64,000 bases of DNA from a virus (lineage: Duplodnaviria > Caudoviricetes). The stretch is taken from positions 9,326-73,325 of IMG/VR virus record IMGVR_UViG_645044602_000001. One strand, written 5' to 3'. Position numbers and translations under genes: made by a program. This document shows, piece after piece, positions 1 to 64,000 of the stretch. Position 1 is the first letter of the stretch. Each line of letters begins with the position of its first letter. The notes under the pieces were generated by a model, which ran no database searches, was not told where the DNA came from, and was given only the letters and a program-made list of their open reading frames with translations.

Positions 1-174
1 AAGCGTGTGCAACAACTCATGCCTGAAGCACTGGTGATCTTCACTGACCTTGCTGTGAACATTCCTCCCAAGCCTGATTGGGAAACCATCTGGTTTGTTC
101 CCACAATGGGAATCGGGGATTACTACCTGAAAGCAGTCACTTACGGTGACATCTACCTGATTCCGGAGAAGTGA
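1..174 (+). CDS. 3' end of vWA-like/metallopeptidase domain protein (N4 gp25-like), partial
   Basis: Open frame from base 1 (KRVQQLMPEALVIFTDLAV...YGDIYLIPEK*). The hhhFTD motif is typical of DUF2201/vWA C-termini, and the position fits N4-like gene order. Confidence 0.6.
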   Translation, partial: KRVQQLMPEALVIFTDLAVNIPPKPDWETIWFVPTMGIGDYYLKAVTYGDIYLIPEK

Positions 175-175
175 T

Positions 176-454
176 ATGCTGGTTCTCAAGCTCGAACTTC
201 ACAGTGCTCGGACTGGAGAAATCACTGAGATCGGACGTACCATCATCGCCAATGTTGGTGGTACGTCTGAACTTGGAAATTATCTCTGCAAGGTTGCTCG
301 CAAACAGCCTGATGGCTCTGAGTATTCCAACACCAAAACATGGAAGAGTCCTCTTCGGACAGGAACTATCACCAATTATCCACGACTTCGATACAATGTC
401 TGGAGGTTGGTGATTCGTTCTCTTCTTGCTGCTTTCCCGGAGGAACGCAAATGA
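176..454 (+). CDS. hypothetical phage protein (92 aa)
   Basis: ATG immediately after the upstream stop with a GGAG RBS; its stop overlaps the next ATG (ATGA). Confidence 0.7.
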   Translation: MLVLKLELHSARTGEITEIGRTIIANVGGTSELGNYLCKVARKQPDGSEYSNTKTWKSPLRTGTITNYPRLRYNVWRLVIRSLLAAFPEERK

Positions 455-915
455 ACTGGACTGAAGCAAATCTTCAAGGAGACGAAGAAGCTCGTCTTCT
501 TACTGCCTTGGAAGATGAACTGTACCGACCCACACCAGAAGAAGAACGTGATTACTGGTGTGGTGAAGGTCATTTGATCTTCCATGTGCTCTCATATGAC
601 CCAACCAGCAAATACTGTCCGTATGAAATCGACTATGATGATTACTCTGGTTGTGTTGGTGGTCTCAATGAATCTCTTGGAATTGATTATGCAGTGAATG
701 AAGGCATCCTCGATGTAGGAAAACTTCAAATCGGCATGACCTATGAAGTCCGAGGAATCACTGCACACTTCACCCGAGGAGATGGTTGGACGACTGATGA
801 TGACGTAGATTACTACGTCGAATCAGTCACCAAAAAGCTCTATCTCTCTCGATTCATCAACGCATGGTGGTGGAATCTCATTGGCCACCGAATCAGAAAC
901 TGGAGAAAGTCATGA
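451..915 (+). CDS. hypothetical acidic phage protein
   Basis: GGAGGA RBS before ATG 451 (MNWTEAN...); same frame as ORF 340..915; coupled to neighbours. Confidence 0.7.
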   Translation: MNWTEANLQGDEEARLLTALEDELYRPTPEEERDYWCGEGHLIFHVLSYDPTSKYCPYEIDYDDYSGCVGGLNESLGIDYAVNEGILDVGKLQIGMTYEVRGITAHFTRGDGWTTDDDVDYYVESVTKKLYLSRFINAWWWNLIGHRIRNWRKS

Positions 916-1391
916 CCAAAACCACTGCAAAACTAACTAAAGTCATCACGACTGAAGAATCCCCCAGCTACAAGCGTCAACGTATGCTGGAAGTCCGTCA
1001 GATCGTCGCAAACGCTGTGAATAACAACCAGCGTGTCGATCAACTGGGCTTCACTGGGACTGACATCGCTCGTTCTCAGATTGCCCTGCAAGATCTGCTG
1101 GACAAAGAACGTCAGAAGCATTCCCGTGCTCGTCACCACATCCTGAATCTGAAGGATGACACCATCTTCCTGTCTGATGTCATGCAAATGACCCAGACTG
1201 GTATGATGATGATCATCTCTGATCTGTCAGCCAAAGTGCTGCATCAGGACAAGATACTGAACGCTGCTCACGATGAATGTCATCGTCTGGCTTCCGGCTG
1301 GCAAGATGCCATGAAGAGTCAATATCAGACGCAGACTGAAAATGCTGCTCTGAAGACCACTCTGAAGGCAGCTATGCGAGATGCAGGATGA
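912..1391 (+). CDS. hypothetical coiled-coil protein
   Basis: GGAG RBS and ATGA overlap at 912 (MTKTTAK...). Confidence 0.7.
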   Translation: MTKTTAKLTKVITTEESPSYKRQRMLEVRQIVANAVNNNQRVDQLGFTGTDIARSQIALQDLLDKERQKHSRARHHILNLKDDTIFLSDVMQMTQTGMMMIISDLSAKVLHQDKILNAAHDECHRLASGWQDAMKSQYQTQTENAALKTTLKAAMRDAG

Positions 1392-1675
1392 GACAACGCT
1401 TATTCTGCGTCTGGAGGGTCGATGGAGAGTTCTCCATCACAGACATTGATGTGTCGTTCCGAGACAAAGACTTCAATACCATTGTCGCTGAAGCTATTCG
1501 TAAGGATGCTGATGACATGGGGATGTCTGCCTTCTTGAACCAAGAAGACAAAGAACAACACATCAAAAGCCTCATCGCCACAGCAACTGACCCCGACGAT
1601 CCGTCGTTCATTGGTTATGAAATGCCAATGGTCATTGTTGCTGATCCTGACAACATTGAATTCATTGGAGCTTGA
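1388..1675 (+). CDS. hypothetical protein (95 aa)
   Basis: ATGA overlap with the upstream gene; tightly packed in the operon. Confidence 0.65.
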   Translation: MRQRLFCVWRVDGEFSITDIDVSFRDKDFNTIVAEAIRKDADDMGMSAFLNQEDKEQHIKSLIATATDPDDPSFIGYEMPMVIVADPDNIEFIGA

Positions 1676-1676
1676 T

Positions 1677-2105
1677 ATGAGACCCGGATTCGACCAATGG
1701 GCTTTGGGACTGGCTGAAGCCGTCTCCAAACGCTCTCGTGACCCCTCTACGAAAGTAGGGGCGGTCATCATTCGTCCTGACAAGACGATTGCTTCAATGG
1801 GCTACAATGGCTTTCCTCGAACCATGGAAGACAAAGAAGAGTGGTGGTCTGATCGGCCACAGAAATACTCTCGTGTCATCCATGGGGAGATGAATGCTCT
1901 TCTCAACGCCAAAGAACCCGTGCTAGCAATGACGCTCTATTGCACTCATCCGTGCTGTGAGCACTGTGCAAAGCACATCATTGCTGCGGGTATCTCTCGT
2001 GTTGTCTTTGGCACCAGTGAGGAAATCCGTCAGCGTTTCGACATCGCAAAGTCTCTCGAACTCTTTGAAGACTGTGGTGTTGAAGTCATCGAACTGGAGA
2101 TCTGA
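1677..2105 (+). CDS. dCMP deaminase (zinc-dependent deaminase family)
   Basis: Motifs RSRDPSTKVGAVI, GYNGFP, HGEMNA (HxE) and PCCEHC (PCxxC-like); GGAG RBS before ATG 1677. Confidence 0.9.
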   Translation: MRPGFDQWALGLAEAVSKRSRDPSTKVGAVIIRPDKTIASMGYNGFPRTMEDKEEWWSDRPQKYSRVIHGEMNALLNAKEPVLAMTLYCTHPCCEHCAKHIIAAGISRVVFGTSEEIRQRFDIAKSLELFEDCGVEVIELEI

Positions 2106-2537
2106 ATGACACAAATCGGACAAATAGCTTCGGGAGCAAAACGTGAATCCATTGGAACCAAGATTGATACTGATCTGGTTCCATTTGAACTGATCGCAGC
2201 GGCTGCTGTCGGTCTGGGATTGGGTGAACACAAGTATGCTGCTCGAAATTTTGAGAAAGGATTGAGCTATCGGTCCTTGATCAACTCATTGGAACGACAC
2301 TGCAAAGCATTGAAAGATGGGGAAGAACTGGATGCTGATACTGGCATTCCTCATTACATGCTCATTGCATCCTCAACTGCTATGTTGGTTCACAACATCA
2401 TGCAGGGAGTCATCATTGATGACCGTGCTCCTCCAAAAGACTACAAACTCGACATCGCAGAGGTTGCAAAAGTCGCTCAGACTGAACTGACTAAAGCAAT
2501 CGAGTTCTGGGAGGCAAAGAAGAATGCAAACAAGTAA
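2106..2537 (+). CDS. dATP/dGTP diphosphohydrolase-domain protein (DUF5664-like)
   Basis: Pattern K-x-D-LVP ... G-xx-KY-xx-RN-[FW]-xKG ... SLERH ... GE-xx-D-x-DTG-xx-H. Confidence 0.75.
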   Translation: MTQIGQIASGAKRESIGTKIDTDLVPFELIAAAAVGLGLGEHKYAARNFEKGLSYRSLINSLERHCKALKDGEELDADTGIPHYMLIASSTAMLVHNIMQGVIIDDRAPPKDYKLDIAEVAKVAQTELTKAIEFWEAKKNANK

Positions 2538-3447
2538 TCTTGTCTACAGTCATCCCGGTCAGCCTCAAATGCAAGTTGAAGTCATTTTGGCTTCAGCTAC
2601 CAATACAGGCTCTCCTCCCATCTACAGCATTCGAATGAGATATCCTCGTCCCATTCATGGTGAGATCATGACTCATCGAGTCTTTGGGCGAAATGCTCGA
2701 TCTTCTCGTGCAGTCCCTGTCCAAACCATGCTGAATGAGGTTCGGACTATTCCCTATGTGCCTTGGCACTGGGGCAAGAACCAGAAAGGTATGCAGGCTT
2801 CTGAAGAATGTAACCAAGCTCTGATCTTCAAAGACTTTGAGAATCAAGACTTGATCCTCTCTCGTGAAGAAGCATGGTTGGCTGCCCGTGATGCGGCTGT
2901 GATGTATGCTGAAGCATTCATGACGGCTGGTTATCACAAACAGAACCCCAATCGACTGCTTGAACCTTTCTCTTGGATCGATACTCTCATCACAGCTACC
3001 CAATGGCAGAACTTTTTGTGGCTTCGTCAGCATCATGCTGCTGAACCACATCTTCAAGATCTTGCCAATTTGGTTGCTGAAGCAATGCAATACTGCACTG
3101 TTCAACATCTGGAACACGGTGAATGGCATCTGCCATACATCAGTGAAGAAGAGAAACGACTCTACCATACAGACGTGCTCAAAAAACTCTCTGCTGCCCG
3201 GTGTGCTCGAATCTCGTACAAACCGTTCAATGGTGAGGCTTCAATCGAAGCTGAACTAGATCGGTACAATCTTCTGGTGACAGATGAACGAGTCCATGCT
3301 TCTCCTCTGGAGCATCAGGCAACACCTGATGACTGGATCCCGACTATCCCAATTTCTGGGAAATGGGAAGCTCCCGACCTCCATGGAAATCTTACCCAAT
3401 GGATTCAGCACAGAAAGCTGATTCCAAATGAAGTTTACCATGGCTAA
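2524..3447 (+). CDS. thyX: flavin-dependent thymidylate synthase (ThyX-like)
   Basis: THRVFGRNARSSRA resembles RHRxxSxxxxSxR; also HKQ-xx-NRLLEPF, SAARCARISY and HASPLEHQA motifs of phage ThyX. Confidence 0.85.
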   Translation: MQTSNLVYSHPGQPQMQVEVILASATNTGSPPIYSIRMRYPRPIHGEIMTHRVFGRNARSSRAVPVQTMLNEVRTIPYVPWHWGKNQKGMQASEECNQALIFKDFENQDLILSREEAWLAARDAAVMYAEAFMTAGYHKQNPNRLLEPFSWIDTLITATQWQNFLWLRQHHAAEPHLQDLANLVAEAMQYCTVQHLEHGEWHLPYISEEEKRLYHTDVLKKLSAARCARISYKPFNGEASIEAELDRYNLLVTDERVHASPLEHQATPDDWIPTIPISGKWEAPDLHGNLTQWIQHRKLIPNEVYHG

Positions 3448-3496
3448 GACTCATGCTAAAGGGAGTCCCTGACCCTCAAGGGAAAGGACTCCCCCC

Positions 3497-4648
3497 ATGA
3501 GCAAGTATCATGATTACTGGGTCCAAAATGGGAAACCATCTTATACAGATGTAGCTCTCCATTTTGGTGTCAACGAATCCACAGCCCGAAAATCCATTAC
3601 TACCAAAGAAAAAAGGCTCAATTCCCGTGATCTTGCTGAACAAGCAGTGATTGATGGGATGGATGCTCTAGGCTTTGACGGTGTACCTGACGGGGGTTGG
3701 GTCAAATCCCAAACTCCAGACAAACACGGTCGGACCTATTCTTTCCGGTTCTCCAAAGAGAAAGAAGATGAAGAAAACAAGATTCAGCGTATTGCTGCTA
3801 TGTTCTCTTCCACCTCTCCAGTCCTTTTCACACCACCTCCTCTACTCCTCACCAAACGTGTGAAGAAAGCCTTCATTTCCATCAACGATCTGCATTCTGG
3901 TGCTCTCGCTTGGGGGAAAGAAACAGGCTACGGAGACTGGGATCTTGAGATCGCAATGTCCCGTCTTCATCAGTGGCTCTGCCGTCTCTTCGCTCATGTC
4001 GAAAAAGAAGGCGTTCAAGAGATCATCCTCTACTACAACGGTGATGTTCTCCACGCCAACGGCCAAGTCCCAATGACTGCCACTCACGGCTCAGATCACA
4101 TCCTTGATGTCGATTCTCGGCACTTCAAAGTCGTTGATGTCACTGGTGAACAAATCATCCATACTACTGATATCGCTGCACAAATCGCTGATGTACGTCT
4201 CGTCATCAAGCGAGGGAACCATGACGGAGATAGTTATCTGGCTCTGCTTCAGGGTGCCAAGTGGCGATACTTCAACCAACCAAACGTCACTGTTGAGATG
4301 GATCCCAATGCCTATTGGGCGCACATCTTCGGTAAAGTGGCTCTCTTTGGTCATCATGGTGACAAGATCAAACCTGATCGTCTCATCATGCAGTTCCTGC
4401 AACGCTATCGTAAAGATATTGCTGACGTAGAGCACATCACTGTCTGGACAGGAGACAAGCATCACCGTAAGGTCGAGCAGTTCCCCGGTGTGATGTGGGA
4501 ACAAGCCTCCAACTGGTCAGAACCTGATCTCTATGGTTCAGCTTTTGGAGAAACTGCGATGGCTCAAGCAGTCATCTATGATGAACTCGAAGGTGAGGTA
4601 TCACGGTTTACAGTGAAAGCCTCCCAAGTATTTGGAGACGACCAATGA
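3497..4648 (+). CDS. N-terminal HTH plus calcineurin-like metallophosphoesterase
   Basis: HTH-like start (VALHFGVNESTARK); DLH, GDVLH, GNHD, HHGD and GDKHH motifs. Confidence 0.8.
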   Translation: MSKYHDYWVQNGKPSYTDVALHFGVNESTARKSITTKEKRLNSRDLAEQAVIDGMDALGFDGVPDGGWVKSQTPDKHGRTYSFRFSKEKEDEENKIQRIAAMFSSTSPVLFTPPPLLLTKRVKKAFISINDLHSGALAWGKETGYGDWDLEIAMSRLHQWLCRLFAHVEKEGVQEIILYYNGDVLHANGQVPMTATHGSDHILDVDSRHFKVVDVTGEQIIHTTDIAAQIADVRLVIKRGNHDGDSYLALLQGAKWRYFNQPNVTVEMDPNAYWAHIFGKVALFGHHGDKIKPDRLIMQFLQRYRKDIADVEHITVWTGDKHHRKVEQFPGVMWEQASNWSEPDLYGSAFGETAMAQAVIYDELEGEVSRFTVKASQVFGDDQ

Positions 4649-4866
4649 TGGACAAAGCCAAAATTGAAAGCCTGTTTCGATATGCTCATCTTCCTGAGCA
4701 TCTTCAGGCTGTGAGCAAACCATTCCATGATCTTGCTCTCACTCTCGTTGCTGAACTGCCTCAGTCAGCAGAACTGACACTGGCTATTCGTAGCTTGTGG
4801 GAAGCGAAGAATCTCGCAGTCTTCGCAAAAGTGGAAGCCAAAGATAAGGAGGTGGCAAATGTTTGA
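4645..4866 (+). CDS. small helical-hairpin protein, possibly Acb2/Tad1-like
   Basis: FRYAHLP...LPQSAELTLAIRSLWEAK resembles the P-x-S-x-E-x-x-LA-xx-x-L-xEA hairpin; GGAG RBS. Confidence 0.5.
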   Translation: MMDKAKIESLFRYAHLPEHLQAVSKPFHDLALTLVAELPQSAELTLAIRSLWEAKNLAVFAKVEAKDKEVANV

Positions 4867-4972
4867 GTTCGTAATCGGAATGGGGGTGGGCCTTGTGCTG
4901 GGCTGGAATCTCATTCCTCAGCCCGCATGGGTACGCAACCTCTATTCCCGCTGGTTCGTAGAAGGGAGGTGA
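4859..4972 (+). CDS. small membrane protein (37 aa)
   Basis: AAGGAGG RBS; MFEFVIGMGVGLVLGWNLIPQPAWVRNLYSRWFVEGR* has one hydrophobic helix. Confidence 0.6.
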   Translation: MFEFVIGMGVGLVLGWNLIPQPAWVRNLYSRWFVEGR

Positions 4973-5017
4973 TCCCATATCTCCCTGTGATCCTACGGAT
5001 CCAGCGGTAACAATGAA

Positions 5018-5050
5018 GCCCCCCTGCCATTAGGTAGGGGGGTTTTTTTA
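5018..5050 (+). terminator. rho-independent terminator
   Basis: CCCCCCTGCC-ATTA-GGTAGGGGGG hairpin followed by a T7 tract. Confidence 0.85.
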
Positions 5051-5126
5051 TTGACTTTCAGTTTAATATGGTCATGCAAACCTGCACATGATAAAGCAAG
5101 CTAAACCAATCGCATGAGGGTATGAC

Positions 5127-5459
5127 ATGGCAGACGAAGTTCGATATGAATTCACCCGAGGTGATGATTTCAAAATCCCGATGACTCTCACAGACCCTGC
5201 CAACAACGGGGTTCCTGTCGATATCACCGGATGGACAATTGCTTCTCAGGTTCGATACGCTCGCAAACTGATTTCTGAACTCGACGTAACCATTACCAAT
5301 GGTCCTCTGGGTCAGTTCACCATCAGTCTTCCTCATGCTCAAACGGCTCTCTGGCCTGTTCGTGTTCTCAAATGCGACATTCAGTTTGATCGTCCAGTTG
5401 AAGGACGTGTCTCCTCACGTACCTTCCTGATTGACTGCATGGAGGATCAAACCCAATGA
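5127..5459 (+). CDS. structural protein with BppU-N/Ig-like beta fold
   Basis: RGDDF...PVDITGWTIASQVR...G.FTISL...CDIQF pattern typical of phage baseplate-upper-like domains; GAGG RBS. Confidence 0.6.
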   Translation: MADEVRYEFTRGDDFKIPMTLTDPANNGVPVDITGWTIASQVRYARKLISELDVTITNGPLGQFTISLPHAQTALWPVRVLKCDIQFDRPVEGRVSSRTFLIDCMEDQTQ

Positions 5460-5956
5460 GCGATCTAACCCTCAATGCAGTCTTTGGTCCTCAGTATGAG
5501 ATTGTCATCACCAACGATACTGTTGGTGTATCGGACAATTTTGACCTCACTCTTGAGGTATCTGAACCACTGAGAATCGCTGTTGGGACTGGATACAACA
5601 TCAATCAGACTTCCACAGGTACTTTGGATGTCCGAATCATCGCACTGGAGCCTGTAGGGGCTTATCGTGCTGTTGGTTACGATGGAATGTATACCCAACC
5701 TGACGTAGACAGTCTGGCAGCCTATGCCGGAGTCACACGGATGGCCACAGTTGCTGGCGATCCTATCAATGTGGTCCGGTCGGGCCTCATGACTGAAGGT
5801 GCGTGGAACTGGACATCAAATGCTCCAATCTTTATTGCAGCAAATGGTGTTCTCACGCAAACTCAACCTACTGCTGGGAACCCCGTCCGAAGGATCGGTT
5901 GGGCAATTTCTGCGACAGAACTCAACCTCGATCCTTATCCCATCATAGGAGTATAA
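5456..5956 (+). CDS. putative capsid decoration/fibre protein
   Basis: C-terminal G-VT-xx-A...G...WNW...PIF...G.LTQT.P...IG.A pattern; ATGA coupling. Confidence 0.55.
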   Translation: MSDLTLNAVFGPQYEIVITNDTVGVSDNFDLTLEVSEPLRIAVGTGYNINQTSTGTLDVRIIALEPVGAYRAVGYDGMYTQPDVDSLAAYAGVTRMATVAGDPINVVRSGLMTEGAWNWTSNAPIFIAANGVLTQTQPTAGNPVRRIGWAISATELNLDPYPIIGV

Positions 5957-5959
5957 CAG

Positions 5960-6466
5960 ATGCCTGATAAGTACCTCCAACACGATGCCGCTGGCGGTTT
6001 CCGCGAAGTGGAAGCTGTAGCGACTGGTGGAGCGGGACAGGCCAACAAGATCCCTGCCTTGGACTTGTCCGGTCGTCTCGATTCTACCATGATGCCTACG
6101 GGTATTGGTGCTGAAACCAGTATCGTACCTGCATTCGGTGCTCTTGCAGCAGGTGATCTCGTCAACGTCTACAATAACGTTGGTGTAATGCGTGCTCGTA
6201 AAGCAGACGCCTCAAACGGTACTGCCCCTGCCAATGGCTTTGTTCTGGCTGCTGTTGCAGACGGAGCCAACGCCACTGTCTACTGGGGTGGTATCAACGG
6301 TCAGCGTACAGGTATGACCCCCGGTCAGCATTACCTGTCTACCACTGCTGGGCTTTCCAACCACGTTGCTCCATCTACGGCAGGCAACGTCGTACAGAAA
6401 GTTGGTATTGCAGTGAGTTCCACTACGCTGATTTTCAACCCACAAGTTCCCATCTTGCTGGCCTAA
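5960..6466 (+). CDS. putative capsid decoration/fibre protein
   Basis: Ala/Gly-rich, LAAGDLVNV...ARKADA...ANGFVL...YLSTTAG...VQKVG.A; similar C-terminal pattern to the preceding gene. Confidence 0.55.
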   Translation: MPDKYLQHDAAGGFREVEAVATGGAGQANKIPALDLSGRLDSTMMPTGIGAETSIVPAFGALAAGDLVNVYNNVGVMRARKADASNGTAPANGFVLAAVADGANATVYWGGINGQRTGMTPGQHYLSTTAGLSNHVAPSTAGNVVQKVGIAVSSTTLIFNPQVPILLA

Positions 6467-6484
6467 GCGAAAAAGGGTGTCCCC

Positions 6485-6889
6485 ATGGCTGAACAACGTG
6501 CTCTTGTCCTTATTGATGGACAGATCCAAGAACTTCCGATTGGGGACACTCTTGCTGGAGTCGTAGGAAGTCCTTCTTCCATGGTTCAGACAGAAATCAC
6601 AGCAACTGCTTATTCAACAATGAATGATGATTTTGCAGGTAATGTAGTTCGTCGTATGAATAACTCTACAACTCAAACCATTACAGTTGAACCAAGTATG
6701 ACAGGAGGTCAGCCTGTTACTTTTATTCGTGTTGGTACAGGTGTAGTGACTTTTGCCGCAGGCTCTGGAGTCACCATTCTAAGCGCAGGAAGCCATCTTT
6801 CCATTGCTTCTCGTTATGGTTCTGCAACCCTTATTCCTGATGCTACAACCGCTAATACCTATTATCTAGTTGGACACTTGAACACATGA
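6485..6889 (+). CDS. putative fibre protein
   Basis: N-terminal ALVLIDGQIQELPIGDTL and C-terminal G.G.VTF.AG.GVT...Y.LVG.L fibre-tip pattern. Confidence 0.55.
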   Translation: MAEQRALVLIDGQIQELPIGDTLAGVVGSPSSMVQTEITATAYSTMNDDFAGNVVRRMNNSTTQTITVEPSMTGGQPVTFIRVGTGVVTFAAGSGVTILSAGSHLSIASRYGSATLIPDATTANTYYLVGHLNT

Positions 6890-7602
6890 TGAATCTTCTT
6901 CTTGGATCAATCGCATCTTCTTACAATCCACCAGCACCATCTTTATTGATGGTTTTACCTGCTGGTGTTCCGGATCCTATTATTAGGTATTCTCCAGAGT
7001 TTGTGACTTTAGATGTAAACAATCTTGTAAATGTTATTCTAAATCAAGGAACAGGTGGTGCTTCTTTTGATCTTCACCCACGTACTGCTAATAAACTCAA
7101 CATTTCTGTTGAAGCGACATGGGGAGGAAAAAAAGTATTCAACACAACTACTCATACTTCTGGTGGTTATCAAATCACTGGAGGTACAAACTGGCTTACT
7201 AATGCCAAAACCTTCATGACCACTTCTACGTATCAAAATGGTGCTGCAAACTTTACCAATTTTGATGCAATTGTTTCTGGTCGTGCTTCAGGTGCAGGTA
7301 ATGAATTTGAAATGGTTGGTAATAACGGCTCAAACCGTTTGTTTGGTAAACTTGATGTTGTTTATCGAAATGGTGTAGCTCTTGCGACCCCAACTTCAAA
7401 TGGATTCCTACCACTGTTAAAAACTACCATTGGTGGTTCTGAGTTTTCCAATAACTTTGAAGTTGGAACTGTTTTCTATGATAACTTTGCCACTTCTCGT
7501 TACTGGAGAGGTCTTACAGGTGAGCTTATGATCTGGAATACAGAACTAAACGCAACTCAAGTAGCAGATCTTCATACAGCTATGGTAGCTTTCTACAGTT
7601 GA
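6886..7602 (+). CDS. putative lectin (LamG/ConA-like) adhesion protein
   Basis: C-terminal WRGLTGELMIWNTELNATQV is a LamG-like ending; AT-richer codon usage than neighbours. Confidence 0.5.
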   Translation: MMNLLLGSIASSYNPPAPSLLMVLPAGVPDPIIRYSPEFVTLDVNNLVNVILNQGTGGASFDLHPRTANKLNISVEATWGGKKVFNTTTHTSGGYQITGGTNWLTNAKTFMTTSTYQNGAANFTNFDAIVSGRASGAGNEFEMVGNNGSNRLFGKLDVVYRNGVALATPTSNGFLPLLKTTIGGSEFSNNFEVGTVFYDNFATSRYWRGLTGELMIWNTELNATQVADLHTAMVAFYS

Positions 7603-7608
7603 GGAAAA

Positions 7609-7839
7609 ATGAAATCCATATTATCCATCAAACCAATCACAAAACTGGACCGCATCCTTCCGAGTGATCTTTACTATGCTGTAGATACTCAACAGCACCC
7701 CTTGAGATATCTTCATCTCTGTGGCACCAAGCTAACTCACGACAAGAACTATGCTTGGTATGGAACCAAGAGACAGTTCAGAAACCTCTGTCGTGAGCAT
7801 GAATGGGATGTACTCTCACTCATCAATCGTCCAAAGTGA
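7609..7839 (+). CDS. hypothetical protein (76 aa)
   Basis: GAGGA RBS before ATG. Confidence 0.55.
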   Translation: MKSILSIKPITKLDRILPSDLYYAVDTQQHPLRYLHLCGTKLTHDKNYAWYGTKRQFRNLCREHEWDVLSLINRPK

Positions 7840-7892
7840 GAATGCCCTGACTTTCTTTCGTTGGGTGTGTCTCCAATCAGAAAGGAACAGAT

Positions 7893-8441
7893 ATGTTTAC
7901 CCAACAACTCCCCGCTGAAGTCTTCCGTCTTCAACGGGAATTTATCAAGGCAATGGGTGGCAAGCTCGACTTTGCTTGGGCTGCTGAAACTCTCGTTGCT
8001 GAAGAAATCAAAGAACTTCGTGAAGCCTTCCAGAAGCCTGAACTCTCGGACGAAAACATCGGTGAGATCTTCAAAGAACTCTCTGATGTGATCTATGTCG
8101 TGGCTCACTTTTACAACGTGATGCCTATTTACGCTCCAGAAATCATCTCTGATGAGAGGAACCAGAAGATCCAGTCCATCCTTGATGAAGCTGCTATTCT
8201 GGTCTCCGAGGTGTGTCAGAAACTCCGTATCCCTCTCCCGCTGCTGCTGGCAGCCTATGAGCGTGTCCATGCCTCGAACATGAGCAAGCTGGGTGAAGAC
8301 GGCAAGCCTGTCTACCGTGAAGATGGGAAGGTCACAAAAGGACCGAACTACACCAAACCGGACATGGCTCCGTGGTGGATGCTTGGAAGCAATTCCAACG
8401 CAATGAAGCAGAAGCGAACCAAGGAGCAGAATAAATGCTGA
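7893..8441 (+). CDS. MazG-like/PRA-PH nucleoside triphosphate pyrophosphohydrolase
   Basis: EExxE...KELSDVIYV and VHASNMSKLGEDGKPVYREDGKVTKGPNY motifs. The last ~22 codons may be out of frame because of an indel near 8371. Confidence 0.85.
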   Translation: MFTQQLPAEVFRLQREFIKAMGGKLDFAWAAETLVAEEIKELREAFQKPELSDENIGEIFKELSDVIYVVAHFYNVMPIYAPEIISDERNQKIQSILDEAAILVSEVCQKLRIPLPLLLAAYERVHASNMSKLGEDGKPVYREDGKVTKGPNYTKPDMAPWWMLGSNSNAMKQKRTKEQNKC

Positions 8442-8752
8442 GATCGTTGAGTGATTCTGATTTCCAACTCGAAGTCAGACAACATCCTGACCCTATCATC
8501 ATCATGTTTACGGGTTCATGGTGTCAGCCATGCCAAAGAATGAAACCAACCTTTGAAGAGATGGCCTCTCAAATGGAAGGTGACATTCGATTCGCATACA
8601 TGGATGCTGAAGATGCCACAAATACTATGGCTGAACTCAACATCCGCACTCTGCCTTCTTTGACTTTGTTCGTGGATGGAATGATTCGAGAAGTCTATTC
8701 TGGAACCATGAACAAATCGGATCTGCGTTTCTGGATCAACAACAACATCTGA
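8435..8752 (+). CDS. trx: thioredoxin
   Basis: WCQPC active site, 105 aa, cis-Pro motif IRTLPS. Confidence 0.9.
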   Translation: MLRSLSDSDFQLEVRQHPDPIIIMFTGSWCQPCQRMKPTFEEMASQMEGDIRFAYMDAEDATNTMAELNIRTLPSLTLFVDGMIREVYSGTMNKSDLRFWINNNI

Positions 8753-8760
8753 GATTCGGC

Positions 8761-8857
8761 TCTCAGGCTGGATGGACCCCCGTGTGAGGTGACTGCTGAA
8801 GTAGAGAGTAACTACCTCGAAACTGCTGAAGCCAAGAGATACCGGGGCAGCCTGAGA
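8761..8857 (+). ncRNA. candidate structured RNA of unknown family
   Basis: TCTCAGGCTG/CAGCCTGAGA 10-bp closing stem, nested stems and two ACTGCTGAAG repeats, directly upstream of a terminator. Confidence 0.35.
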
Positions 8858-8866
8858 TGTCCGGAT

Positions 8867-8904
8867 AAAAGCCCCCTACTGGTAGTTCGGTAGGGGGCTT
8901 TTTT
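8867..8904 (+). terminator. rho-independent terminator
   Basis: AAAAGCCCCCTAC...GTAGGGGGCTTTTTT. Confidence 0.85.
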
Positions 8905-8930
8905 CATCCCTCAAACTAAGGAACAAAACC

Positions 8931-9158
8931 ATGAAGAACCCTTTCGTCACTTCCCGTAAGACCGTAGATGGTGTGATGGCTGCTTTCACGCAGACGATTA
9001 ATGACCTCGACAAGATTGCCAATCAGAACATGGCTGATGTCCATGCCCTGACTGAGCAACAAAAGCAGATTCAGCTTCAAATCGAGGCAGCCAATGCTGA
9101 ATCGACTCGTGCTGACAACATTAGTGCTTCGCTCCGCAATCTGATCGGCGCAAACTGA
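8931..9158 (+). CDS. hypothetical coiled-coil protein (75 aa)
   Basis: AAGGA RBS; lies just upstream of rIIA. Confidence 0.65.
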   Translation: MKNPFVTSRKTVDGVMAAFTQTINDLDKIANQNMADVHALTEQQKQIQLQIEAANAESTRADNISASLRNLIGAN

Positions 9159-9183
9159 TCTCTCACCAACAGGAGACTATCCA

Positions 9184-11766
9184 ATGCAAGTTCTTAACGG
9201 TGGTGATTTCGACCAGAAAAATGTGCTGATCGGAGGGACCGGAAAGACCGAGAGCTTCGGGGTTACAAATGACCCCGTGCTCATGGGTATGTTGTCCACT
9301 GGCCTCTATCAGAAGCCTCTTCGGACCATGATTCAAGAAACGATGTTCAACGCTTGGGATGCTCACCGCATGGGCAACTGCCAAGACAAGTGCATCGACA
9401 TCTACATCAATGATACTTCGGGCCTTATCATTCGTGACTATGGTCCGGGTATCCACAAAAATGAGATCCATCCCATTTACTGCATCTATGGGAACTCAAC
9501 CAAACGCAACAATGATGAACTGACAGGTGGCTTTGGGCTTGGTTCCAAATCTCCCTATGCCTATGCAGACAGCTTTACAGTGACATCTCACCATGATGGC
9601 TTCAAAGGCATGTACATCATGAATCGTGTCTCTGAAGAAAACCAAGGTGGACCGGGACGATCTATCATCTTTGAGGACATCCCTACTCCTGAATCTGGTC
9701 TTGTCGTGACCATTCCTCTGAAGAACGATAACGACATGTTTCGTGCCTACGAGTGCATCAAAGACATTCTCTATCTGTCTGGAATCAAAGCAAGAATCCA
9801 TATGAAGGATGAACCTCCTGAAGAGATTTTTGCTGACACTGTGCCTCCCGGTGAATGGATTGTGGACGAAGATAAGCAAAAAGGTCAGCTTTTTGCTGTC
9901 TATGGTGGGGTTCGTTATGAGATCATCAATGATGATGCTTACGATGACGAGTTTCGATTTGTCCGAAAAATGTCAAACTTGCTGGGCAATATGTACATCG
10001 GTTTCAAGGCTTCGACTTTGACTCCTCTTCCCAGTCGTGAAGGTCTGAACCTGAACGAACGTACTGTGGCAACCATCAAGAATCAGCTTGAAGTGATGGA
10101 AGAAAACTTCCGACAGATGCTGAATCCGGTAGCTCGTGTCATGATCAACGAGTCTTTCAAGTCTCTTTGTGAGTCTGGTATTGAACCCAAATTCCTTGTG
10201 GAAGCATGGGTCAAAGTAGGTGATCAAAAGCATCTTTCAGATATGGTTGATTCATCACACCCCATCATGGATGCTGCTAAGGAACAATGCCCCTCAAGCA
10301 TGAATCAATCCATGTGGAACAGTCTGTGTGATTTGTCCTATCGACGTACTCAAGACGTGTTCAAGATGATTGGTGGCGATAAATTCAACACCATGAAATA
10401 TATCGTCTGGGCTAAACGATTCCCTCAGTACAGGCACTACAAAGATTATCTGTTAGGACGAATTTCGACCCGTAAGAAAGAGTACAAGAATGTTTTCTCA
10501 TATGAATGTCCTCTTTCTATGGCAGATCTTATCACTGCCAAACAGATCTGCGATGCAGCCTCAAATCAAGACACTGATATTCGTGTGGCTCGTCGTGACA
10601 ACTGGGAACCAGTTGAAAACATTCGTCGTGCCGGGAAGCTGAAGGATCTGTCCTACAAAAAATTGGCTATTGCCAATGCTCTTCTCAAAGAGAAGAAACT
10701 GAAGCTACCTGATACTCGGTATCCAGATCGTCTATGGTTCCTTAAAGACGGTGAAGAACTGAATGATGTCTATCTGACAAAAACCGTAATTCTGGCCAAA
10801 ACCATTACGGCTCTGAAAGAGACTTCATTCAAATACCAAGCCATGTTCACTTCTAAATATCCGGAAGTCAGCAACTACCATAACTTCCATCGTTCTAACT
10901 TTGGAACAGGATATTATTACAGTCACAATCATCCTGTAGCAGCCATTGTTGTTCACCAACGAAATGGAGGCTATGACAACGCACTGAAAGCGTTGAAACA
11001 GGCTGGTTACACTGTCTATGAGGCTGATAAACCTGAAGTTCGTACACGGACTGTAAAGCCTGTTGCTGCTGATGGAACAACAGTTGCCAAAGAAGTGATC
11101 ACCTATCCTTTGCTCAGTACCTCTTTTGTAAACTGGGCAGATTGGAACAACTCAGTTGAAAATCCGACGTGCTATGTATGTGTAACTGAACACAAAGTCC
11201 GTCATGGATATTCTTCTGATAAACCAAGTACCAGACTCCTTAATTGGGTGTCTGCCAATACTCCTCGATTCGTGATTCTGCACAACAAAAATCGTGCAGG
11301 TCGTCTCAAAAAGAAGGGAATCCCTTCGTTTGAGGAAAAACTCGATCATCTGGTCGATAAAATCCTTGCAGACCAAGAGCGAGTCAACAAACTCGTTCTA
11401 CATAGCATTTTCATGGAACACTCAGATCTCCCAACAGAGCTTCGTGATCTTCCTGAAGTGCAAAAGTTCTTCAAGGTTCCCTATTTCAGAAACAGTCAAA
11501 AGGAAGCCTTTGCTCGTGATATGAATGTTCTCGTTGAAATTGAGAACATGCGTTCAAATGAGTGGGTCAGCCGAGACATCATCAAGAAAGTCAAAGACTC
11601 GATGGATGTGGCTCGTAAAACTGACTCTGTTCTTTTGGTTCGTTCGATGGCCAATAAGACCAAGCTCTTCAACGAGTATCAACTGAGGGATTACCTCATA
11701 GGTCTGAAACCCGGTGAAGTGAAATGCTTCTCCGAAAAACTTCTACGCTTCTTGCGAACTGTTTGA
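9184..11766 (+). CDS. rIIA: rIIA-like protein
   Basis: N-terminal GHKL ATPase motifs (E-xx-x-NAWDAH, IRDYGPGI, GGFGLGSKSPYAY); adjacent to rIIB. Confidence 0.9.
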   Translation: MQVLNGGDFDQKNVLIGGTGKTESFGVTNDPVLMGMLSTGLYQKPLRTMIQETMFNAWDAHRMGNCQDKCIDIYINDTSGLIIRDYGPGIHKNEIHPIYCIYGNSTKRNNDELTGGFGLGSKSPYAYADSFTVTSHHDGFKGMYIMNRVSEENQGGPGRSIIFEDIPTPESGLVVTIPLKNDNDMFRAYECIKDILYLSGIKARIHMKDEPPEEIFADTVPPGEWIVDEDKQKGQLFAVYGGVRYEIINDDAYDDEFRFVRKMSNLLGNMYIGFKASTLTPLPSREGLNLNERTVATIKNQLEVMEENFRQMLNPVARVMINESFKSLCESGIEPKFLVEAWVKVGDQKHLSDMVDSSHPIMDAAKEQCPSSMNQSMWNSLCDLSYRRTQDVFKMIGGDKFNTMKYIVWAKRFPQYRHYKDYLLGRISTRKKEYKNVFSYECPLSMADLITAKQICDAASNQDTDIRVARRDNWEPVENIRRAGKLKDLSYKKLAIANALLKEKKLKLPDTRYPDRLWFLKDGEELNDVYLTKTVILAKTITALKETSFKYQAMFTSKYPEVSNYHNFHRSNFGTGYYYSHNHPVAAIVVHQRNGGYDNALKALKQAGYTVYEADKPEVRTRTVKPVAADGTTVAKEVITYPLLSTSFVNWADWNNSVENPTCYVCVTEHKVRHGYSSDKPSTRLLNWVSANTPRFVILHNKNRAGRLKKKGIPSFEEKLDHLVDKILADQERVNKLVLHSIFMEHSDLPTELRDLPEVQKFFKVPYFRNSQKEAFARDMNVLVEIENMRSNEWVSRDIIKKVKDSMDVARKTDSVLLVRSMANKTKLFNEYQLRDYLIGLKPGEVKCFSEKLLRFLRTV

Positions 11767-11785
11767 TCAAACGAAAGGACGAAGC

Positions 11786-13216
11786 ATGTCTTCAAACACG
11801 AAAAACATCGTGTCAATGTTGGCTTCCGAAGAGAAAATCATGCTGATCACTGCCGAAGGGCAAGTGCTCGACATGAAGAACAACGGACCCTACAACACGA
11901 CAGCAATCGCGGAGTATCTTACTCCCAAACTTGATGGAAAGAGCGTGGTTCCCCTCGATCTCTCCAACTACATGACTATCCATAAGGCCATCGTGCCTGA
12001 AGGATATGAGGGCAGCGGTATCGTTGTCACTCACATGATTGACGGCAAAGAGGTTCAAGGGATCTTCTATCCCCAAAAAGTCTCTGTGGCTGTTCAACAT
12101 GAAGGACGCGAAGTCGTTATTCCCAACGTGGAAAATCTGGAAAAGCACGCTCATCGTGCTGCAACAGAAAACTCCCCTGCGGTGCGTAATTTCCTTCGTC
12201 GTCTTGCCCCAGTGGTCGAAAGTCGCCTCCACAGTGCAGAAGATCTGATGCAATTCATCAAACGGTCTGAGCTTCCGCTCACCAACGATGGTCTGATCAT
12301 CGGCTACAAAAAGGTGAACCAGAAAGCCAATGGGATGTTCGTTGATGTCCACTCCGGACAGATCGAACAACAGGTCGGGAGTCACGTCTGGATGGACGTG
12401 GACGCAGTGGATCCTTCCCGGAACCGTAGCTGCTCTCACGGCCTGCATGTGGCCAATCTTGGCTATCTGAGTGGGTTCGGTGGTTCCCATACCCTGATCG
12501 TCTTGGTGGATCCTGCAAACTTCATTGCAGTCCCTCATGGCGAGACTGACAAGTGCCGTGTGTGTGCTTACGACGTGATCGGTGTGATGACCGCTCAAGC
12601 ACACAAGATGGTTGATTCTGGTTCATTCGTCACGAGTGAACAAACCTTCAAATCAGTTATCGCTGATGCAGTTGCAGGACGTGCTATCAAGCCGTTCGAG
12701 GCTGTGAAGGTTGGAACCAAAACAGTCTTGGAACGAGTTCCCCTCAAAGGGAATGAAATTCCGTCTGTGGTATTGGAAGCTGCTCGACCTGACGTTCAAC
12801 CCTCTGGTGAAAGTCTGAATACAGACATTGTTCCAGAACAAGAGAAGAAGGACATCGTTAAGATGGCAAAAGCGACCAAAGCCGCAACTTCCGGCCAAAT
12901 GCCTTGGGATACTGCTCCCAAGGAAGTCATCGCAGTCTTCGAAGATCTCCGTCTGGAGAAAGGTTCGAAAGCTGCAATCGCTGCTCTTCACAACACCTCA
13001 ACCCGTACTCTGGGTCGGTGGGCTGAAAAGTATGACTACGACGGATATGTGAAGTCCAAAGAGACGACCATGACCGTTGGTCAGCGTGCTCGTATGCTGT
13101 TCCAGCAAGGCGCATTCGAAGCTCTGGCTTCGTTCAAGCGCACTGCAAAGAAGAGCTACTCTGCTCTGGGCTTCAATAGCCAAGAGATCAGCAAGATTAA
13201 GAAGGCTCTGGCCTAA
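11786..13216 (+). CDS. rIIB: rIIB-like protein
   Basis: LPLTNDGLIIGYKKV, CSHGLHV, VDPANFIAVP and KCRVCAY motifs. Confidence 0.9.
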   Translation: MSSNTKNIVSMLASEEKIMLITAEGQVLDMKNNGPYNTTAIAEYLTPKLDGKSVVPLDLSNYMTIHKAIVPEGYEGSGIVVTHMIDGKEVQGIFYPQKVSVAVQHEGREVVIPNVENLEKHAHRAATENSPAVRNFLRRLAPVVESRLHSAEDLMQFIKRSELPLTNDGLIIGYKKVNQKANGMFVDVHSGQIEQQVGSHVWMDVDAVDPSRNRSCSHGLHVANLGYLSGFGGSHTLIVLVDPANFIAVPHGETDKCRVCAYDVIGVMTAQAHKMVDSGSFVTSEQTFKSVIADAVAGRAIKPFEAVKVGTKTVLERVPLKGNEIPSVVLEAARPDVQPSGESLNTDIVPEQEKKDIVKMAKATKAATSGQMPWDTAPKEVIAVFEDLRLEKGSKAAIAALHNTSTRTLGRWAEKYDYDGYVKSKETTMTVGQRARMLFQQGAFEALASFKRTAKKSYSALGFNSQEISKIKKALA

Positions 13217-13230
13217 TCATCTGTTACTGG

Positions 13231-13295
13231 AAGCAGTAGTGCCAAAATCAGGCTTAATTCCCGAGGTTTTAAGACTAAAAGAGGCACTACTGCTT
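13231..13295. repeat. 13-bp perfect inverted repeat (long stem-loop)
   Basis: AAGCAGTAGTGCC (13231-13243) / GGCACTACTGCTT (13283-13295). Confidence 0.8.
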
Positions 13296-13372
13296 TTGCT
13301 AACTCATGTTCACTTTTTGTTCTACATGACGCAAGTTCCGCCGCAGAACAGAAATCGAAGGAGATTTACCCA

Positions 13373-13681
13373 ATGTGTCGCCGCTCTGAAATCGAATCCA
13401 AAATATATGCCAACGTCGCTGTCATAGATCTGGGGTACGAGTCAGCGTGTCACATTTGGCAAGGCTCTGATTCCGGCACAGGAAGAGGTGGGGGCTATCC
13501 TCGAATGTGTCTCAACGGACAGACAGTAGCTGTCCATCGTGTTATGTATGTGAACCAAAATGGATACGTTCCGGGTAAGAAACAGATTGACCACAAGTGT
13601 CGGAATCGAATGTGTGTCAATCCTGACCACCTTGAAATGGTTACTCATAAAGAGAACCAAAGGAGAAGAGACAATGCGTAA
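13373..13681 (+). CDS. HNH endonuclease (HNH_3-like)
   Basis: CHIWQG...GYP...VHRV...IDHKCRNRMCVNPDHL...EN motif. Confidence 0.85.
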   Translation: MCRRSEIESKIYANVAVIDLGYESACHIWQGSDSGTGRGGGYPRMCLNGQTVAVHRVMYVNQNGYVPGKKQIDHKCRNRMCVNPDHLEMVTHKENQRRRDNA

Positions 13682-14174
13682 ACTGTTTTTCATGGCTCCT
13701 CTGCTGCTTGCAGCTTGTGCGAGTCCTGCTGAACTCTGTGACCGTGAGGCACAGGAATGGAACAAATTCAACACTGAAGAGGACCAATGTGATGGACCAA
13801 GCAATCATGTCTACAGCCGTAGTGCTGATTGGACTTACGATGGTGGGGCTGCTGATTCAAATCCTGAATCAAGTACGCCTGATGCGCCTTCTGAACCGAG
13901 TCCTGACAATGGAGGACCGGATTCTGGCACACCTTCTGATGGTGGATCAGATGGAGATAACGATGGCGGGGACTCCGGTGACAATGGAGGATCTAATCCT
14001 CCGGGATCTGGAGGAAGCGATGTCGGGGGCGACAAAAACAATGGAAACAATGGACATGGGAACGATGATGACGGACATGACTCATCCAATCCCGGAAAAG
14101 GACATGGTGGCCCCAATGGAAACCCAGACGGAACCGACCAAGATGGCTCGCCGGGTAAAGGGAAAGGTCACTGA
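13674..14174 (+). CDS. lipoprotein with Gly/Asp/Asn-rich disordered tail
   Basis: MRKLFFMAPLLLAAC signal peptide with LAAC lipobox; low-complexity C-terminus. Confidence 0.7.
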   Translation: MRKLFFMAPLLLAACASPAELCDREAQEWNKFNTEEDQCDGPSNHVYSRSADWTYDGGAADSNPESSTPDAPSEPSPDNGGPDSGTPSDGGSDGDNDGGDSGDNGGSNPPGSGGSDVGGDKNNGNNGHGNDDDGHDSSNPGKGHGGPNGNPDGTDQDGSPGKGKGH

Positions 14175-14564
14175 ATGATCTTCGTATTTGGTTCCAACAA
14201 ATCTGGCATCCATGGTGCTGGTGCAGCCCGTGTTGCATTTAAGCAACATGGTGCCAAGTGGGGAATCGGAGAGGGCATAGTTGGAAATAGCTATGCCCTT
14301 CCCACCAAGGGATTCCACATCGAAGAACTTCCACTGCTAGAGATTCAATATTCAGTCAATCGTTTCATTGAAACTGCTGAATACTGGAAAGACAGAGGTG
14401 CAGAGTTCCAAGTCACTCGTGTTGGGTGCGGTCTTGGTGGTCACAAAGATCATGACATCGCTCCTATGTTCAGGAATGCTCCTGACAACTGTCTCTTCGA
14501 TGAGTATTGGAAGCCTTGGCTGGATACTCACAAAACCAAACGGAGATATTGGGGAACCTTCTGA
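14175..14564 (+). CDS. A1S_2505-family macrodomain-like phage protein
   Basis: IFVFGSNxxGxHGAGAA...SYALPTK...FQVTRVGCGLGG...IAPMF signature. Confidence 0.75.
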   Translation: MIFVFGSNKSGIHGAGAARVAFKQHGAKWGIGEGIVGNSYALPTKGFHIEELPLLEIQYSVNRFIETAEYWKDRGAEFQVTRVGCGLGGHKDHDIAPMFRNAPDNCLFDEYWKPWLDTHKTKRRYWGTF

Positions 14565-15112
14565 TGACCAAAATCTTCTATGCAGGGATTGGTAGCCGTG
14601 AAACACCCGAAGACGTATGCAGAAAAATGTTTGCAGCAGGCAGGACAATGGCCAAACTCGGATTCATCCTACGATCCGGAGGGGCTGCTGGGGCAGATGA
14701 AGCCTTCGAACTTGGCGTGGCAGATGCAGCTTCTGAACTCAATGTCTCAATCAGGGAAATTGCAGAAATCTACCTCCCATGGAAGGGGTTCAGGAAAAAC
14801 CAATCTCCTCTCTATGGTTCGTGCAAACGCTCTCGACTACTTGTCAAAGAGTTTCACCCTAACTGGGCGAATGTCTCGCCAGCCGGACGTGATTTTCATG
14901 GACGAAATTGTTACCAGATTCTCGGAAAAGAACTGGACAGCCCATCAGCATTCGTCCTCTGTTGGACAAAAGATGGAGCTATCACCGGAGGTACAGGCCA
15001 AGCTCTCCGAGTGGCTCAAGAATACGGTATACCCATCCTCAATTTTGCATGTCATGATGACGAGTACATCAGTGATTTTATTCTCGAACAAGCAGAAAGG
15101 ATGCGAGGATGA
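14564..15112 (+). CDS. SLOG/DprA-like Rossmann-fold protein
   Basis: YAGIGSRETP, LRSGGAAGADEAFE, RNCYQILG and GGTGQA motifs. Confidence 0.8.
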   Translation: MTKIFYAGIGSRETPEDVCRKMFAAGRTMAKLGFILRSGGAAGADEAFELGVADAASELNVSIREIAEIYLPWKGFRKNQSPLYGSCKRSRLLVKEFHPNWANVSPAGRDFHGRNCYQILGKELDSPSAFVLCWTKDGAITGGTGQALRVAQEYGIPILNFACHDDEYISDFILEQAERMRG

Positions 15113-15459
15113 GCGAACACAACAAGAGCGGACTTCGGTGGTGGATCTTCAACAGATTCGGACCCCCGGAAGTCCAAAACCTGATCGACCACATCGACAA
15201 TATGACACAGGACGGTTCGGACATTGTGATCTACCAGTCTGGGGAGTTCAGCTTCAGTGTGAAAACTTCCAACAATCAAGATTTGGATCCCTTGATCTTT
15301 CCAACTCCTCAAGAAAGAGCCTCTTTCCAAGCAGGACTGAGCTACGGAGTTGGGCTAATGGGTGGGACGACAGCTATGCTTACCAAGGATGACTTTGAAA
15401 TCATTGAACAAATGTCAAAGAAATCCACACATGGTGGTGGTGGACACCACAACAACTAA
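15109..15459 (+). CDS. hypothetical protein (116 aa)
   Basis: ATGA-coupled ORF in the operon. Confidence 0.65.
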   Translation: MSEHNKSGLRWWIFNRFGPPEVQNLIDHIDNMTQDGSDIVIYQSGEFSFSVKTSNNQDLDPLIFPTPQERASFQAGLSYGVGLMGGTTAMLTKDDFEIIEQMSKKSTHGGGGHHNN

Positions 15460-15531
15460 ATGTGCTTGCTCCACTGGAGAACCACTGGTACATCACAAGA
15501 CCCATTTCAAAGAAAAACCAAGAGGTCAGCC

Positions 15532-17862
15532 ATGAGTCAAGCTCATTTCCCTCAACCTATTTCAGAGCAGATCTGGAACCAAAAGTACCGCTTCAAAACG
15601 GAACGTGATGGCTTCGTGTCTGACGAGAATGTGGTTGATACTTGGGGTCGGATTGCATCTGCATGTTCCAACCTTCCCCATCTTCACAACAATCATACAG
15701 AGCGTGATGCTTTGGAAGCTCGCTTCTACAATGCCCTGTATGATTTCAAGTTCCTACGTGCTGGTAGGATCAACTCCGGTGCAGGAACAGGCCGGAATGT
15801 GACTCTCTTCAACTGCTACGTCATGGGAACTATCCCTGACAGCCTTGATGGTATCTTTGATATGCTCAAGGAAGCTGCACTCACCATGCAGCAAGGCGGT
15901 GGAATTGGTTATGACTTCTCTACCCTTCGTCCCAAAGGTGCTCTTGTACGAGGCGTGGAGAGCTTCTCCAGCGGTCCTCTCACCTTCATGGATGTCTGGG
16001 ACTCCATGTGCAAAACTATCATGTCTGCTGGCTCACGACGTGGAGCTATGATGGCCACAATGCGTTGTGATCATCCTGACATCATGGACTTTGTTACTGC
16101 CAAGCAAGATCCTCTGCGACTTCGGAACTTCAACGTGTCAGTTCTCTGTACCGATGAGTTCATGGAAGCAGTTTCTGCTGACAGTGATTGGGATCTCGTA
16201 TTTGATGGCAAGGTCTATCAGACCATCAAAGCCAAAGAACTCTGGGATGCCATTCTGTGGAACACTTACAACTACGCTGAACCCGGTGTAATCTTCATTG
16301 ATCGCATCAACAAGGAAAACAACCTTTGGTTTCTTGAAACCATTGCAGCAACGAATCCCTGTGGTGAGCAGCCTTTGCCTCCATATGGAGCTTGCCTTCT
16401 TGGTTCAGTCAATCTGGCAAAGCATGTCGTCTTCCCGTTTGTCAAAGGACAAGCTGAGATCGACATGGGTATGCTAGAACAGACTGTCCGAACTGGTGTT
16501 CGAATTCTTGACAGTGTGGTTGAAACCAGTCTCTTCCCTCTGGAAGCTCAACGAGATGAAGCACGTTTCAAACGTCGCCAAGGTCTTGGTGTGACTGGTT
16601 TGGCTGATGCTCTCTTCATGACAGGTCATAAATACGGCAGCGAACAAGCTGTTGATTTCACTGACACAATCATGATGAACATCGCTATCTGGGCTTACGA
16701 AGAGTCCATCAAGATGGCCAAAGAAATGGGTCCAGCACCTTGTCTGGTCTCAAAAGAAGCTCGTGAAAAGTTCATTCAATCTGGCTTCATGCAACGTATG
16801 CCTCAGTACATCAAGGTTGGTATCCTTGAGTGGGGTATCCGTAACTCTCACCTGCTGTCTGTGGCTCCTACTGGAACCATCAGTATGTATGCAGGTAATG
16901 TGAGTTCAGGTGGTGAACCTATCTTCGCTCCAAAGTATCAGCGTAAGGTAACAAACGATGATGGAACCAAACGCACAGAAACAGTCTATGACTATGCTGT
17001 GCTGAAGTTCGAAGAGCACTTTGGAGAAAACGACAATCCCGAAGCTATCTGGTGGTGGGAAAACTACATGGCAACAGCACAGGATCTTACTCCGGCTGAT
17101 CACATTGTCATGCAGGCTGTGATTCAGAAATGGGTGGACTCATCTATTTCTAAGACTGTGAATCTTCCTGAAGACATCAGCTTTGATGACTTCAAAGCAG
17201 TCTATGATCACGCCTACACAACTGGCTGTAAAGGTTGCACAACCTATCGGCCAAATGACGTGACAGGCTCTGTCTTGTCCGTTGAAACCAAAGAAGAAAA
17301 GCCAATCGAAATTGAGACTTCAGTTCCTCAATACGATGGAGACATGCGTGTTATGTCACGGCCTTCTGTCATTGATGGCACTACCTACAAGTGTCGTTGG
17401 GGACAGGACAGCTACTATGTGACCTTCAACAATGTCATGGATCCTGATCATGATTGGTTCATGCCTTTCGAGATCTTCATCAACAGCAAGAATGTGGAAC
17501 ACCATCAGTGGACTGCTGCCTTGACTCGAATGATCTCGGCAGTCTTCCAACGAGGAGGTGATGTCCGATTCGTTGCAGAAGAACTGAAACAGATCCACGA
17601 CCCCAAAGGTGGTCAATGGATCGAAGGCCGTTACTGTTCTTCTTTGGTTGCTCTCGTCGGCCAAAAGCTGAGTGAGCATCTCGACACGATTGGGTATCAA
17701 TCGACCCCTGAAACAGTGCCTCTTGCTCCAGAGGAAGAAACCCCAACGCAACAGCCCGATCAGTCAGTCCCTGATCAATGCCCGAGTTGTAAAGGTTTCA
17801 ATCTGATCACTGCTTCTGGATGTCCAACGTGTCAGGACTGTGGCTACAGTAAATGTGGCTAA
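15532..17862 (+). CDS. nrdJ: class II (adenosylcobalamin-dependent) ribonucleotide reductase
   Basis: TLFNCYV, GGGIG, TNPCGEQPL, APTGTIS and KGCTTYR motifs; C-terminal TSCPD-like domain and Zn ribbon; no beta subunit nearby. GAGG RBS before ATG 15532. Confidence 0.92.
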   Translation: MSQAHFPQPISEQIWNQKYRFKTERDGFVSDENVVDTWGRIASACSNLPHLHNNHTERDALEARFYNALYDFKFLRAGRINSGAGTGRNVTLFNCYVMGTIPDSLDGIFDMLKEAALTMQQGGGIGYDFSTLRPKGALVRGVESFSSGPLTFMDVWDSMCKTIMSAGSRRGAMMATMRCDHPDIMDFVTAKQDPLRLRNFNVSVLCTDEFMEAVSADSDWDLVFDGKVYQTIKAKELWDAILWNTYNYAEPGVIFIDRINKENNLWFLETIAATNPCGEQPLPPYGACLLGSVNLAKHVVFPFVKGQAEIDMGMLEQTVRTGVRILDSVVETSLFPLEAQRDEARFKRRQGLGVTGLADALFMTGHKYGSEQAVDFTDTIMMNIAIWAYEESIKMAKEMGPAPCLVSKEAREKFIQSGFMQRMPQYIKVGILEWGIRNSHLLSVAPTGTISMYAGNVSSGGEPIFAPKYQRKVTNDDGTKRTETVYDYAVLKFEEHFGENDNPEAIWWWENYMATAQDLTPADHIVMQAVIQKWVDSSISKTVNLPEDISFDDFKAVYDHAYTTGCKGCTTYRPNDVTGSVLSVETKEEKPIEIETSVPQYDGDMRVMSRPSVIDGTTYKCRWGQDSYYVTFNNVMDPDHDWFMPFEIFINSKNVEHHQWTAALTRMISAVFQRGGDVRFVAEELKQIHDPKGGQWIEGRYCSSLVALVGQKLSEHLDTIGYQSTPETVPLAPEEETPTQQPDQSVPDQCPSCKGFNLITASGCPTCQDCGYSKCG

Positions 17863-17888
17863 TCCACTGAGACCATCAATCTCGAAAC

Positions 17889-17921
17889 GTCCCCCCATCA
17901 GTAATGGTGGGGGGATTTTTT
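17889..17921 (+). terminator. rho-independent terminator
   Basis: TCCCCCCATCA-GTAA-TGGTGGGGGGA followed by a T tract. Confidence 0.85.
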
Positions 17922-17934
17922 CACCGAGGATACC

Positions 17935-18264
17935 ATGATCGAAATTTCCTATGAGAACGTAAAAAATGGTCTGGAAAAACAGATCAGCATGACTTGCTTA
18001 TGCACTACTCAGCAGGAGACTGATCGTGTGTTTCGCAATGCCTTGGTTTTATGGGGCGATCTCCCTACAACAAGACCTCATCTCAATGAGAGACTGATTG
18101 ATTTTGTTGATGAATCAGGCAAAATGTTTTGTCTTATATTCAAAGATTTGAAGCCTATGCTTCAAGTAATTGGAAAGGATTCAGAGGCATTTTTATGCTT
18201 CATCCTTCCATCAACCCACAAGAAATACTGCCACGAATGTACGAGCACTACAAAGAGATGGTAG
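17935..18264 (+). CDS. hypothetical protein (109 aa)
   Basis: GAGGA RBS; somewhat AT-rich accessory ORF. Confidence 0.55.
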   Translation: MIEISYENVKNGLEKQISMTCLCTTQQETDRVFRNALVLWGDLPTTRPHLNERLIDFVDESGKMFCLIFKDLKPMLQVIGKDSEAFLCFILPSTHKKYCHECTSTTKRW

Positions 18265-18289
18265 CCCACAATGAAAGGTATCTTGAGCA

Positions 18290-19567
18290 ATGGCGAGCCT
18301 GAACCAAGAACAACGAGACGCATTTCAGGATGTCCTTGCATTCATCAACGATCCTGATCGAAAATTCCACAGGGTTTCTGGTGGAGCAGGTACTGGAAAG
18401 AGTTTCTTCATTTCCAAAGTCACCGATGACATCCTGAAACACAAAGGGCCAAACTGCCCTCTCATGTCTGTAGCAGTTACTGCTACCACCAACAAAGCAG
18501 CAGCAGTTCTCAAAGCTGCAATGCAACATCGTCGTGGAGACATCCAGACGATTTATTCATTCATGAATCTCAGAGTCCACAACGACTTCACCTCTGGTGA
18601 TAAGCGAGTGGTTCCTACTGCCAAGTGGGAGGTCCATGACCGGACTCTGATCATTGTCGATGAAGCCTCAATGGTCAATAAGACCCTGTATGACTACATC
18701 GACAAGGGAACCACCAAGAACTGCAAAATCCTGTTCGTAGGTGACAGAAACCAGCTTGCTCCTGTCAAAGAAAACATCTCTCCTGTTTACTCGAAGAACA
18801 AAACTGAGAGTTTTCTTATCTCTCCAGTTCGACAACAGAACCAAAAAGCTCTCATGGAGCTTGCAGAAATGGCCAAGGACACTGTTCTGACAGGTGTGTT
18901 TCATCCCATCAAAGAAGTTCCCGGTGTGATTGACTTCGTTTCAGGAAACCAACTCAAAGGGATTCTGGAACGAGAGTATCACAAAGAAGATCCTCACAAG
19001 AGAATCCTCTGCTATACCAATGAGAGGGTGATCAATTACAACCTCTATGTTCGTCAGCTTCGTGGCTACACGCAGAACTATGAGGTTGGAGAAATGCTCA
19101 CCAACAACTCATCAGCAGAACTTGTGGACAAGACTCGTCTTTACACTGACCAAGTGGTAGAGGTAATTCAACGAGGCCAAGCCTATGAGAACGATCAAAT
19201 TGTACCCGGAGCTATCATTGACATGGTAGATCTCGTGGTTCGGGATCCAGAGACTTTTGCAATCTACAATGTGACAGTTACTGAAGACCCAAATGATCGT
19301 GAAGAAGTCCTCAAGTATTGGAAGTCACGAAAGAAGTGGGATCGGTTCTTCAAGTTCCAAGACAACCATCCAGATCTTCGCTCTGTGGCAGCCAGTACCA
19401 CACACAAAGCTCAAGGCTCGACCTATGACGAAGTGATCGTAGATCTTGCTGACATCGGAAAGTGTACACAGAACGATATGGCAGCACGTCTTCAGTATGT
19501 CGCTCTGACTCGTCCCAAGAATAGACTTTACATTCGTGGTGAGCTACCAGAGCGATTCTTCAAATGA
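18290..19567 (+). CDS. Dda/RecD-like SF1 DNA helicase
   Basis: Walker A GGAGTGKS, DEASM, GDRNQL, TTHKAQGST and YVALTR. Confidence 0.92.
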   Translation: MASLNQEQRDAFQDVLAFINDPDRKFHRVSGGAGTGKSFFISKVTDDILKHKGPNCPLMSVAVTATTNKAAAVLKAAMQHRRGDIQTIYSFMNLRVHNDFTSGDKRVVPTAKWEVHDRTLIIVDEASMVNKTLYDYIDKGTTKNCKILFVGDRNQLAPVKENISPVYSKNKTESFLISPVRQQNQKALMELAEMAKDTVLTGVFHPIKEVPGVIDFVSGNQLKGILEREYHKEDPHKRILCYTNERVINYNLYVRQLRGYTQNYEVGEMLTNNSSAELVDKTRLYTDQVVEVIQRGQAYENDQIVPGAIIDMVDLVVRDPETFAIYNVTVTEDPNDREEVLKYWKSRKKWDRFFKFQDNHPDLRSVAASTTHKAQGSTYDEVIVDLADIGKCTQNDMAARLQYVALTRPKNRLYIRGELPERFFK

Positions 19568-19577
19568 GGTAATCCCT

Positions 19578-22208
19578 ATGCACTATGAAATCATTGGCAA
19601 AGGCCGTCCTGCAAGGATAGCCATTCTTGTTCCCCGGATCCAAAAGACTGAGGTGATCAAACACTACATGCCAGTGCTTTCCCAGTTGAACGAAGAGGTC
19701 ATGATCTGTGATATCTATTTGAATCGTAAGAAGAAAAAGACATCACACACTGAGATCAAAGAGTATCTGGATGACCTCCTTCCAAACATCATCAACGCTG
19801 GTATTGAGTTTCTGGTTGTCGCTCAACCAGATTACTTCAAGGTACTGACAAAACAGGGGAAGACCGATGCGAACATTGGTGACATTTTTGACACAGTGGG
19901 TGGTCTCAAGACTACATACATCCCCCACTACTCCCGTGTTTTCTACGATCCGGACAAAACCAAAGCCAAAATTGACCAAGGACTTCAATCCGTCTTGTCT
20001 TACCTTGGATCCGGAACCTACCAAAAACTCGGATCGAATATCATCCATTCCGCAACGTATCCATCTTCGCTGAAGGAAAAGCTCGATTGGCTAGACAAGC
20101 TGATCGAGATGGATGTTGATCTGACCTGTGACATCGAAGGCTTTTCTCTGAAGCATTATGATGCAGGGATCGGAACCATCACCTTCTGCTGGGATCAGCA
20201 CAACGGCATTGCCTTTGAAGTGGATAACACCCAAACAAAGGCAGAGGATCACGTCCTTCGCCAAGCTCTGAAGACCTTCTTCTATAGGTATCGAGCCACT
20301 GGCCGACGTACGATCTACCATAACATCTGTTATGATGCTTATGTGCTGATCTACCAATTGTTCATGGACCATATCCTAGACCAAGAAGGTCTCTTGGAAG
20401 GTTTGGACGTGATGCTTGAAAACTGGGAATGCACCCAGTTGATCACCTATCTGGCTACCAATAGCTGTGCTGGCAATGAGCTAGGTCTCAAAGCTCAAGC
20501 ACAAGAGTTTGCTGGGAACTATGCTGTCGAGGATATCCAAGACATCACTCAGATCGAACTAGCAAAGCTCTTGGAATACAACCTCGTAGATGGTCTTTCC
20601 ACTTGGTATGTCTACAACAAGCATTACCAGACAATGATCAATGATCAGCAGTATGAGATCTATACAGGTCTCTTCAAAGATGCTGTGAAAGACATCATTC
20701 AGATGCAGTTGACTGGTCTTCCGGTCAACATGGATAAAGTCATCAAACTGAACAATCAGCTTGGTGCTGAATCTGAGCACAATGTCTGGAAGATGATGCA
20801 GACCAAAATCGTTCAAGGTTTTGTTTATCAGCTTGAAGAAGATGCTCTGAAAAAGAAGAACGAAAAGCTGAAAACCAAGGTCGTCACTCGTGCTGATCTT
20901 GGTTCAACTCAAGATTTGATGGTTGCTTTCAACCCCGGATCTGCTCCACAGCTTCAACGGCTTCTATATTCAGATGAGTTCCTTGGACTTCCTGTTCTGG
21001 ATCTCACAGACTCTGGGCTACCAAGCACAGGTGCTGACACTCTGGAGAAACTACTGAACCAAAACATCTCTGAGGAAACCAAAGAGTTCTTGAACATCCT
21101 TCTGGAATACAAGGCTTCTGCAATCATCCTCAGCACTTTCCTACCGGCTTTCCTGAAGGCATGTCCCGGCCCTGACGGCTGGCACTACCTCTTTGGTAAC
21201 TTCAGGCTAGGTGGGACTCTGAGTGGTCGGTTGTCATCAAACAACCCAAACCTTCAGAACATCCCATCATCTGCTGGTGGACCGTTGAAGTCGAGACTTG
21301 CAAAGCTCATCAAAGAATGCTTTGAAGCTCCTCCCGGATGGCTCTTTGTAGGTCTAGACTTTGACTCACTTGAAGACAGAATCTCTGCACTCCAGACAAA
21401 AGATCCCGAAAAACTGAAGGTTTATACCGATGGTTACGATGGTCACTCTCTACGGGCCTATGGTTACTTTGGTGATCAGATGCCAGATATCGACCCTTCT
21501 TCTGTGGATTCGATCAACTCCATTGCGAAGAAGTACAAACCTCTGAGACAGGAAAGCAAGGCTCCAACCTTTGCTCTCACCTATCAGGGTACATTCCATA
21601 CTCTCATGGTCAACTGTGGTTTCTCGAAAGAGAAAGCCCAAGACATCGAGAACAAGTACAAGAAAATGTACAAGGTCTCGATTGAGTTTGTGGAAAAGAA
21701 GCTCGAACAAGCTACTCGTGATGGCTACATCACTGTAGCATTCGGTCTCCGTGTTCGAACTCCCTTACTTGCACAGACTATCCTTGGAACCAACAAGACA
21801 CCCAAGGAAGCAGCAGCAGAAGGTAGAACAGCAGGGAATGCTATGGGTCAGTCATACTGTATGCTGAACTCCAGAGCAGCTTCTGAGTTCATGAAAAAGG
21901 TCAGAGTGTCCAAGCATAAGCTAGACATCAAACCATGTGCTCATATCCATGATGCTCAATACTATCTGGTTCGTGACGGTGCATATGAAGCTCTGATGTT
22001 CCTAAATGAACACCTGCCTAAAGCAGTTGCTTGGCAGGATGATCCTGAGATCTGGCATGATCAAGTCAAGCTCTCTGGTTCAGTGGAGATCTTCTATCCA
22101 AACTGGAACCATGGGTTTGATATTCCCAACGCAGCCAATGAGAACACGATCAAAGATCGTATCAAAGCTCACTTGGCTGAACTCAAAGAAAAAGGAATCG
22201 CAGCATGA
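19578..22208 (+). CDS. family A DNA polymerase with 3'-5' exonuclease (N4 gp39-like)
   Basis: DIE exonuclease I motif, SGRLSSNNPNLQNIP, DFDSLE (motif A), RQESKAPTFALTYQG (motif B), HIHDA (motif C); GAGG RBS before ATG 19578. Confidence 0.95.
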   Translation: MHYEIIGKGRPARIAILVPRIQKTEVIKHYMPVLSQLNEEVMICDIYLNRKKKKTSHTEIKEYLDDLLPNIINAGIEFLVVAQPDYFKVLTKQGKTDANIGDIFDTVGGLKTTYIPHYSRVFYDPDKTKAKIDQGLQSVLSYLGSGTYQKLGSNIIHSATYPSSLKEKLDWLDKLIEMDVDLTCDIEGFSLKHYDAGIGTITFCWDQHNGIAFEVDNTQTKAEDHVLRQALKTFFYRYRATGRRTIYHNICYDAYVLIYQLFMDHILDQEGLLEGLDVMLENWECTQLITYLATNSCAGNELGLKAQAQEFAGNYAVEDIQDITQIELAKLLEYNLVDGLSTWYVYNKHYQTMINDQQYEIYTGLFKDAVKDIIQMQLTGLPVNMDKVIKLNNQLGAESEHNVWKMMQTKIVQGFVYQLEEDALKKKNEKLKTKVVTRADLGSTQDLMVAFNPGSAPQLQRLLYSDEFLGLPVLDLTDSGLPSTGADTLEKLLNQNISEETKEFLNILLEYKASAIILSTFLPAFLKACPGPDGWHYLFGNFRLGGTLSGRLSSNNPNLQNIPSSAGGPLKSRLAKLIKECFEAPPGWLFVGLDFDSLEDRISALQTKDPEKLKVYTDGYDGHSLRAYGYFGDQMPDIDPSSVDSINSIAKKYKPLRQESKAPTFALTYQGTFHTLMVNCGFSKEKAQDIENKYKKMYKVSIEFVEKKLEQATRDGYITVAFGLRVRTPLLAQTILGTNKTPKEAAAEGRTAGNAMGQSYCMLNSRAASEFMKKVRVSKHKLDIKPCAHIHDAQYYLVRDGAYEALMFLNEHLPKAVAWQDDPEIWHDQVKLSGSVEIFYPNWNHGFDIPNAANENTIKDRIKAHLAELKEKGIAA

Positions 22209-22399
22209 GTCTTCGTACTGCTTATCTCACAATGACTCCCGACTATCCGGGAGAAAAATTGCAAGAAGTTTCCGGATATACTGAAATGCGAATGACAGGG
22301 AAATTTATCCTCTTCATCATTGATGGAGAGAATACTGAACACCTGTACTTCAAACGTAAGTACGTCCTAGAACTTGTCACTGTTAAAGGAAAAATGTAA
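22205..22399 (+). CDS. hypothetical protein (64 aa)
   Basis: ATGA overlap upstream and TAATG overlap downstream. Confidence 0.6.
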   Translation: MSLRTAYLTMTPDYPGEKLQEVSGYTEMRMTGKFILFIIDGENTEHLYFKRKYVLELVTVKGKM

Positions 22400-23406
22400 T
22401 GAAAAAACTGACCAACCAACATCAGATCGACCTGCCTATTGCGGTATGGCTTCTTCAAAATGGCTACTACAGCGGGGCTGATGTCGCTCCTGAAGGTGAG
22501 TTGATCAGTTTCTCTACCCTGATGAAACCGACTCGTCGGTTGATTCTGGAACGTCAAGTAGATCAGTCACAAGAGACAATCGACGTGTCTGATCTCATTG
22601 CATCCCGCGTGGGTCATGGTCTTCATGATTCCATTGAGCGGGCATGGACAGAGGGCGACTGGAAGGGGGCGATGCGGCGTCTCCATTATCCCCAGTCAGT
22701 GATTGATCGTGTGAAAATCAATCCAGATCCTTCTGAGGTCAGTGGGAACGATATTCCCATCTTCTTGGAGCAGCGGCGATTCAAGGAGATAGGGGGTGTC
22801 GTTCTCACTGGCCAGTTGGATTTCGCCATCAATGGTGCATACCGTGATGTAAAGACCACTTCGACTTTCAGCTACACCAGTGGCAAGAAAGACAAGGACT
22901 ATATCCTTCAAGGTTCGATGTATCGTTACATCATGCCAGAGCTTATCTGGCAGGACACTATGAGGATTGAGTTCATCTTCACTGACTGGCAGAAGTATCG
23001 GGCCAAGAGTGATCCGAACTATCCCCAAGCCAAGGTAGCTCACAAAGAGTTTCCTCTCATGAGTGAAGCTGACACTGAGCGTTGGATCCTTGACAAGCTG
23101 GCCGATATCAAGAAGAACGCTCGTCTGGCTATGAACCAAGACAAGCTCGTTCGCTGTACTGACGACGAACTCTGGAAGCAGCCTGATACTTTCAAGTATT
23201 ATGCCAACCCAGAAACCGCCGCTTCTGGTGGACGTGCTCAAAAGAGCTTCGAAAAGCTCGCAGATGCAGAGCTACACAAGAAAGAAAAAGGGAAAGGCGT
23301 GATCGTCTCCGTTCCGGGAGAAGTCAAAGCCTGCACCTACTGTCCAGCTTTCAGTGCCTGTGAACAGAGAAAGGAATATTTTGATGACAATCAAAATCCT
23401 CTCTGA
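22399..23406 (+). CDS. PD-(D/E)xK exonuclease (N4 gp42-like)
   Basis: GQLD...DVKTTS...QGSMY nuclease core and C-terminal CxxCxxxxxC. Confidence 0.8.
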   Translation: MKKLTNQHQIDLPIAVWLLQNGYYSGADVAPEGELISFSTLMKPTRRLILERQVDQSQETIDVSDLIASRVGHGLHDSIERAWTEGDWKGAMRRLHYPQSVIDRVKINPDPSEVSGNDIPIFLEQRRFKEIGGVVLTGQLDFAINGAYRDVKTTSTFSYTSGKKDKDYILQGSMYRYIMPELIWQDTMRIEFIFTDWQKYRAKSDPNYPQAKVAHKEFPLMSEADTERWILDKLADIKKNARLAMNQDKLVRCTDDELWKQPDTFKYYANPETAASGGRAQKSFEKLADAELHKKEKGKGVIVSVPGEVKACTYCPAFSACEQRKEYFDDNQNPL

Positions 23407-23860
23407 GCACTTGGAATACTACCCCACTACGGGAGAGTTGTTCTGGAAAAAGTCACCCGGTCAACGGGTGGCTGTTGGAACACAAGCTGGATCCCTTGAT
23501 TCCAGTGGTCAGCGACAAATCAAATTCAAAGGGAAGACCTATCAAGCTTCTCATGTGATCTGGTTCATTGTCCATGGGTATCAGCCTCAAGAGGTAGATC
23601 ACCGTGATCGAAATCCAGATAACAATTGTTTGGAGAATCTTCGTGAAGTGACTCATTGCCAGAATTGTCACAACAGAAAACGAAAAAATCTCTCTGGTTT
23701 TACCGGTGTCTCGAAGAAGAACAGTCGATGGCAAGCTCGCATTACCATTGACGGAAAAACTCAACATCTTGGAATGTTTGATACACCCGAACTCGCTCAC
23801 GCTGCCTATCAAGCAGCAGCAGAACAATCACACATGAAGGAGTATTTCCCCGATGTCTAA
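23384..23860 (+). CDS. HNH-AP2 homing endonuclease
   Basis: YYPTTGELFWK...VDHRDRNPDNNCLENLR...N, then AP2 domain GVS...WQARI...LGMFDTPELAHAAY. Confidence 0.88.
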   Translation: MTIKILSEHLEYYPTTGELFWKKSPGQRVAVGTQAGSLDSSGQRQIKFKGKTYQASHVIWFIVHGYQPQEVDHRDRNPDNNCLENLREVTHCQNCHNRKRKNLSGFTGVSKKNSRWQARITIDGKTQHLGMFDTPELAHAAYQAAAEQSHMKEYFPDV

Positions 23861-26045
23861 TTTCTATGATCTCTCTGTCATAGAAAACACACCGCATAAC
23901 CCTGCAATGCAAGAACTGGTTGATCTCCTGTGCCATCGTACAGGTAACGTCAATCGTGACTTCTTTCAGGCTGAAGTGGCGTATTTTCTTGGCCTGATTC
24001 CATCCACCATGAGGTGTAAGATCCGTTCACCTGAACGTGGTCTGCTGCCTGTGAACATCTATTCTATTGCTCTGGCTACGTCAGGCTTTGGTAAAGGTCA
24101 CTCTGTGAACCTACTCGAAGATGTTCTCATGGGTTTCCGTGAAGCCTTCATGAAAGGCACCTTCAAAAAATGGGTGAAACCAATCTCTTCAATATGGCAG
24201 TATATTGATGCTGCCAAAGGTGGTGATGAAGCTAAGGAGCTTGAGCTTCTGCAGAGTGATTTCAAAAAACAGGGTCATGCTCCATTCATCTTCGACTCAG
24301 GCACTGGTCCTGCTGTGAAACAGCTTCGCTACAAGCTCTTGCTTGCAGGTGCAGGCTCCATCAATTTCCAAATGGATGAGATGGGTTCTAACTTGTTGGG
24401 AAACAACGAAGTTCTCAACACTCTGCTTGAGCTTTACGATCTCGGAAAGATCAAGGCAAAGCTGGTGAAGAACACTCCAGACAATGAACGTGGTCTGGAT
24501 ATCTCTGGTTCAACTCCAGCCAACGTGCTGATGTTCGGAACCAACTCCAAACTGTTCGACGGTTCGAAGATTGAGGAAGAGTTCTACTCATTCCTTGCAA
24601 CGGGTTATGCCCGACGCTGCTTCTTTGGTATGGGTCGAAGCGAAACCAAATTCGCAACGATCAATCCGGAAGATGTCTACCGTGGTCTAGTGTCAAAAAA
24701 CCAATCTCAGACACTGACCCGGTGGCAGACTTTCCTTGCCAAGTTTGCAGACCCTCGTTTTCACAACATCGAACTCGATGTGCCTGACGACGTAGGTATC
24801 GAACTGATCAGCTATCGACTTCAGTCGGAAGCTATGGCTAATGATATGCCTGAGCATGAGGAAATCCGGAAAGCAGAACTCTCTCATCGCTACTTCAAAT
24901 CTCTGAAGCTGGCTGGAGTCTATGCGTTCTTGGATGAATCTCCTGAGATCCAGATCTCACACCTCAGACAAGCTATCAAGGTTGCTGAAGAGTCTGGTGC
25001 ATCTTTCCAAAAGCTCCTGAAGCGTGAACGAAACTTCGTTCGTCTGGCAAAGTACATTGCAACCAGTCCTGACAACCTGACCCATGCTGATCTGGTTGAA
25101 GATCTGCCCTACTATCCAACCTCGACTGTCGCTCGTAAAGAGATGATGGACTTGGCTATGGCATGGGGTGTCAGCAACCATGTGGTCATCACTAAGAATG
25201 TGATCCAACAAGTCGAATTCTTCTCTGGCTCAATGCTCGAAGAGACTGACTTTAACAACCTCATCTTCTCAATGAGTGATCACTTCGCTTACGACTATGA
25301 ACCACAAAAGAGATCTCTGGAAGATCTGGAGAAGCTCTTCAAAGCTCCGAACTATCACTGGGCTAACCATGCCTTTGAAGATGAACATCGTAGTGAAGAC
25401 AAGGTTATTCCCGGCTTCAATATGGTGGTCATCGACATTGATGGTCATGAGCGTGACAAAGAAGGGAACATCATTCGCAAGGGTCCAACAATTGAGCATG
25501 TTCATGCACTGCTTCAAGACTATACCTTTGCGACATACACGACCAAGAGCCATACAGACGATGAGCATCGCTTCCGTCTGGTCATTCCAACCAATTATGT
25601 TCTTCATCTTGAGAAGGACGATTACAAGGAATTTATGGCTTCGTTTGCAATGTGGCTTCCCTTCCATTCAGACACTGCTGCAAACCAGCGTAGTCGAAAG
25701 TGGAGGACCAATCCTCTTGCAAAAGTCCACATCAATCGTGGTCCGCAAGTGCTTGATGTTCTTCCATTTATCCCGAAAACCAAATCGAATAGCGAGTATG
25801 GTTCACAGATCGTTGATCTAGGTAATCTGGATAACCTTGAGCGTTGGTTCTTGAACCACATGGACGTAGGAGGTAGGAACAACAACCTGCATAACTACGC
25901 CAAAATGCTGATGGATGCAGGTGCTGACTACGACCAAATCGAAAAGAAAGTCCTGAAGCTCAATCAGGATTCTGGAACTCCTCTGAAAAAAGAAGAAGTC
26001 TATTCGACTATTCTCAAATCAGTGGCTTCCAAGATGTCGAAGTAA
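23853..26045 (+). CDS. DNA primase/helicase (N4 gp43-like)
   Basis: P-loop-like ATSGFGKG, DEMG, C-terminal DID/TKSH primase motifs and GGRNNNL PriCT-like domain; N4 synteny. Confidence 0.85.
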   Translation: MSNFYDLSVIENTPHNPAMQELVDLLCHRTGNVNRDFFQAEVAYFLGLIPSTMRCKIRSPERGLLPVNIYSIALATSGFGKGHSVNLLEDVLMGFREAFMKGTFKKWVKPISSIWQYIDAAKGGDEAKELELLQSDFKKQGHAPFIFDSGTGPAVKQLRYKLLLAGAGSINFQMDEMGSNLLGNNEVLNTLLELYDLGKIKAKLVKNTPDNERGLDISGSTPANVLMFGTNSKLFDGSKIEEEFYSFLATGYARRCFFGMGRSETKFATINPEDVYRGLVSKNQSQTLTRWQTFLAKFADPRFHNIELDVPDDVGIELISYRLQSEAMANDMPEHEEIRKAELSHRYFKSLKLAGVYAFLDESPEIQISHLRQAIKVAEESGASFQKLLKRERNFVRLAKYIATSPDNLTHADLVEDLPYYPTSTVARKEMMDLAMAWGVSNHVVITKNVIQQVEFFSGSMLEETDFNNLIFSMSDHFAYDYEPQKRSLEDLEKLFKAPNYHWANHAFEDEHRSEDKVIPGFNMVVIDIDGHERDKEGNIIRKGPTIEHVHALLQDYTFATYTTKSHTDDEHRFRLVIPTNYVLHLEKDDYKEFMASFAMWLPFHSDTAANQRSRKWRTNPLAKVHINRGPQVLDVLPFIPKTKSNSEYGSQIVDLGNLDNLERWFLNHMDVGGRNNNLHNYAKMLMDAGADYDQIEKKVLKLNQDSGTPLKKEEVYSTILKSVASKMSK

Positions 26046-26054
26046 GGAGACACC

Positions 26055-26789
26055 ATGTCCGACAACAATCCACACAGTATTCTGATCTGTGGCGAATCTG
26101 GTGCAGGGAAATCAATGTCCCTGTACGAGATGCGTGATCGGTCAGATGTACTGTATCTCAACTGCGAAGGCGGTAAGCCTTTGCCATTCAAGAACAAATT
26201 CAAGAATCGTGTGGTCACTGATCCTCTCGATATCTTGGATTGGCTTGAACAACTGGAAGAGATGGGGGAATCCAATCCCTTCAATTTCGTGGTAATCGAC
26301 ACCATCAGTTTCATGATGGATATGTTCGAGACTATCCACGTCATTAACTCTTCCAACTCTCAGAAGATGTGGGGTGAATATGCTCAGTTTTTCAAACGAC
26401 TGATCAACCAATCCTCGAAGGTCAATGCCTTCTTCATCTTCATTGGTCACTTGGATCGAGTCCTTGATGAAGAAGAAGGTATCTTCCGAACCGCAGTGCC
26501 TGTAAAGGGTGCTTTGGCAAAGAAAGGTCTGGAAGCCTACTTCACGACTGTCGTGAATGTAAGCAAACAGCCAATCAAGGAACTGGTCAAAAGCCCCAAC
26601 AGCCTTCTGACAATCTCAGAAGAAGATGAGGAAATTGGCTTCAAGCACGTCTTCCAGACTCGAACCACAAAGAAAACTCTGGGTGATCGAATCCGTTCAC
26701 CTATGGGCATGTGGGACCGGAGCGAACTGTACATCAACAATGACCTCGCTCCTGTCATCAAACGACTGCTCAAATATTACGAAGACTGA
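26055..26789 (+). CDS. AAA ATPase, Sak4-like ssDNA annealing protein (N4 gp44-like)
   Basis: GESGAGKS Walker A, VVIDTI Walker B; lies upstream of SSB. Confidence 0.85.
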   Translation: MSDNNPHSILICGESGAGKSMSLYEMRDRSDVLYLNCEGGKPLPFKNKFKNRVVTDPLDILDWLEQLEEMGESNPFNFVVIDTISFMMDMFETIHVINSSNSQKMWGEYAQFFKRLINQSSKVNAFFIFIGHLDRVLDEEEGIFRTAVPVKGALAKKGLEAYFTTVVNVSKQPIKELVKSPNSLLTISEEDEEIGFKHVFQTRTTKKTLGDRIRSPMGMWDRSELYINNDLAPVIKRLLKYYED

Positions 26790-26845
26790 CTCTGCTTCGT
26801 TGGTTTGACCAAACCAAGTCCTCATGAAACAAGAAGGAAATCCTC

Positions 26846-27679
26846 ATGAGTAACATTTTCGCCAAGAAGAAACCCGCTGCCAAAGCTGAAGTCGAAGACG
26901 ATTACGTTGGTGGTGGTGGTACGCTTGAGACGGATATCTATCCGGCTGAAATCAAGTACGCCTACATCGGCAAAGCTGCCAACAGCGATGCTCGCAACCT
27001 GACTCTGTGTCTCAAGGTCAACGGCCTTGATATCACTCGTCAGATCTGGATGACCAACCGTGATGGTGAAGTCACCTATCAGGACAAGAAGACCAAGGAA
27101 GTGAAAAACCTTCCGGGCTTCAATCAGGTCAATGGCCTGTGCATGTTGCTGGTTTCGAAAGAAGTCGGAAACATGGATGTCGAAGAGAAGACTCTGAGTC
27201 TCTATGACTATGAGTCGAAAAAAGAAGTTCCGCAGGCAGTGGACTGCTTCGTGGAACTGCATGGTCAAAAACTTCAGGTGGCTATCCAGAAACAAACCGT
27301 GGACAAGACTGAGAAGAACGAATCGACTGGTGAGTATGAACCTACTGGTGAGACTCGTGACACCAACGAATTCATCAAGTTCTTCCCGGAAGATCGTCTT
27401 GTTACGATCAGTGAAGTGGCTCACTTCATCAAGAGCCTCGGTGGGGACTTCGAAGATGTCCTGAACGACGGTGATCTTGGTAAAGCCATCTCCAAGATGA
27501 CTGAAGACGGGGACTATGCCACGAAATGGCTGGAGAAAAACCGTGGTGAAACATGGGATCGTTCGACTGGCAAAAAAGAAGGCAAAGCCTTCGATGGTGG
27601 CAAGTCCAGCGGTTCGAAGTCTTCGGGTGGTGGATCCACCGAGAAATCCAAAGCGAAGTCGAGCCTGTTTGACGATTGA
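26846..27679 (+). CDS. ssb: single-stranded DNA-binding protein (N4 gp45-like)
   Basis: LPGFNQVNGLC motif and flexible tail ending KSSLFDD; N4 synteny. Confidence 0.85.
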   Translation: MSNIFAKKKPAAKAEVEDDYVGGGGTLETDIYPAEIKYAYIGKAANSDARNLTLCLKVNGLDITRQIWMTNRDGEVTYQDKKTKEVKNLPGFNQVNGLCMLLVSKEVGNMDVEEKTLSLYDYESKKEVPQAVDCFVELHGQKLQVAIQKQTVDKTEKNESTGEYEPTGETRDTNEFIKFFPEDRLVTISEVAHFIKSLGGDFEDVLNDGDLGKAISKMTEDGDYATKWLEKNRGETWDRSTGKKEGKAFDGGKSSGSKSSGGGSTEKSKAKSSLFDD

Positions 27680-28614
27680 GGCAGGAAGACTTCATAGAGC
27701 TTTTCGGTGAGGTAGTGGACTCGTACTCAGTGCGAGTCCCTACTTACGTTCATGTGAGCAAGAAAAACAATCAAGCAGTCAACCTGAACATTTACCGGAA
27801 TCTTCATCACCATCATCTTGACACACAAAAGAAAAACTTCGCGGATGAGGTGAAGCCGTTACTGAGGGACAAGCCCCGAGCAGAGAGGATCTGGATCCAC
27901 TATACGATCTTCGCCTCAAGTAACAAACGACTCGACACGATGAATGTCGGTTCAATCACTGACAAGTATTTCAGTGATACGATGGTGGCAGCCGGAAAAA
28001 TTCCTGATGACAATTACCAACACATTGTTCTCTCGACTTTTTCCTTTGGTGGTGTGGTCTCAATTGGAGGTCATGCCATAGCAACGGTTCATATACTAAA
28101 ACCAAAACAAGAGAAGGAGCCTGAAAAGATGCGTATCTTGCTCGATCAAGATGACATTCAGAATGCACTCAACGCCTATGTGAAAACTCTTCAGTTTCCC
28201 AATGCGGACAAAGCTGAAGTCGAGCTTTCCATCGAAGACGATGAGATCGTTGCTGAAGTCATCATAGGGGAAGCCCCTGTGAAAAACCGTGGTGGTCGTC
28301 CTCGGAAACTTACCCGAACCACGACCTCTGCAAAGAAGACTGAGGTGACTGAGGATGCTGTTGAAACTGATTCTGAAGGAGGTTGCGATAGCACTGCTTC
28401 AGGAGGCAGTAACGCAGCAGAGACAGACGCTGAAGAAGGAGAGGCAGAAGCTCCTGTACAGCCCGCCAAAAAGGAAACCCCCTCGGGAAACCTTTTTGGG
28501 GACGAGGGAGACCAATCCTCGGACTCCACAGCGGAAGCTGAAGATAGTCCCCCCAAAGGGAAAACGACTATTGTGAAGCCTGCCAAGAAGTCGAGCATCT
28601 TCGATGTTGACTAA
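27676..28614 (+). CDS. RusA-like Holliday junction resolvase fused in frame to an acidic domain
   Basis: NLNIYRN...RLDTMN...DKYFSD...G.IPDDNY RusA-like motifs; internal AAGGAG RBS and in-frame ATG at 28129. Confidence 0.7.
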   Translation: MRQEDFIELFGEVVDSYSVRVPTYVHVSKKNNQAVNLNIYRNLHHHHLDTQKKNFADEVKPLLRDKPRAERIWIHYTIFASSNKRLDTMNVGSITDKYFSDTMVAAGKIPDDNYQHIVLSTFSFGGVVSIGGHAIATVHILKPKQEKEPEKMRILLDQDDIQNALNAYVKTLQFPNADKAEVELSIEDDEIVAEVIIGEAPVKNRGGRPRKLTRTTTSAKKTEVTEDAVETDSEGGCDSTASGGSNAAETDAEEGEAEAPVQPAKKETPSGNLFGDEGDQSSDSTAEAEDSPPKGKTTIVKPAKKSSIFDVD

Positions 28615-28795
28615 GATCAGGCAGACCATCACAGCGATAGCAGGGGTGTTCATCACCCTTGCTTCTCTCTTCATCATTGCCCTTCTGGGAGCAATGGTGA
28701 TGTTCGTGGGTTACTTCCTGATCTGGGGATTGATAGGGATTGCGGTTATCTCCTTCATCGTATTCCTTGTCTGGGCTTGGATCACAGACCCATGA
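28604..28795 (+). CDS. small membrane protein (2 TM)
   Basis: Almost entirely hydrophobic 63 aa; overlaps the upstream stop. Confidence 0.7.
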   Translation: MLTKIRQTITAIAGVFITLASLFIIALLGAMVMFVGYFLIWGLIGIAVISFIVFLVWAWITDP

Positions 28796-28928
28796 ACACC
28801 AATACCTACGGGCTATTAGCTCACTCGTGAGAGAGAGGAACTGCTCTCAAGAATCGGGACAAGTCGGCTCAACCTGTAGGTATCTCCCCTTCCTCGATTG
28901 GATTTCTCCAGAGGAGGAAGGGGTTCTA

Positions 28929-29010
28929 ACTGGGAGCTAAATAGATAGTGAGGTCCGTTGATCGCGGACATGATCAACTCAGCAGCGTGCAAGTCCTGCC
29001 TCCCGGTCCT
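28929..29010 (+). ncRNA. degenerate tRNA-like element
   Basis: ACTGGGAG/CTCCCGGT acceptor-like stem, GTCCG-7 nt-CGGAC arm, T-arm-like GCAGCG-TGCAAGT-CCTGC; no CCA end. Confidence 0.3.
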
Positions 29011-29011
29011 A

Positions 29012-32000
29012 TCACTGACCCCCATTCATCAGGTTGATCCACGGGTTCAACTCAGGTGCATCAAAGAGCATCTCATACCCCGTAGCATAGTCCAGATTAC
29101 CAGCAGCCATCACAGCCAAGATGTTATCACTGATTGGGCTGTTCATATCTGTCATTGCGTTCAGAGCCAGTGAACGAACCGGATTATCTCGCATCTGCTT
29201 TGCAGCAATCTTGAGAATACGGATCTTAAAGGCCATGAACCAAGTAAGACCATTCGACTCCAGACCGGAGCGAACACGACCCGGAAGCACAGAGAAGTTA
29301 ACGAACTCTTCGTTGACCATCGCTGATGCTACCTCAGCACTAAGTCCCTGAGAAATCAGGTGGTCGTAATAAATAGACTTAGCGATGAAGTCACCATACT
29401 GGGTTGCTCGATTGAGCACCTGATACAGTTTCGTAGACTTCGAAACCAACCCCACCTTAGCAATATCAGCAGCACGCTCTGGGAGCTTCTCAGACAGCTT
29501 CTCGATGTAATCACCAATACGACCTGACGAGATGTCTACATCGAGATCAGTGATACCTTCAGACAACTGCTTGAACTGACCAGCAGCAATCATCGGAGCA
29601 ATCGACATCTGTTTGTTCAGATCTTCGAGAACCTGAATACGGTCATCAATGATTTGACGCTGATTGTCATTACGAGCAATGATTCGCTTCTGTTGAAGAT
29701 CAATGATCTTGGTTCGATTGTGAATGAACTCCTCAGCTTCAGCCAGCTTTGAACGATAACCCTTCGTGATCTGTTTCAGAGGTACACCAGCATTGGCCAA
29801 CTGCATAGCGTTAGCTTGGATGTTAGCCACTGGAACTACTAGAGACCGAACCACGATGATGTCTTTGGCCGTGGATACGGTCCCTTGCAGAGCCTCTTCA
29901 CCAGCAGCAAGCATCCTCATGGCCTTACGACCCATGAAGGCTTCTGTAGCCCCTACAACGACAGCACGCATGGGCTTAGGCATACGAGACTTACCAGACC
30001 ACATATCAGTGATCGAAGGCTCACGATAACCCACAGCCAAGTTCACCATTGAACGAGGCACCATAAAGGCTCCATCGAACTTCGATTCGATATAGGACTT
30101 CGTGGACTGAGGAATCAGTTTCCATGACTCCTGATAGATCTTATCCGTAGACCGTTTCATGTCTTCAAATTCAGCATCAGACCCATTCTCACGATTCTCC
30201 CAGATCTTATGAAGCTCATCCACCAGTTGCTTGTTGTATTGATCAGCAAGGCTTTCTTCCACCTGACGACCAGCCCAAGCACCCAACATCACAGCAAGGT
30301 TCTCTTCACGACCCAAGTGAAGTTCTTGAATCTCATTCGAGATCGACCGTTCAAAACCAAGAACAGAACCATCACCAGCAAACACTGGCATCAATGCTTC
30401 CTGTTCATTTTCCAGAACAGTGTTTGGGTTCAGTTGGTCTTGAACAATACGATCTACCGAAGAGTCACCAGTAATCAGACCAGCCACAGAATTCCCTACA
30501 GTCATGCCAGTATTGGTATCCACACCCCGATAGGTCATGGCTACGTTCTGTATCACACCTTGAGAATAGGCACCCTGACGACGAACAGTCGAGACATAAT
30601 AAGACCGTGGATAGATGGAATCTGTTTCACCCTGATAAGGGATATCCAGTTTCACATAACCCATCCGTTCACGAGCATCTTTGTTGCTATCCAAGTCAAC
30701 AACGATCTGAGTATTCTTCCGACCTTCATTCGGAATGTACCCTTTGTAACCATTCAAACGAGCCTGTTCAGTGATACCCGGCTTGGCTTCTTCTGCTTCA
30801 TTCAGACTTTGAATGTATGCCACAATTGAAGTCACACCATTCGGATCAGTCTGCCACAGTTGCACAACCTCTTCACGAGTTTGAGCATCCATACGATCAA
30901 TGGCATAGACTGACACCAGACGATCAATCTTGGACACCATGTCAGGAGTACCTTCACCATCAAGATTATTGACGATGGCATAAGCATTCCGAACCAGCAA
31001 CTTACCTACAGCCTGACCATTCATGAAGTCAGCCAATTGCTTCGACTTGGCAATCACATCTGCCATTGCAGAACCAGACAGAGACTGAGCCAGATCTTGT
31101 TCAAGACGCTGGATCTCATTCCGACGAGTCGCACTTTCTTCAAGGAACTTCATGGTTTGACGCATGTTGTCCAGATCGACCAGTACTGAAAAATCAGTCT
31201 TGGCCAGAGTGTTGAACATGGCTTTCCATTGTTCTTTCGTGGGCGGGATTACAAACTCACGCTCCAGAATACCGGGAAGATCTTCACGATAAGCCTGACG
31301 CATACCAGATACAGCAGCATTTACCTTGTTCAAAAGATCCACAACCACGGAGTTCTGCTTATCCGTACCCACGATTTCTGAAACCATTTCCCGAATAGGA
31401 ACAATGGACAGAATAGGAAGACCCATGTGAGTGATCTTTTTGGCTCCTTGTGCAGTCAGATCAGTGTTCTTCTTGTCCAGCAAGTTCGTTGCCAAAGTGA
31501 CAGAAGACATCAGGAAAGGAATTACCTTTCCACGAGACTGAGCTTGAATCTCCTGATCCTTACGCAGCATCCAATCTGACGTAGACGACAGAGCACCAGA
31601 CACCATGTTGTCAGCAGCCGTAAGGGATTCCGTCACACGCTTCAGCAGACGGAACTCTTTCTCCTTGTCATGGTCAATGATGACTTGAGCGACAGCATCC
31701 AGCACTTCTTGAGGAGCGTTGTTCTCGTTCAGAGACCCCATCAGTTTCTTCATAGAGAATGAGGCAGCCCGAGTCATGAAGTCCACCAGAGAGCCTTCCA
31801 CGGCAGCCTGTGCTTCAGGTGCAGGGATCTGTTCTAGAACAGCCCGAAACTTCTTCGAAGTCTGGCTGAGAGCAAACAGAACCGCAGCAGCATCAGACGT
31901 TCCTTCGTTCTCAATTGAGCCAAAGGAATTCAGAACAGCCGAATAAGTCTGACGATCTTCAGGGTTCGAACCAAACATCTCAGGAGTCATGTTCTCAACA

Positions 32001-35000
32001 ATGTGCTGGAATACACGGGTCAGAGCAATCCGAGCCGTAGCATCCAGTTTCATGTTGGACAGCATGATACCGTAAATGGCTTTGAAGGTTGAACGATCCT
32101 TCGAATTTGCCAGCAAACCACCCTGACGAAGATCATTGATAACTTTCTCAGCATTGTAGATGTCACGGCCAGTCTTCTGTTTTGCAGAAGTATCCGTCAC
32201 AAAGCTACGCATGTAGGCTTTGAGGTTTTCAATCCAGTAATCAGAATGGTTTTCAAACGGATCAGAAGTCTCATCACCCGGTTCATCCGGAGGAGGGGTA
32301 TTCCCATTACCACCATCATCCACATTCGGTTCGTTTAGAACACGAGTGTTGAATACCACATGATCATAAAGTGAAGTTGGCATTCCACCCAGCATCCGAC
32401 GCAGCAAGGCAATAACCTTGCTTCCGAAGTCTGCAATGACAGAGACTTGCTTTGCAGTAGACCGAACACGACTGTTCGTCAGGACATAGGCCATGAATTC
32501 ATTCACAGCAGCAGCCTGATTGATCGGATCGTTACGAGCCATACGACGAGCAATAGCAGCTTGTGCTTCATTCATGGCTTTACCATCCGATTGGATGTCC
32601 ATGAATTCACCCATCAGGATCTCAAGACGAGCCACAGCATCATTCTTCACACCCTGATAGTGTTGCAAAACTGCACCATAGGTTGCAGCATGAACCATTT
32701 CATGAAGCACAGCTTCATTCGTATCAATGCTCATGAACATGACATTGTTCTTGAAGTCATAGTTCGAAGGAGCTTTCAGCACTGCACCATCATCAGGGAA
32801 GTTCTGTTGACGATATTCATTCAACTGATCCAGAGTACCGAAGATCACACGAACATCTCCCATCAAAGGCTTGAGGATTTCCACAGCCTTTTTCTGATCA
32901 GGAGTCAGGTTACGCATGTTATCCAGTAGAGCCTTTGCAATGGTAAACTCCACAGGTTTCTTCACATCCTTTGGTTTCGTGTCATTGTTGATCTCTTTCT
33001 CAATCCGATGGTTCACTTCAGAAAGAGTCCACGACTCACCATCACGAGTGAAACCAACATCTGAACCGCCCATCTGATCGACAGATACAGCCATCTGCCG
33101 GAAGACTTTCTTTCGAGCACGATTCTCTTTCAGTCGCTTGGTCATTTCAGCTTGCAAATCTTCCGGACCTTGGAAGAATTGCAAGGACTCTTTTTTGTTG
33201 TCCGTCATCAGTTCAGCCCAGACATCATTCAGGATGTCAGCTTCCAAATTGTTGGACATAAAACCTTCGAAGTTCTGTACAGCCATGCCCAGAACATCTC
33301 GATCCCAAGACTTCAATACAGCCTCATTGATCTGAGGAGCATACTGTTTGATCTTGGAAACCGGAACGTCGATACCATCGAACACCGGAAGAACATCATT
33401 CGGTGCATTATCAGCACCAAAGATGAGGTTCATCATCATGGCATCCCCAGTACCAATCACTGCAAATGGTAGAGCACGAACTCCAACGTCATCAGGACGA
33501 CGCATACGAGCAGGAGTAACCAGCTTTTCATCAAAGTTTGAAGACAGACGAAGATCAGTAAGTTTCTTATCGAAACCACCCACAGCCAAAGTCTGTTCAT
33601 CAGACACGAAGATTGCTCCCATCTGACTCAGACGGTCTTCCAATTCCTTGAAGTATTTCCGAGGAATCTCTCCTTTGTTGGGTTCACCTTTTTTGTTCCG
33701 TTTGATCACACCTTCACGAGCCAGCTTTTCAGCCAGAGCATTGATCTCACGATCAAACAGTTTCTGAAGATACTCGGACTGAATGTTTGTAGACAGAACC
33801 AGCATATCATTCAGTTGTTCAATTCGATGGCCTAGAACCTGACGAGTAGCATTCGTCAGAACCTTACCAACTGTAAACTGAATGGCTTTCCGGAATGCTT
33901 CCACTTGATCATTCGAGAACACAAAATTCTTGTCAAAGCTGTTAGGCAGCTTCAGACCAAGAGTTTCCATGTCTTTCACAACACCCGGATAGTAATAGGT
34001 ATCCCAGTCAGCATTTTCTGGTATAGTCTGGAGTTTCTCATAGAACTCCAACAGCATGTCATCAGCCACACCAATAGCCACGCCTTGAACACCAGAACCA
34101 TAGTTCACTTTGGTCATAGGATTCTTAGCAGTGTTACGGGTCATCTTGAAATCACCATTCGGCAGCATTTCAAAGTTACCAAAGGCTGAGGCCAGACGAC
34201 CAGCAGCTTTCCGTTGCTCTTGTTGCCAAGGCTTCAGGAACTTCAGATCACCAGTCATCATCTGATCACCCAATTGGGAGACCATCTCATAAAGGTCTTT
34301 TTCCTTATTCTTGAAGAACTTGTTCACGGTCATTGCCGTGGTTCCAAGGAAGTAACCCACACGTTTGAAGTTGCCCCAGTCTTCAGGAGTCATCAAACCA
34401 TGACCAAAGTTGATCATCATGTTGGCAGCACCATTGGTTAGACCATCAAGCTCAAAGCTCAGAGCAGTCTCAAAGGTTGCTTCACCATTGGCCACAGCCA
34501 GTTCAAAACCAGCAATCGCTTCAATAGCAGCCAGCACAGCAGGTTCCACCTGACCCACTTCAGTCAAGAAAGCATCTGAGTCGAACTCACCAGTGGTCAT
34601 CAGATTTTTGACCATCTGAACCGCAGGACCATACTTGTCTGCAAAGGCTTCTTGAGCAGCACGGAAATCATCTTCCCGGTCTTTCTTCTCAGCTTTGTAC
34701 ATATCAGCTTGCTGAAGAACACCAAGCCACAGAGCCTGAATATCATCAGCATCAGTCGTAGACAGCACAGACCGCTGAGGTGCCACCACATACCGCATCA
34801 GCTTGTTGTTCTGAGGGTTCGGACCTTGCATCTGATGACGACCAACTTTGGTCACACCGACAGGGAAGAAAACTTCAGAGGCTTGTTGTTCCATCATCCC
34901 ATTGATCAGATCAGTCACTTCAATCAGATCACGACGAACAGAAGCATTCTTACCCAGAACTGAACGCTTTAGCACAGGATGAGTCACAGACGCAGGATCA

Positions 35001-38000
35001 CGATATCCAAGCATCGTAGCAAGGTTATCTTCACCAATTGCTTCCAGCAGCCTTGCACGGCCCATCTGAAGACGATGAGGGATATCCTGCATACGACGAA
35101 CAGCCATACGCTCCAGAGCCGACATAATCCCTGTGCCACGTCCTTTACGGACTGACACGGTAGGGATCTTTGAACCAATGCTATAAGACTCACGAGATTC
35201 ATTGAAGATTGTTTCCCGAACAGTGTTCGAGATACCTTCACCTTTGGCTCCAGCAATACGCTTCTGATAGTCTGACATCTTTTCAGTGTTTACCAGAATG
35301 GTAGCAGCATCTTGTTGATTTGCTTCACTGGTAAGTTTCACCGTGTCGATGTCGATGATGTCCATCTCAGCAAGAACCGTCAGGATCTCTTTGGCGAAAC
35401 CATGAGTTACACCTTCCAGATCATCAACGCTTGCTTCTTCATTCTCTTTGATGTGCCACAGACGCTTCAAATCATCAGCAATTGTGTCAGATAGCTGACT
35501 TGGCGGAATACCAAACAGGATCTTGTTCATACCTTCTTCGGTCAGATCCAGTTTGTTCAGCCCCATTTTCTCCAGAGTATCATCCAGTTTCCGAGGATCA
35601 GACGCAGCAGCAGTCGAGATAAAATCCATCACTGCCAGAACCGCAAGGTTCAGCATGTCAGGATCATATTGTTCAGTTTCCGGATTCATCAAAGCACCAG
35701 CTTTGAACTTTCGAAACTCAACACGACCATCTTTAATGTGCTGTGCAATGGTCTTCGTAATCTGACCATCTTTCACACGCATTTTCAGACGAGCATTCAT
35801 CCGCTGTACAAAGTCAGGCAGAATTTCATTCATGATCGTCAGGTACTCACGGTTCATTTTGAACTCAGAACCAAACTTCTGCATGAGATCATCCAGACTG
35901 GTAATCACAGGATCACCATTTCGAGGTACAAAACTCTTGTTGAAAAGAGCCGTTACCTTCCGAGAGGATCCGGATACGGAGGCGGTGTCTGCTCCCTGAG
36001 ATCCTCCGGAGTTTCGCTCTCCGTCGGATGATTGAGTTTCTTCGCTGGATACTTCAGTGGTAGTTCCAGTTGTTTCGGTTCGGATGAGATCGCCATAAAC
36101 TTCCTCCATAAAGGCAGCAGTGTTTCCAAGATCTCCACTGAATTCTTCAGTAGAGAAAGCCATTTCCGTAGCCACTGCGAAGAGTTCAGAAGCAATCTTT
36201 TCAGGAGTGTTCCGAGTAAAAGCATACTCCAACCGATTGTTAAAGAACCCACTCATCTTACCACGCAGAGCATTCATTTCATTGTAGATTTTCCCACTTT
36301 TGTAGAACATCCGAGCAGATGAGTAGGGACGACCAACAGGATTGGCATGATTATCAACCAAATGGCCAGTCTCATGTACGAGGATAGCTTTCCCCAGAGC
36401 ATTGAGAGTCCCATCAGGATTGAACCCATCTTCTCGAATGTGAATGGTTTGGTCTGCAAAGAAAGCATGACCAAGCCCAGCAACCCGAATCGGAACAATA
36501 CGGATTTGCTTCACATACTTGTTCATCGTAGGCATCGTTGCCTTGATGAATGAACGAGCATTACCCAGACGTTCACGGACAGTTTCCCGCATACGAGCTT
36601 TTTCAGCTTCCGTCATCTGAGCAACAATATCATCCCATTTGGTTCCTGAAGGGATAGGCTCATCGGAAACTATTTCCTCATTCGTCTCGGTCTCAGAAGT
36701 CGCTTGCGCTCTTTCTTCGTCCGTTCCTCTTTCGGAATTACTTTCCTCTTCGACAGCCGTTGGAGAGGTATCTGATTTTGTATTCCTCAGAATCAAACGT
36801 CCATCGACAAGATCAAAGATGATTTCCACACCTTCGCTTTGATCAGAAGCACGAGCACCTGATTGGCGAAAACCAGCCACACCAACTGCATTTGGAAACT
36901 CTTTAAGAATTTTTCCCGCAAGAAACCTCATTTGTTTCATGCCGACATTATTTGGTCCTTTTTCAGAAGTAACAACAAAATTATCAATAAAGTTTTCATA
37001 CTCATTGTATTCGAAAGTTCCTGCAATTCTTTTCCCAGAAGCAGTTACATATCCAAATTCAAACATACCAGCATTTGGAGACACTTCCCGAACAATAAAT
37101 CCACCCTCTTTAATAGTATCAAAGATACTAAGAAACAGTCCGATACCATTCCAATAAACCATGGACTCATTTGTTTTTGTCTCATCGGTTTCTGCTGGCG
37201 CAGAAACCTCCTCGACAACCGTTGGACGAGCATCAATATTCTGGTTCACGATAGCAATCTGATCACCATTGAACACGATCACAATCGCATCTGTCCCATC
37301 AGACAGAATGATCGCATCATGATTACCAGCTTTGTAATCCATCTCCAGTTGACCACGTTTCGTCAGCCATTGGTTTTGAGGATCATCAGTCTCAACCAGC
37401 AGAGGATTGGTGGCACGAACATTCACAGACATTAGTCGTGGATTCGATTTACCAATAGCATACTCACGTCCCTGACCTTTACGAGTAGTCAGGAAGATCC
37501 CATCACGAGAATCAGCAAACTGATCAAACTCAACCCCACCAGTCCCATGATAGAAGACCATCACATTATCCTGTTCATCAGTGATGAACCCGGTATCAGT
37601 GCTGATATTCAGGTCTTCTTCTGTAGTCTGGTTCTGCTCCTCGGTTTCTGACGAAACCTCGTCGTCAGCCGTTGGGGTTTGAGTTTCTTGGTTTGTCTGT
37701 TGGTTCTGCTCGTCAGAAGTTTCTGGCGAAACTTCCTCCTCGATACCCGTTGGTTGGGTATCAGGCTTCGCCAACACAACCTTCTCCATTTTCGGGAATG
37801 AACCAAAGACTTCAGGGAATTCTTCACGCAGCGTGTTGAAAGCATCGACCACAGCATTCTGGTCTTCAGCAACCTGTTGTGCGAATGCAACACTATTGGG
37901 ATTGCTCGGTGAATACCGAACACCCTCACGACGTACACCACGAATAGGACTGTCAAAGTTCTTCAGACGACCGCCACGTTTCCCATCTGGAGATGTGTAA

Positions 38001-40369
38001 CCATCAGCAAGAGACTCATTCAGAGCCTGCACCTTGTTCACCATGTGCTGTGCAAAGTTCTGCATGTCTTTCATGACATCAGTGACAGACTGGACTCGTC
38101 CTTGTTGGTTGATGACGGTCCCTTCAGGGGACTGGATACCAGTGAAAATCTCTCGGACAAAATCGTTGATTGACCGCAGTTTCTTACCACCCTCAGATAC
38201 CATGCCATCAGCATAGATCTGACGGGAAACATCGGTGATGGTTTTCTCCTTCCCAGCCGGTCGGCCAGAAGCAGTAAGATTGACGTTTTCTGTTCGAGAA
38301 ATTTGAACCTTGGCTTCCACATTCCGGTTCACAATACGAGCCAGTTTCGAAGCAGCTTTCATCAGCTTCGTATCTTCAGGTGAAATCTGTTCACCTGATT
38401 GCTCAAGAATGAGATCAGTAGCGTCAGGATTTACAGCCGTAGGATTGACCTTCGCAACATTACGAACAGTCTGGATATCCGTAGGAGCACCTTCTTTGTT
38501 CAGATCCAGAGTTGTAGCTTTGGTCACTACATTCTGAACCATCTTCGAAGACAGCACCTTTCCAAATTCCTTTTGAGCCTCTTTAGGCAGACTTGTAATC
38601 ATACCCTGAAGTTTCTGAAACTGAGCAGCAGCATACGCAATGTCTGCATCAGTAGCTTTGAACCCTTTCGATCCCATCTTGGCAACGATACCAGTTACGT
38701 TGTCAAAGACGTTGCGTGAACCACCAGCAACATCTGCCAGACCTTCAGATGGGACTTCCACATCAGGAGTATCGAAAGCAATTTGAATGTTATCACGCAG
38801 TTGCCCTTTGGCAGCCACATCACGAAGAGATTCCGAAGCATTCACAGTGGCTTGTACAGACTCCACCACTTCCTTGTCAGTTGGACGATTTGTGTATTCC
38901 ACAATCTCTTGTCCCACTCGACCAGCAAGATTGGCAGCTTGAGTCGCACCAGCAGATACAGCAGTTGCAGCGGCTTCACGAACAGGACGAGTTACATCGG
39001 CTACAGTCTGAGCAGCACGAGAAGCCACAGAACCACCCATGATATCCTGACGCAGAGAATCGTTATAGGTTGTCTCTGAGAACAGAGCATTAGCAGCCTC
39101 AACCGCAGTCTGGGCTGAACCACGCACAGAAGCAGGAGTAGCCATCACACCAGCCACACCCATACCTGCAATGGCACCCAAAGCAGCTTCTTCGCCCACT
39201 CCTTCAAGAGCACCACGACCAATTTGAGCATACTCTTCAACCGACATATTTCGATTGATGGTTCCAGATGCACCTTGGCCAGCTTCTTCGATACCTTCAC
39301 CAGCAATCGACAGAAGACCTTTGGTCACGCCAACTCCACGGAAACTTCCGATAGGCATCGCTTCAAAGCGAGATGTGATGAAACCAAGAGCAAGAGAAGG
39401 TGCAATCTGACGAATAGCAGCAGTTTCAGCAGCCATGCCAGCAAGCTGAAGACGAGCATTCTCAGGAGTGAACCCTTCACTCAAAAGCTCATTGTAGAGG
39501 CTGGAAGTTACACCCAGACGTTCCAGAGGAATCGACATCACGTCATTGACGGTCTCAGCATAGACACCAGCAACTTCCGTAGTCGCTGCACCAGCAGAAA
39601 TACCAGCAGCCTGTGCTGCACGTTGAGCCACAGTATTACGGACCAGAGCAGTCGTAGCACCTTTGGCAATAAGACCACCTGCACCAGCCAGAGGCACTGA
39701 CAGAGCCAGATCACCAATACCTTCAGAGATGATCTGTCCAGTCACATCAGGACTGTTCCATGCTCGTTCAGCAGACTCGACAGCGTTACGTCCTTCACGA
39801 CGAAGACCAGCCATAAAAGGATCAGCACCTTCTTGAACTTCACGTTCATAGACGGCTTGATTATCCATCTTGTCCAGTTCACCTTCAATCTGGAACAGAC
39901 GAGTACGATCTTGAAGCTGAGTAGTCAGGTTGTTTTGAAGAAAACCTTCCACATTCCGATTATGCTCACTCAGGATATCAGCAGTGGCTTGCTCACGAGG
40001 AATAGCCCCATCAGTCATCCAATCGACCATGTAACCAGCACCAATACCAGCAAGGTTGCCAAAGGTACGATAAGCAGCACCAGCCGCTCCTGTAGCACTG
40101 TCAGAAATAATCTCACCAGTTGAGCGTTCACCACGATCAATACGGTCAATCCGAGCACTTCCTTCACCCATCCGCATGGCAGCACGATATGCAGGATCAC
40201 CGTACTTTGCACGGATCTCCACATCATTCATATTGGCCATATCTTGGATGAGTTCGTCACTGAAACCAGTGTTTCGAGTCCGAGCGACAGCAGCGGTATC
40301 CTGAAAGTTAGGATCACGGAGACGGGCAGCAATCATTTCAGATGCAAGGAGTTCGTCGCGTTCAGACAT
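29012..40369 (-). CDS. virion-encapsidated RNA polymerase (N4 gp50-like vRNAP), 3785 aa
   Basis: Giant ORF with no Cys found on reading; T7-like motifs ELDGLTNG, RNTAKNPMTKVNYG and LPVFDG; N4 hallmark position. Confidence 0.97.
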   Translation of the reverse strand: MSERDELLASEMIAARLRDPNFQDTAAVARTRNTGFSDELIQDMANMNDVEIRAKYGDPAYRAAMRMGEGSARIDRIDRGERSTGEIISDSATGAAGAAYRTFGNLAGIGAGYMVDWMTDGAIPREQATADILSEHNRNVEGFLQNNLTTQLQDRTRLFQIEGELDKMDNQAVYEREVQEGADPFMAGLRREGRNAVESAERAWNSPDVTGQIISEGIGDLALSVPLAGAGGLIAKGATTALVRNTVAQRAAQAAGISAGAATTEVAGVYAETVNDVMSIPLERLGVTSSLYNELLSEGFTPENARLQLAGMAAETAAIRQIAPSLALGFITSRFEAMPIGSFRGVGVTKGLLSIAGEGIEEAGQGASGTINRNMSVEEYAQIGRGALEGVGEEAALGAIAGMGVAGVMATPASVRGSAQTAVEAANALFSETTYNDSLRQDIMGGSVASRAAQTVADVTRPVREAAATAVSAGATQAANLAGRVGQEIVEYTNRPTDKEVVESVQATVNASESLRDVAAKGQLRDNIQIAFDTPDVEVPSEGLADVAGGSRNVFDNVTGIVAKMGSKGFKATDADIAYAAAQFQKLQGMITSLPKEAQKEFGKVLSSKMVQNVVTKATTLDLNKEGAPTDIQTVRNVAKVNPTAVNPDATDLILEQSGEQISPEDTKLMKAASKLARIVNRNVEAKVQISRTENVNLTASGRPAGKEKTITDVSRQIYADGMVSEGGKKLRSINDFVREIFTGIQSPEGTVINQQGRVQSVTDVMKDMQNFAQHMVNKVQALNESLADGYTSPDGKRGGRLKNFDSPIRGVRREGVRYSPSNPNSVAFAQQVAEDQNAVVDAFNTLREEFPEVFGSFPKMEKVVLAKPDTQPTGIEEEVSPETSDEQNQQTNQETQTPTADDEVSSETEEQNQTTEEDLNISTDTGFITDEQDNVMVFYHGTGGVEFDQFADSRDGIFLTTRKGQGREYAIGKSNPRLMSVNVRATNPLLVETDDPQNQWLTKRGQLEMDYKAGNHDAIILSDGTDAIVIVFNGDQIAIVNQNIDARPTVVEEVSAPAETDETKTNESMVYWNGIGLFLSIFDTIKEGGFIVREVSPNAGMFEFGYVTASGKRIAGTFEYNEYENFIDNFVVTSEKGPNNVGMKQMRFLAGKILKEFPNAVGVAGFRQSGARASDQSEGVEIIFDLVDGRLILRNTKSDTSPTAVEEESNSERGTDEERAQATSETETNEEIVSDEPIPSGTKWDDIVAQMTEAEKARMRETVRERLGNARSFIKATMPTMNKYVKQIRIVPIRVAGLGHAFFADQTIHIREDGFNPDGTLNALGKAILVHETGHLVDNHANPVGRPYSSARMFYKSGKIYNEMNALRGKMSGFFNNRLEYAFTRNTPEKIASELFAVATEMAFSTEEFSGDLGNTAAFMEEVYGDLIRTETTGTTTEVSSEETQSSDGERNSGGSQGADTASVSGSSRKVTALFNKSFVPRNGDPVITSLDDLMQKFGSEFKMNREYLTIMNEILPDFVQRMNARLKMRVKDGQITKTIAQHIKDGRVEFRKFKAGALMNPETEQYDPDMLNLAVLAVMDFISTAAASDPRKLDDTLEKMGLNKLDLTEEGMNKILFGIPPSQLSDTIADDLKRLWHIKENEEASVDDLEGVTHGFAKEILTVLAEMDIIDIDTVKLTSEANQQDAATILVNTEKMSDYQKRIAGAKGEGISNTVRETIFNESRESYSIGSKIPTVSVRKGRGTGIMSALERMAVRRMQDIPHRLQMGRARLLEAIGEDNLATMLGYRDPASVTHPVLKRSVLGKNASVRRDLIEVTDLINGMMEQQASEVFFPVGVTKVGRHQMQGPNPQNNKLMRYVVAPQRSVLSTTDADDIQALWLGVLQQADMYKAEKKDREDDFRAAQEAFADKYGPAVQMVKNLMTTGEFDSDAFLTEVGQVEPAVLAAIEAIAGFELAVANGEATFETALSFELDGLTNGAANMMINFGHGLMTPEDWGNFKRVGYFLGTTAMTVNKFFKNKEKDLYEMVSQLGDQMMTGDLKFLKPWQQEQRKAAGRLASAFGNFEMLPNGDFKMTRNTAKNPMTKVNYGSGVQGVAIGVADDMLLEFYEKLQTIPENADWDTYYYPGVVKDMETLGLKLPNSFDKNFVFSNDQVEAFRKAIQFTVGKVLTNATRQVLGHRIEQLNDMLVLSTNIQSEYLQKLFDREINALAEKLAREGVIKRNKKGEPNKGEIPRKYFKELEDRLSQMGAIFVSDEQTLAVGGFDKKLTDLRLSSNFDEKLVTPARMRRPDDVGVRALPFAVIGTGDAMMMNLIFGADNAPNDVLPVFDGIDVPVSKIKQYAPQINEAVLKSWDRDVLGMAVQNFEGFMSNNLEADILNDVWAELMTDNKKESLQFFQGPEDLQAEMTKRLKENRARKKVFRQMAVSVDQMGGSDVGFTRDGESWTLSEVNHRIEKEINNDTKPKDVKKPVEFTIAKALLDNMRNLTPDQKKAVEILKPLMGDVRVIFGTLDQLNEYRQQNFPDDGAVLKAPSNYDFKNNVMFMSIDTNEAVLHEMVHAATYGAVLQHYQGVKNDAVARLEILMGEFMDIQSDGKAMNEAQAAIARRMARNDPINQAAAVNEFMAYVLTNSRVRSTAKQVSVIADFGSKVIALLRRMLGGMPTSLYDHVVFNTRVLNEPNVDDGGNGNTPPPDEPGDETSDPFENHSDYWIENLKAYMRSFVTDTSAKQKTGRDIYNAEKVINDLRQGGLLANSKDRSTFKAIYGIMLSNMKLDATARIALTRVFQHIVENMTPEMFGSNPEDRQTYSAVLNSFGSIENEGTSDAAAVLFALSQTSKKFRAVLEQIPAPEAQAAVEGSLVDFMTRAASFSMKKLMGSLNENNAPQEVLDAVAQVIIDHDKEKEFRLLKRVTESLTAADNMVSGALSSTSDWMLRKDQEIQAQSRGKVIPFLMSSVTLATNLLDKKNTDLTAQGAKKITHMGLPILSIVPIREMVSEIVGTDKQNSVVVDLLNKVNAAVSGMRQAYREDLPGILEREFVIPPTKEQWKAMFNTLAKTDFSVLVDLDNMRQTMKFLEESATRRNEIQRLEQDLAQSLSGSAMADVIAKSKQLADFMNGQAVGKLLVRNAYAIVNNLDGEGTPDMVSKIDRLVSVYAIDRMDAQTREEVVQLWQTDPNGVTSIVAYIQSLNEAEEAKPGITEQARLNGYKGYIPNEGRKNTQIVVDLDSNKDARERMGYVKLDIPYQGETDSIYPRSYYVSTVRRQGAYSQGVIQNVAMTYRGVDTNTGMTVGNSVAGLITGDSSVDRIVQDQLNPNTVLENEQEALMPVFAGDGSVLGFERSISNEIQELHLGREENLAVMLGAWAGRQVEESLADQYNKQLVDELHKIWENRENGSDAEFEDMKRSTDKIYQESWKLIPQSTKSYIESKFDGAFMVPRSMVNLAVGYREPSITDMWSGKSRMPKPMRAVVVGATEAFMGRKAMRMLAAGEEALQGTVSTAKDIIVVRSLVVPVANIQANAMQLANAGVPLKQITKGYRSKLAEAEEFIHNRTKIIDLQQKRIIARNDNQRQIIDDRIQVLEDLNKQMSIAPMIAAGQFKQLSEGITDLDVDISSGRIGDYIEKLSEKLPERAADIAKVGLVSKSTKLYQVLNRATQYGDFIAKSIYYDHLISQGLSAEVASAMVNEEFVNFSVLPGRVRSGLESNGLTWFMAFKIRILKIAAKQMRDNPVRSLALNAMTDMNSPISDNILAVMAAGNLDYATGYEMLFDAPELNPWINLMNGGQ

Positions 40370-40420
40370 TATGACACCTCGGAAGGATTTGTGAGTACAT
40401 CCTTAGTGTCATAATGCCTG
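40363..40420 (-). promoter_or_regulatory. stem-loop sequestering the vRNAP RBS and start codon
   Basis: On the mRNA strand CAGGCAUUAUGACACU pairs with GGUGUCAUAAUGUCUG (16 bp including G-U), plus inner AAGGAU/AUCCUU. Confidence 0.6.
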
Positions 40421-40436
40421 TTGACGATCAAGAGGT

Positions 40437-42455
40437 TTAGCGACCCTCAGTCGTACTTTGACGAGAAAGATCAGACGCAGCCTGTTCCAGTTGTTGTAGG
40501 CGAGTCAGAAGCTGTTCCCGTTGACGTTCATCATTAGGATCATTTGGATTCAGCTTATTCAGACGAGACAGGATCTGACGCTGTTGACCAGCATTCTGTT
40601 CAAGCTGTGATTCAATAATACTCAGATCCGCCTGACCACGATCAAACTCTCGACGACGTTCAGGAGTAAGTTGTTGGATGGTTTGGGCAATGATGTCCTG
40701 ATTAAAGCGATTTTCAATCGTATTTCGAGTCAAGTCAACATTCCACCACCGACCATTATCACCCGGATCTCGAATGAAGGCATCACGCATTGCCACTGCC
40801 ATCACAGCAGGTTCGACATTATACTGATCAGCCAATGTGTTGATGTAGTTTCGAAGAGTATTCGAATCATAATCACCACGACTTTCAGGATCAGTCGGAA
40901 GACCCAGATCTGTTTCCAGATTGGTAGTTGGGTCTTCAGCATACCGACCAATATCGTTCAGAGCACGATACTGATCTTGACCACGGAATTGACGATTAGC
41001 ATCAGCCACAGTATTTGCAGCAGCCGCTTCAATGGCTCCTGTAATTCCTGCATCCAATGCACCACCAGTCAGATCTGAAGTAAGACCTTCAGATTGACCA
41101 ATCATTTCAGCACCACGACGTGCAGCAGCAAGAGCTTCAGCTTGGCTGAATTCACCAGTTTCGATGAGCATTTCACGAATCAGGTTTTCAGCTTCTGCAC
41201 CACTGATTGCATCAGGTGAGTTCACAACGCTTTCAGTGATACCTGCCAGCATGTCATTCTGAAGCTGAGTACGTTCACCAGCAATGAGTTCATCACCACG
41301 AGTACCTGCATCCCGAAGAGGAGCAACTCGACCCAGAACCTCATCAGGACGGAACAGACCTGAAGCTGCCATTTGAGAAGCCCAAGCATCACCACCAAAA
41401 CCTGTTTGTGTGGTTTGGCGTGGACCACCTTGTGGTGCTTGTGCTGGACCTTGAGGTGCTGAACCAGAAGCAGCAGCAAGAATGGTATCTCGATTCACTG
41501 GAGGCATAGAACGGATTTCATCAATCATGACATCCAGTTCTGCATCAGAGACGTTCTTGAAACCTTCCCATTCAGCACGAAGACCAGCACGTTGAGCGTC
41601 CCGAGTCCGAGGACCAAGGACACGCTGTTGAGCCAGATACAGACCAAGTTGTTCCTGTACAGCCGGAGAGAATGGTACATCATCAGGAAGGCCCAGATCT
41701 TCTTGAAGACCACGAAGAGTAGAACCAACAATCTGAAACTTACCCATTGGTGTAGCAACTCGACCAATCTCAGAATTCACAGACTGACCATATTCACCAC
41801 TTGGAGAAGCAAAGCGACCAGCTTCACCAATAGTCATAGATGAGACTCGTACACCATTCTGTCGGTTACGATGACCAAAAAGAGTATCATATTGGTCAGC
41901 ACCACCACCACTTTCAGTGCGGTCAATGTGAGCAGAGAACGCAGTGCCTCCAGTAAGAGCACCTCGTTCAGCATCCAAAAATCCACCAGCATTGTTACGA
42001 AGCCAAGCATCTTGAGCTTGTCCATGACCCCATTTAGTAGCCACACGAGCTTCACCAGCATTTGCCCGAGAGTTTGCATCATTGCCCCAACCAATTGAAG
42101 CAACAGTACGATCAGCATTTGCATTGGTACTCCGAGTACCTGCACGAGTGCTGTCAAAACCAACAACATCACCCTGACGACCCATCAGGCTTTGAAGCAT
42201 GGCATCAGAAACTGGACGACCAGCAAGACCACCATTGGCAAAGTAAGCGTCGATCTCTTCCTGCGTATCCAGAGCAGCAAGTTCGTTTGCAACTTCAGCA
42301 TCAGCTTTTCGAGTTGGACCTTCAGCGTATTGGCCAAGAATACCTTGAGCCGCTTCAGCAGCATCATTGATACCGCCACGAGCTTCTGCCAGTAGACCAG
42401 ACACATTGGGAGTAGCAACTGATAGTTGCCGCCATGCAAGACGAGGATCAGCCAT
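40437..42455 (-). CDS. ejection/internal virion protein with lysozyme-like domain (N4 gp51 position)
   Basis: ESGG...YDTLFG...TPMGKFQIVGSTL...FSPAVQE motif of lambda-like muramidases; adjacent to vRNAP. Confidence 0.75.
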   Translation of the reverse strand: MADPRLAWRQLSVATPNVSGLLAEARGGINDAAEAAQGILGQYAEGPTRKADAEVANELAALDTQEEIDAYFANGGLAGRPVSDAMLQSLMGRQGDVVGFDSTRAGTRSTNANADRTVASIGWGNDANSRANAGEARVATKWGHGQAQDAWLRNNAGGFLDAERGALTGGTAFSAHIDRTESGGGADQYDTLFGHRNRQNGVRVSSMTIGEAGRFASPSGEYGQSVNSEIGRVATPMGKFQIVGSTLRGLQEDLGLPDDVPFSPAVQEQLGLYLAQQRVLGPRTRDAQRAGLRAEWEGFKNVSDAELDVMIDEIRSMPPVNRDTILAAASGSAPQGPAQAPQGGPRQTTQTGFGGDAWASQMAASGLFRPDEVLGRVAPLRDAGTRGDELIAGERTQLQNDMLAGITESVVNSPDAISGAEAENLIREMLIETGEFSQAEALAAARRGAEMIGQSEGLTSDLTGGALDAGITGAIEAAAANTVADANRQFRGQDQYRALNDIGRYAEDPTTNLETDLGLPTDPESRGDYDSNTLRNYINTLADQYNVEPAVMAVAMRDAFIRDPGDNGRWWNVDLTRNTIENRFNQDIIAQTIQQLTPERRREFDRGQADLSIIESQLEQNAGQQRQILSRLNKLNPNDPNDERQREQLLTRLQQLEQAASDLSRQSTTEGR

Positions 42456-42469
42456 ATCAGGTTACTCCC

Positions 42470-42928
42470 TCAGAGTGAGTGTTCAGAAAGGTAAGCATCA
42501 GTTTCACCTGAGCCTTTGCCTTCAGTAAAGTGACGAGATCGAATTCGATCTTCGAGAGCGGTATTGTAGGTTTGGGTTTGGTTGGCAAGGTTGGTATCCC
42601 ATTGCTCACGAGCAAAGGACATTTGTTCTTTGGCCATCTTGTGAGCTTGATAAATATACCACAGGTTTCCAAGAACCTGCACACCACCCAGAACCAAACC
42701 AGCCCCACCATCCTTTGACCAGAAGCCCGGACCACTACCCTGTTGAGCACCAACACCAGTTGTACCCGGAACAGTGGGTGATTGAACAGTGACACTTGAG
42801 ACACCAGTCCCAGTTCCACCAGTCGGAGTTCCAATCGAATAATCAAGCGCACCACTTCCCATGGCACTCATTTGAGAGCCGTTTACGGTGGCATCGCCAA
42901 GCGTATTTCCCCAAGATAGTGCTGTCAT
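42470..42928 (-). CDS. structural protein (N4 gp52-like)
   Basis: Gly-rich N-terminus and NLANQTQTYNTALEDRIRSR motif; synteny. Confidence 0.75.
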   Translation of the reverse strand: MTALSWGNTLGDATVNGSQMSAMGSGALDYSIGTPTGGTGTGVSSVTVQSPTVPGTTGVGAQQGSGPGFWSKDGGAGLVLGGVQVLGNLWYIYQAHKMAKEQMSFAREQWDTNLANQTQTYNTALEDRIRSRHFTEGKGSGETDAYLSEHSL

Positions 42929-42930
42929 GT

Positions 42931-45669
42931 TTAGTTCCTCGGCAATGTTTTGGCTACATCCACATAGTCGTATACCATTGAATGGGTCAATTCCACAATG
43001 TCACTTCCAGTCATTGTGGTCCTGCGGATGTACTCGTCAGCAGTTTCAGGCATATAGCCTCTACTGCCACCTCGTGCATTGCCTCGTCCCCATTCTGTAA
43101 GGAAAAGCGGATTGAAATTCAAATCGTTTCCGCCCAACCCATCAATAAGATCCTGAATATACTTCATACGCTCTTCGTAAGCGTTGCCGTCTTCTTCAAG
43201 ATCTCCCTTCATTTCATTGATATCGCCTTGCACCCAGCCAGCATAACCATTGGCAAGAGCATTACCCAGACCCAAAAGACCTTCAGCACTGAAGATCTTG
43301 ACCCCAGACATAGCTGCACCAAAAGCAAAACCTGCAATAGCAGCAAACAAAGCACCCCACTTTTCACCAAAGAGAGCCGTACCAACAACCTTCAGAATCT
43401 CTGAGATAATGATGGATGCGATATAGTTAGCCACCACTCCAGCAACCAAGGCAGCCGTACCTGTTAAACCTAGTGCAGCCCCTACTGCTAGGTATTGACC
43501 AAGAACACCACCACCTGCTGCAAAAGCACCGGGAAAGATAATGACTGCAATCACAATAACCAGAGTGACCAGCAGGATTTTGAAAATACCCCTTTGATAC
43601 CAACGTTGTTTGGTGACAGTGTAGCTGTTGAAAAGAATGTGAGCATTGGCTGTCGCCATCTGTGTATAATCCACGATGTTCATTTCAGACATCGTTGGGT
43701 AATGCAGAGGAATCAGAAAACCCGACTCTTCATTATCTGCCAGAGCTTCGGATGACGTGATCTTTACGGCTTTACCACCATAGATGTAATTTTTAGAAAC
43801 CAATCCCCAAACCGTTATACGACGATAGGAATTGGCTGATACCTGCCAATAGATGTACATCGACGGAATTGAGTTACTCACCATGTTGGCAAACTGTTCC
43901 CCATCATAGATGTTGAACCCTTCACGAACACTCCAAGAAAAACTTGGACCATTCGCAAGCATCACATCATCTACTTTAGGAGCCTGAGTTCCAGCAGTAT
44001 TAGGGTCAGTATCGTAAGTCCCAGCAAATTGCTCGATCTCGATATGGACCCAAGACACTCTATAATCAAAACCAAAGGTACTATCCCTCAGACGAATTGT
44101 ATTCGTAGGAGGAGGAGAAATCGTTGGTAGTTCAGGACGGGGCGGAATGGTCTGCCACGTATAGACATTCTGCTGTTCCCAATTTGTGTTCTCCCAATCT
44201 TCAAGTTTCTGAAGAGCCGCATTGTAGGCAGCCACTTCAGCTTGAAAATTGGTCATCACATTTCCAGAACCACCACTCTGAAATGGAATCATCTTCTCCA
44301 AGAAATTGAAGATATACTTCTTACAGGCATTCTCTTTCACATTGAGAGAAGCTCCAAAACATAGATAGGCATAGTCGATGTCATTAATTGAAGGATTCTC
44401 TTCAACTGAGGTAATCAGATTGTCGAAGTTCTTGCCTTGGTATGCTCGACGATATGCCTTCTTTGTAGCGTTGTACGCATCTTCATACTGTGGTTCCGTG
44501 ATCGAAACGTTGTTGATCCGGATAGGCATGAAGGGAAAAAACTCTTGGAAACCAGAAGCATCAGCTTCTGAAACCAAGGCATCAAGAACAGCATTTCCAG
44601 TCCCCACCTCATAGATGAAGATCTGTTCAGGACCATACTGCTCACCATAGAAAAGATCCTGTGTGTCGTATCGTGTCGTCCACGACGACAGGACTCTTTC
44701 TCCTGTGGTGGTTGCTGTTTCAGTTCGAATGACACCTCCACCCAGATCAGTCTGAGTCACCACGACATTCACATAGTCATTGGCAATCGTATCAGTTCCA
44801 GTCAGATTCCAAATCTGCCTTTCACCCTGAAGGGTAATTCCATTTTGTTGGACAATCACTTCACGAGACCAGACTTCTTGGGCTGTACTCAATTGCCCAG
44901 CAACATCTGCATCTACAGCATTTTCAATTGTTTGATCTGGATCACCATTGTTATAGCGCCACACCGTAGTACGAGTACGTTGCAGAGTAACTGGGGTAAA
45001 TGTCCCAGTGTTGGAATCTTGAGTGAAACTAGTGAGATCAGGAATTACCAGAACATTCGTTGTCGGAGTTCCTTCCACCACAGCAGATTCAGAATTGTCC
45101 AGATACTCAATGTATTTGGCAATGACATACCTTTTGGTAGACGAAAAAACAGGACCAAATGTCCCGTCATTGAGCCAAGAAAAGAAATCGTTATTGGGGA
45201 ATTCCACCGAGAATGTATTCGTCACAGGATCATATTCACCCAACCAGCTTTCACTATTGCGAATTGGATGGTTCATCAGAACCCATTTCTCAATCCAAGG
45301 CTGAAAGTCTCCATCAGAAATTTCTGAACTGAAGACAGTCAGATTGAGTCCAGCAGGTGCTGGAGGAACTGGAGAAGGAGGAATCTGTCCACCAACAACC
45401 AAAGCATCCAAAGAGACGTTGTTGACAATGGATGTAGTGACCATTCCCGGAATATTGTTTCGATCAGCATACCGAAAAAACTGACGTTGTTTCATCCCCG
45501 GTCCCTCAAAGAGAGACGTGCGAATATCGTCAGCTAGGCTCGGGTTATTGGAAATAACCGAACCAAACAAAGTACCTTTGATGAAGTCTGGACGATCATT
45601 TTCGTCTCCAGCCATGTTATACAATGTGCTGGAGACGTTGATGATCTTCTTAGATGAGAAGAGGCCCAT
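42931..45669 (-). CDS. structural protein (N4 gp53-like) with C-terminal hydrophobic segments
   Basis: MGLFSSKK...VSSTLYNMAGD start; WYQRGIFK followed by TM helices; synteny. Confidence 0.8.
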   Translation of the reverse strand: MGLFSSKKIINVSSTLYNMAGDENDRPDFIKGTLFGSVISNNPSLADDIRTSLFEGPGMKQRQFFRYADRNNIPGMVTTSIVNNVSLDALVVGGQIPPSPVPPAPAGLNLTVFSSEISDGDFQPWIEKWVLMNHPIRNSESWLGEYDPVTNTFSVEFPNNDFFSWLNDGTFGPVFSSTKRYVIAKYIEYLDNSESAVVEGTPTTNVLVIPDLTSFTQDSNTGTFTPVTLQRTRTTVWRYNNGDPDQTIENAVDADVAGQLSTAQEVWSREVIVQQNGITLQGERQIWNLTGTDTIANDYVNVVVTQTDLGGGVIRTETATTTGERVLSSWTTRYDTQDLFYGEQYGPEQIFIYEVGTGNAVLDALVSEADASGFQEFFPFMPIRINNVSITEPQYEDAYNATKKAYRRAYQGKNFDNLITSVEENPSINDIDYAYLCFGASLNVKENACKKYIFNFLEKMIPFQSGGSGNVMTNFQAEVAAYNAALQKLEDWENTNWEQQNVYTWQTIPPRPELPTISPPPTNTIRLRDSTFGFDYRVSWVHIEIEQFAGTYDTDPNTAGTQAPKVDDVMLANGPSFSWSVREGFNIYDGEQFANMVSNSIPSMYIYWQVSANSYRRITVWGLVSKNYIYGGKAVKITSSEALADNEESGFLIPLHYPTMSEMNIVDYTQMATANAHILFNSYTVTKQRWYQRGIFKILLVTLVIVIAVIIFPGAFAAGGGVLGQYLAVGAALGLTGTAALVAGVVANYIASIIISEILKVVGTALFGEKWGALFAAIAGFAFGAAMSGVKIFSAEGLLGLGNALANGYAGWVQGDINEMKGDLEEDGNAYEERMKYIQDLIDGLGGNDLNFNPLFLTEWGRGNARGGSRGYMPETADEYIRRTTMTGSDIVELTHSMVYDYVDVAKTLPRN

Positions 45670-45671
45670 AC

Positions 45672-47030
45672 TTAGCTTCCAAGGCTATTGTTCTGACGCA
45701 CTGCCAGAAGGACTTCGTTGATCTCATTGTTGGTGAACTGACTTGGAGCAATAAGCCCTTCATCCAGAGTTTTCTGAGTGACCCAAGCATCAGAGAACAT
45801 CTTTGCCACTTTGTGCTGTGCATCCTTGATGAAGCTGTCGATCTGCTGATCGTACAGGTCTTTCTGTTTTCCAACCGAACCTTCAACAGTCGAACCATCT
45901 GAACGAGTATCGAGAGTTTTCGACCGTTCAGCTTCTGACTGTTCAATGGTCAGAGTAATCTGTTCACCCAGCAACTGAAGCTGACGAGGCAGAGTGTTGT
46001 TGAGGTTGTAGTCTTTGATGTTGGCATCAGACGTAAGGTTACGCTTCTGAAGACCAACCACACCAGAAACTGGAGTGAGACCATCACGACGAGTATCCAG
46101 AGTGTTTGCACGCTGAGTTTCGATCTGCTCTCGAATAAGGTCAGTTTCAGCAGGTTGACGCTGGTTCAGAATGTGCTGCTGCTGTGCCAGTTCAACTGGT
46201 TGCAGCATATCACGCTTGAAATCTTCCATGTCAGCCTGAGTCGGAATAATCCGATCACGTTGCAGCTTCTGGATATCTTCTTCCAGAGGCTGAAGAACAC
46301 GGTTCTGGAACTCAGCAATAGCTGCTTGAGCAGGAAGGATACGATCCACCTGCACATTGTTCATAGCCACCGTAGACGGCATCACAGCAGTACGTTCGTA
46401 ATGCGTGATAGCCAGATCAGCAGGTTGCTGATAATTCCGCTGGAACTGCTTGATAGCGACATCAGCAGTAACTGCATCATGGTTTGCCTCTTCTGTCGCA
46501 ATTTGCATCTTTGTAAGAGCATATTGAGCAGCCGTGAGATTCAATTGGAAGTTGGCATTCGCAGCTTCAATCTTGGTTTGCTCAAGACGAATCAGAGCTT
46601 CAGTTGCCTGAATCTCAGCAATACGAGCCTGCATCTGTGCAGTGATAGCCTGCCAACGAGCTTGGTCTTTTTGAAGAGTGAAACCAACAGCTTGAGCCAT
46701 GACTTGATTGGCTACAGCAGTATAGACTTCAGCATACTGAGAACCAGTAATTCGATTCCCTTTGAATTCGCGCTCAAGGTGCTTGTCCATGGCAGTCATG
46801 AACACGTCAAATGCACCTGTACCTCCAAGGGTTTTATCCCCTAGAGTCACTTCAGCAATCGTAGCACCAATGACATTCTGATACAGAGCAGAGGTGGTAT
46901 CCGGGGTGAAGTTGTACTTCGGATCAGTAAAGTCAGGAGACGGGGGAATATTCACCCCCGTCGTAAGAGCAGTGAACAGACTGTTCGCCAATCCAGACGA
47001 ATTGTCAGAGTTTACGAATTCATTGGACAT
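45672..47030 (-). CDS. structural protein (N4 gp54-like)
   Basis: GTGAFDVFM...HLEREFKGNRITG..YA.VY and G.VGKQKDLY.QQI motifs; synteny. Confidence 0.8.
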   Translation of the reverse strand: MSNEFVNSDNSSGLANSLFTALTTGVNIPPSPDFTDPKYNFTPDTTSALYQNVIGATIAEVTLGDKTLGGTGAFDVFMTAMDKHLEREFKGNRITGSQYAEVYTAVANQVMAQAVGFTLQKDQARWQAITAQMQARIAEIQATEALIRLEQTKIEAANANFQLNLTAAQYALTKMQIATEEANHDAVTADVAIKQFQRNYQQPADLAITHYERTAVMPSTVAMNNVQVDRILPAQAAIAEFQNRVLQPLEEDIQKLQRDRIIPTQADMEDFKRDMLQPVELAQQQHILNQRQPAETDLIREQIETQRANTLDTRRDGLTPVSGVVGLQKRNLTSDANIKDYNLNNTLPRQLQLLGEQITLTIEQSEAERSKTLDTRSDGSTVEGSVGKQKDLYDQQIDSFIKDAQHKVAKMFSDAWVTQKTLDEGLIAPSQFTNNEINEVLLAVRQNNSLGS

Positions 47031-47067
47031 TGCTCTCTCCTTTTTACTTCACCCCGGTATAGACCAA

Positions 47068-47817
47068 TTACTCGTGAGCGTCGATAGCCCCACGAGCCTT
47101 CTGATCTTGAGCAAGACCTGCAATCTCTTCTTTCGTCAGAGGAGGCAGCATCTCGATGTTGAACTTGGGCATGAGAACAGTTTTGTATTGCTTCACACCA
47201 AAACTCGATACTTGTCCACGTTGCTTCACTTCTTTCCGCATCGTGTACTTCTCTTCACGAAGAGCATTCAGCAGGATCTCAGGAATATGGTAGCCATATT
47301 CATTCTCTTCACCATACGGAATGTACTTCGACACCTTGCCACAATACTTGTTGTACACGGTCTTGATAGCACCGGGAACAGCAGAGTCTTGAGGATCAAG
47401 ATTGTGAACTCGAACACGATGCAGTCGCATTGCCTTTGCACGAACGATAGCACGCTTTTCAACTTCAGTCAGACCGGGAGTTGAAGGATTCAGTTCTGCT
47501 TGTGCAGTACGAGGAAGATCCAGCACAGACTTCTTCGTTTTCGAAGGTTCTGTTTTTGGTTCACTCTGCTTGGCAGCCAGTGCAGCCATCAGAATTGGAT
47601 CCGTTTGTTCGTCGTCTTCATCGGGATCAGTCGTAGGTTGATTATCAACCTTTTCCAGCAGAATCGGAATCAGCTTCTCTTTCAGAGTGCCGACACCAGT
47701 ATTACCGGAGAATGGAACTTCCAGTTCATTGGCCACAAACCGAAGCACTTCTTTGTCTTCAGTCGATTCAACAAGAGCCAGCAGTTCTTCGGGGGTTTTT
47801 TTGGTGACATCATCCAT
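47068..47817 (-). CDS. N4 gp55-like protein
   Basis: RVRVHNLDP...KYIPYG...GYHIP...FNIEMLPPLT.EE motifs; downstream of the capsid gene. Confidence 0.75.
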   Translation of the reverse strand: MDDVTKKTPEELLALVESTEDKEVLRFVANELEVPFSGNTGVGTLKEKLIPILLEKVDNQPTTDPDEDDEQTDPILMAALAAKQSEPKTEPSKTKKSVLDLPRTAQAELNPSTPGLTEVEKRAIVRAKAMRLHRVRVHNLDPQDSAVPGAIKTVYNKYCGKVSKYIPYGEENEYGYHIPEILLNALREEKYTMRKEVKQRGQVSSFGVKQYKTVLMPKFNIEMLPPLTKEEIAGLAQDQKARGAIDAHE

Positions 47818-47886
47818 TGGGTTTATCCTTTTGAGTTACCATGGTGTTGTTCGCTTAACACAGCCTAAAAACCAACACAAGAAATG

Positions 47887-47909
47887 AAAAGGGAGGCCGA
47901 AGCCCCCCT
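47887..47909 (-). terminator. rho-independent terminator after the major capsid gene
   Basis: Minus strand GGGGGGC-TTCG-GCCTCCC-TTTT. Confidence 0.85.
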
Positions 47910-47931
47910 CTCCTTACTTATTGTCCTGAGA

Positions 47932-49380
47932 TCACTCAGGGATGGGGCTGTAAGCCACGGCCATACGTTCCCCACGCAGCTTGATAAAGCCGTAGAAGAA
48001 CTTGATCGAGGAGAACCCGATCTTGCCGTATGGGTCAGTCCGGTCAGCAGTGGACTCACCCGGCTTCTTCACGATGATACGGAACTTCGCTTTGCCCGTA
48101 CCAGTCATGCCTTGCAGACCAATCGTAGCAAACGCTTCGTTACCGATGACCAGAAGCGGAGCAACGTCATAGCGACCACCAGTTGCCTGATAACCACCAT
48201 TGGTGCCTTCAGGAGCACCAACACCCTGCCAACGCATCATCTGCGGAACTACAACGATCCGGAGGTGAGCAGTCGGGATAGCACCGATCTCACCATTCAT
48301 GATGGTTGCAGCATCCGCATACTTCTCAACTGGCACGAAATCAGCCCAGTCACTGATCATGATCTGGAGTTCCGAACCAATGTAAGCGATACGCGAAGCC
48401 GAGATCACACGAGTATCCGTCATGCGGCTACCCTTGATGATCGTGGTCTTCTTGGGCGTCCGGTTGTCATCAAGGATGACCGACAGACGCTTCAGATCGC
48501 CAACATCCAGAGCCGTGACTGCACCAGAAGCACCCGAGATAGTGGCGATAGAAGTAGCCACACCCGGATAGATCTTCACGTCAGCCGCGTTCAGAAGGTC
48601 AGCCTGAAGCAGATCCTCATAGATCTCGTTCGCACCACGCAGCATTTCACGAGACAGATGCCCGTAAAGCTCCGAGTCCGTATCGAACATCAGCGAGTCT
48701 TCAGTCCACTCCATGAAGAAGCCGTGCTCTTGGATTTCACCCTTCCGTTCCAGACGGGTAAAGCCCACACGGTTCACACGACCACCTTGCTCAGTGAGCG
48801 TCGGCATCTTGCCCAGAATCGTACCAACGTCACGCGAACCACCATACAGCGAACCGTTGTTCTCCTGCTTCACACCTGCACCAGCAGCAGTGATAGCAGC
48901 ATTAGCATCGGCTTCGTTGGCATAGTGAACCACACTGTCAGTCAGCGTAATCAGAGCCAGACCCGTACCACCTGAACCATCAGCACCAGCAGTTGCCACA
49001 ACTTCAGCCGTACCCGTTGCCGAGTTGACGTTATTGTTAATGGCAGCAACCGCAGCAGCTTTCGAAACGTTCGCAACACGAACACCCGTCACAGGATAGG
49101 TGACAGTGAAAGTACCGGGGACACGAGCCACACCATTGGCGTCGATACCTTGGTCGTTCACGTTCAGATCATCCAGCAGCGGGACGTAGTAGAACACTTT
49201 CAGTTCCTTACCGAAGTTTTTCGGCATGGACTTGGCGTCAGCCAGCGGAGAGAAATACATCTCTTCGGCAGCATCCATCAGGGACTTTCGATCCCAGTAA
49301 TGGGTATTGAACTGGGGACCAATCGAAGATTGGCCTGAACCCGGATCACCCACTTTCGGTGCATTGTAAATCTGAGTCAT
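47932..49380 (-). CDS. major capsid protein (N4 gp56-like)
   Basis: YVPLLDDLNVNDQGIDANG, LTEQGGRVNRVGFTR and DPYGKIGFSSIKFFYG motifs. Confidence 0.95.
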   Translation of the reverse strand: MTQIYNAPKVGDPGSGQSSIGPQFNTHYWDRKSLMDAAEEMYFSPLADAKSMPKNFGKELKVFYYVPLLDDLNVNDQGIDANGVARVPGTFTVTYPVTGVRVANVSKAAAVAAINNNVNSATGTAEVVATAGADGSGGTGLALITLTDSVVHYANEADANAAITAAGAGVKQENNGSLYGGSRDVGTILGKMPTLTEQGGRVNRVGFTRLERKGEIQEHGFFMEWTEDSLMFDTDSELYGHLSREMLRGANEIYEDLLQADLLNAADVKIYPGVATSIATISGASGAVTALDVGDLKRLSVILDDNRTPKKTTIIKGSRMTDTRVISASRIAYIGSELQIMISDWADFVPVEKYADAATIMNGEIGAIPTAHLRIVVVPQMMRWQGVGAPEGTNGGYQATGGRYDVAPLLVIGNEAFATIGLQGMTGTGKAKFRIIVKKPGESTADRTDPYGKIGFSSIKFFYGFIKLRGERMAVAYSPIPE

Positions 49381-49411
49381 GGTTTTTTCCTTTCAGTCTC
49401 AGAGTTTCTCA

Positions 49412-50758
49412 TCATTCGGGAGGAGGGAGTTTTGCAAAGTCCTCATCCGACAATTTATCGAAATCAACGGCAGGTTTTCCTGTGTTACCCGTTTGTTTCG
49501 AAGGAGGAGTCGAAGAAAGATGTGGATTGGCAGCAGGTTTCTTCGTTGCCTGCGGCTTCCTCGCTCCCGATGCAAGCGGTTCACTCTGAGGTTGGACACC
49601 ACGAATGGGGGCCATCTGAGTTCCACCTTTAGCGGGATTCACAGAATTGAAAACACCAGCGTTTTTCATCGCCTCACCAACCTGATCAAATGCCTGAAGG
49701 AAGGGGACTCCTTGCAAGTATCCAAGAGATTGTTGGTATCTCAATTCTTCAACTACCTTATCGTACACCCCACTCGCCTTGAAGCCTTGAAGAGTGCCGA
49801 TAAGACTCGGATCTTCGCGGAGACGGGCTTTGGACTTTGGATCCCAGTCACGATGAATGTGGCTGACCAGCGCCTGTCCCTCAGGAGTAGTCAATGCCAT
49901 GTCCAACGCATCCCGGAAGTCATTATCCTGTGGGTTGCCCTGATAGTTCTTTGCCTGATAACCCGAATCTTTTTCGATATCAAGATCCATTGGGTCAATT
50001 TTGTGACTTTTTAGCAACTGGGTAATTGCACCTTTGTCACCTTTCGAAAGATCAATGAGAAAGTTCAGTTGATCTGCTTTGTCCAAACCATGATCCTGAA
50101 GCATTCGATTCAGTTGCTTCATTGGTTTGATCTCTTGCATTCGACGTGAATAATTCACGCCTTGTTGCATGAGTCGAATCGCATCTTCAGGTGAACGAAC
50201 ATGGAAATCTTTTCCATCAGCCTTAAAAGGCGTGGTAACACGTTTGAAGAAACCAATGGCTTCATCAACTTGTGCAGTCTCCATTCCATCCGGAAGTTTG
50301 TAGTACCCAGCTTTGGCAGGTGTTTCCTTACCTTTGGTTACTCCATCGTCTCCGGTTTTGGCTTTGTCGTCAGCCTTCCCTTCTTCTTCGGCGTTTGCAA
50401 CGGGCTGCTTATCACCTTTCGAGGTATCATCTTCGGTTGCTGATTTGCCTTCACCACCCATGGGGTTTTGACCTTCAGCACCTTCTTCTTCTTCCTCGAC
50501 AGTGGTGCCGGAAACAGGATCATCGTCGGACTCATCAGACTCACCACCGTCAGGAGGTGTGTCAGAACCGTCAGTGCTTTGGGGAACAGAGTCATGATTC
50601 GAGACTTGGACTGCTTCATCGAGAACTCCATTGGTGAGGGTTGATTGACCAGCAGGTGCATCACCTGAAAAATCAGACTCATCCAACTTCAGAAAGTCTT
50701 CATCACTCATGTTGTCAAAATCGACTTTGGTTTTCGGTGCCATGATATTCTCCATCAT
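49412..50758 (-). CDS. N4 gp57-like protein (scaffold/tape-measure annotation)
   Basis: Acidic N-terminus, PFKADGK...LMQQGVNY, terminal DKLSDEDF repeat echoing the N-terminal DNMSDEDF; the true start may be 50743. Confidence 0.8.
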   Translation of the reverse strand: MMENIMAPKTKVDFDNMSDEDFLKLDESDFSGDAPAGQSTLTNGVLDEAVQVSNHDSVPQSTDGSDTPPDGGESDESDDDPVSGTTVEEEEEGAEGQNPMGGEGKSATEDDTSKGDKQPVANAEEEGKADDKAKTGDDGVTKGKETPAKAGYYKLPDGMETAQVDEAIGFFKRVTTPFKADGKDFHVRSPEDAIRLMQQGVNYSRRMQEIKPMKQLNRMLQDHGLDKADQLNFLIDLSKGDKGAITQLLKSHKIDPMDLDIEKDSGYQAKNYQGNPQDNDFRDALDMALTTPEGQALVSHIHRDWDPKSKARLREDPSLIGTLQGFKASGVYDKVVEELRYQQSLGYLQGVPFLQAFDQVGEAMKNAGVFNSVNPAKGGTQMAPIRGVQPQSEPLASGARKPQATKKPAANPHLSSTPPSKQTGNTGKPAVDFDKLSDEDFAKLPPPE

Positions 50759-50778
50759 TGGGCTACAGTAGATGTGGC

Positions 50779-50806
50779 AAAAGCCGGGAATTATTCCCCG
50801 GCTTCA
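50779..50806 (-). terminator. possible terminator overlapping the gp58-like stop
   Basis: Minus strand AAGCCGGGG-AATAAT-TCCCGGCTTTT. Confidence 0.55.
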
Positions 50807-51174
50807 GCTTTGATTGCAAGATCACGAGCTTCTTCCAGACTCAGAAGTTCATCTTTGGCCATATTGCCTTGTTCGATGATGTTCTTCATGTAGTTCCGGA
50901 ATTCAGCAACAGCCCCAATGCTTTTGGCACAATCATTGAAAGTCTTTTCAGTGACACGACCAGAAGCCATCAGTTCAGCATATCGCTGAGGTTCGTCAAC
51001 AAAGTAACCAGTCATCACCAGCAACTTGAAATCATCATTCTCAGCCAGACGCTTTGCAGCTTCATACTTCGAAATGATGTCAGCGAAATGAAGTTTCGCT
51101 TCTTCATATTGCTCATGAGTCAGTTCAATGAACTCAGGTTCTTCGGTTCCCATAGACGCATTGTACAGATCCAT
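50791..51174 (-). CDS. N4 gp58-like protein
   Basis: RLAENDDFKLLVMTGYF motif; lies between portal and gp57-like genes; GAGGA RBS. Confidence 0.75.
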   Translation of the reverse strand: MDLYNASMGTEEPEFIELTHEQYEEAKLHFADIISKYEAAKRLAENDDFKLLVMTGYFVDEPQRYAELMASGRVTEKTFNDCAKSIGAVAEFRNYMKNIIEQGNMAKDELLSLEEARDLAIKAEAGE

Positions 51175-51227
51175 TTGGTTCCTCTCAGCAATTGACTAGG
51201 AGCCTGACTTTCAGGCTCCCTTCAGTC

Positions 51228-53639
51228 TTACTGAGTGCTCAATGGACCAATTGGAAGTCTTTGTCCAGAGAGTTGTGGTGGAACCATCGAAGGATCAGAG
51301 AAACCAGAACCCAAAGCAGGAGCACCTTGAGGACCAGTTCCCGGAGCAGCACCCGTTGCAATTGGCTTAGGCATATTCACAGGAGCCATGGTCTGACGGT
51401 TATTCTCCATGTCTGTCAGCTTGTTATAGCCAACAGCAGCTTCGATGTTTTGAGGAGGAGTTTCTCCAGCCAGCAGAGCCTTGGTAACTTCCAGACTCCG
51501 GTTGCCAGCAGCTTGAGCACCCATCTTCTCAACTTCGCGTTCATGCTTCATGCCAGACATCATTTCATCAGTTTCTTCCAGCAGTTTAGCCGCACGAGCA
51601 CGAGCTTCTTCAGCACGAGCCTGATTGAGTTCAATCTCGGTTTGAGCTTTCTGAAGTTCAGCTTCTTTCAGAGCAACTTCCAGCGGATCAGGCTGAGGCT
51701 GGTACGAACGGATTTGTTCAGCCAGATCAGGCATACGCTTGAGGTCTGCGATTTTACCCAGCACGATCTTACGCAGGTTCGGATCCATATCCGGACCAAC
51801 AGTTTGCAGAACCATACCAAGATCATTGGCTTTCTGTTCGTCAACTGAAGCAGTCGAAATATCAACTTTGAGATCGAAGTTTCCTTCCAGTTCTGCACGA
51901 GAAACTTCCACAAACTCACGGTTTGTGACTCGGATGATTTCCTTTTCGCTCAAGAACTTACCGTTCATGGCAATCATTTTCATTCCGATGTCTTGAATAC
52001 CTTTCGCCAAACGACGAAGGATACTCATTTCACGTTGAGCAGCAGAATCCAAAGCACCACGAATACCTGTAGCCACACGACCATAAGCATCTCCAGTGAT
52101 ACCCCCAGAGAACGACTTCACACCAGTCAGTGCTTCAGCTTCAGCATTCTGCCATTGAATCGTTTCATGAGCAGAACGAGGAATCTCAGGGTATTCCATC
52201 TGACGGATGTTAGCTTTTGGATCACCATTTGGGTTGAACTCAAAGTCTTCACCATTGGTGAATCGACGCTTGTTCACAGGATCAAGGAAACCTTTAGCAT
52301 AACCAGTCTGTGCGTTTGCAGATCGACCCATGAGATCAATTACACCACGAGTCACAGCACCAATGATACGCTGATTGTCTTGAAGCAGCGAAGCATCAGC
52401 TTCACCAAAAACTGACTTCAAAATCGGCATATATGGAACGATGACAAATGGAGGACGCTTGTCAGGGAAAGGGTTTTCCCGCATTTCAATAATGGTTTCA
52501 CCAACCCAAGTCACAACGATGGGAACCATGACACCATTATTGTAGATGTCATAGAGACCCCAGTATTCATAGACCAGTACCTTCTGCTTATCAGCAGAAC
52601 CAGTACCTGAAGTACGCATGTCATTGTTTGGCGTTTTGCTTTCATGATCTGGGTTGCCATGGTTCGATTGAATCTTTGCAGATTCCCAATTCACCTGATC
52701 CAGATTTTGGTAATAGTCTTTCTTCGCCTTCAATTCAGAAGGCGTAGCTTCGTAAGTGTAGATCATATACTGGGCTTTTTCCCATTCACCTTCACATGAA
52801 GGATCCACAAATAGGTTTGCCACATTGATGATTCGAACCGATGGGCAATTTTTCACCATACGTTCTTCAATGGTTTCAATCACACCATCAGGTTCAGCTT
52901 TCACAAGCTGTTGCATCTCTACTGACATTTCAGCAGAGGCTTTCAGACTTTCAGGAAGTGATTCCCAATCAGCAACTTCAGCCTGCATCATCTGCATGGC
53001 TGATTGAATCATTTGAGCTTCTTGCTCATCTTGAACCGGGAAATAATTGAAGTTCGTAGTCTCAACTTTTTCAGTTCGATACTCTTGTTCCCAACCAACA
53101 CGAACCACCACAGAACCTTTATCGACAGCAGTACGAACGTACCGATCAATAAAGTCCACCTTGTTGATCTTCGTATCCCACTGCCAGTTCAGGACAACTT
53201 GGTTCTGTTCAGCCTTCGGACCATCTTCATGAGTCCGAGGGAGAACTTGGAACATACGATCTGTATTCAGAAAAGGCTCTGTCAGAGCAGGGTAACGCCA
53301 TTCATTGTGCTTCCGAATAAGTTTCGGCTGCACAGCAGATCGTCCTGCTTTGGCTTTCTTTGGTGCTTCTGCACCAGTAGCATTTCGCAGATCGAGCCAA
53401 CCACTGACGTTTGATTTTTGGTCATCAGTTTCTTGACGAGCAAATTCCAGATCCTGACGAAGATCTTCCAGAGTCGGTTCTTTTTCCCATTCAGTCAGCT
53501 TGTTACCAACGACTTCTTCTTTCTGGGTTTCTTCCAATACTTCATCAAGGTTGTCTGGATCGACACCCTTGTTGGAAGCACTCTCGTTACGGTTATCCGA
53601 CTGGATTTTATATTCGTCATTCATTTGCATCGGGATCAC
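51228..53639 (-). CDS. portal protein (N4 gp59-like)
   Basis: GRSAVQPKLIRKHNEWRY..L.EPFL, ENPFPDKRPPF and EALTGVKSFSGG motifs; the start may be 53630 or 53624. Confidence 0.93.
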   Translation of the reverse strand: MIPMQMNDEYKIQSDNRNESASNKGVDPDNLDEVLEETQKEEVVGNKLTEWEKEPTLEDLRQDLEFARQETDDQKSNVSGWLDLRNATGAEAPKKAKAGRSAVQPKLIRKHNEWRYPALTEPFLNTDRMFQVLPRTHEDGPKAEQNQVVLNWQWDTKINKVDFIDRYVRTAVDKGSVVVRVGWEQEYRTEKVETTNFNYFPVQDEQEAQMIQSAMQMMQAEVADWESLPESLKASAEMSVEMQQLVKAEPDGVIETIEERMVKNCPSVRIINVANLFVDPSCEGEWEKAQYMIYTYEATPSELKAKKDYYQNLDQVNWESAKIQSNHGNPDHESKTPNNDMRTSGTGSADKQKVLVYEYWGLYDIYNNGVMVPIVVTWVGETIIEMRENPFPDKRPPFVIVPYMPILKSVFGEADASLLQDNQRIIGAVTRGVIDLMGRSANAQTGYAKGFLDPVNKRRFTNGEDFEFNPNGDPKANIRQMEYPEIPRSAHETIQWQNAEAEALTGVKSFSGGITGDAYGRVATGIRGALDSAAQREMSILRRLAKGIQDIGMKMIAMNGKFLSEKEIIRVTNREFVEVSRAELEGNFDLKVDISTASVDEQKANDLGMVLQTVGPDMDPNLRKIVLGKIADLKRMPDLAEQIRSYQPQPDPLEVALKEAELQKAQTEIELNQARAEEARARAAKLLEETDEMMSGMKHEREVEKMGAQAAGNRSLEVTKALLAGETPPQNIEAAVGYNKLTDMENNRQTMAPVNMPKPIATGAAPGTGPQGAPALGSGFSDPSMVPPQLSGQRLPIGPLSTQ

Positions 53640-53926
53640 CTCAAGATTTTCGAGAGTTGTTCATAACCCTGTACAGCAATATCTTTTTCTTGACCACACT
53701 CAATCAGAGCATCGCCAAGACGACCCATACGGATTTCATCTGAACCAACAGAAGTACCATTCACGCCTCGAATGACATCTGAAGGATGAGGACAAGGTGC
53801 TGAGACATTCTCAGGGAGAGGTTGTACTCGGACCCCATCTGCGCTCCAGCCGCTGCAACCCACCAGTAGTAGCAACACCGGGGCCAGCAGAACCTTCGGC
53901 AGTAAGTGCTTGGTTCTCAAGTTCAT
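53636..53926 (-). CDS. o-spanin (Rz1-like lipoprotein)
   Basis: Signal peptide with LVGC lipobox, Pro-rich segment and C-terminal LIECG; lysis cassette context. Confidence 0.75.
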   Translation of the reverse strand: MNLRTKHLLPKVLLAPVLLLLVGCSGWSADGVRVQPLPENVSAPCPHPSDVIRGVNGTSVGSDEIRMGRLGDALIECGQEKDIAVQGYEQLSKILR

Positions 53927-54138
53927 TGATCAAACCCTCTTTTTCACGATTCAGTCTCAAGGATCTCGGCGTTCCTTACGCTAAGAGATTCATTCAAATC
54001 AAGAAGTTCATTCTGAAGTTCCAGACGATCTTCTTCATATTTCTCAATCTGATTGACCGTACCTTTGTGATACCCATAAGCAAAAGCCCCCCCAAGGAGG
54101 GCTACTGTTGCTGCAAGAATGATTAGATTACGCTGCAT
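53811..54138 (-). CDS. i-spanin (Rz-like), apparently split by a +1 frameshift near 53961
   Basis: N-terminal TM helix plus coiled coil stops at 53944; removing one C gives ...EILRLNREKEGLINELENQAL...TTSP* ending at 53811 and overlapping the o-spanin. Confidence 0.6.
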
Positions 54139-54785
54139 GTCGATTCACCATTCGATTACGAAGCTCATCCCCAACCTTTCGTGCATCACGAGCACGAGTG
54201 TCACCGGGAAGAACTTTGTAGTCCCATTTGAAACGCTGACGAACACCAAGAGTCTGTTCTACTTCAGCATGACTCAGAGTCGTCCATGGTGATACTGGAA
54301 TGTCATATTCCTTGCAGAGATCCATAGTCCAATCGAGCATGGCATCAATGCCTTCCCAAGTGAGAGGATTGGTTCCCCAATTCAAAGGTGATTCAATAGC
54401 TCCAGCCATAGCATCGACAGACAAACCAAGCCAACCAGTATTCATAGACTTGGTATGTGACGCACCCACTCCGGAACGTACATCGTAATTGACCTGATCC
54501 TGTACTGAGTGATTGCCATCGTATACATTACCCATACGGTCAAACAGCCAATTGTAGTGATCACGTTCAAGGTCAATAATGCCATGAGCACCAGCAGTCC
54601 AATGCCACACAATCCCACGAACTCCCCGAGTGAACAGTTGCTTTGCATCTCGAACTCCCTTGATTTTCATGGCTTGAGCAATGCCTTCACGAGTCTTTGG
54701 ACCCAACATCCCATCAACAGTAAGAACGGGACCCACCCATGATCCCGTTCACTCGACCTTGATACTCTCGCGTGTTGTATGTCAT
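54128..54785 (-). CDS. endolysin: peptidoglycan-binding domain plus N-acetylmuramoyl-L-alanine amidase
   Basis: VDGMLGPKT PG-binding motif; HWTAG, HYNW, SHT..MN and SHAE amidase_2 motifs. The intact frame starts at GTG 54736; the ATGA-coupled ATG at 54785 is one base out of frame. Confidence 0.85.
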
Positions 54786-55336
54786 TTGATGATCCCATCT
54801 GATAGAATTTGTCTGATAGTCGTAGTTGGATTTGCTGGATCATAGATGTTCGAGCAAAAGTCATCTGTAGAATCAGTGACTTGGGTATCATTTGCCATCA
54901 CATCATATCGCACGCAAATGTAGAAAGGTTCTTCTGGAATAGCAGGTGGATCTGACTGTTCGTTGTCAAAGAATGCTTCCCATGCCCAAAAACGAGGAAC
55001 ATCATCAGAAACTCGATAGTTTCCATATCCACGACGTGAAGTCAGACGTGTTCCATCTGCGGCATATACAGAAGCTATCCAGACACCATTCACATTCTGA
55101 TTGGGATCAGCATCATACAGGATCAGAGGTTGCACTTCTGAGACTACATGAACCACTTCAATAGTGGCTGAGATGAATGGACGTTCTGCAATAAAGGTAT
55201 CGTACAAGCCAAGATACGTTCGATGTCCGAAAATCATCAGAATGCAGAGAATAACACCAGCAAGAAGAACTCGGAAATCATCCTTGTTCTTGTTCCCACT
55301 CTTTTCAACACGAAGCTGTGGAATCATATTGCTCAT
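54782..55336 (-). CDS. membrane-anchored protein of the lysis cassette
   Basis: One N-terminal TM helix and a periplasmic-type domain with two Cys; GGAGGA RBS; coupled to holin and endolysin. Confidence 0.65.
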   Translation of the reverse strand: MSNMIPQLRVEKSGNKNKDDFRVLLAGVILCILMIFGHRTYLGLYDTFIAERPFISATIEVVHVVSEVQPLILYDADPNQNVNGVWIASVYAADGTRLTSRRGYGNYRVSDDVPRFWAWEAFFDNEQSDPPAIPEEPFYICVRYDVMANDTQVTDSTDDFCSNIYDPANPTTTIRQILSDGIIK

Positions 55337-55722
55337 GGGTTATCCTCCGAATCCAATTCTCGACCTTCAGGACCGTACTCACGACGTTGAGGGTCCAAGG
55401 CTTTATTGGACTCACCGCTGATGAAACGCTCCACAAGAGTCACAGCAACCAAACCAATAAGGAATGATGCAGCAGTGAGGGTTCCCATTGCTCCAGCCAT
55501 TTCATCAGGTAGGTCTCCGATCCATGGTTTCATGAGAACAGGCCCAAGAACACCGACGCCAAATGCGACAGCACCCCCCACAAATACGACACGAATGCCT
55601 TCTTTCCAACCTGTTTTTAGGACAGCGGCTCTGACTGAACCGCCCAATGCCCCAAAAAACGTGAGCCAAGCAGCACGTTGGTTGAAGACTTCAACGAACA
55701 GGTTTGGATCTTTTTCACTCAT
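55333..55722 (-). CDS. putative holin (3 TM)
   Basis: Three hydrophobic segments (GALGG motif) and a charged C-terminus; upstream of the endolysin. Confidence 0.65.
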   Translation of the reverse strand: MSEKDPNLFVEVFNQRAAWLTFFGALGGSVRAAVLKTGWKEGIRVVFVGGAVAFGVGVLGPVLMKPWIGDLPDEMAGAMGTLTAASFLIGLVAVTLVERFISGESNKALDPQRREYGPEGRELDSEDNP

Positions 55723-56390
55723 CAGACGAATCCTCGATCTTGGAAGCGAGTGTCTTCATCCAATACTTCCGAAGTCTGAGATTTGTTTTCGATGATATCT
55801 TCACCCATCATTCTCAGATACAGACCGTAATAGGAATCGCCTTTCGCTGTGTGCTCTTCTCCACCCATATGGGACAGATACAACCCAGAGACGTAAAGCG
55901 CCAGAGCTTCATAGAGATGATGAGGCAATTGCATCGTACCATTGACATCAATGGCCGGATGTTTGGTCTGGAACTTGAGATCTACTGCTGGTGCATAATC
56001 CTCCATGAACTGATTCGAGAATCGAATCGAGAACGGAGAGGGCATGGTGATGAGTGAACCAGTCTTGGGAACAAAGGTTCTCTCATTGGCTGGAATCACT
56101 TCCAGATCTTTCGGAACTGCATGAATCGACAGCATTCGCACATAGTCAGCAAAGACAGCATCAAGCGTTGAGTTCAACAGGTAGATGTTCTGTCCTGAGA
56201 CAAACGTCAGAGCATAGGTCGATTCAAACAGCTTCATTCGGGTACTGATGTCGATCAGTCCCTGATTGGTAAGCTCAAGCAGTTGATCTTCATGACCCGG
56301 ATTGATCTCACCGAGATCTTGGTCATCGACAACCGCTGTGTTCTTCAGTTGGCCACGAGCCAGCTTCATGGTGAAATCTGTGAAGAGCAT
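55722..56390 (-). CDS. head-tail adaptor/structural protein (N4 gp67-like)
   Basis: NQGLIDISTR...LPHHLYEALALYV and terminal RFQDRGFV; follows the terminase. Confidence 0.75.
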   Translation of the reverse strand: MLFTDFTMKLARGQLKNTAVVDDQDLGEINPGHEDQLLELTNQGLIDISTRMKLFESTYALTFVSGQNIYLLNSTLDAVFADYVRMLSIHAVPKDLEVIPANERTFVPKTGSLITMPSPFSIRFSNQFMEDYAPAVDLKFQTKHPAIDVNGTMQLPHHLYEALALYVSGLYLSHMGGEEHTAKGDSYYGLYLRMMGEDIIENKSQTSEVLDEDTRFQDRGFV

Positions 56391-56400
56391 GGGACTTTCC

Positions 56401-58017
56401 TTATACGATGTAGGCTCCTAGCCCGGATTCTTCTTCAATTTGGTCATCTGTACCCCAGATGATATCCTTAGTCGATACCTGAGTCTGAGGTTCGACTGGT
56501 TCTTCCGGATTTGGTTTCCAAGGGTTCATCACAGTCAACATCGAGATAGTATCTAGGCAGTCGTCTTTACCCATCAAACCATCACGAGTAGCAAGGCTGA
56601 TCTGTTCCATAAACAAACCAAGAGTTTTGGTCTTGCTCATTTCCGAAGCAAAATGGATCTTCCCAGACTTGAACAGAGGAACCACCAGATTGAACCGCGA
56701 CAGTTTGTCCGTCATCGGTCGGATACCCGGTTTGTTGGTTTTTGGGTCATGGGTCAAATTGAAGTAGATACCACGACGATCCATTTCACTCATGATCCAA
56801 GGAATGAATCCACCCTGTTGTCCGGTGACTTCGATACCGACACCTTGAGGTGAATACTCCTGTGCAAAATTGAACAGATCGTTGATAGTTTTGCCCATCT
56901 GTTGACGTTCGCACAGACCATCAACCCAAATCCAGTTCCCATCCTTGTCATAGGCCCAAACAGAAATCACTGTGTAATCAGCAGTTTGCTTGGAAGAAGT
57001 GGCAAAGTCAGTGGTGATGTAGAAGTTGTAGTGCTTCCTATTGGACAAGATGTCCATCCGAGACTTCCAACCAATCTCATCTTGTTGAATCAGACGAGAC
57101 TCATCTGAGGTAATCCGAAGCATGAGTTCCTGACGGAAAGACTTTTCTTTCCCTTCCATCACAGCAGAATCATACATCTCTTTCACATAATCGTATGTGA
57201 AGCGATCTTCCCAAGCTCCGCTAAATTCTTCACGCTCACAAGGAAACTCTTTGCAGACAGGCCAGACGTTCACTTGCCAAGCACCAGACTCAATTGCCTG
57301 ATACACAATGTCTTCTTTGTTGAACGGAGTTCCATTCAGAATCATCTTGTGACGAGTTGGATCCAACGCATACTGAACACCTGAGTATACAGTATCGTTG
57401 ATGGCTTCCATTGCAGTCGGTGATTTAGAATCAGCATCTGAGATCAAGTCGTCCATGACAGCCAGTACAGGACGACGATTGAAGATCTTCGTACCCCGGA
57501 TACCTGATTTGGCACCGAACATCTTGACGCCAAATTTACCACCATTTCTGTTGTGAAATTCCATGTAGTTTTCAGTGAATCGAACCCCTGACTCTGGCAG
57601 CCAATACTGCAAGAATTCACTGGAGTAGTATCGAGACTTGATTGATTCACGAGCAGACTTCACCCCGTTGTCCATCGAATCCGAAATGTAAAGCATTCCG
57701 GGAACAGGACCGAAGCCGGGAATCTTGTTGAACATAGCCAGATAGAGCGTCAGATACTCCATCATCAGAGTGGTCTTTGCAGTACCACGAGCACAGAGAT
57801 TCGTGATCTTCTTGTGTTTGGTCGGTAGCTTATCAAGCATTGCGAGGTGCATGACAGGAGTCTTGTTATCTTCTCCTCGACCATCGTTACAGAGCTTGAT
57901 GAAGTTCATGAACTCAAGGCTGAACTTCGAAGGGATGTATCCCCCGTTGTTCAGCCAATCAAAGTCTACTTCATTCAGATAATCGTCTACCGACTTGTTT
58001 CCAAAGAACTTACTCAT
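56401..58017 (-). CDS. terL: terminase large subunit (N4 gp68-like)
   Basis: CARGTAKTT Walker A, IRG...RPVLAVMDD, GTP, TTDFATS and DDCLDTISML motifs. Confidence 0.95.
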   Translation of the reverse strand: MSKFFGNKSVDDYLNEVDFDWLNNGGYIPSKFSLEFMNFIKLCNDGRGEDNKTPVMHLAMLDKLPTKHKKITNLCARGTAKTTLMMEYLTLYLAMFNKIPGFGPVPGMLYISDSMDNGVKSARESIKSRYYSSEFLQYWLPESGVRFTENYMEFHNRNGGKFGVKMFGAKSGIRGTKIFNRRPVLAVMDDLISDADSKSPTAMEAINDTVYSGVQYALDPTRHKMILNGTPFNKEDIVYQAIESGAWQVNVWPVCKEFPCEREEFSGAWEDRFTYDYVKEMYDSAVMEGKEKSFRQELMLRITSDESRLIQQDEIGWKSRMDILSNRKHYNFYITTDFATSSKQTADYTVISVWAYDKDGNWIWVDGLCERQQMGKTINDLFNFAQEYSPQGVGIEVTGQQGGFIPWIMSEMDRRGIYFNLTHDPKTNKPGIRPMTDKLSRFNLVVPLFKSGKIHFASEMSKTKTLGLFMEQISLATRDGLMGKDDCLDTISMLTVMNPWKPNPEEPVEPQTQVSTKDIIWGTDDQIEEESGLGAYIV

Positions 58018-58699
58018 TCATAATCTCCGCATCCGGAATGTTCATAGGCAGTGCAGCCACTTCCTGCACAGACATAGACTTTCCTTCAATGGTTCGCATC
58101 TGCATCTCAGCCATTTCAGAGATACGAGCTTCAAGTGCTCGCATACCATCGTTCATTCCGATGTCGATTTTCAGTTCAGCCTTATTCACTTCAGGCTTCT
58201 TCAGGTGAGTTAGAAGACTGTTTGCTGCTTCCACTCGAACCTTATCACTTACAGCCGTATCATTCATGATCGTGTATTGAGTGTTGATCGCAGCTTGGAA
58301 AATGTCCTGATTCAAAACCCATGTTGGAATCATGGCTCGTTCATAAACCAGATTCACCAACTTTCCCTTGTTGTAGGCAGCCACATATGAAGCGATGTCT
58401 TTGCTGGACCGCCCATCTGAAACCATCTGCTGATAACGATCTGGGAAAGTAGATCGGTACGCATCAAGATTTGATTTGCCCATGACTTTGTGTGAAACAT
58501 ACATCACTGCACGCACATAGTCTCCGAGCTTGAATCGTCCTTCTGCAAGAACCTGAGAAAACGAAATAAAGTTCTCTCGAATGTATCGAGCTTCCTCTGG
58601 GTCTTTCGACAACGCATTCAGTTGATTGACCATATCCTGCGTAATGTGGCCTTTCTGGCCAGCAGGAAGAGAGTCTTGTACCTCTTTGAGTGTAAGCAT
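58010..58699 (-). CDS. N4 gp69-like protein (putative terminase small subunit)
   Basis: DYVRAVMYVSHKVMG...TFPDRY...AYNKGKLVN...AANSLLTHLKKPE motifs; upstream of terL. Confidence 0.8.
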   Translation of the reverse strand: MLTLKEVQDSLPAGQKGHITQDMVNQLNALSKDPEEARYIRENFISFSQVLAEGRFKLGDYVRAVMYVSHKVMGKSNLDAYRSTFPDRYQQMVSDGRSSKDIASYVAAYNKGKLVNLVYERAMIPTWVLNQDIFQAAINTQYTIMNDTAVSDKVRVEAANSLLTHLKKPEVNKAELKIDIGMNDGMRALEARISEMAEMQMRTIEGKSMSVQEVAALPMNIPDAEIMNE

Positions 58700-58772
58700 T
58701 GCTCGTTACTCCGTTCTTGTGGTAATGCAGTCACATGGATGCCCTATAACCTAAAGCAAGACTGGAAAGCAA

Positions 58773-59093
58773 ATGCCACAAACATGCTCTACCAATTATC
58801 TCTGCACTCCAATCTGGTACACATTCTCTGATCGAGTCGAAGAAGGTGGTGAAGATGTCATTGCTTACGCCGCTGGACCTTATGCTCAAGATCTGAACGT
58901 GACCTGTGTTTGTGGTGCAGGTACTGTACAGTTCCAAGTGAAGAATCATCTTGGTGTCTGGTTCACTCCGGCTGAAGCCAGCTATACCGTAAATGAATCG
59001 AACCTTGTTCGTCTGCCTCGTGCAAACATGCCTGATATCCGGATCATCGCCACTGGCGATGCTACGTTCTATGTTGAAGGACCGCTCCGCTAA
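58773..59093 (+). CDS. hypothetical virion-associated protein (106 aa)
   Basis: GGAAAG RBS; TAATG overlap with the next gene; beta-rich. Confidence 0.65.
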   Translation: MPQTCSTNYLCTPIWYTFSDRVEEGGEDVIAYAAGPYAQDLNVTCVCGAGTVQFQVKNHLGVWFTPAEASYTVNESNLVRLPRANMPDIRIIATGDATFYVEGPLR

Positions 59094-61375
59094 TGCCTCA
59101 TCCTCCACTATACCCTTGGGGACAAGATGATGATCGTACCCGGTCTATCGACGTAGTTCATATTGAACCGTCGATTCGGGAAGGTGTTCACTTGGTCTCC
59201 AGCCTTTATGGCCGGGAAGCATCTTCTCCGCTGTATCGGTTTCCGCCTGTGTCATCCAACAATGCTTGGATTCGTGGTGATGCTTTGATTCCGGCAGTTC
59301 TTACTGCTGAAGAAGGAACATGGAACGCATCTCCTTCTGCAACTTTTGAATACCAATGGATGGCCAACGGAATTGATATTCCTTTTGCCACTCAGAAGAC
59401 TTGGCTTTCATCTATCGAATATGATGGTCAAGACATCACCGTTGAGATCAAAGGTATCAATTACCTTGGGCAAGACATCACAATCACATCGCCATTGCGT
59501 ATCTCGATCATTGAACCAATTGTAGTCAATGAACAAGAAAACTTCTTGATCACAGGACTTCAGTCGGGAACCAATGCTCAAGTTACCTATGATCAGCGTA
59601 CTTTGATCACGACTGGTATTGGTGCTTTGGATCGTATCGACGTAAATCGTGCAGTTGCTTACTATCTCACTGGTATTTCTACTGATGATCGTCTGGATAC
59701 AAACCAGATGAGTATGCACTTCATCACTGGTCTTCAGAGAGTAGATACGCTGTCTGTACAAGATGCTGGCAGCATTGCTGTCATCAACATGCAATATGCT
59801 GATCCATTGGAAGAAGGTCTTCCGGTTCATATGAACCTCAAGAACCCTGATGCTGAAATGGGTATGCTTGGTTGGACCAACTTCGGTTCAGTTCAGTTTG
59901 ATTCAGATGCTGAACGCAGTGGAGATTATTCTTGGAATGGAGGTGACAATGTTGGTCCAAGTGGTTCCAACACACCTTTCTCATACATCTGGCAAAATGT
60001 TCCTATCGAAGCAGCATGGATTCCAGATGTCGATTTGGGTCTGACCAATCTTGAAGTCTATTGGTATCAGTTCACTGATGATGGAACTGATATGGCCAAT
60101 GTGCGTGTCGAATACTTCGATGTAAATATGACTCTGCTTGGTCAAGATAATGGTCCCGGTCTTTGGGCATCTCCTTCCAACATTTGGTTCTATAGGACTT
60201 TTGAAAATCCAATTCCTGCAAACACTCGTTGGGTTCGTATTTATCTAGAGTTCAACCTTCAGTCTGGAAACAACAACAATGCTGCAATTGACGACGTGTC
60301 GATGTACATTCGTAAGGGAGCCAAGGTAAACAAACGTGACTTTGGTCCTTTGTTCGAACAATGGCGTCTTCGTTTTACCAAAGCCAACACTTGGTCTGGT
60401 ACTGGTCTTTCTGAGATCGAGTTCCGTCCGACTCCATCTGGCACTGACCTTACAACCGGAGGTTCACCTATCTTCGGATCGGCTGGTCTTGGCGTTCTGA
60501 ATGCAGACTATGCTTTCGATGATCTTCGCAACACAGGTTACTGGGCTGGTGAAGAGAATGGTATTGCCAACGGTACTGCTTGGGTTGGGTACGACATGGG
60601 TACTCCTGTTCGTCCTGAAATTGTAGACATCACAGCCCGAAGTGGATCTGATTCACTTCAGGTTGGACGTGAATTCTACATTGAAGGATCAAATGATGGT
60701 ATTCGTTGGACACCTGTTCAGTTCTTCCGTGAAGAGCTTGTTGGTACGTTTACCTCTGGTCAGCGTAAACAATATACCATCCCTCGTGGTGCTTTCGATT
60801 GGTTCACTGCTTACTTCTCAGGTGCAGGATATCTTTATGAACGAAGCACCACTGTCAGTGATGATATGGCAGGCAAAGGAAACATTTGGATCTGCGAAAC
60901 TCGTCTGAATATTGATGAACTTCGTGTTCTTGTTGACGATAACCAATTGACCCCGTTCAATTATCGTCTGCAACTTTGCCGTATAAACTACCAAAAAAAT
61001 GGTGTGTTCCAACCGGGCATGATTTCTGAAGTTCTGAAAGACTTCACTCTTTCATCTGCTGGTTTGAATGCTGGTCCAACTTGGGTATCTCAAGCCTGTA
61101 CAACTTCTCATGAGTTTGAGGTAGGTGAGTCTTTTTTGATTCGCTTCTTCGACCTCAATGCTGCAACTAACCCAGTCCAAGCAAATGAAGGACGTACTCG
61201 GTACATCACTTTCAATGGTGAGCAGAATGAGTACATGATTCGAAATGGTATTGCTCGAAGGATTGCAGCATGGGCTGGTGGTCCTGCGACTCCTGAAATC
61301 GGTCAAATCAATCCCAATGGATCATCCAATGGGACTCGTTACTTCACTCTAGATTTCAAAGGCTCGATCTACTAA
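59093..61375 (+). CDS. putative tail/receptor-binding protein with Ig-like, CBM-like and discoidin-like domains
   Basis: GTW...FEYQW Ig-like domain; KNPDAE.G..GW CBM-like start; AFDD...YW...WVGYD...F.IEGSNDG..WT F5/8-type C motif. Confidence 0.7.
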   Translation: MPHPPLYPWGQDDDRTRSIDVVHIEPSIREGVHLVSSLYGREASSPLYRFPPVSSNNAWIRGDALIPAVLTAEEGTWNASPSATFEYQWMANGIDIPFATQKTWLSSIEYDGQDITVEIKGINYLGQDITITSPLRISIIEPIVVNEQENFLITGLQSGTNAQVTYDQRTLITTGIGALDRIDVNRAVAYYLTGISTDDRLDTNQMSMHFITGLQRVDTLSVQDAGSIAVINMQYADPLEEGLPVHMNLKNPDAEMGMLGWTNFGSVQFDSDAERSGDYSWNGGDNVGPSGSNTPFSYIWQNVPIEAAWIPDVDLGLTNLEVYWYQFTDDGTDMANVRVEYFDVNMTLLGQDNGPGLWASPSNIWFYRTFENPIPANTRWVRIYLEFNLQSGNNNNAAIDDVSMYIRKGAKVNKRDFGPLFEQWRLRFTKANTWSGTGLSEIEFRPTPSGTDLTTGGSPIFGSAGLGVLNADYAFDDLRNTGYWAGEENGIANGTAWVGYDMGTPVRPEIVDITARSGSDSLQVGREFYIEGSNDGIRWTPVQFFREELVGTFTSGQRKQYTIPRGAFDWFTAYFSGAGYLYERSTTVSDDMAGKGNIWICETRLNIDELRVLVDDNQLTPFNYRLQLCRINYQKNGVFQPGMISEVLKDFTLSSAGLNAGPTWVSQACTTSHEFEVGESFLIRFFDLNAATNPVQANEGRTRYITFNGEQNEYMIRNGIARRIAAWAGGPATPEIGQINPNGSSNGTRYFTLDFKGSIY

Positions 61376-61406
61376 ACAGATCTTGCCAGTCAGAAAGGAC
61401 ACTCCA

Positions 61407-62393
61407 ATGCCTAACATCCTGTTCGCATCTAACTCAATCTCGCACTTTCCGGGATCTCGAATTGGCTCACCTGAATGGGCATTTGACTCACGTCGTGTTC
61501 CATATTCAATTGAATTCCCATTGGAAACGATTGCGGCTTCTCCTGCGTTTACTGAAACATCAACTGATGAGACTTGGATTCATTTCCGTGTCGGTGCTCA
61601 AGTCTGGTGGGTTAACAATGATAACCCATTGGTTGAAGTTGTAGACATCAATGGTGATCGTATCTGTCAACTTTCTTTCCGAAATCGCCCTGAAAATGGT
61701 TGGACTCTTCGAACCGCCATGGATGGGAAAACTTTTTCTGATGTTCGGTATGTACCTTTCTTGGGTGAAACTCTTCGTACTATCGACATTCAAATCAAAC
61801 TTGGAACACTCCAAGCTGAGTTCCGAGTGTATGTGAATGAGCTTTTGCTGATTGAACGATCATTTGCTTACAATCAACTCAATGCTCGTAAACCTCGATT
61901 TATTTGGCTTGGTGGTGCATTCCGAGGCTTATCAAGTGATCCAATGTCATTTTATGAGCCACACTATTCCGAGATCATCATTGCTGATGGTGATACTCGG
62001 AACGCTCGCCTTGACCTTCTTCGTCCGGTCTCTGCTGGTGCTTATGGAAACTGGAATGGTCCTCTCGTCTCACTCTCTGACGATGATCCAACAACTGGTA
62101 TGACTACGGTCTCTCCAAACCAGTCTCAAACCACGATCCTCACTCCATACACTGGAGCAAACAACATCTCAAACATCGTGCAAGTCACGACAACGGTTCG
62201 GGGGCTGAACTCACCTACCAAACTTCGGCACCTGATTCGAATGTCTGGGGTAGATTATTTGACTCCAGACTTCAATGTGCCGTTCTCCAAGGAATACCAA
62301 GTGACAGACTGGAAACAGAACCCTGCAACTTCTCAGCCTTGGGCAGCCACGGATCTTGTAAACGTGGAGTATGGGTTCCGGTCAATCGCCTGA
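61407..62393 (+). CDS. putative tail structural protein
   Basis: AAGGA RBS before ATG 61407; C-terminal W..NPAT..PW...D....EYG motif seen in phage tail proteins. Confidence 0.6.
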   Translation: MPNILFASNSISHFPGSRIGSPEWAFDSRRVPYSIEFPLETIAASPAFTETSTDETWIHFRVGAQVWWVNNDNPLVEVVDINGDRICQLSFRNRPENGWTLRTAMDGKTFSDVRYVPFLGETLRTIDIQIKLGTLQAEFRVYVNELLLIERSFAYNQLNARKPRFIWLGGAFRGLSSDPMSFYEPHYSEIIIADGDTRNARLDLLRPVSAGAYGNWNGPLVSLSDDDPTTGMTTVSPNQSQTTILTPYTGANNISNIVQVTTTVRGLNSPTKLRHLIRMSGVDYLTPDFNVPFSKEYQVTDWKQNPATSQPWAATDLVNVEYGFRSIA

Positions 62394-62419
62394 ACCATCA
62401 CAATCTGACTGGGAAAATT

Positions 62420-62455
62420 GGAAGGGGGTAGCGCGAAGCTGCTCCCTTCTTTTTT
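62420..62455 (+). terminator. rho-independent terminator
   Basis: GAAGGGGGTAGC-GCGAA-GCTGCTCCCTTC followed by a T tract. Confidence 0.85.
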
Positions 62456-62501
62456 GGGATTTAGGGTGTCTTTAGTAGTATCGGTCGTATGACCTAAGAC
62501 A

Positions 62502-62795
62502 GTGCTTTACCCCAATGATTCGGACCAAAGTCCGATATCCTTTGTGGACCAGAAACGCACACAAGGACTGGGGTCTCTCACCACCAACAAAGATGGAATG
62601 GAGTTTGACACTGAAGCCATTGTCAATCCCATCGAAGTCAAGGCCAAGGCGCTCAAGAAAATCCAACATAGCTGCATGACCTCTTCCTTTTTGGTTCTTC
62701 ATAAGCCAAGGATATATCGGCACCATGACAATGAAAAGGAAAACCAATGTCTGAACACGATTCTGAAGATCTATATTACATCGCTGGTCCCATGA
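62502..62795 (+). CDS. possible hypothetical protein; boundaries uncertain
   Basis: ORF with GTG start; an upstream ATG at 62489 is one base out of frame, and the 3' end overlaps the next gene. Confidence 0.3.
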   Translation: MLYPNDSDQSPISFVDQKRTQGLGSLTTNKDGMEFDTEAIVNPIEVKAKALKKIQHSCMTSSFLVLHKPRIYRHHDNEKENQCLNTILKIYITSLVP

Positions 62796-63094
62796 GTGGT
62801 TATGAAGATCACAATGCTCCAGCCTTCTACCATGCAGAAGAAACCCTGATCTCGTCAGGAGTACCCGGCAAGAACATCTTCAACCCCATACGTCATGAAG
62901 GTTCTCTGATGGTTCAACAAGGACTCGTCCGTGACCAACAGGCAGCCTATCGTATGTGTATGGCCATCGACTGTGATTGGATCTGCAAGAACGCTACTGC
63001 CATGTACATGCTCCGTGGTTGGGAAAGATCCCCCGGTGCAAAAGCTGAACATGCTCTCGCAGTTTGTCTTGGCATTCGAATCATTTACGAGTAA
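62747..63094 (+). CDS. DUF4406 / nucleoside 2-deoxyribosyltransferase-like protein
   Basis: YIAGPMSG...N.PAF...FNP...YMLRGWERSPGAKAEH motif. Confidence 0.85.
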   Translation: MSEHDSEDLYYIAGPMSGYEDHNAPAFYHAEETLISSGVPGKNIFNPIRHEGSLMVQQGLVRDQQAAYRMCMAIDCDWICKNATAMYMLRGWERSPGAKAEHALAVCLGIRIIYE

Positions 63095-63111
63095 GGAGTC
63101 ACAACCTTAAT

Positions 63112-63188
63112 CCGTGTGTAGCGCAGTCTGGTAGCGCACTAGTTTTGGGTACTAGGGGTCTCAGGTTCGAATCCTGATACACGGACCA
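63112..63188 (+). tRNA. tRNA-Pro(TGG)
   Basis: Cloverleaf: anticodon arm CTAGT-TTTGGGT-ACTAG, GGTTCGAATCC T arm, encoded CCA. Confidence 0.95.
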
Positions 63189-63194
63189 AGGTTA

Positions 63195-63270
63195 GGTGGG
63201 GTAGCTCAGTTGGTAGAGCAGGCGACCGATAATCGTCAGGTCGAAGGTTCAAACCCTTCCCCCACCACCA
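63195..63270 (+). tRNA. tRNA-Ile(GAT)
   Basis: Cloverleaf: GGCGA-CCGATAA-TCGTC anticodon arm, GGTTCAAACCC T arm, encoded CCA. Confidence 0.92.
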
Positions 63271-63272
63271 GC

Positions 63273-63362
63273 GGAAGAGTGGCCGAGTCTGGCTGAAGAC
63301 ACTGGTCTTGAAAACCAGCAAACCGAAAGGTTTCGTGGGTTCGAATCCCACCTCTTCCGCCA
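63273..63362 (+). tRNA. tRNA-Ser(TGA)
   Basis: CTGGT-CTTGAAA-ACCAG anticodon arm, long variable arm, G73, encoded CCA. Confidence 0.95.
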
Positions 63363-63612
63363 TAACCTCTTGAAACTCAATCAAAAACAAAAATGCACAT
63401 ACCATTGTGCAAAAATACAGATCTTGACAGCCATACTTCGAAACCGTACCTCCGTAGCTGGCAGTTGCGACTGCTGGGGGCCGAACCGGGATAACTCTGT
63501 CTTCACTACAGATCAAACCATACCCGCCCCGCTGCGCTCACCCGTAGCCCAGAGTCAGGCTCTCGCCCCACTCTCCCCATATCTCAATCATACCCAACGG
63601 CTTGCGAATCGA

Positions 63613-63703
63613 ATCAAGAAACATGCTTGGCATTGGGAGGAATGCGAAGCATTCCGAACCAATCTGCGTAGCAGGCCGAAGGCAGCCAAGTAGGTTTCTT
63701 GAT
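63613..63703 (+). other. multi-branched inverted-repeat structure with three C(GNA)G triloop hairpins
   Basis: ATCAAGAAAC/GTTTCTTGAT, TGCTTGGC/GCCAAGTA, ATTGG/CCAAT; hairpins GGAATGC-GAA-GCATTCC, CTGC-GTA-GCAG and GCC-GAA-GGC. Confidence 0.75.
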
Positions 63704-63772
63704 GAAGATGAGCAGTATTACCTATAGCTCATAAACCATGAATATAAGTTATAGCTCATAGAGGATAACCAC

Positions 63773-63883
63773 ATGAAACCTTCAGTCCATGTTCTCATGA
63801 ACCAAATCAACAAATGGCGTGAGGATATCCTCAGAGAAATAGCCGCCAAAGAAATGGCAGAGAGTCTTTTCAAAAACTCATAA
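63773..63883 (+). CDS. small hypothetical protein (36 aa)
   Basis: GAGGA RBS; MKPSVHVLMNQINKWREDILREIAAKEMAESLFKNS*. Confidence 0.45.
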   Translation: MKPSVHVLMNQINKWREDILREIAAKEMAESLFKNS

Positions 63884-64000
63884 GGCTCAAGTTTTCATAT
63901 GAAATTTTCAGTATGGAAAATGTGATATGTGTCGAGGGGTGGGGGGTTTCTGTCTGGCCCTCCACACAGTTCAACCCACCCCCCCGTCTTAATTACACGG

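Follow-up and report, generated by a model that had tools for sequence, protein, structure and literature searches.

A variable slot for enzyme-like modules in the virion RNA polymerase of an N4-like phage

What lies between the N-terminal domain and the polymerase of a virion RNA polymerase (vRNAP), and is it a fixed part of the machine or cargo that travels with it? This question is raised by a stretch of phage DNA of 64,000 nucleotides (hereafter the window), in which one long ORF carries three compact domains in that interval.

29012..40369, minus strand: vRNAP gene, a single ORF of 3785 aa

Three Pfam families of the polymerase region score above their cut-off of 27 bits in this protein (vRNAP_dom_2 at residues 1754-1860, 31.7 bits; N4_RNAP_helical at 2064-2120, 31.9 bits; vRNAP_dom at 2297-2434, 158.4 bits), and ART-PolyVal, discussed below, brings the families above threshold to four. 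The protein is ≈90% identical in amino acid sequence to the vRNAP of roseophage DSS3phi2 over its whole length. The ORFs upstream, of 672, 152, and 912 aa, have the same order and sizes as DSS3phi2 gp61, gp62, and gp63 in a comparison of synteny and size rather than of aligned sequences; gp62 and gp63 are annotated as N4 gp52-like and gp53-like. Judged by sequence, the ORF is thus the vRNAP of a marine N4-like roseophage (Schitoviridae, Rhodovirinae, near DSS3phi2). Translation also bears out the length and the complete lack of Cys given in the preliminary description. The other ORFs of the window contain 143 Cys among 16084 residues (0.889%), a rate at which the vRNAP should contain 33.7, and the absence is therefore significant. 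The virion-protein ORFs adjoining the vRNAP gene are likewise Cys-poor. An assembly or fusion artefact was ruled out, the ORF being continuous and having 22 to 93 full-length homologues. A 190-aa ORF on the opposite strand (36863..37435, plus strand) was rejected as a gene; it overlaps conserved vRNAP coding sequence.

From the N terminus, the protein comprises the N-terminal domain (NTD), ART-PolyVal, a domain that we call D2, a zincin (D3), and then the polymerase, with acidic Thr/Glu-rich linkers between them:

37760..40369, minus strand: NTD, residues 1-870, conserved across 22 vRNAPs
37565..37759, minus strand: Linker A, residues 871-935, 85% T/E/S/D/Q/N/P, net charge -20, starting PTGIEE
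37229..37564, minus strand: module 1, ART-PolyVal domain, residues 936-1047 (Pfam PF18760 match at 931-1044)
37163..37228, minus strand: Linker B, residues 1048-1069, carrying the left copy of a direct repeat
36785..37162, minus strand: module 2 (D2), residues 1070-1195, model pLDDT 87.8
36647..36784, minus strand: Linker C, residues 1196-1241, net charge -11, including PTAVEE
36080..36646, minus strand: module 3 (D3), residues 1242-1430, HExxH...E zincin, probably of the MtfA/lethal-factor type
35963..36079, minus strand: Linker D, residues 1431-1469, leading into the polymerase region
32690..32704, minus strand: second HExxH (HEMVH, residues 2556-2560), downstream of the polymerase, from a motif scan

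All four linkers consist of 68-85% T/E/S/D/Q/N/P and have net charges of -4 to -20; this composition and the module limits agree with the earlier picture of three compact domains split by acidic linkers. The motifs quoted in that description were all found in place, beginning at residues 938 (VFYHGT), 957 (GIFLT), 969 (EYA), 986 (ATNPL), 1017 (HDAIIL), 1030 (VIVFNGDQI), 1329 (ILVHETGHLVD), and 1394 (SELFA).

The counterpart of this interval in N4 is a linker. The N4 vRNAP has a membrane-inserting NTD, with membrane-spanning helices at 224-278, and a linker of ≈100 residues (907-1007); its ejection into the host and a beads-on-a-string model are described in the same source (PMC13434306). In the present NTD, hydropathy peaks mark Gly/Ala-rich hydrophobic segments at residues 217-235 and 395-413, and BLASTP against N4 gp50 aligned the NTD only over residues 9-409, with N4 residues 31-439. 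The two proteins share the NTD-polymerase-CTD plan, an HExxH after the polymerase, and the lack of Cys, whereas ART, D2, and a second zincin are all missing from N4 gp50; at the equivalent interval it has only a linker without a globular domain, masked at ≈925-1005. At the level of sequence, the module slot corresponds to "linker 1" of the N4 vRNAP. The HEMVH motif at 2556-2560 is the counterpart of the motif in N4 CTD-C1, which contains HExxH (PMC13434306); Iyer et al. (2017) placed the N4 metallopeptidase (MPTase) at aa 2130-2448 (PMC5512222).

The first module had been read as an ADP-ribosyltransferase of the ART-PolyVal type, and it passes Pfam's own threshold: the isolated domain reaches 46.1 bits on PF18760 (E 1.1e-11), where the gathering score is 31.2, and the whole vRNAP scores 38.4 bits against the same cut-off. 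As sequence matches go, this is not a chance one. Iyer et al. describe the ART-PolyVal signature as a His in strand 1, a Tyr in strand 2, and an Asp in strand 5 (PMC5512222). By alignment, the HYD2-like His/Tyr/Asp set is present here as H941, Y970, and D1018, which, with F959 accompanying Y970, are the predicted catalytic residues. Across 11 sequences with identities down to 27%, H941, F959, and D1018 do not vary; Tyr970 is replaced by Phe in some relatives, for example P0007 and P0012. The ART of the prototype, Roseovarius Plymouth podovirus 1 (RPP1; vRNAP CBX87992.1 / YP_009874054.1), can be aligned with 28% identity, its H, Y (EYA in one, DYA in the other), and D falling in register. Literature searches for an experimental paper on a vRNAP ART found none.

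For the third module, the motif residues support the earlier assignment to the HExxH...E zincins. H1332, E1333, H1336, D1339, E1395, and E1402 are invariant, the motif residues across 13 vRNAPs with identities down to 30%; H1332, E1333, and H1336, which form the HExxH, and E1395 downstream of it, the predicted third ligand, make up the predicted catalytic set. The HExxH and the downstream Glu (in SELFA) are shared with MtfA (Peptidase_M90) and with the catalytic domain of anthrax lethal factor. D3 itself falls below detection by Pfam peptidase models (no match at E ≤ 10), and a phmmer search of PDB sequences with D3 and ART gave nothing usable. The homologous RPP1 domain narrowly passes as Peptidase_M90 (26.3 bits against a cut-off of 26.2), and precomputed PF06167 matches occur in 11 of 93 vRNAPs, all 11 of which also match our D3 profile. 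In a Foldseek search with the D3 model (pLDDT 89.0), the eight top-ranked rows all belong to anthrax lethal factor or to Certhrax, a toxin resembling it (probability 0.84-0.98), with minimal zincins and Wss1 next in rank. Lethal factor is thus the best structural neighbor, weakly: its E values are 0.026-0.08, the best rows span 0.026-0.75 with none ≤0.001, and TM-scores are 0.35-0.44. Using HHpred, Iyer et al. had connected the metallopeptidase of vRNAPs with lethal factor (PMC5512222).

D2, between these two, had been described as an AT-rich domain of unknown type, and both halves of that statement hold. Its GC content is 0.378 and its GC3 0.246, compared with 0.45-0.49 for its neighbors. It has no match in Pfam at E ≤ 10 and only a chance-level match in PHROGs (E 0.21); neither tblastn against 50,697 phage records nor a scan of IMG/VR with the single protein turned up a relative, PDB sequences searched with a profile gave nothing above chance level (E 0.03 at best), and a protein atlas yielded one unnamed viral cluster at 0.84, under the useful level. 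Among 1.84 billion representatives, D2 has 14 real homologues. These are what remains of 16 matches after removal of P0024 and P0028, which are Cys-rich, match in many short stretches, and have domain E values of 0.006 and 7e-5. The homologues lie only within large proteins, namely vRNAPs and a family of 1000-1600 aa, of which two of the five members scanned match the PHROG "internal virion protein"; in P0104, D2 occupies the linker-2 position. D2 is an undescribed domain family, which the supplementary tables of Iyer et al. 2017 may nevertheless list.

The D2 model has a weakly GNAT-like fold, and two accounts of what the domain does compete. Its order of secondary structure elements resembles the GNAT core, Foldseek ranks SpeG and GCN5 highest, and in a second fold search ≈30 of 50 rows, counted by title, belong to the acyl-CoA N-acyltransferase superfamily (GNAT, Fem, AHL synthase, HAT). 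GNAT enzymes bind pyrophosphate at a loop between a strand and a long helix, and D2 has a Gly-rich loop (S1135, G1138) in such a position. These observations speak for a GNAT-type acyltransferase and against the other account, in which D2 is a noncatalytic binder of nucleic acid, a nucleotide, a lipid head group, or a partner protein, acting through an invariant R-x-[ST]-G-x-R loop. The alignment favors the binder: the invariant residues are G1089, G1117, P1159, R1168, G1171, and R1173, that is, only Gly, Pro, and two Arg, with no obvious catalytic residue. So does the model, in which a low-confidence loop (model residues 104-115) stands where GNAT enzymes have a helix after strand 5. The fold scores, moreover, lie in the range that the tool terms a common arrangement, and antizyme and bunyavirus cap-binding domains score equally. 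The GNAT CoA-binding motif is Q/R-x-x-G-x-G/A, which the D2 loop, S-E-K-G-P-N-N-V-G, does not fit; because of this and the lack of a Pfam match, we do not file D2 as a GNAT member. We regard a noncatalytic binder as having about an even chance of being the right description.

A trace of how D2 may have come to lie in this protein is given by the comparison with DSS3phi2 (Aorunvirus V12), whose 3632-aa vRNAP (YP_002899070.1) has the same ART and D3 and lacks one segment:

36745..37206, minus strand: insertion of 462 nt, absent from DSS3phi2 and comprising D2 and one linker, from blastn and junction alignment

The insertion is bounded by a 20-nt direct repeat with two mismatches, at 37207-37226 and 36745-36764. 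The first of these, the left copy in Linker B, codes for PTVVEE, and DSS3phi2 has one copy of the repeat and no D2 cassette. D2 is therefore an insert of foreign composition, and the linker-coding DNA on its two sides carries a short direct repeat. A related motif, PT[GAV][IV][EDS][ED], occurs at the starts of linkers; in 21 vRNAPs it was found 31 times inside slots and never outside, a count made for a motif defined after the data had been seen. Since it lies within the repeat that flanks D2, it can be explained as a recombination joint.

Turnover of this kind is not confined to D2. In a close set of 22 vRNAPs, slot length could be measured in the 21 in which both anchors were found, and it ranges from 256 to 628 aa. 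RPP1 has the same backbone and slot, with an ART-PolyVal domain (36.5 bits) followed by the Peptidase_M90-type zincin, similar PTGIEE and PTAVEE linkers, and no Cys; it differs in lacking D2, in having a helical stretch ahead of the ART, and in a polymerase core only 52% identical to the present one. P0008 and P0010 are without ART despite a backbone that is ≈90% identical. Identities are mosaic, as in P0015, where they are 68% in the N terminus, 81% in the ART, and 34% in D3. Profiles of the three modules, built from close relatives, were run over 93 vRNAP clusters and placed ART in 30, D2 in six, and D3 in 43, with none of the three in 33, a class that may hide divergent modules because of how the profiles were built. 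Ten module arrangements occur, and the order ART-D2-D3 was found once, in the present phage; 26 of the 93 have the zincin without ART or D2, and 14 have ART only. An invariant structural core shared by related vRNAPs, which would have spoken against the slot of variable content claimed earlier, is not what we see, and that claim stands.

ART, D2, zincin, polymerase, and a second HExxH within one ORF make this a polyvalent protein in the sense of Iyer et al., one whose virion-delivered chain combines several unrelated effector-type domains, as a rule with a zincin metallopeptidase among them; delivery from the virion is here taken over from N4. The reading that we favor, and consider probable, is that the injected vRNAP carries ART, D2, and zincin as beads in the tether between NTD and polymerase, delivering ready-made enzymes, and that the modules are exchanged by recombination. 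In N4, the polymerase refolds in the cytoplasm on the NTD tether (PMC13434306, PMC13492108). If the present phage behaves as N4 does, the whole protein would be ejected into the host before any gene is expressed, the polymerase would refold on its membrane tether, and, by analogy, the modules would reach the cytoplasm ready-made at the site of DNA entry. There, like T4 Alt, the ART may modify macromolecules of the host by ADP-ribosylation, the zincin may cut either host proteins or the linkers, freeing modules or the polymerase from the anchor, and D2 would add a further activity, most likely the binding of a phosphate-bearing ligand and possibly acyl transfer. Gain, loss, and movement of modules would proceed by recombination in the repetitive linker-coding DNA.

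The modules might instead be mainly structural, beads on which the tether's length, charge, or order of folding depends while the protein is being ejected, with enzyme-like motifs that are relics. N4 functions with a bare linker at this place and 33 of the 93 vRNAPs lack all three modules, and D2, which shows no obvious catalytic residues, would suit a role in ejection by its occurrence in large relatives of internal virion proteins and at the linker-2 position of P0104. Relics, however, would not show the full conservation seen here, at identities as low as 27-30%, of the His and Asp of the ART and of the HExxH and Glu of the zincin, and gain and loss of modules among phages that are ≈90% identical fits accessory functions better than a mechanical need. 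We consider a mainly structural role very unlikely.

A narrower alternative concerns the slot zincin, which could act on its own protein only, severing linkers once inside the cell so that ART, D2, or the polymerase comes loose from the membrane anchor, rather than on the host. Iyer et al. proposed autoprocessing for the metallopeptidases of polyvalent proteins (PMC5512222), and the slot-confined PT motif at linker starts could be the cleavage site, for all that it is a post hoc motif and is equally explained as a recombination joint. Release by cleavage is a conjecture, however, since the N4 vRNAP is reported in the same source as packaged unprocessed. The zincin cannot, moreover, exist only to release ART or D2, given the 26 vRNAPs that have it and neither of the others, and the 14 ART-only vRNAPs do without a zincin altogether. 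We hold a purely self-directed zincin to be rather doubtful.

Beyond the favored reading of ready-made enzymes carried on the tether lies a bolder version, which we offer as speculation and think unlikely as a whole. In it, D2 would be a new family of injectable effectors, its cassettes circulating between unrelated ejected proteins (the internal virion proteins of other phages and, in either linker, Schitoviridae vRNAPs). Recombination and cleavage would have a dedicated scaffold in the Thr/Glu-rich linkers and their PT[AG][IV][ED]E joints, by which marine N4-like phages could reshuffle their first-minute arsenal within a population. As a GNAT-derived enzyme, D2 would disarm a host defence ahead of all phage gene expression.

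T4 Alt, which Iyer et al. also cite, is an ADP-ribosyltransferase that travels in the phage head, enters the cell with the DNA, and is active before the phage genes are expressed. It differs from the arrangement described here in being a separate protein, not fused to a polymerase, and in belonging to the R-S-E clade of ARTs, whereas the present ART is of the H-Y-[EDQ] clade (PMC5512222). The general design is not new: fusions of ART and metallopeptidase domains to N4-like vRNAPs, with a roseophage prototype, were described in 2017 and likened to T4 Alt (PMC5512222). What is new is D2, the turnover of cassettes, and the mapping of the slot to the linker.

The 2017 work predicted from sequence that enzymes are loaded on an injected polymerase to act before transcription starts. 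To this, D2 adds an undescribed domain family limited to large proteins, the vRNAPs and the relatives of internal virion proteins. The 2026 structures of N4 define the tether between anchor and polymerase, so that the arrival of cargo in the cytoplasm and its release become questions that can be asked. For this, the locus offers nearly isogenic natural variants, ≈90% identical backbones that carry zincin, ART and zincin, or ART, D2, and zincin; the one with ART and zincin, DSS3phi2, is a cultured phage of Ruegeria pomeroyi DSS-3, a host kept in the laboratory, and the others come from metagenomes only.

The virion RNA polymerase (vRNAP) of this N4-like phage carries three modules between its N-terminal domain and the polymerase, namely a predicted ADP-ribosyltransferase of the ART-PolyVal type (ART), a previously undescribed domain (D2), and a putative zincin (D3), arranged as follows:

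29012-40369, minus strand: vRNAP gene, a single open reading frame of 3785 residues
Residues 936-1047: ART module
Residues 1070-1195: D2 module
Residues 1242-1430: D3 module

A Pfam scan of the whole protein identified vRNAP_dom_2 (residues 1754-1860), N4_RNAP_helical (2064-2120), and vRNAP_dom (2297-2434) above threshold, as well as ART-PolyVal (931-1044). The four linkers around the modules are 68-85% Thr, Glu, Ser, Asp, Gln, Asn, or Pro and have net charges of -4 to -20. These data confirm the three-domain layout with Thr/Glu-rich linkers, and all the motifs quoted in the preliminary description are present where it placed them. The closest cultured relatives are Ruegeria pomeroyi phages of the DSS3phi2/Aorunvirus V12 group (Schitoviridae, Rhodovirinae), whose 3632-residue vRNAP is ≈90% identical to that of the present phage; the source record of the window comprises 73,325 bases and is rated 98% complete. 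On the plus strand, opposite the ART and D2 coding sequence, lies an open reading frame of 190 residues with a TTG start (36863-37435), which is probably spurious because the vRNAP frame that it overlaps is conserved.

The isolated ART segment scores 46.1 bits (E = 1.1e-11) against Pfam ART-PolyVal, above the gathering threshold of 31.2 bits and in agreement with the family assigned to it from motifs alone. Alignment with ten other ART-bearing vRNAPs (identity down to 27%) reveals 14 invariant positions across the 11 sequences: Y940, H941, T943, F948, F951, F959, K964, G973, R978, N988, P989, E1009, G1015, and D1018. Iyer et al. 2017 (PMC5512222) define the family by a His-Tyr-Asp signature and name the vRNAP of Roseovarius Plymouth podovirus 1 (RPP1) as its prototype. 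The RPP1 ART scores 36.5 bits on ART-PolyVal and is 28% identical to that of the present phage, with LYHGT, DYA, and YDGAIV aligning to FYHGT, EYA, and HDAIIL, respectively. Because these prototype motifs align in register with the signature, the predicted ART triad is H941, Y970, and D1018; F959 is a further conserved aromatic position.

D3 alone matches no Pfam family, and no match was found among PDB sequences searched with it. Six residues (H1332, E1333, H1336, D1339, E1395, and E1402) are invariant in 13 vRNAPs with identity down to 30%; these include the HExxH and SELFA residues, as expected for the HExxH...E zincin pattern originally proposed. The AlphaFold model of D3 is confident (pLDDT 89.0, pTM 0.86), and its top Foldseek match is the catalytic domain of anthrax lethal factor (E 0.026-0.084, probability 0.84-0.98, TM 0.35-0.42), followed by minimal zincins (selecase, abylysin), Wss1, and SprT-type proteases; no row of this search reached an E value of 0.001. 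The RPP1 counterpart of D3 (tblastn E = 8e-7) barely passes the Pfam Peptidase_M90 cut-off (26.3 versus 26.2), and the precomputed PF06167 match, read off the listing, occurs in 11 of 93 vRNAP clusters, all 11 of which also match our local D3 profile. We assign D3 to the zincins of MtfA/lethal-factor type, for which proof at the level of the fold is still weak. The vRNAP also contains a further motif of this kind:

32690-32704 (residues 2556-2560): second HExxH, HEMVH, after the polymerase, with NEFMAY further downstream

Its N4 counterpart is HELVH at residue 2228 in CTD-C1, and Iyer et al. 2017 (PMC5512222) place the matching metallopeptidase at N4 residues 2130-2448. Together with D3, this vRNAP therefore has two zincin-like domains.

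D2 has no match in Pfam, a match only at chance level in PHROG, and none in 50,697 phage records or, by single-protein scan, in IMG/VR. When 1.84 billion representatives were searched exhaustively with HMMER, 16 matches reached E ≤ 0.001; two of them (P0024 and P0028), which are Cys-rich with weak fragmentary domain scores, were dropped as spurious. The 14 remaining homologues all lie inside proteins of 1024-3892 residues, and none is standalone. One, P0023, is a 1024-residue fragment with the order ART-D2-zincin found in the present phage and a D2 identity of 60%. Three are proteins of 3500-3900 residues (P0025, P0026, and P0030), including a full vRNAP by Pfam (P0025) and the 3892-residue P0026, in which D2 and then an SF1 helicase (AAA_30, UvrD_C_2) occupy residues 610-1284, upstream of a region that matches N4_RNAP_helical, a family of the polymerase region, only weakly (18.6 bits; cut-off 27). 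No mention of such helicase cargo was found in the available part of Iyer et al. 2017 (PMC5512222). The other ten are proteins of 1048-1581 residues without resemblance to the vRNAP N-terminal domain, eight of which share backbone similarity beyond D2. An "internal virion protein" PHROG matches two of the five that were scanned (P0027, P0029, and P0031-P0033), and Pfam peptidase domains are present in P0027 (M15) and P0031 (M23). In the 16-sequence alignment of D2, G1089, G1117, P1159, R1168, G1171, and R1173 are invariant. The D2 model is confident (pLDDT 87.8), with the GNAT enzymes SpeG and GCN5 as best Foldseek matches (E 0.04-0.2); its sequence matches neither a Pfam GNAT model nor the GNAT CoA-binding motif, and on its modeled fold D2 is at best GNAT-like.

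The interval from N-terminal domain to polymerase, here termed the slot, varies in both content and order, as shown by a close set of 22 vRNAPs matching the cassette region and by a broader collection of 93 vRNAP clusters. In the close set, flanking anchors could be located for 21 members, giving slot lengths of 256-628 residues; of all 22, 14 contain ART, 20 contain D3, and two contain D2. Two vRNAPs with a backbone ≈90% identical to that of the present phage (P0008 and P0010) lack ART, and another with 88-90% backbone identity (P0002) carries a different D2 allele (29% identity) that sits before ART, not after it. Module and backbone identities disagree in P0015 (N-terminus 68%, ART 81%, D3 34%, downstream 60%); the corresponding values are 54, 76, 62, and 47% in P0009 and 67, 43, 65, and 65% in P0012. 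When scanned with local profiles, the wider set contains ART in 30 clusters, D3 in 43, D2 in six, and none of the three in 33, an upper bound because the profiles derive from close relatives. Ten arrangements occur: none (33), D3 (26), ART (14), ART-D3 (12), D3-D3 (2), D2-ART (2), and, once each, ART-D2-D3 (the present phage), D2-ART-D3, D2-D3, and D2 alone.

Some relatives contain an additional, paralogous zincin with the motif VLHEIGH...SELFAE in the slot (P0011, residues ≈1000-1200; P0022, ≈1150-1350). The P0022 copy matches D3 with E = 2.6e-4, and a copy in P0023 (≈800-905) gives a weak Peptidase_M90 match. Two distinct, uncharacterized modules of ≈75 residues also occur, one in P0005 (≈1005-1080) and one in P0018 and P0022.

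Relative to the DSS3phi2 vRNAP gene, the present gene contains an insertion of 462 nt (window 36745-37206). The DSS3phi2 sequence over the insertion site reads ...NQNIDARPTAVEEESNSER..., and the left and right junctions in the present phage read ...ARPTVVEEVSAPAE... and ...KSDTSPTAVEEESNSER...; from this comparison, the insert is therefore bracketed by direct repeats of 20 nt that differ at two positions (37207-37226 and 36745-36764). The GC content of D2 (0.378; GC3 0.246) falls below that of its surroundings (0.45-0.49), suggesting that D2 arrived recently from a lower-GC source. The repeat includes codons for PT[AV]VEE. A pattern defined post hoc, PT[GAV][IV][EDS][ED], has 31 matches across 21 vRNAPs, all of them inside slots, and here it starts three of the four linkers (residues 873, 1049, and 1203; window 37733-37750, 37207-37226, and 36745-36764). 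As an observation only, it may reflect joining by recombination, serve as a cleavage site, or do both.

The whole vRNAP (29012-40369) has no Cys, compared with 33.7 expected from the other open reading frames of the window, consistent with the earlier remark that the three domains lack Cys like the rest of the protein. Cys is likewise absent from 91 of 93 vRNAPs and 13 of the 14 D2-bearing proteins. Because the neighboring virion-protein frames (40437-53639) are also Cys-poor, with 0-2 each, and early and replication frames average well above 1%, this lack is a trait of virion and ejection proteins as a class, not of the cassette. It may be related to unfolded passage through the periplasm.

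According to Iyer et al. 2017 (PMC5512222), N4-like RNAPs can also carry a lysozyme, a BECR-fold RNase, or an ART, and a 2022 survey by the same authors (PMC9503650) again finds that, among modifying enzymes in head-packaged proteins of this sort, ARTs are the most frequent. Searches of the main texts in one literature collection returned only Iyer et al. 2017 for a vRNAP ADP-ribosyltransferase in N4-like phages, only unrelated papers for ART-PolyVal, and neither an experimental test of a vRNAP ART nor a description of D2. The terms "ADP-ribosyl," "fused," and "peptidase" do not occur in PMC10654107, a paper retrieved for roseophages and vRNAP. The finding is real; its core, however, repeats a computational prediction already in the literature. 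The preliminary description of a cargo cassette was right overall; its functional part, delivery as with T4 Alt, and the function of all modules we infer throughout. New are D2 as a domain family apparently restricted to large proteins, namely vRNAPs and proteins related to internal virion proteins; sequence evidence that nearly identical phages gain, lose, and reorder cassettes by way of repeats in the linkers; and the mapping of the slot onto the N4 structural model, where it falls on linker 1 and, in one case, on linker 2.

In N4 gp50, a Cys-free protein of 3500 residues, the N-terminal domain is joined to the polymerase solely by a T/E/S/K/P-rich stretch (≈925-1005). In a 2026 study (PMC13434306), the N4 N-terminal domain has membrane-spanning helices (224-278) and inserts into nanodiscs, the linker comprises ≈100 residues (907-1007), and the vRNAP traverses the ≈35 Å tail channel in "beads-on-a-string" form; the polymerase and CTD are modeled to refold in the cytoplasm, with the linker keeping membrane anchorage (PMC13434306). 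A second N4 study names two flexible linkers, 1 and 2 (PMC13492108). The present N-terminal domain has Gly/Ala-rich hydrophobic segments (217-235 and 395-413) comparable to the N4 domain. Another homologue, P0104 (3617 residues), carries D2 at the position of linker 2: its copy spans 2108-2212, immediately following the final Pfam domain of the polymerase (1919-2064). Because N4 has only a linker between anchor and polymerase, the three modules add beads to linker 1, beyond the membrane anchor in the direction of the polymerase, and by analogy with N4 would reach the host cytoplasm.
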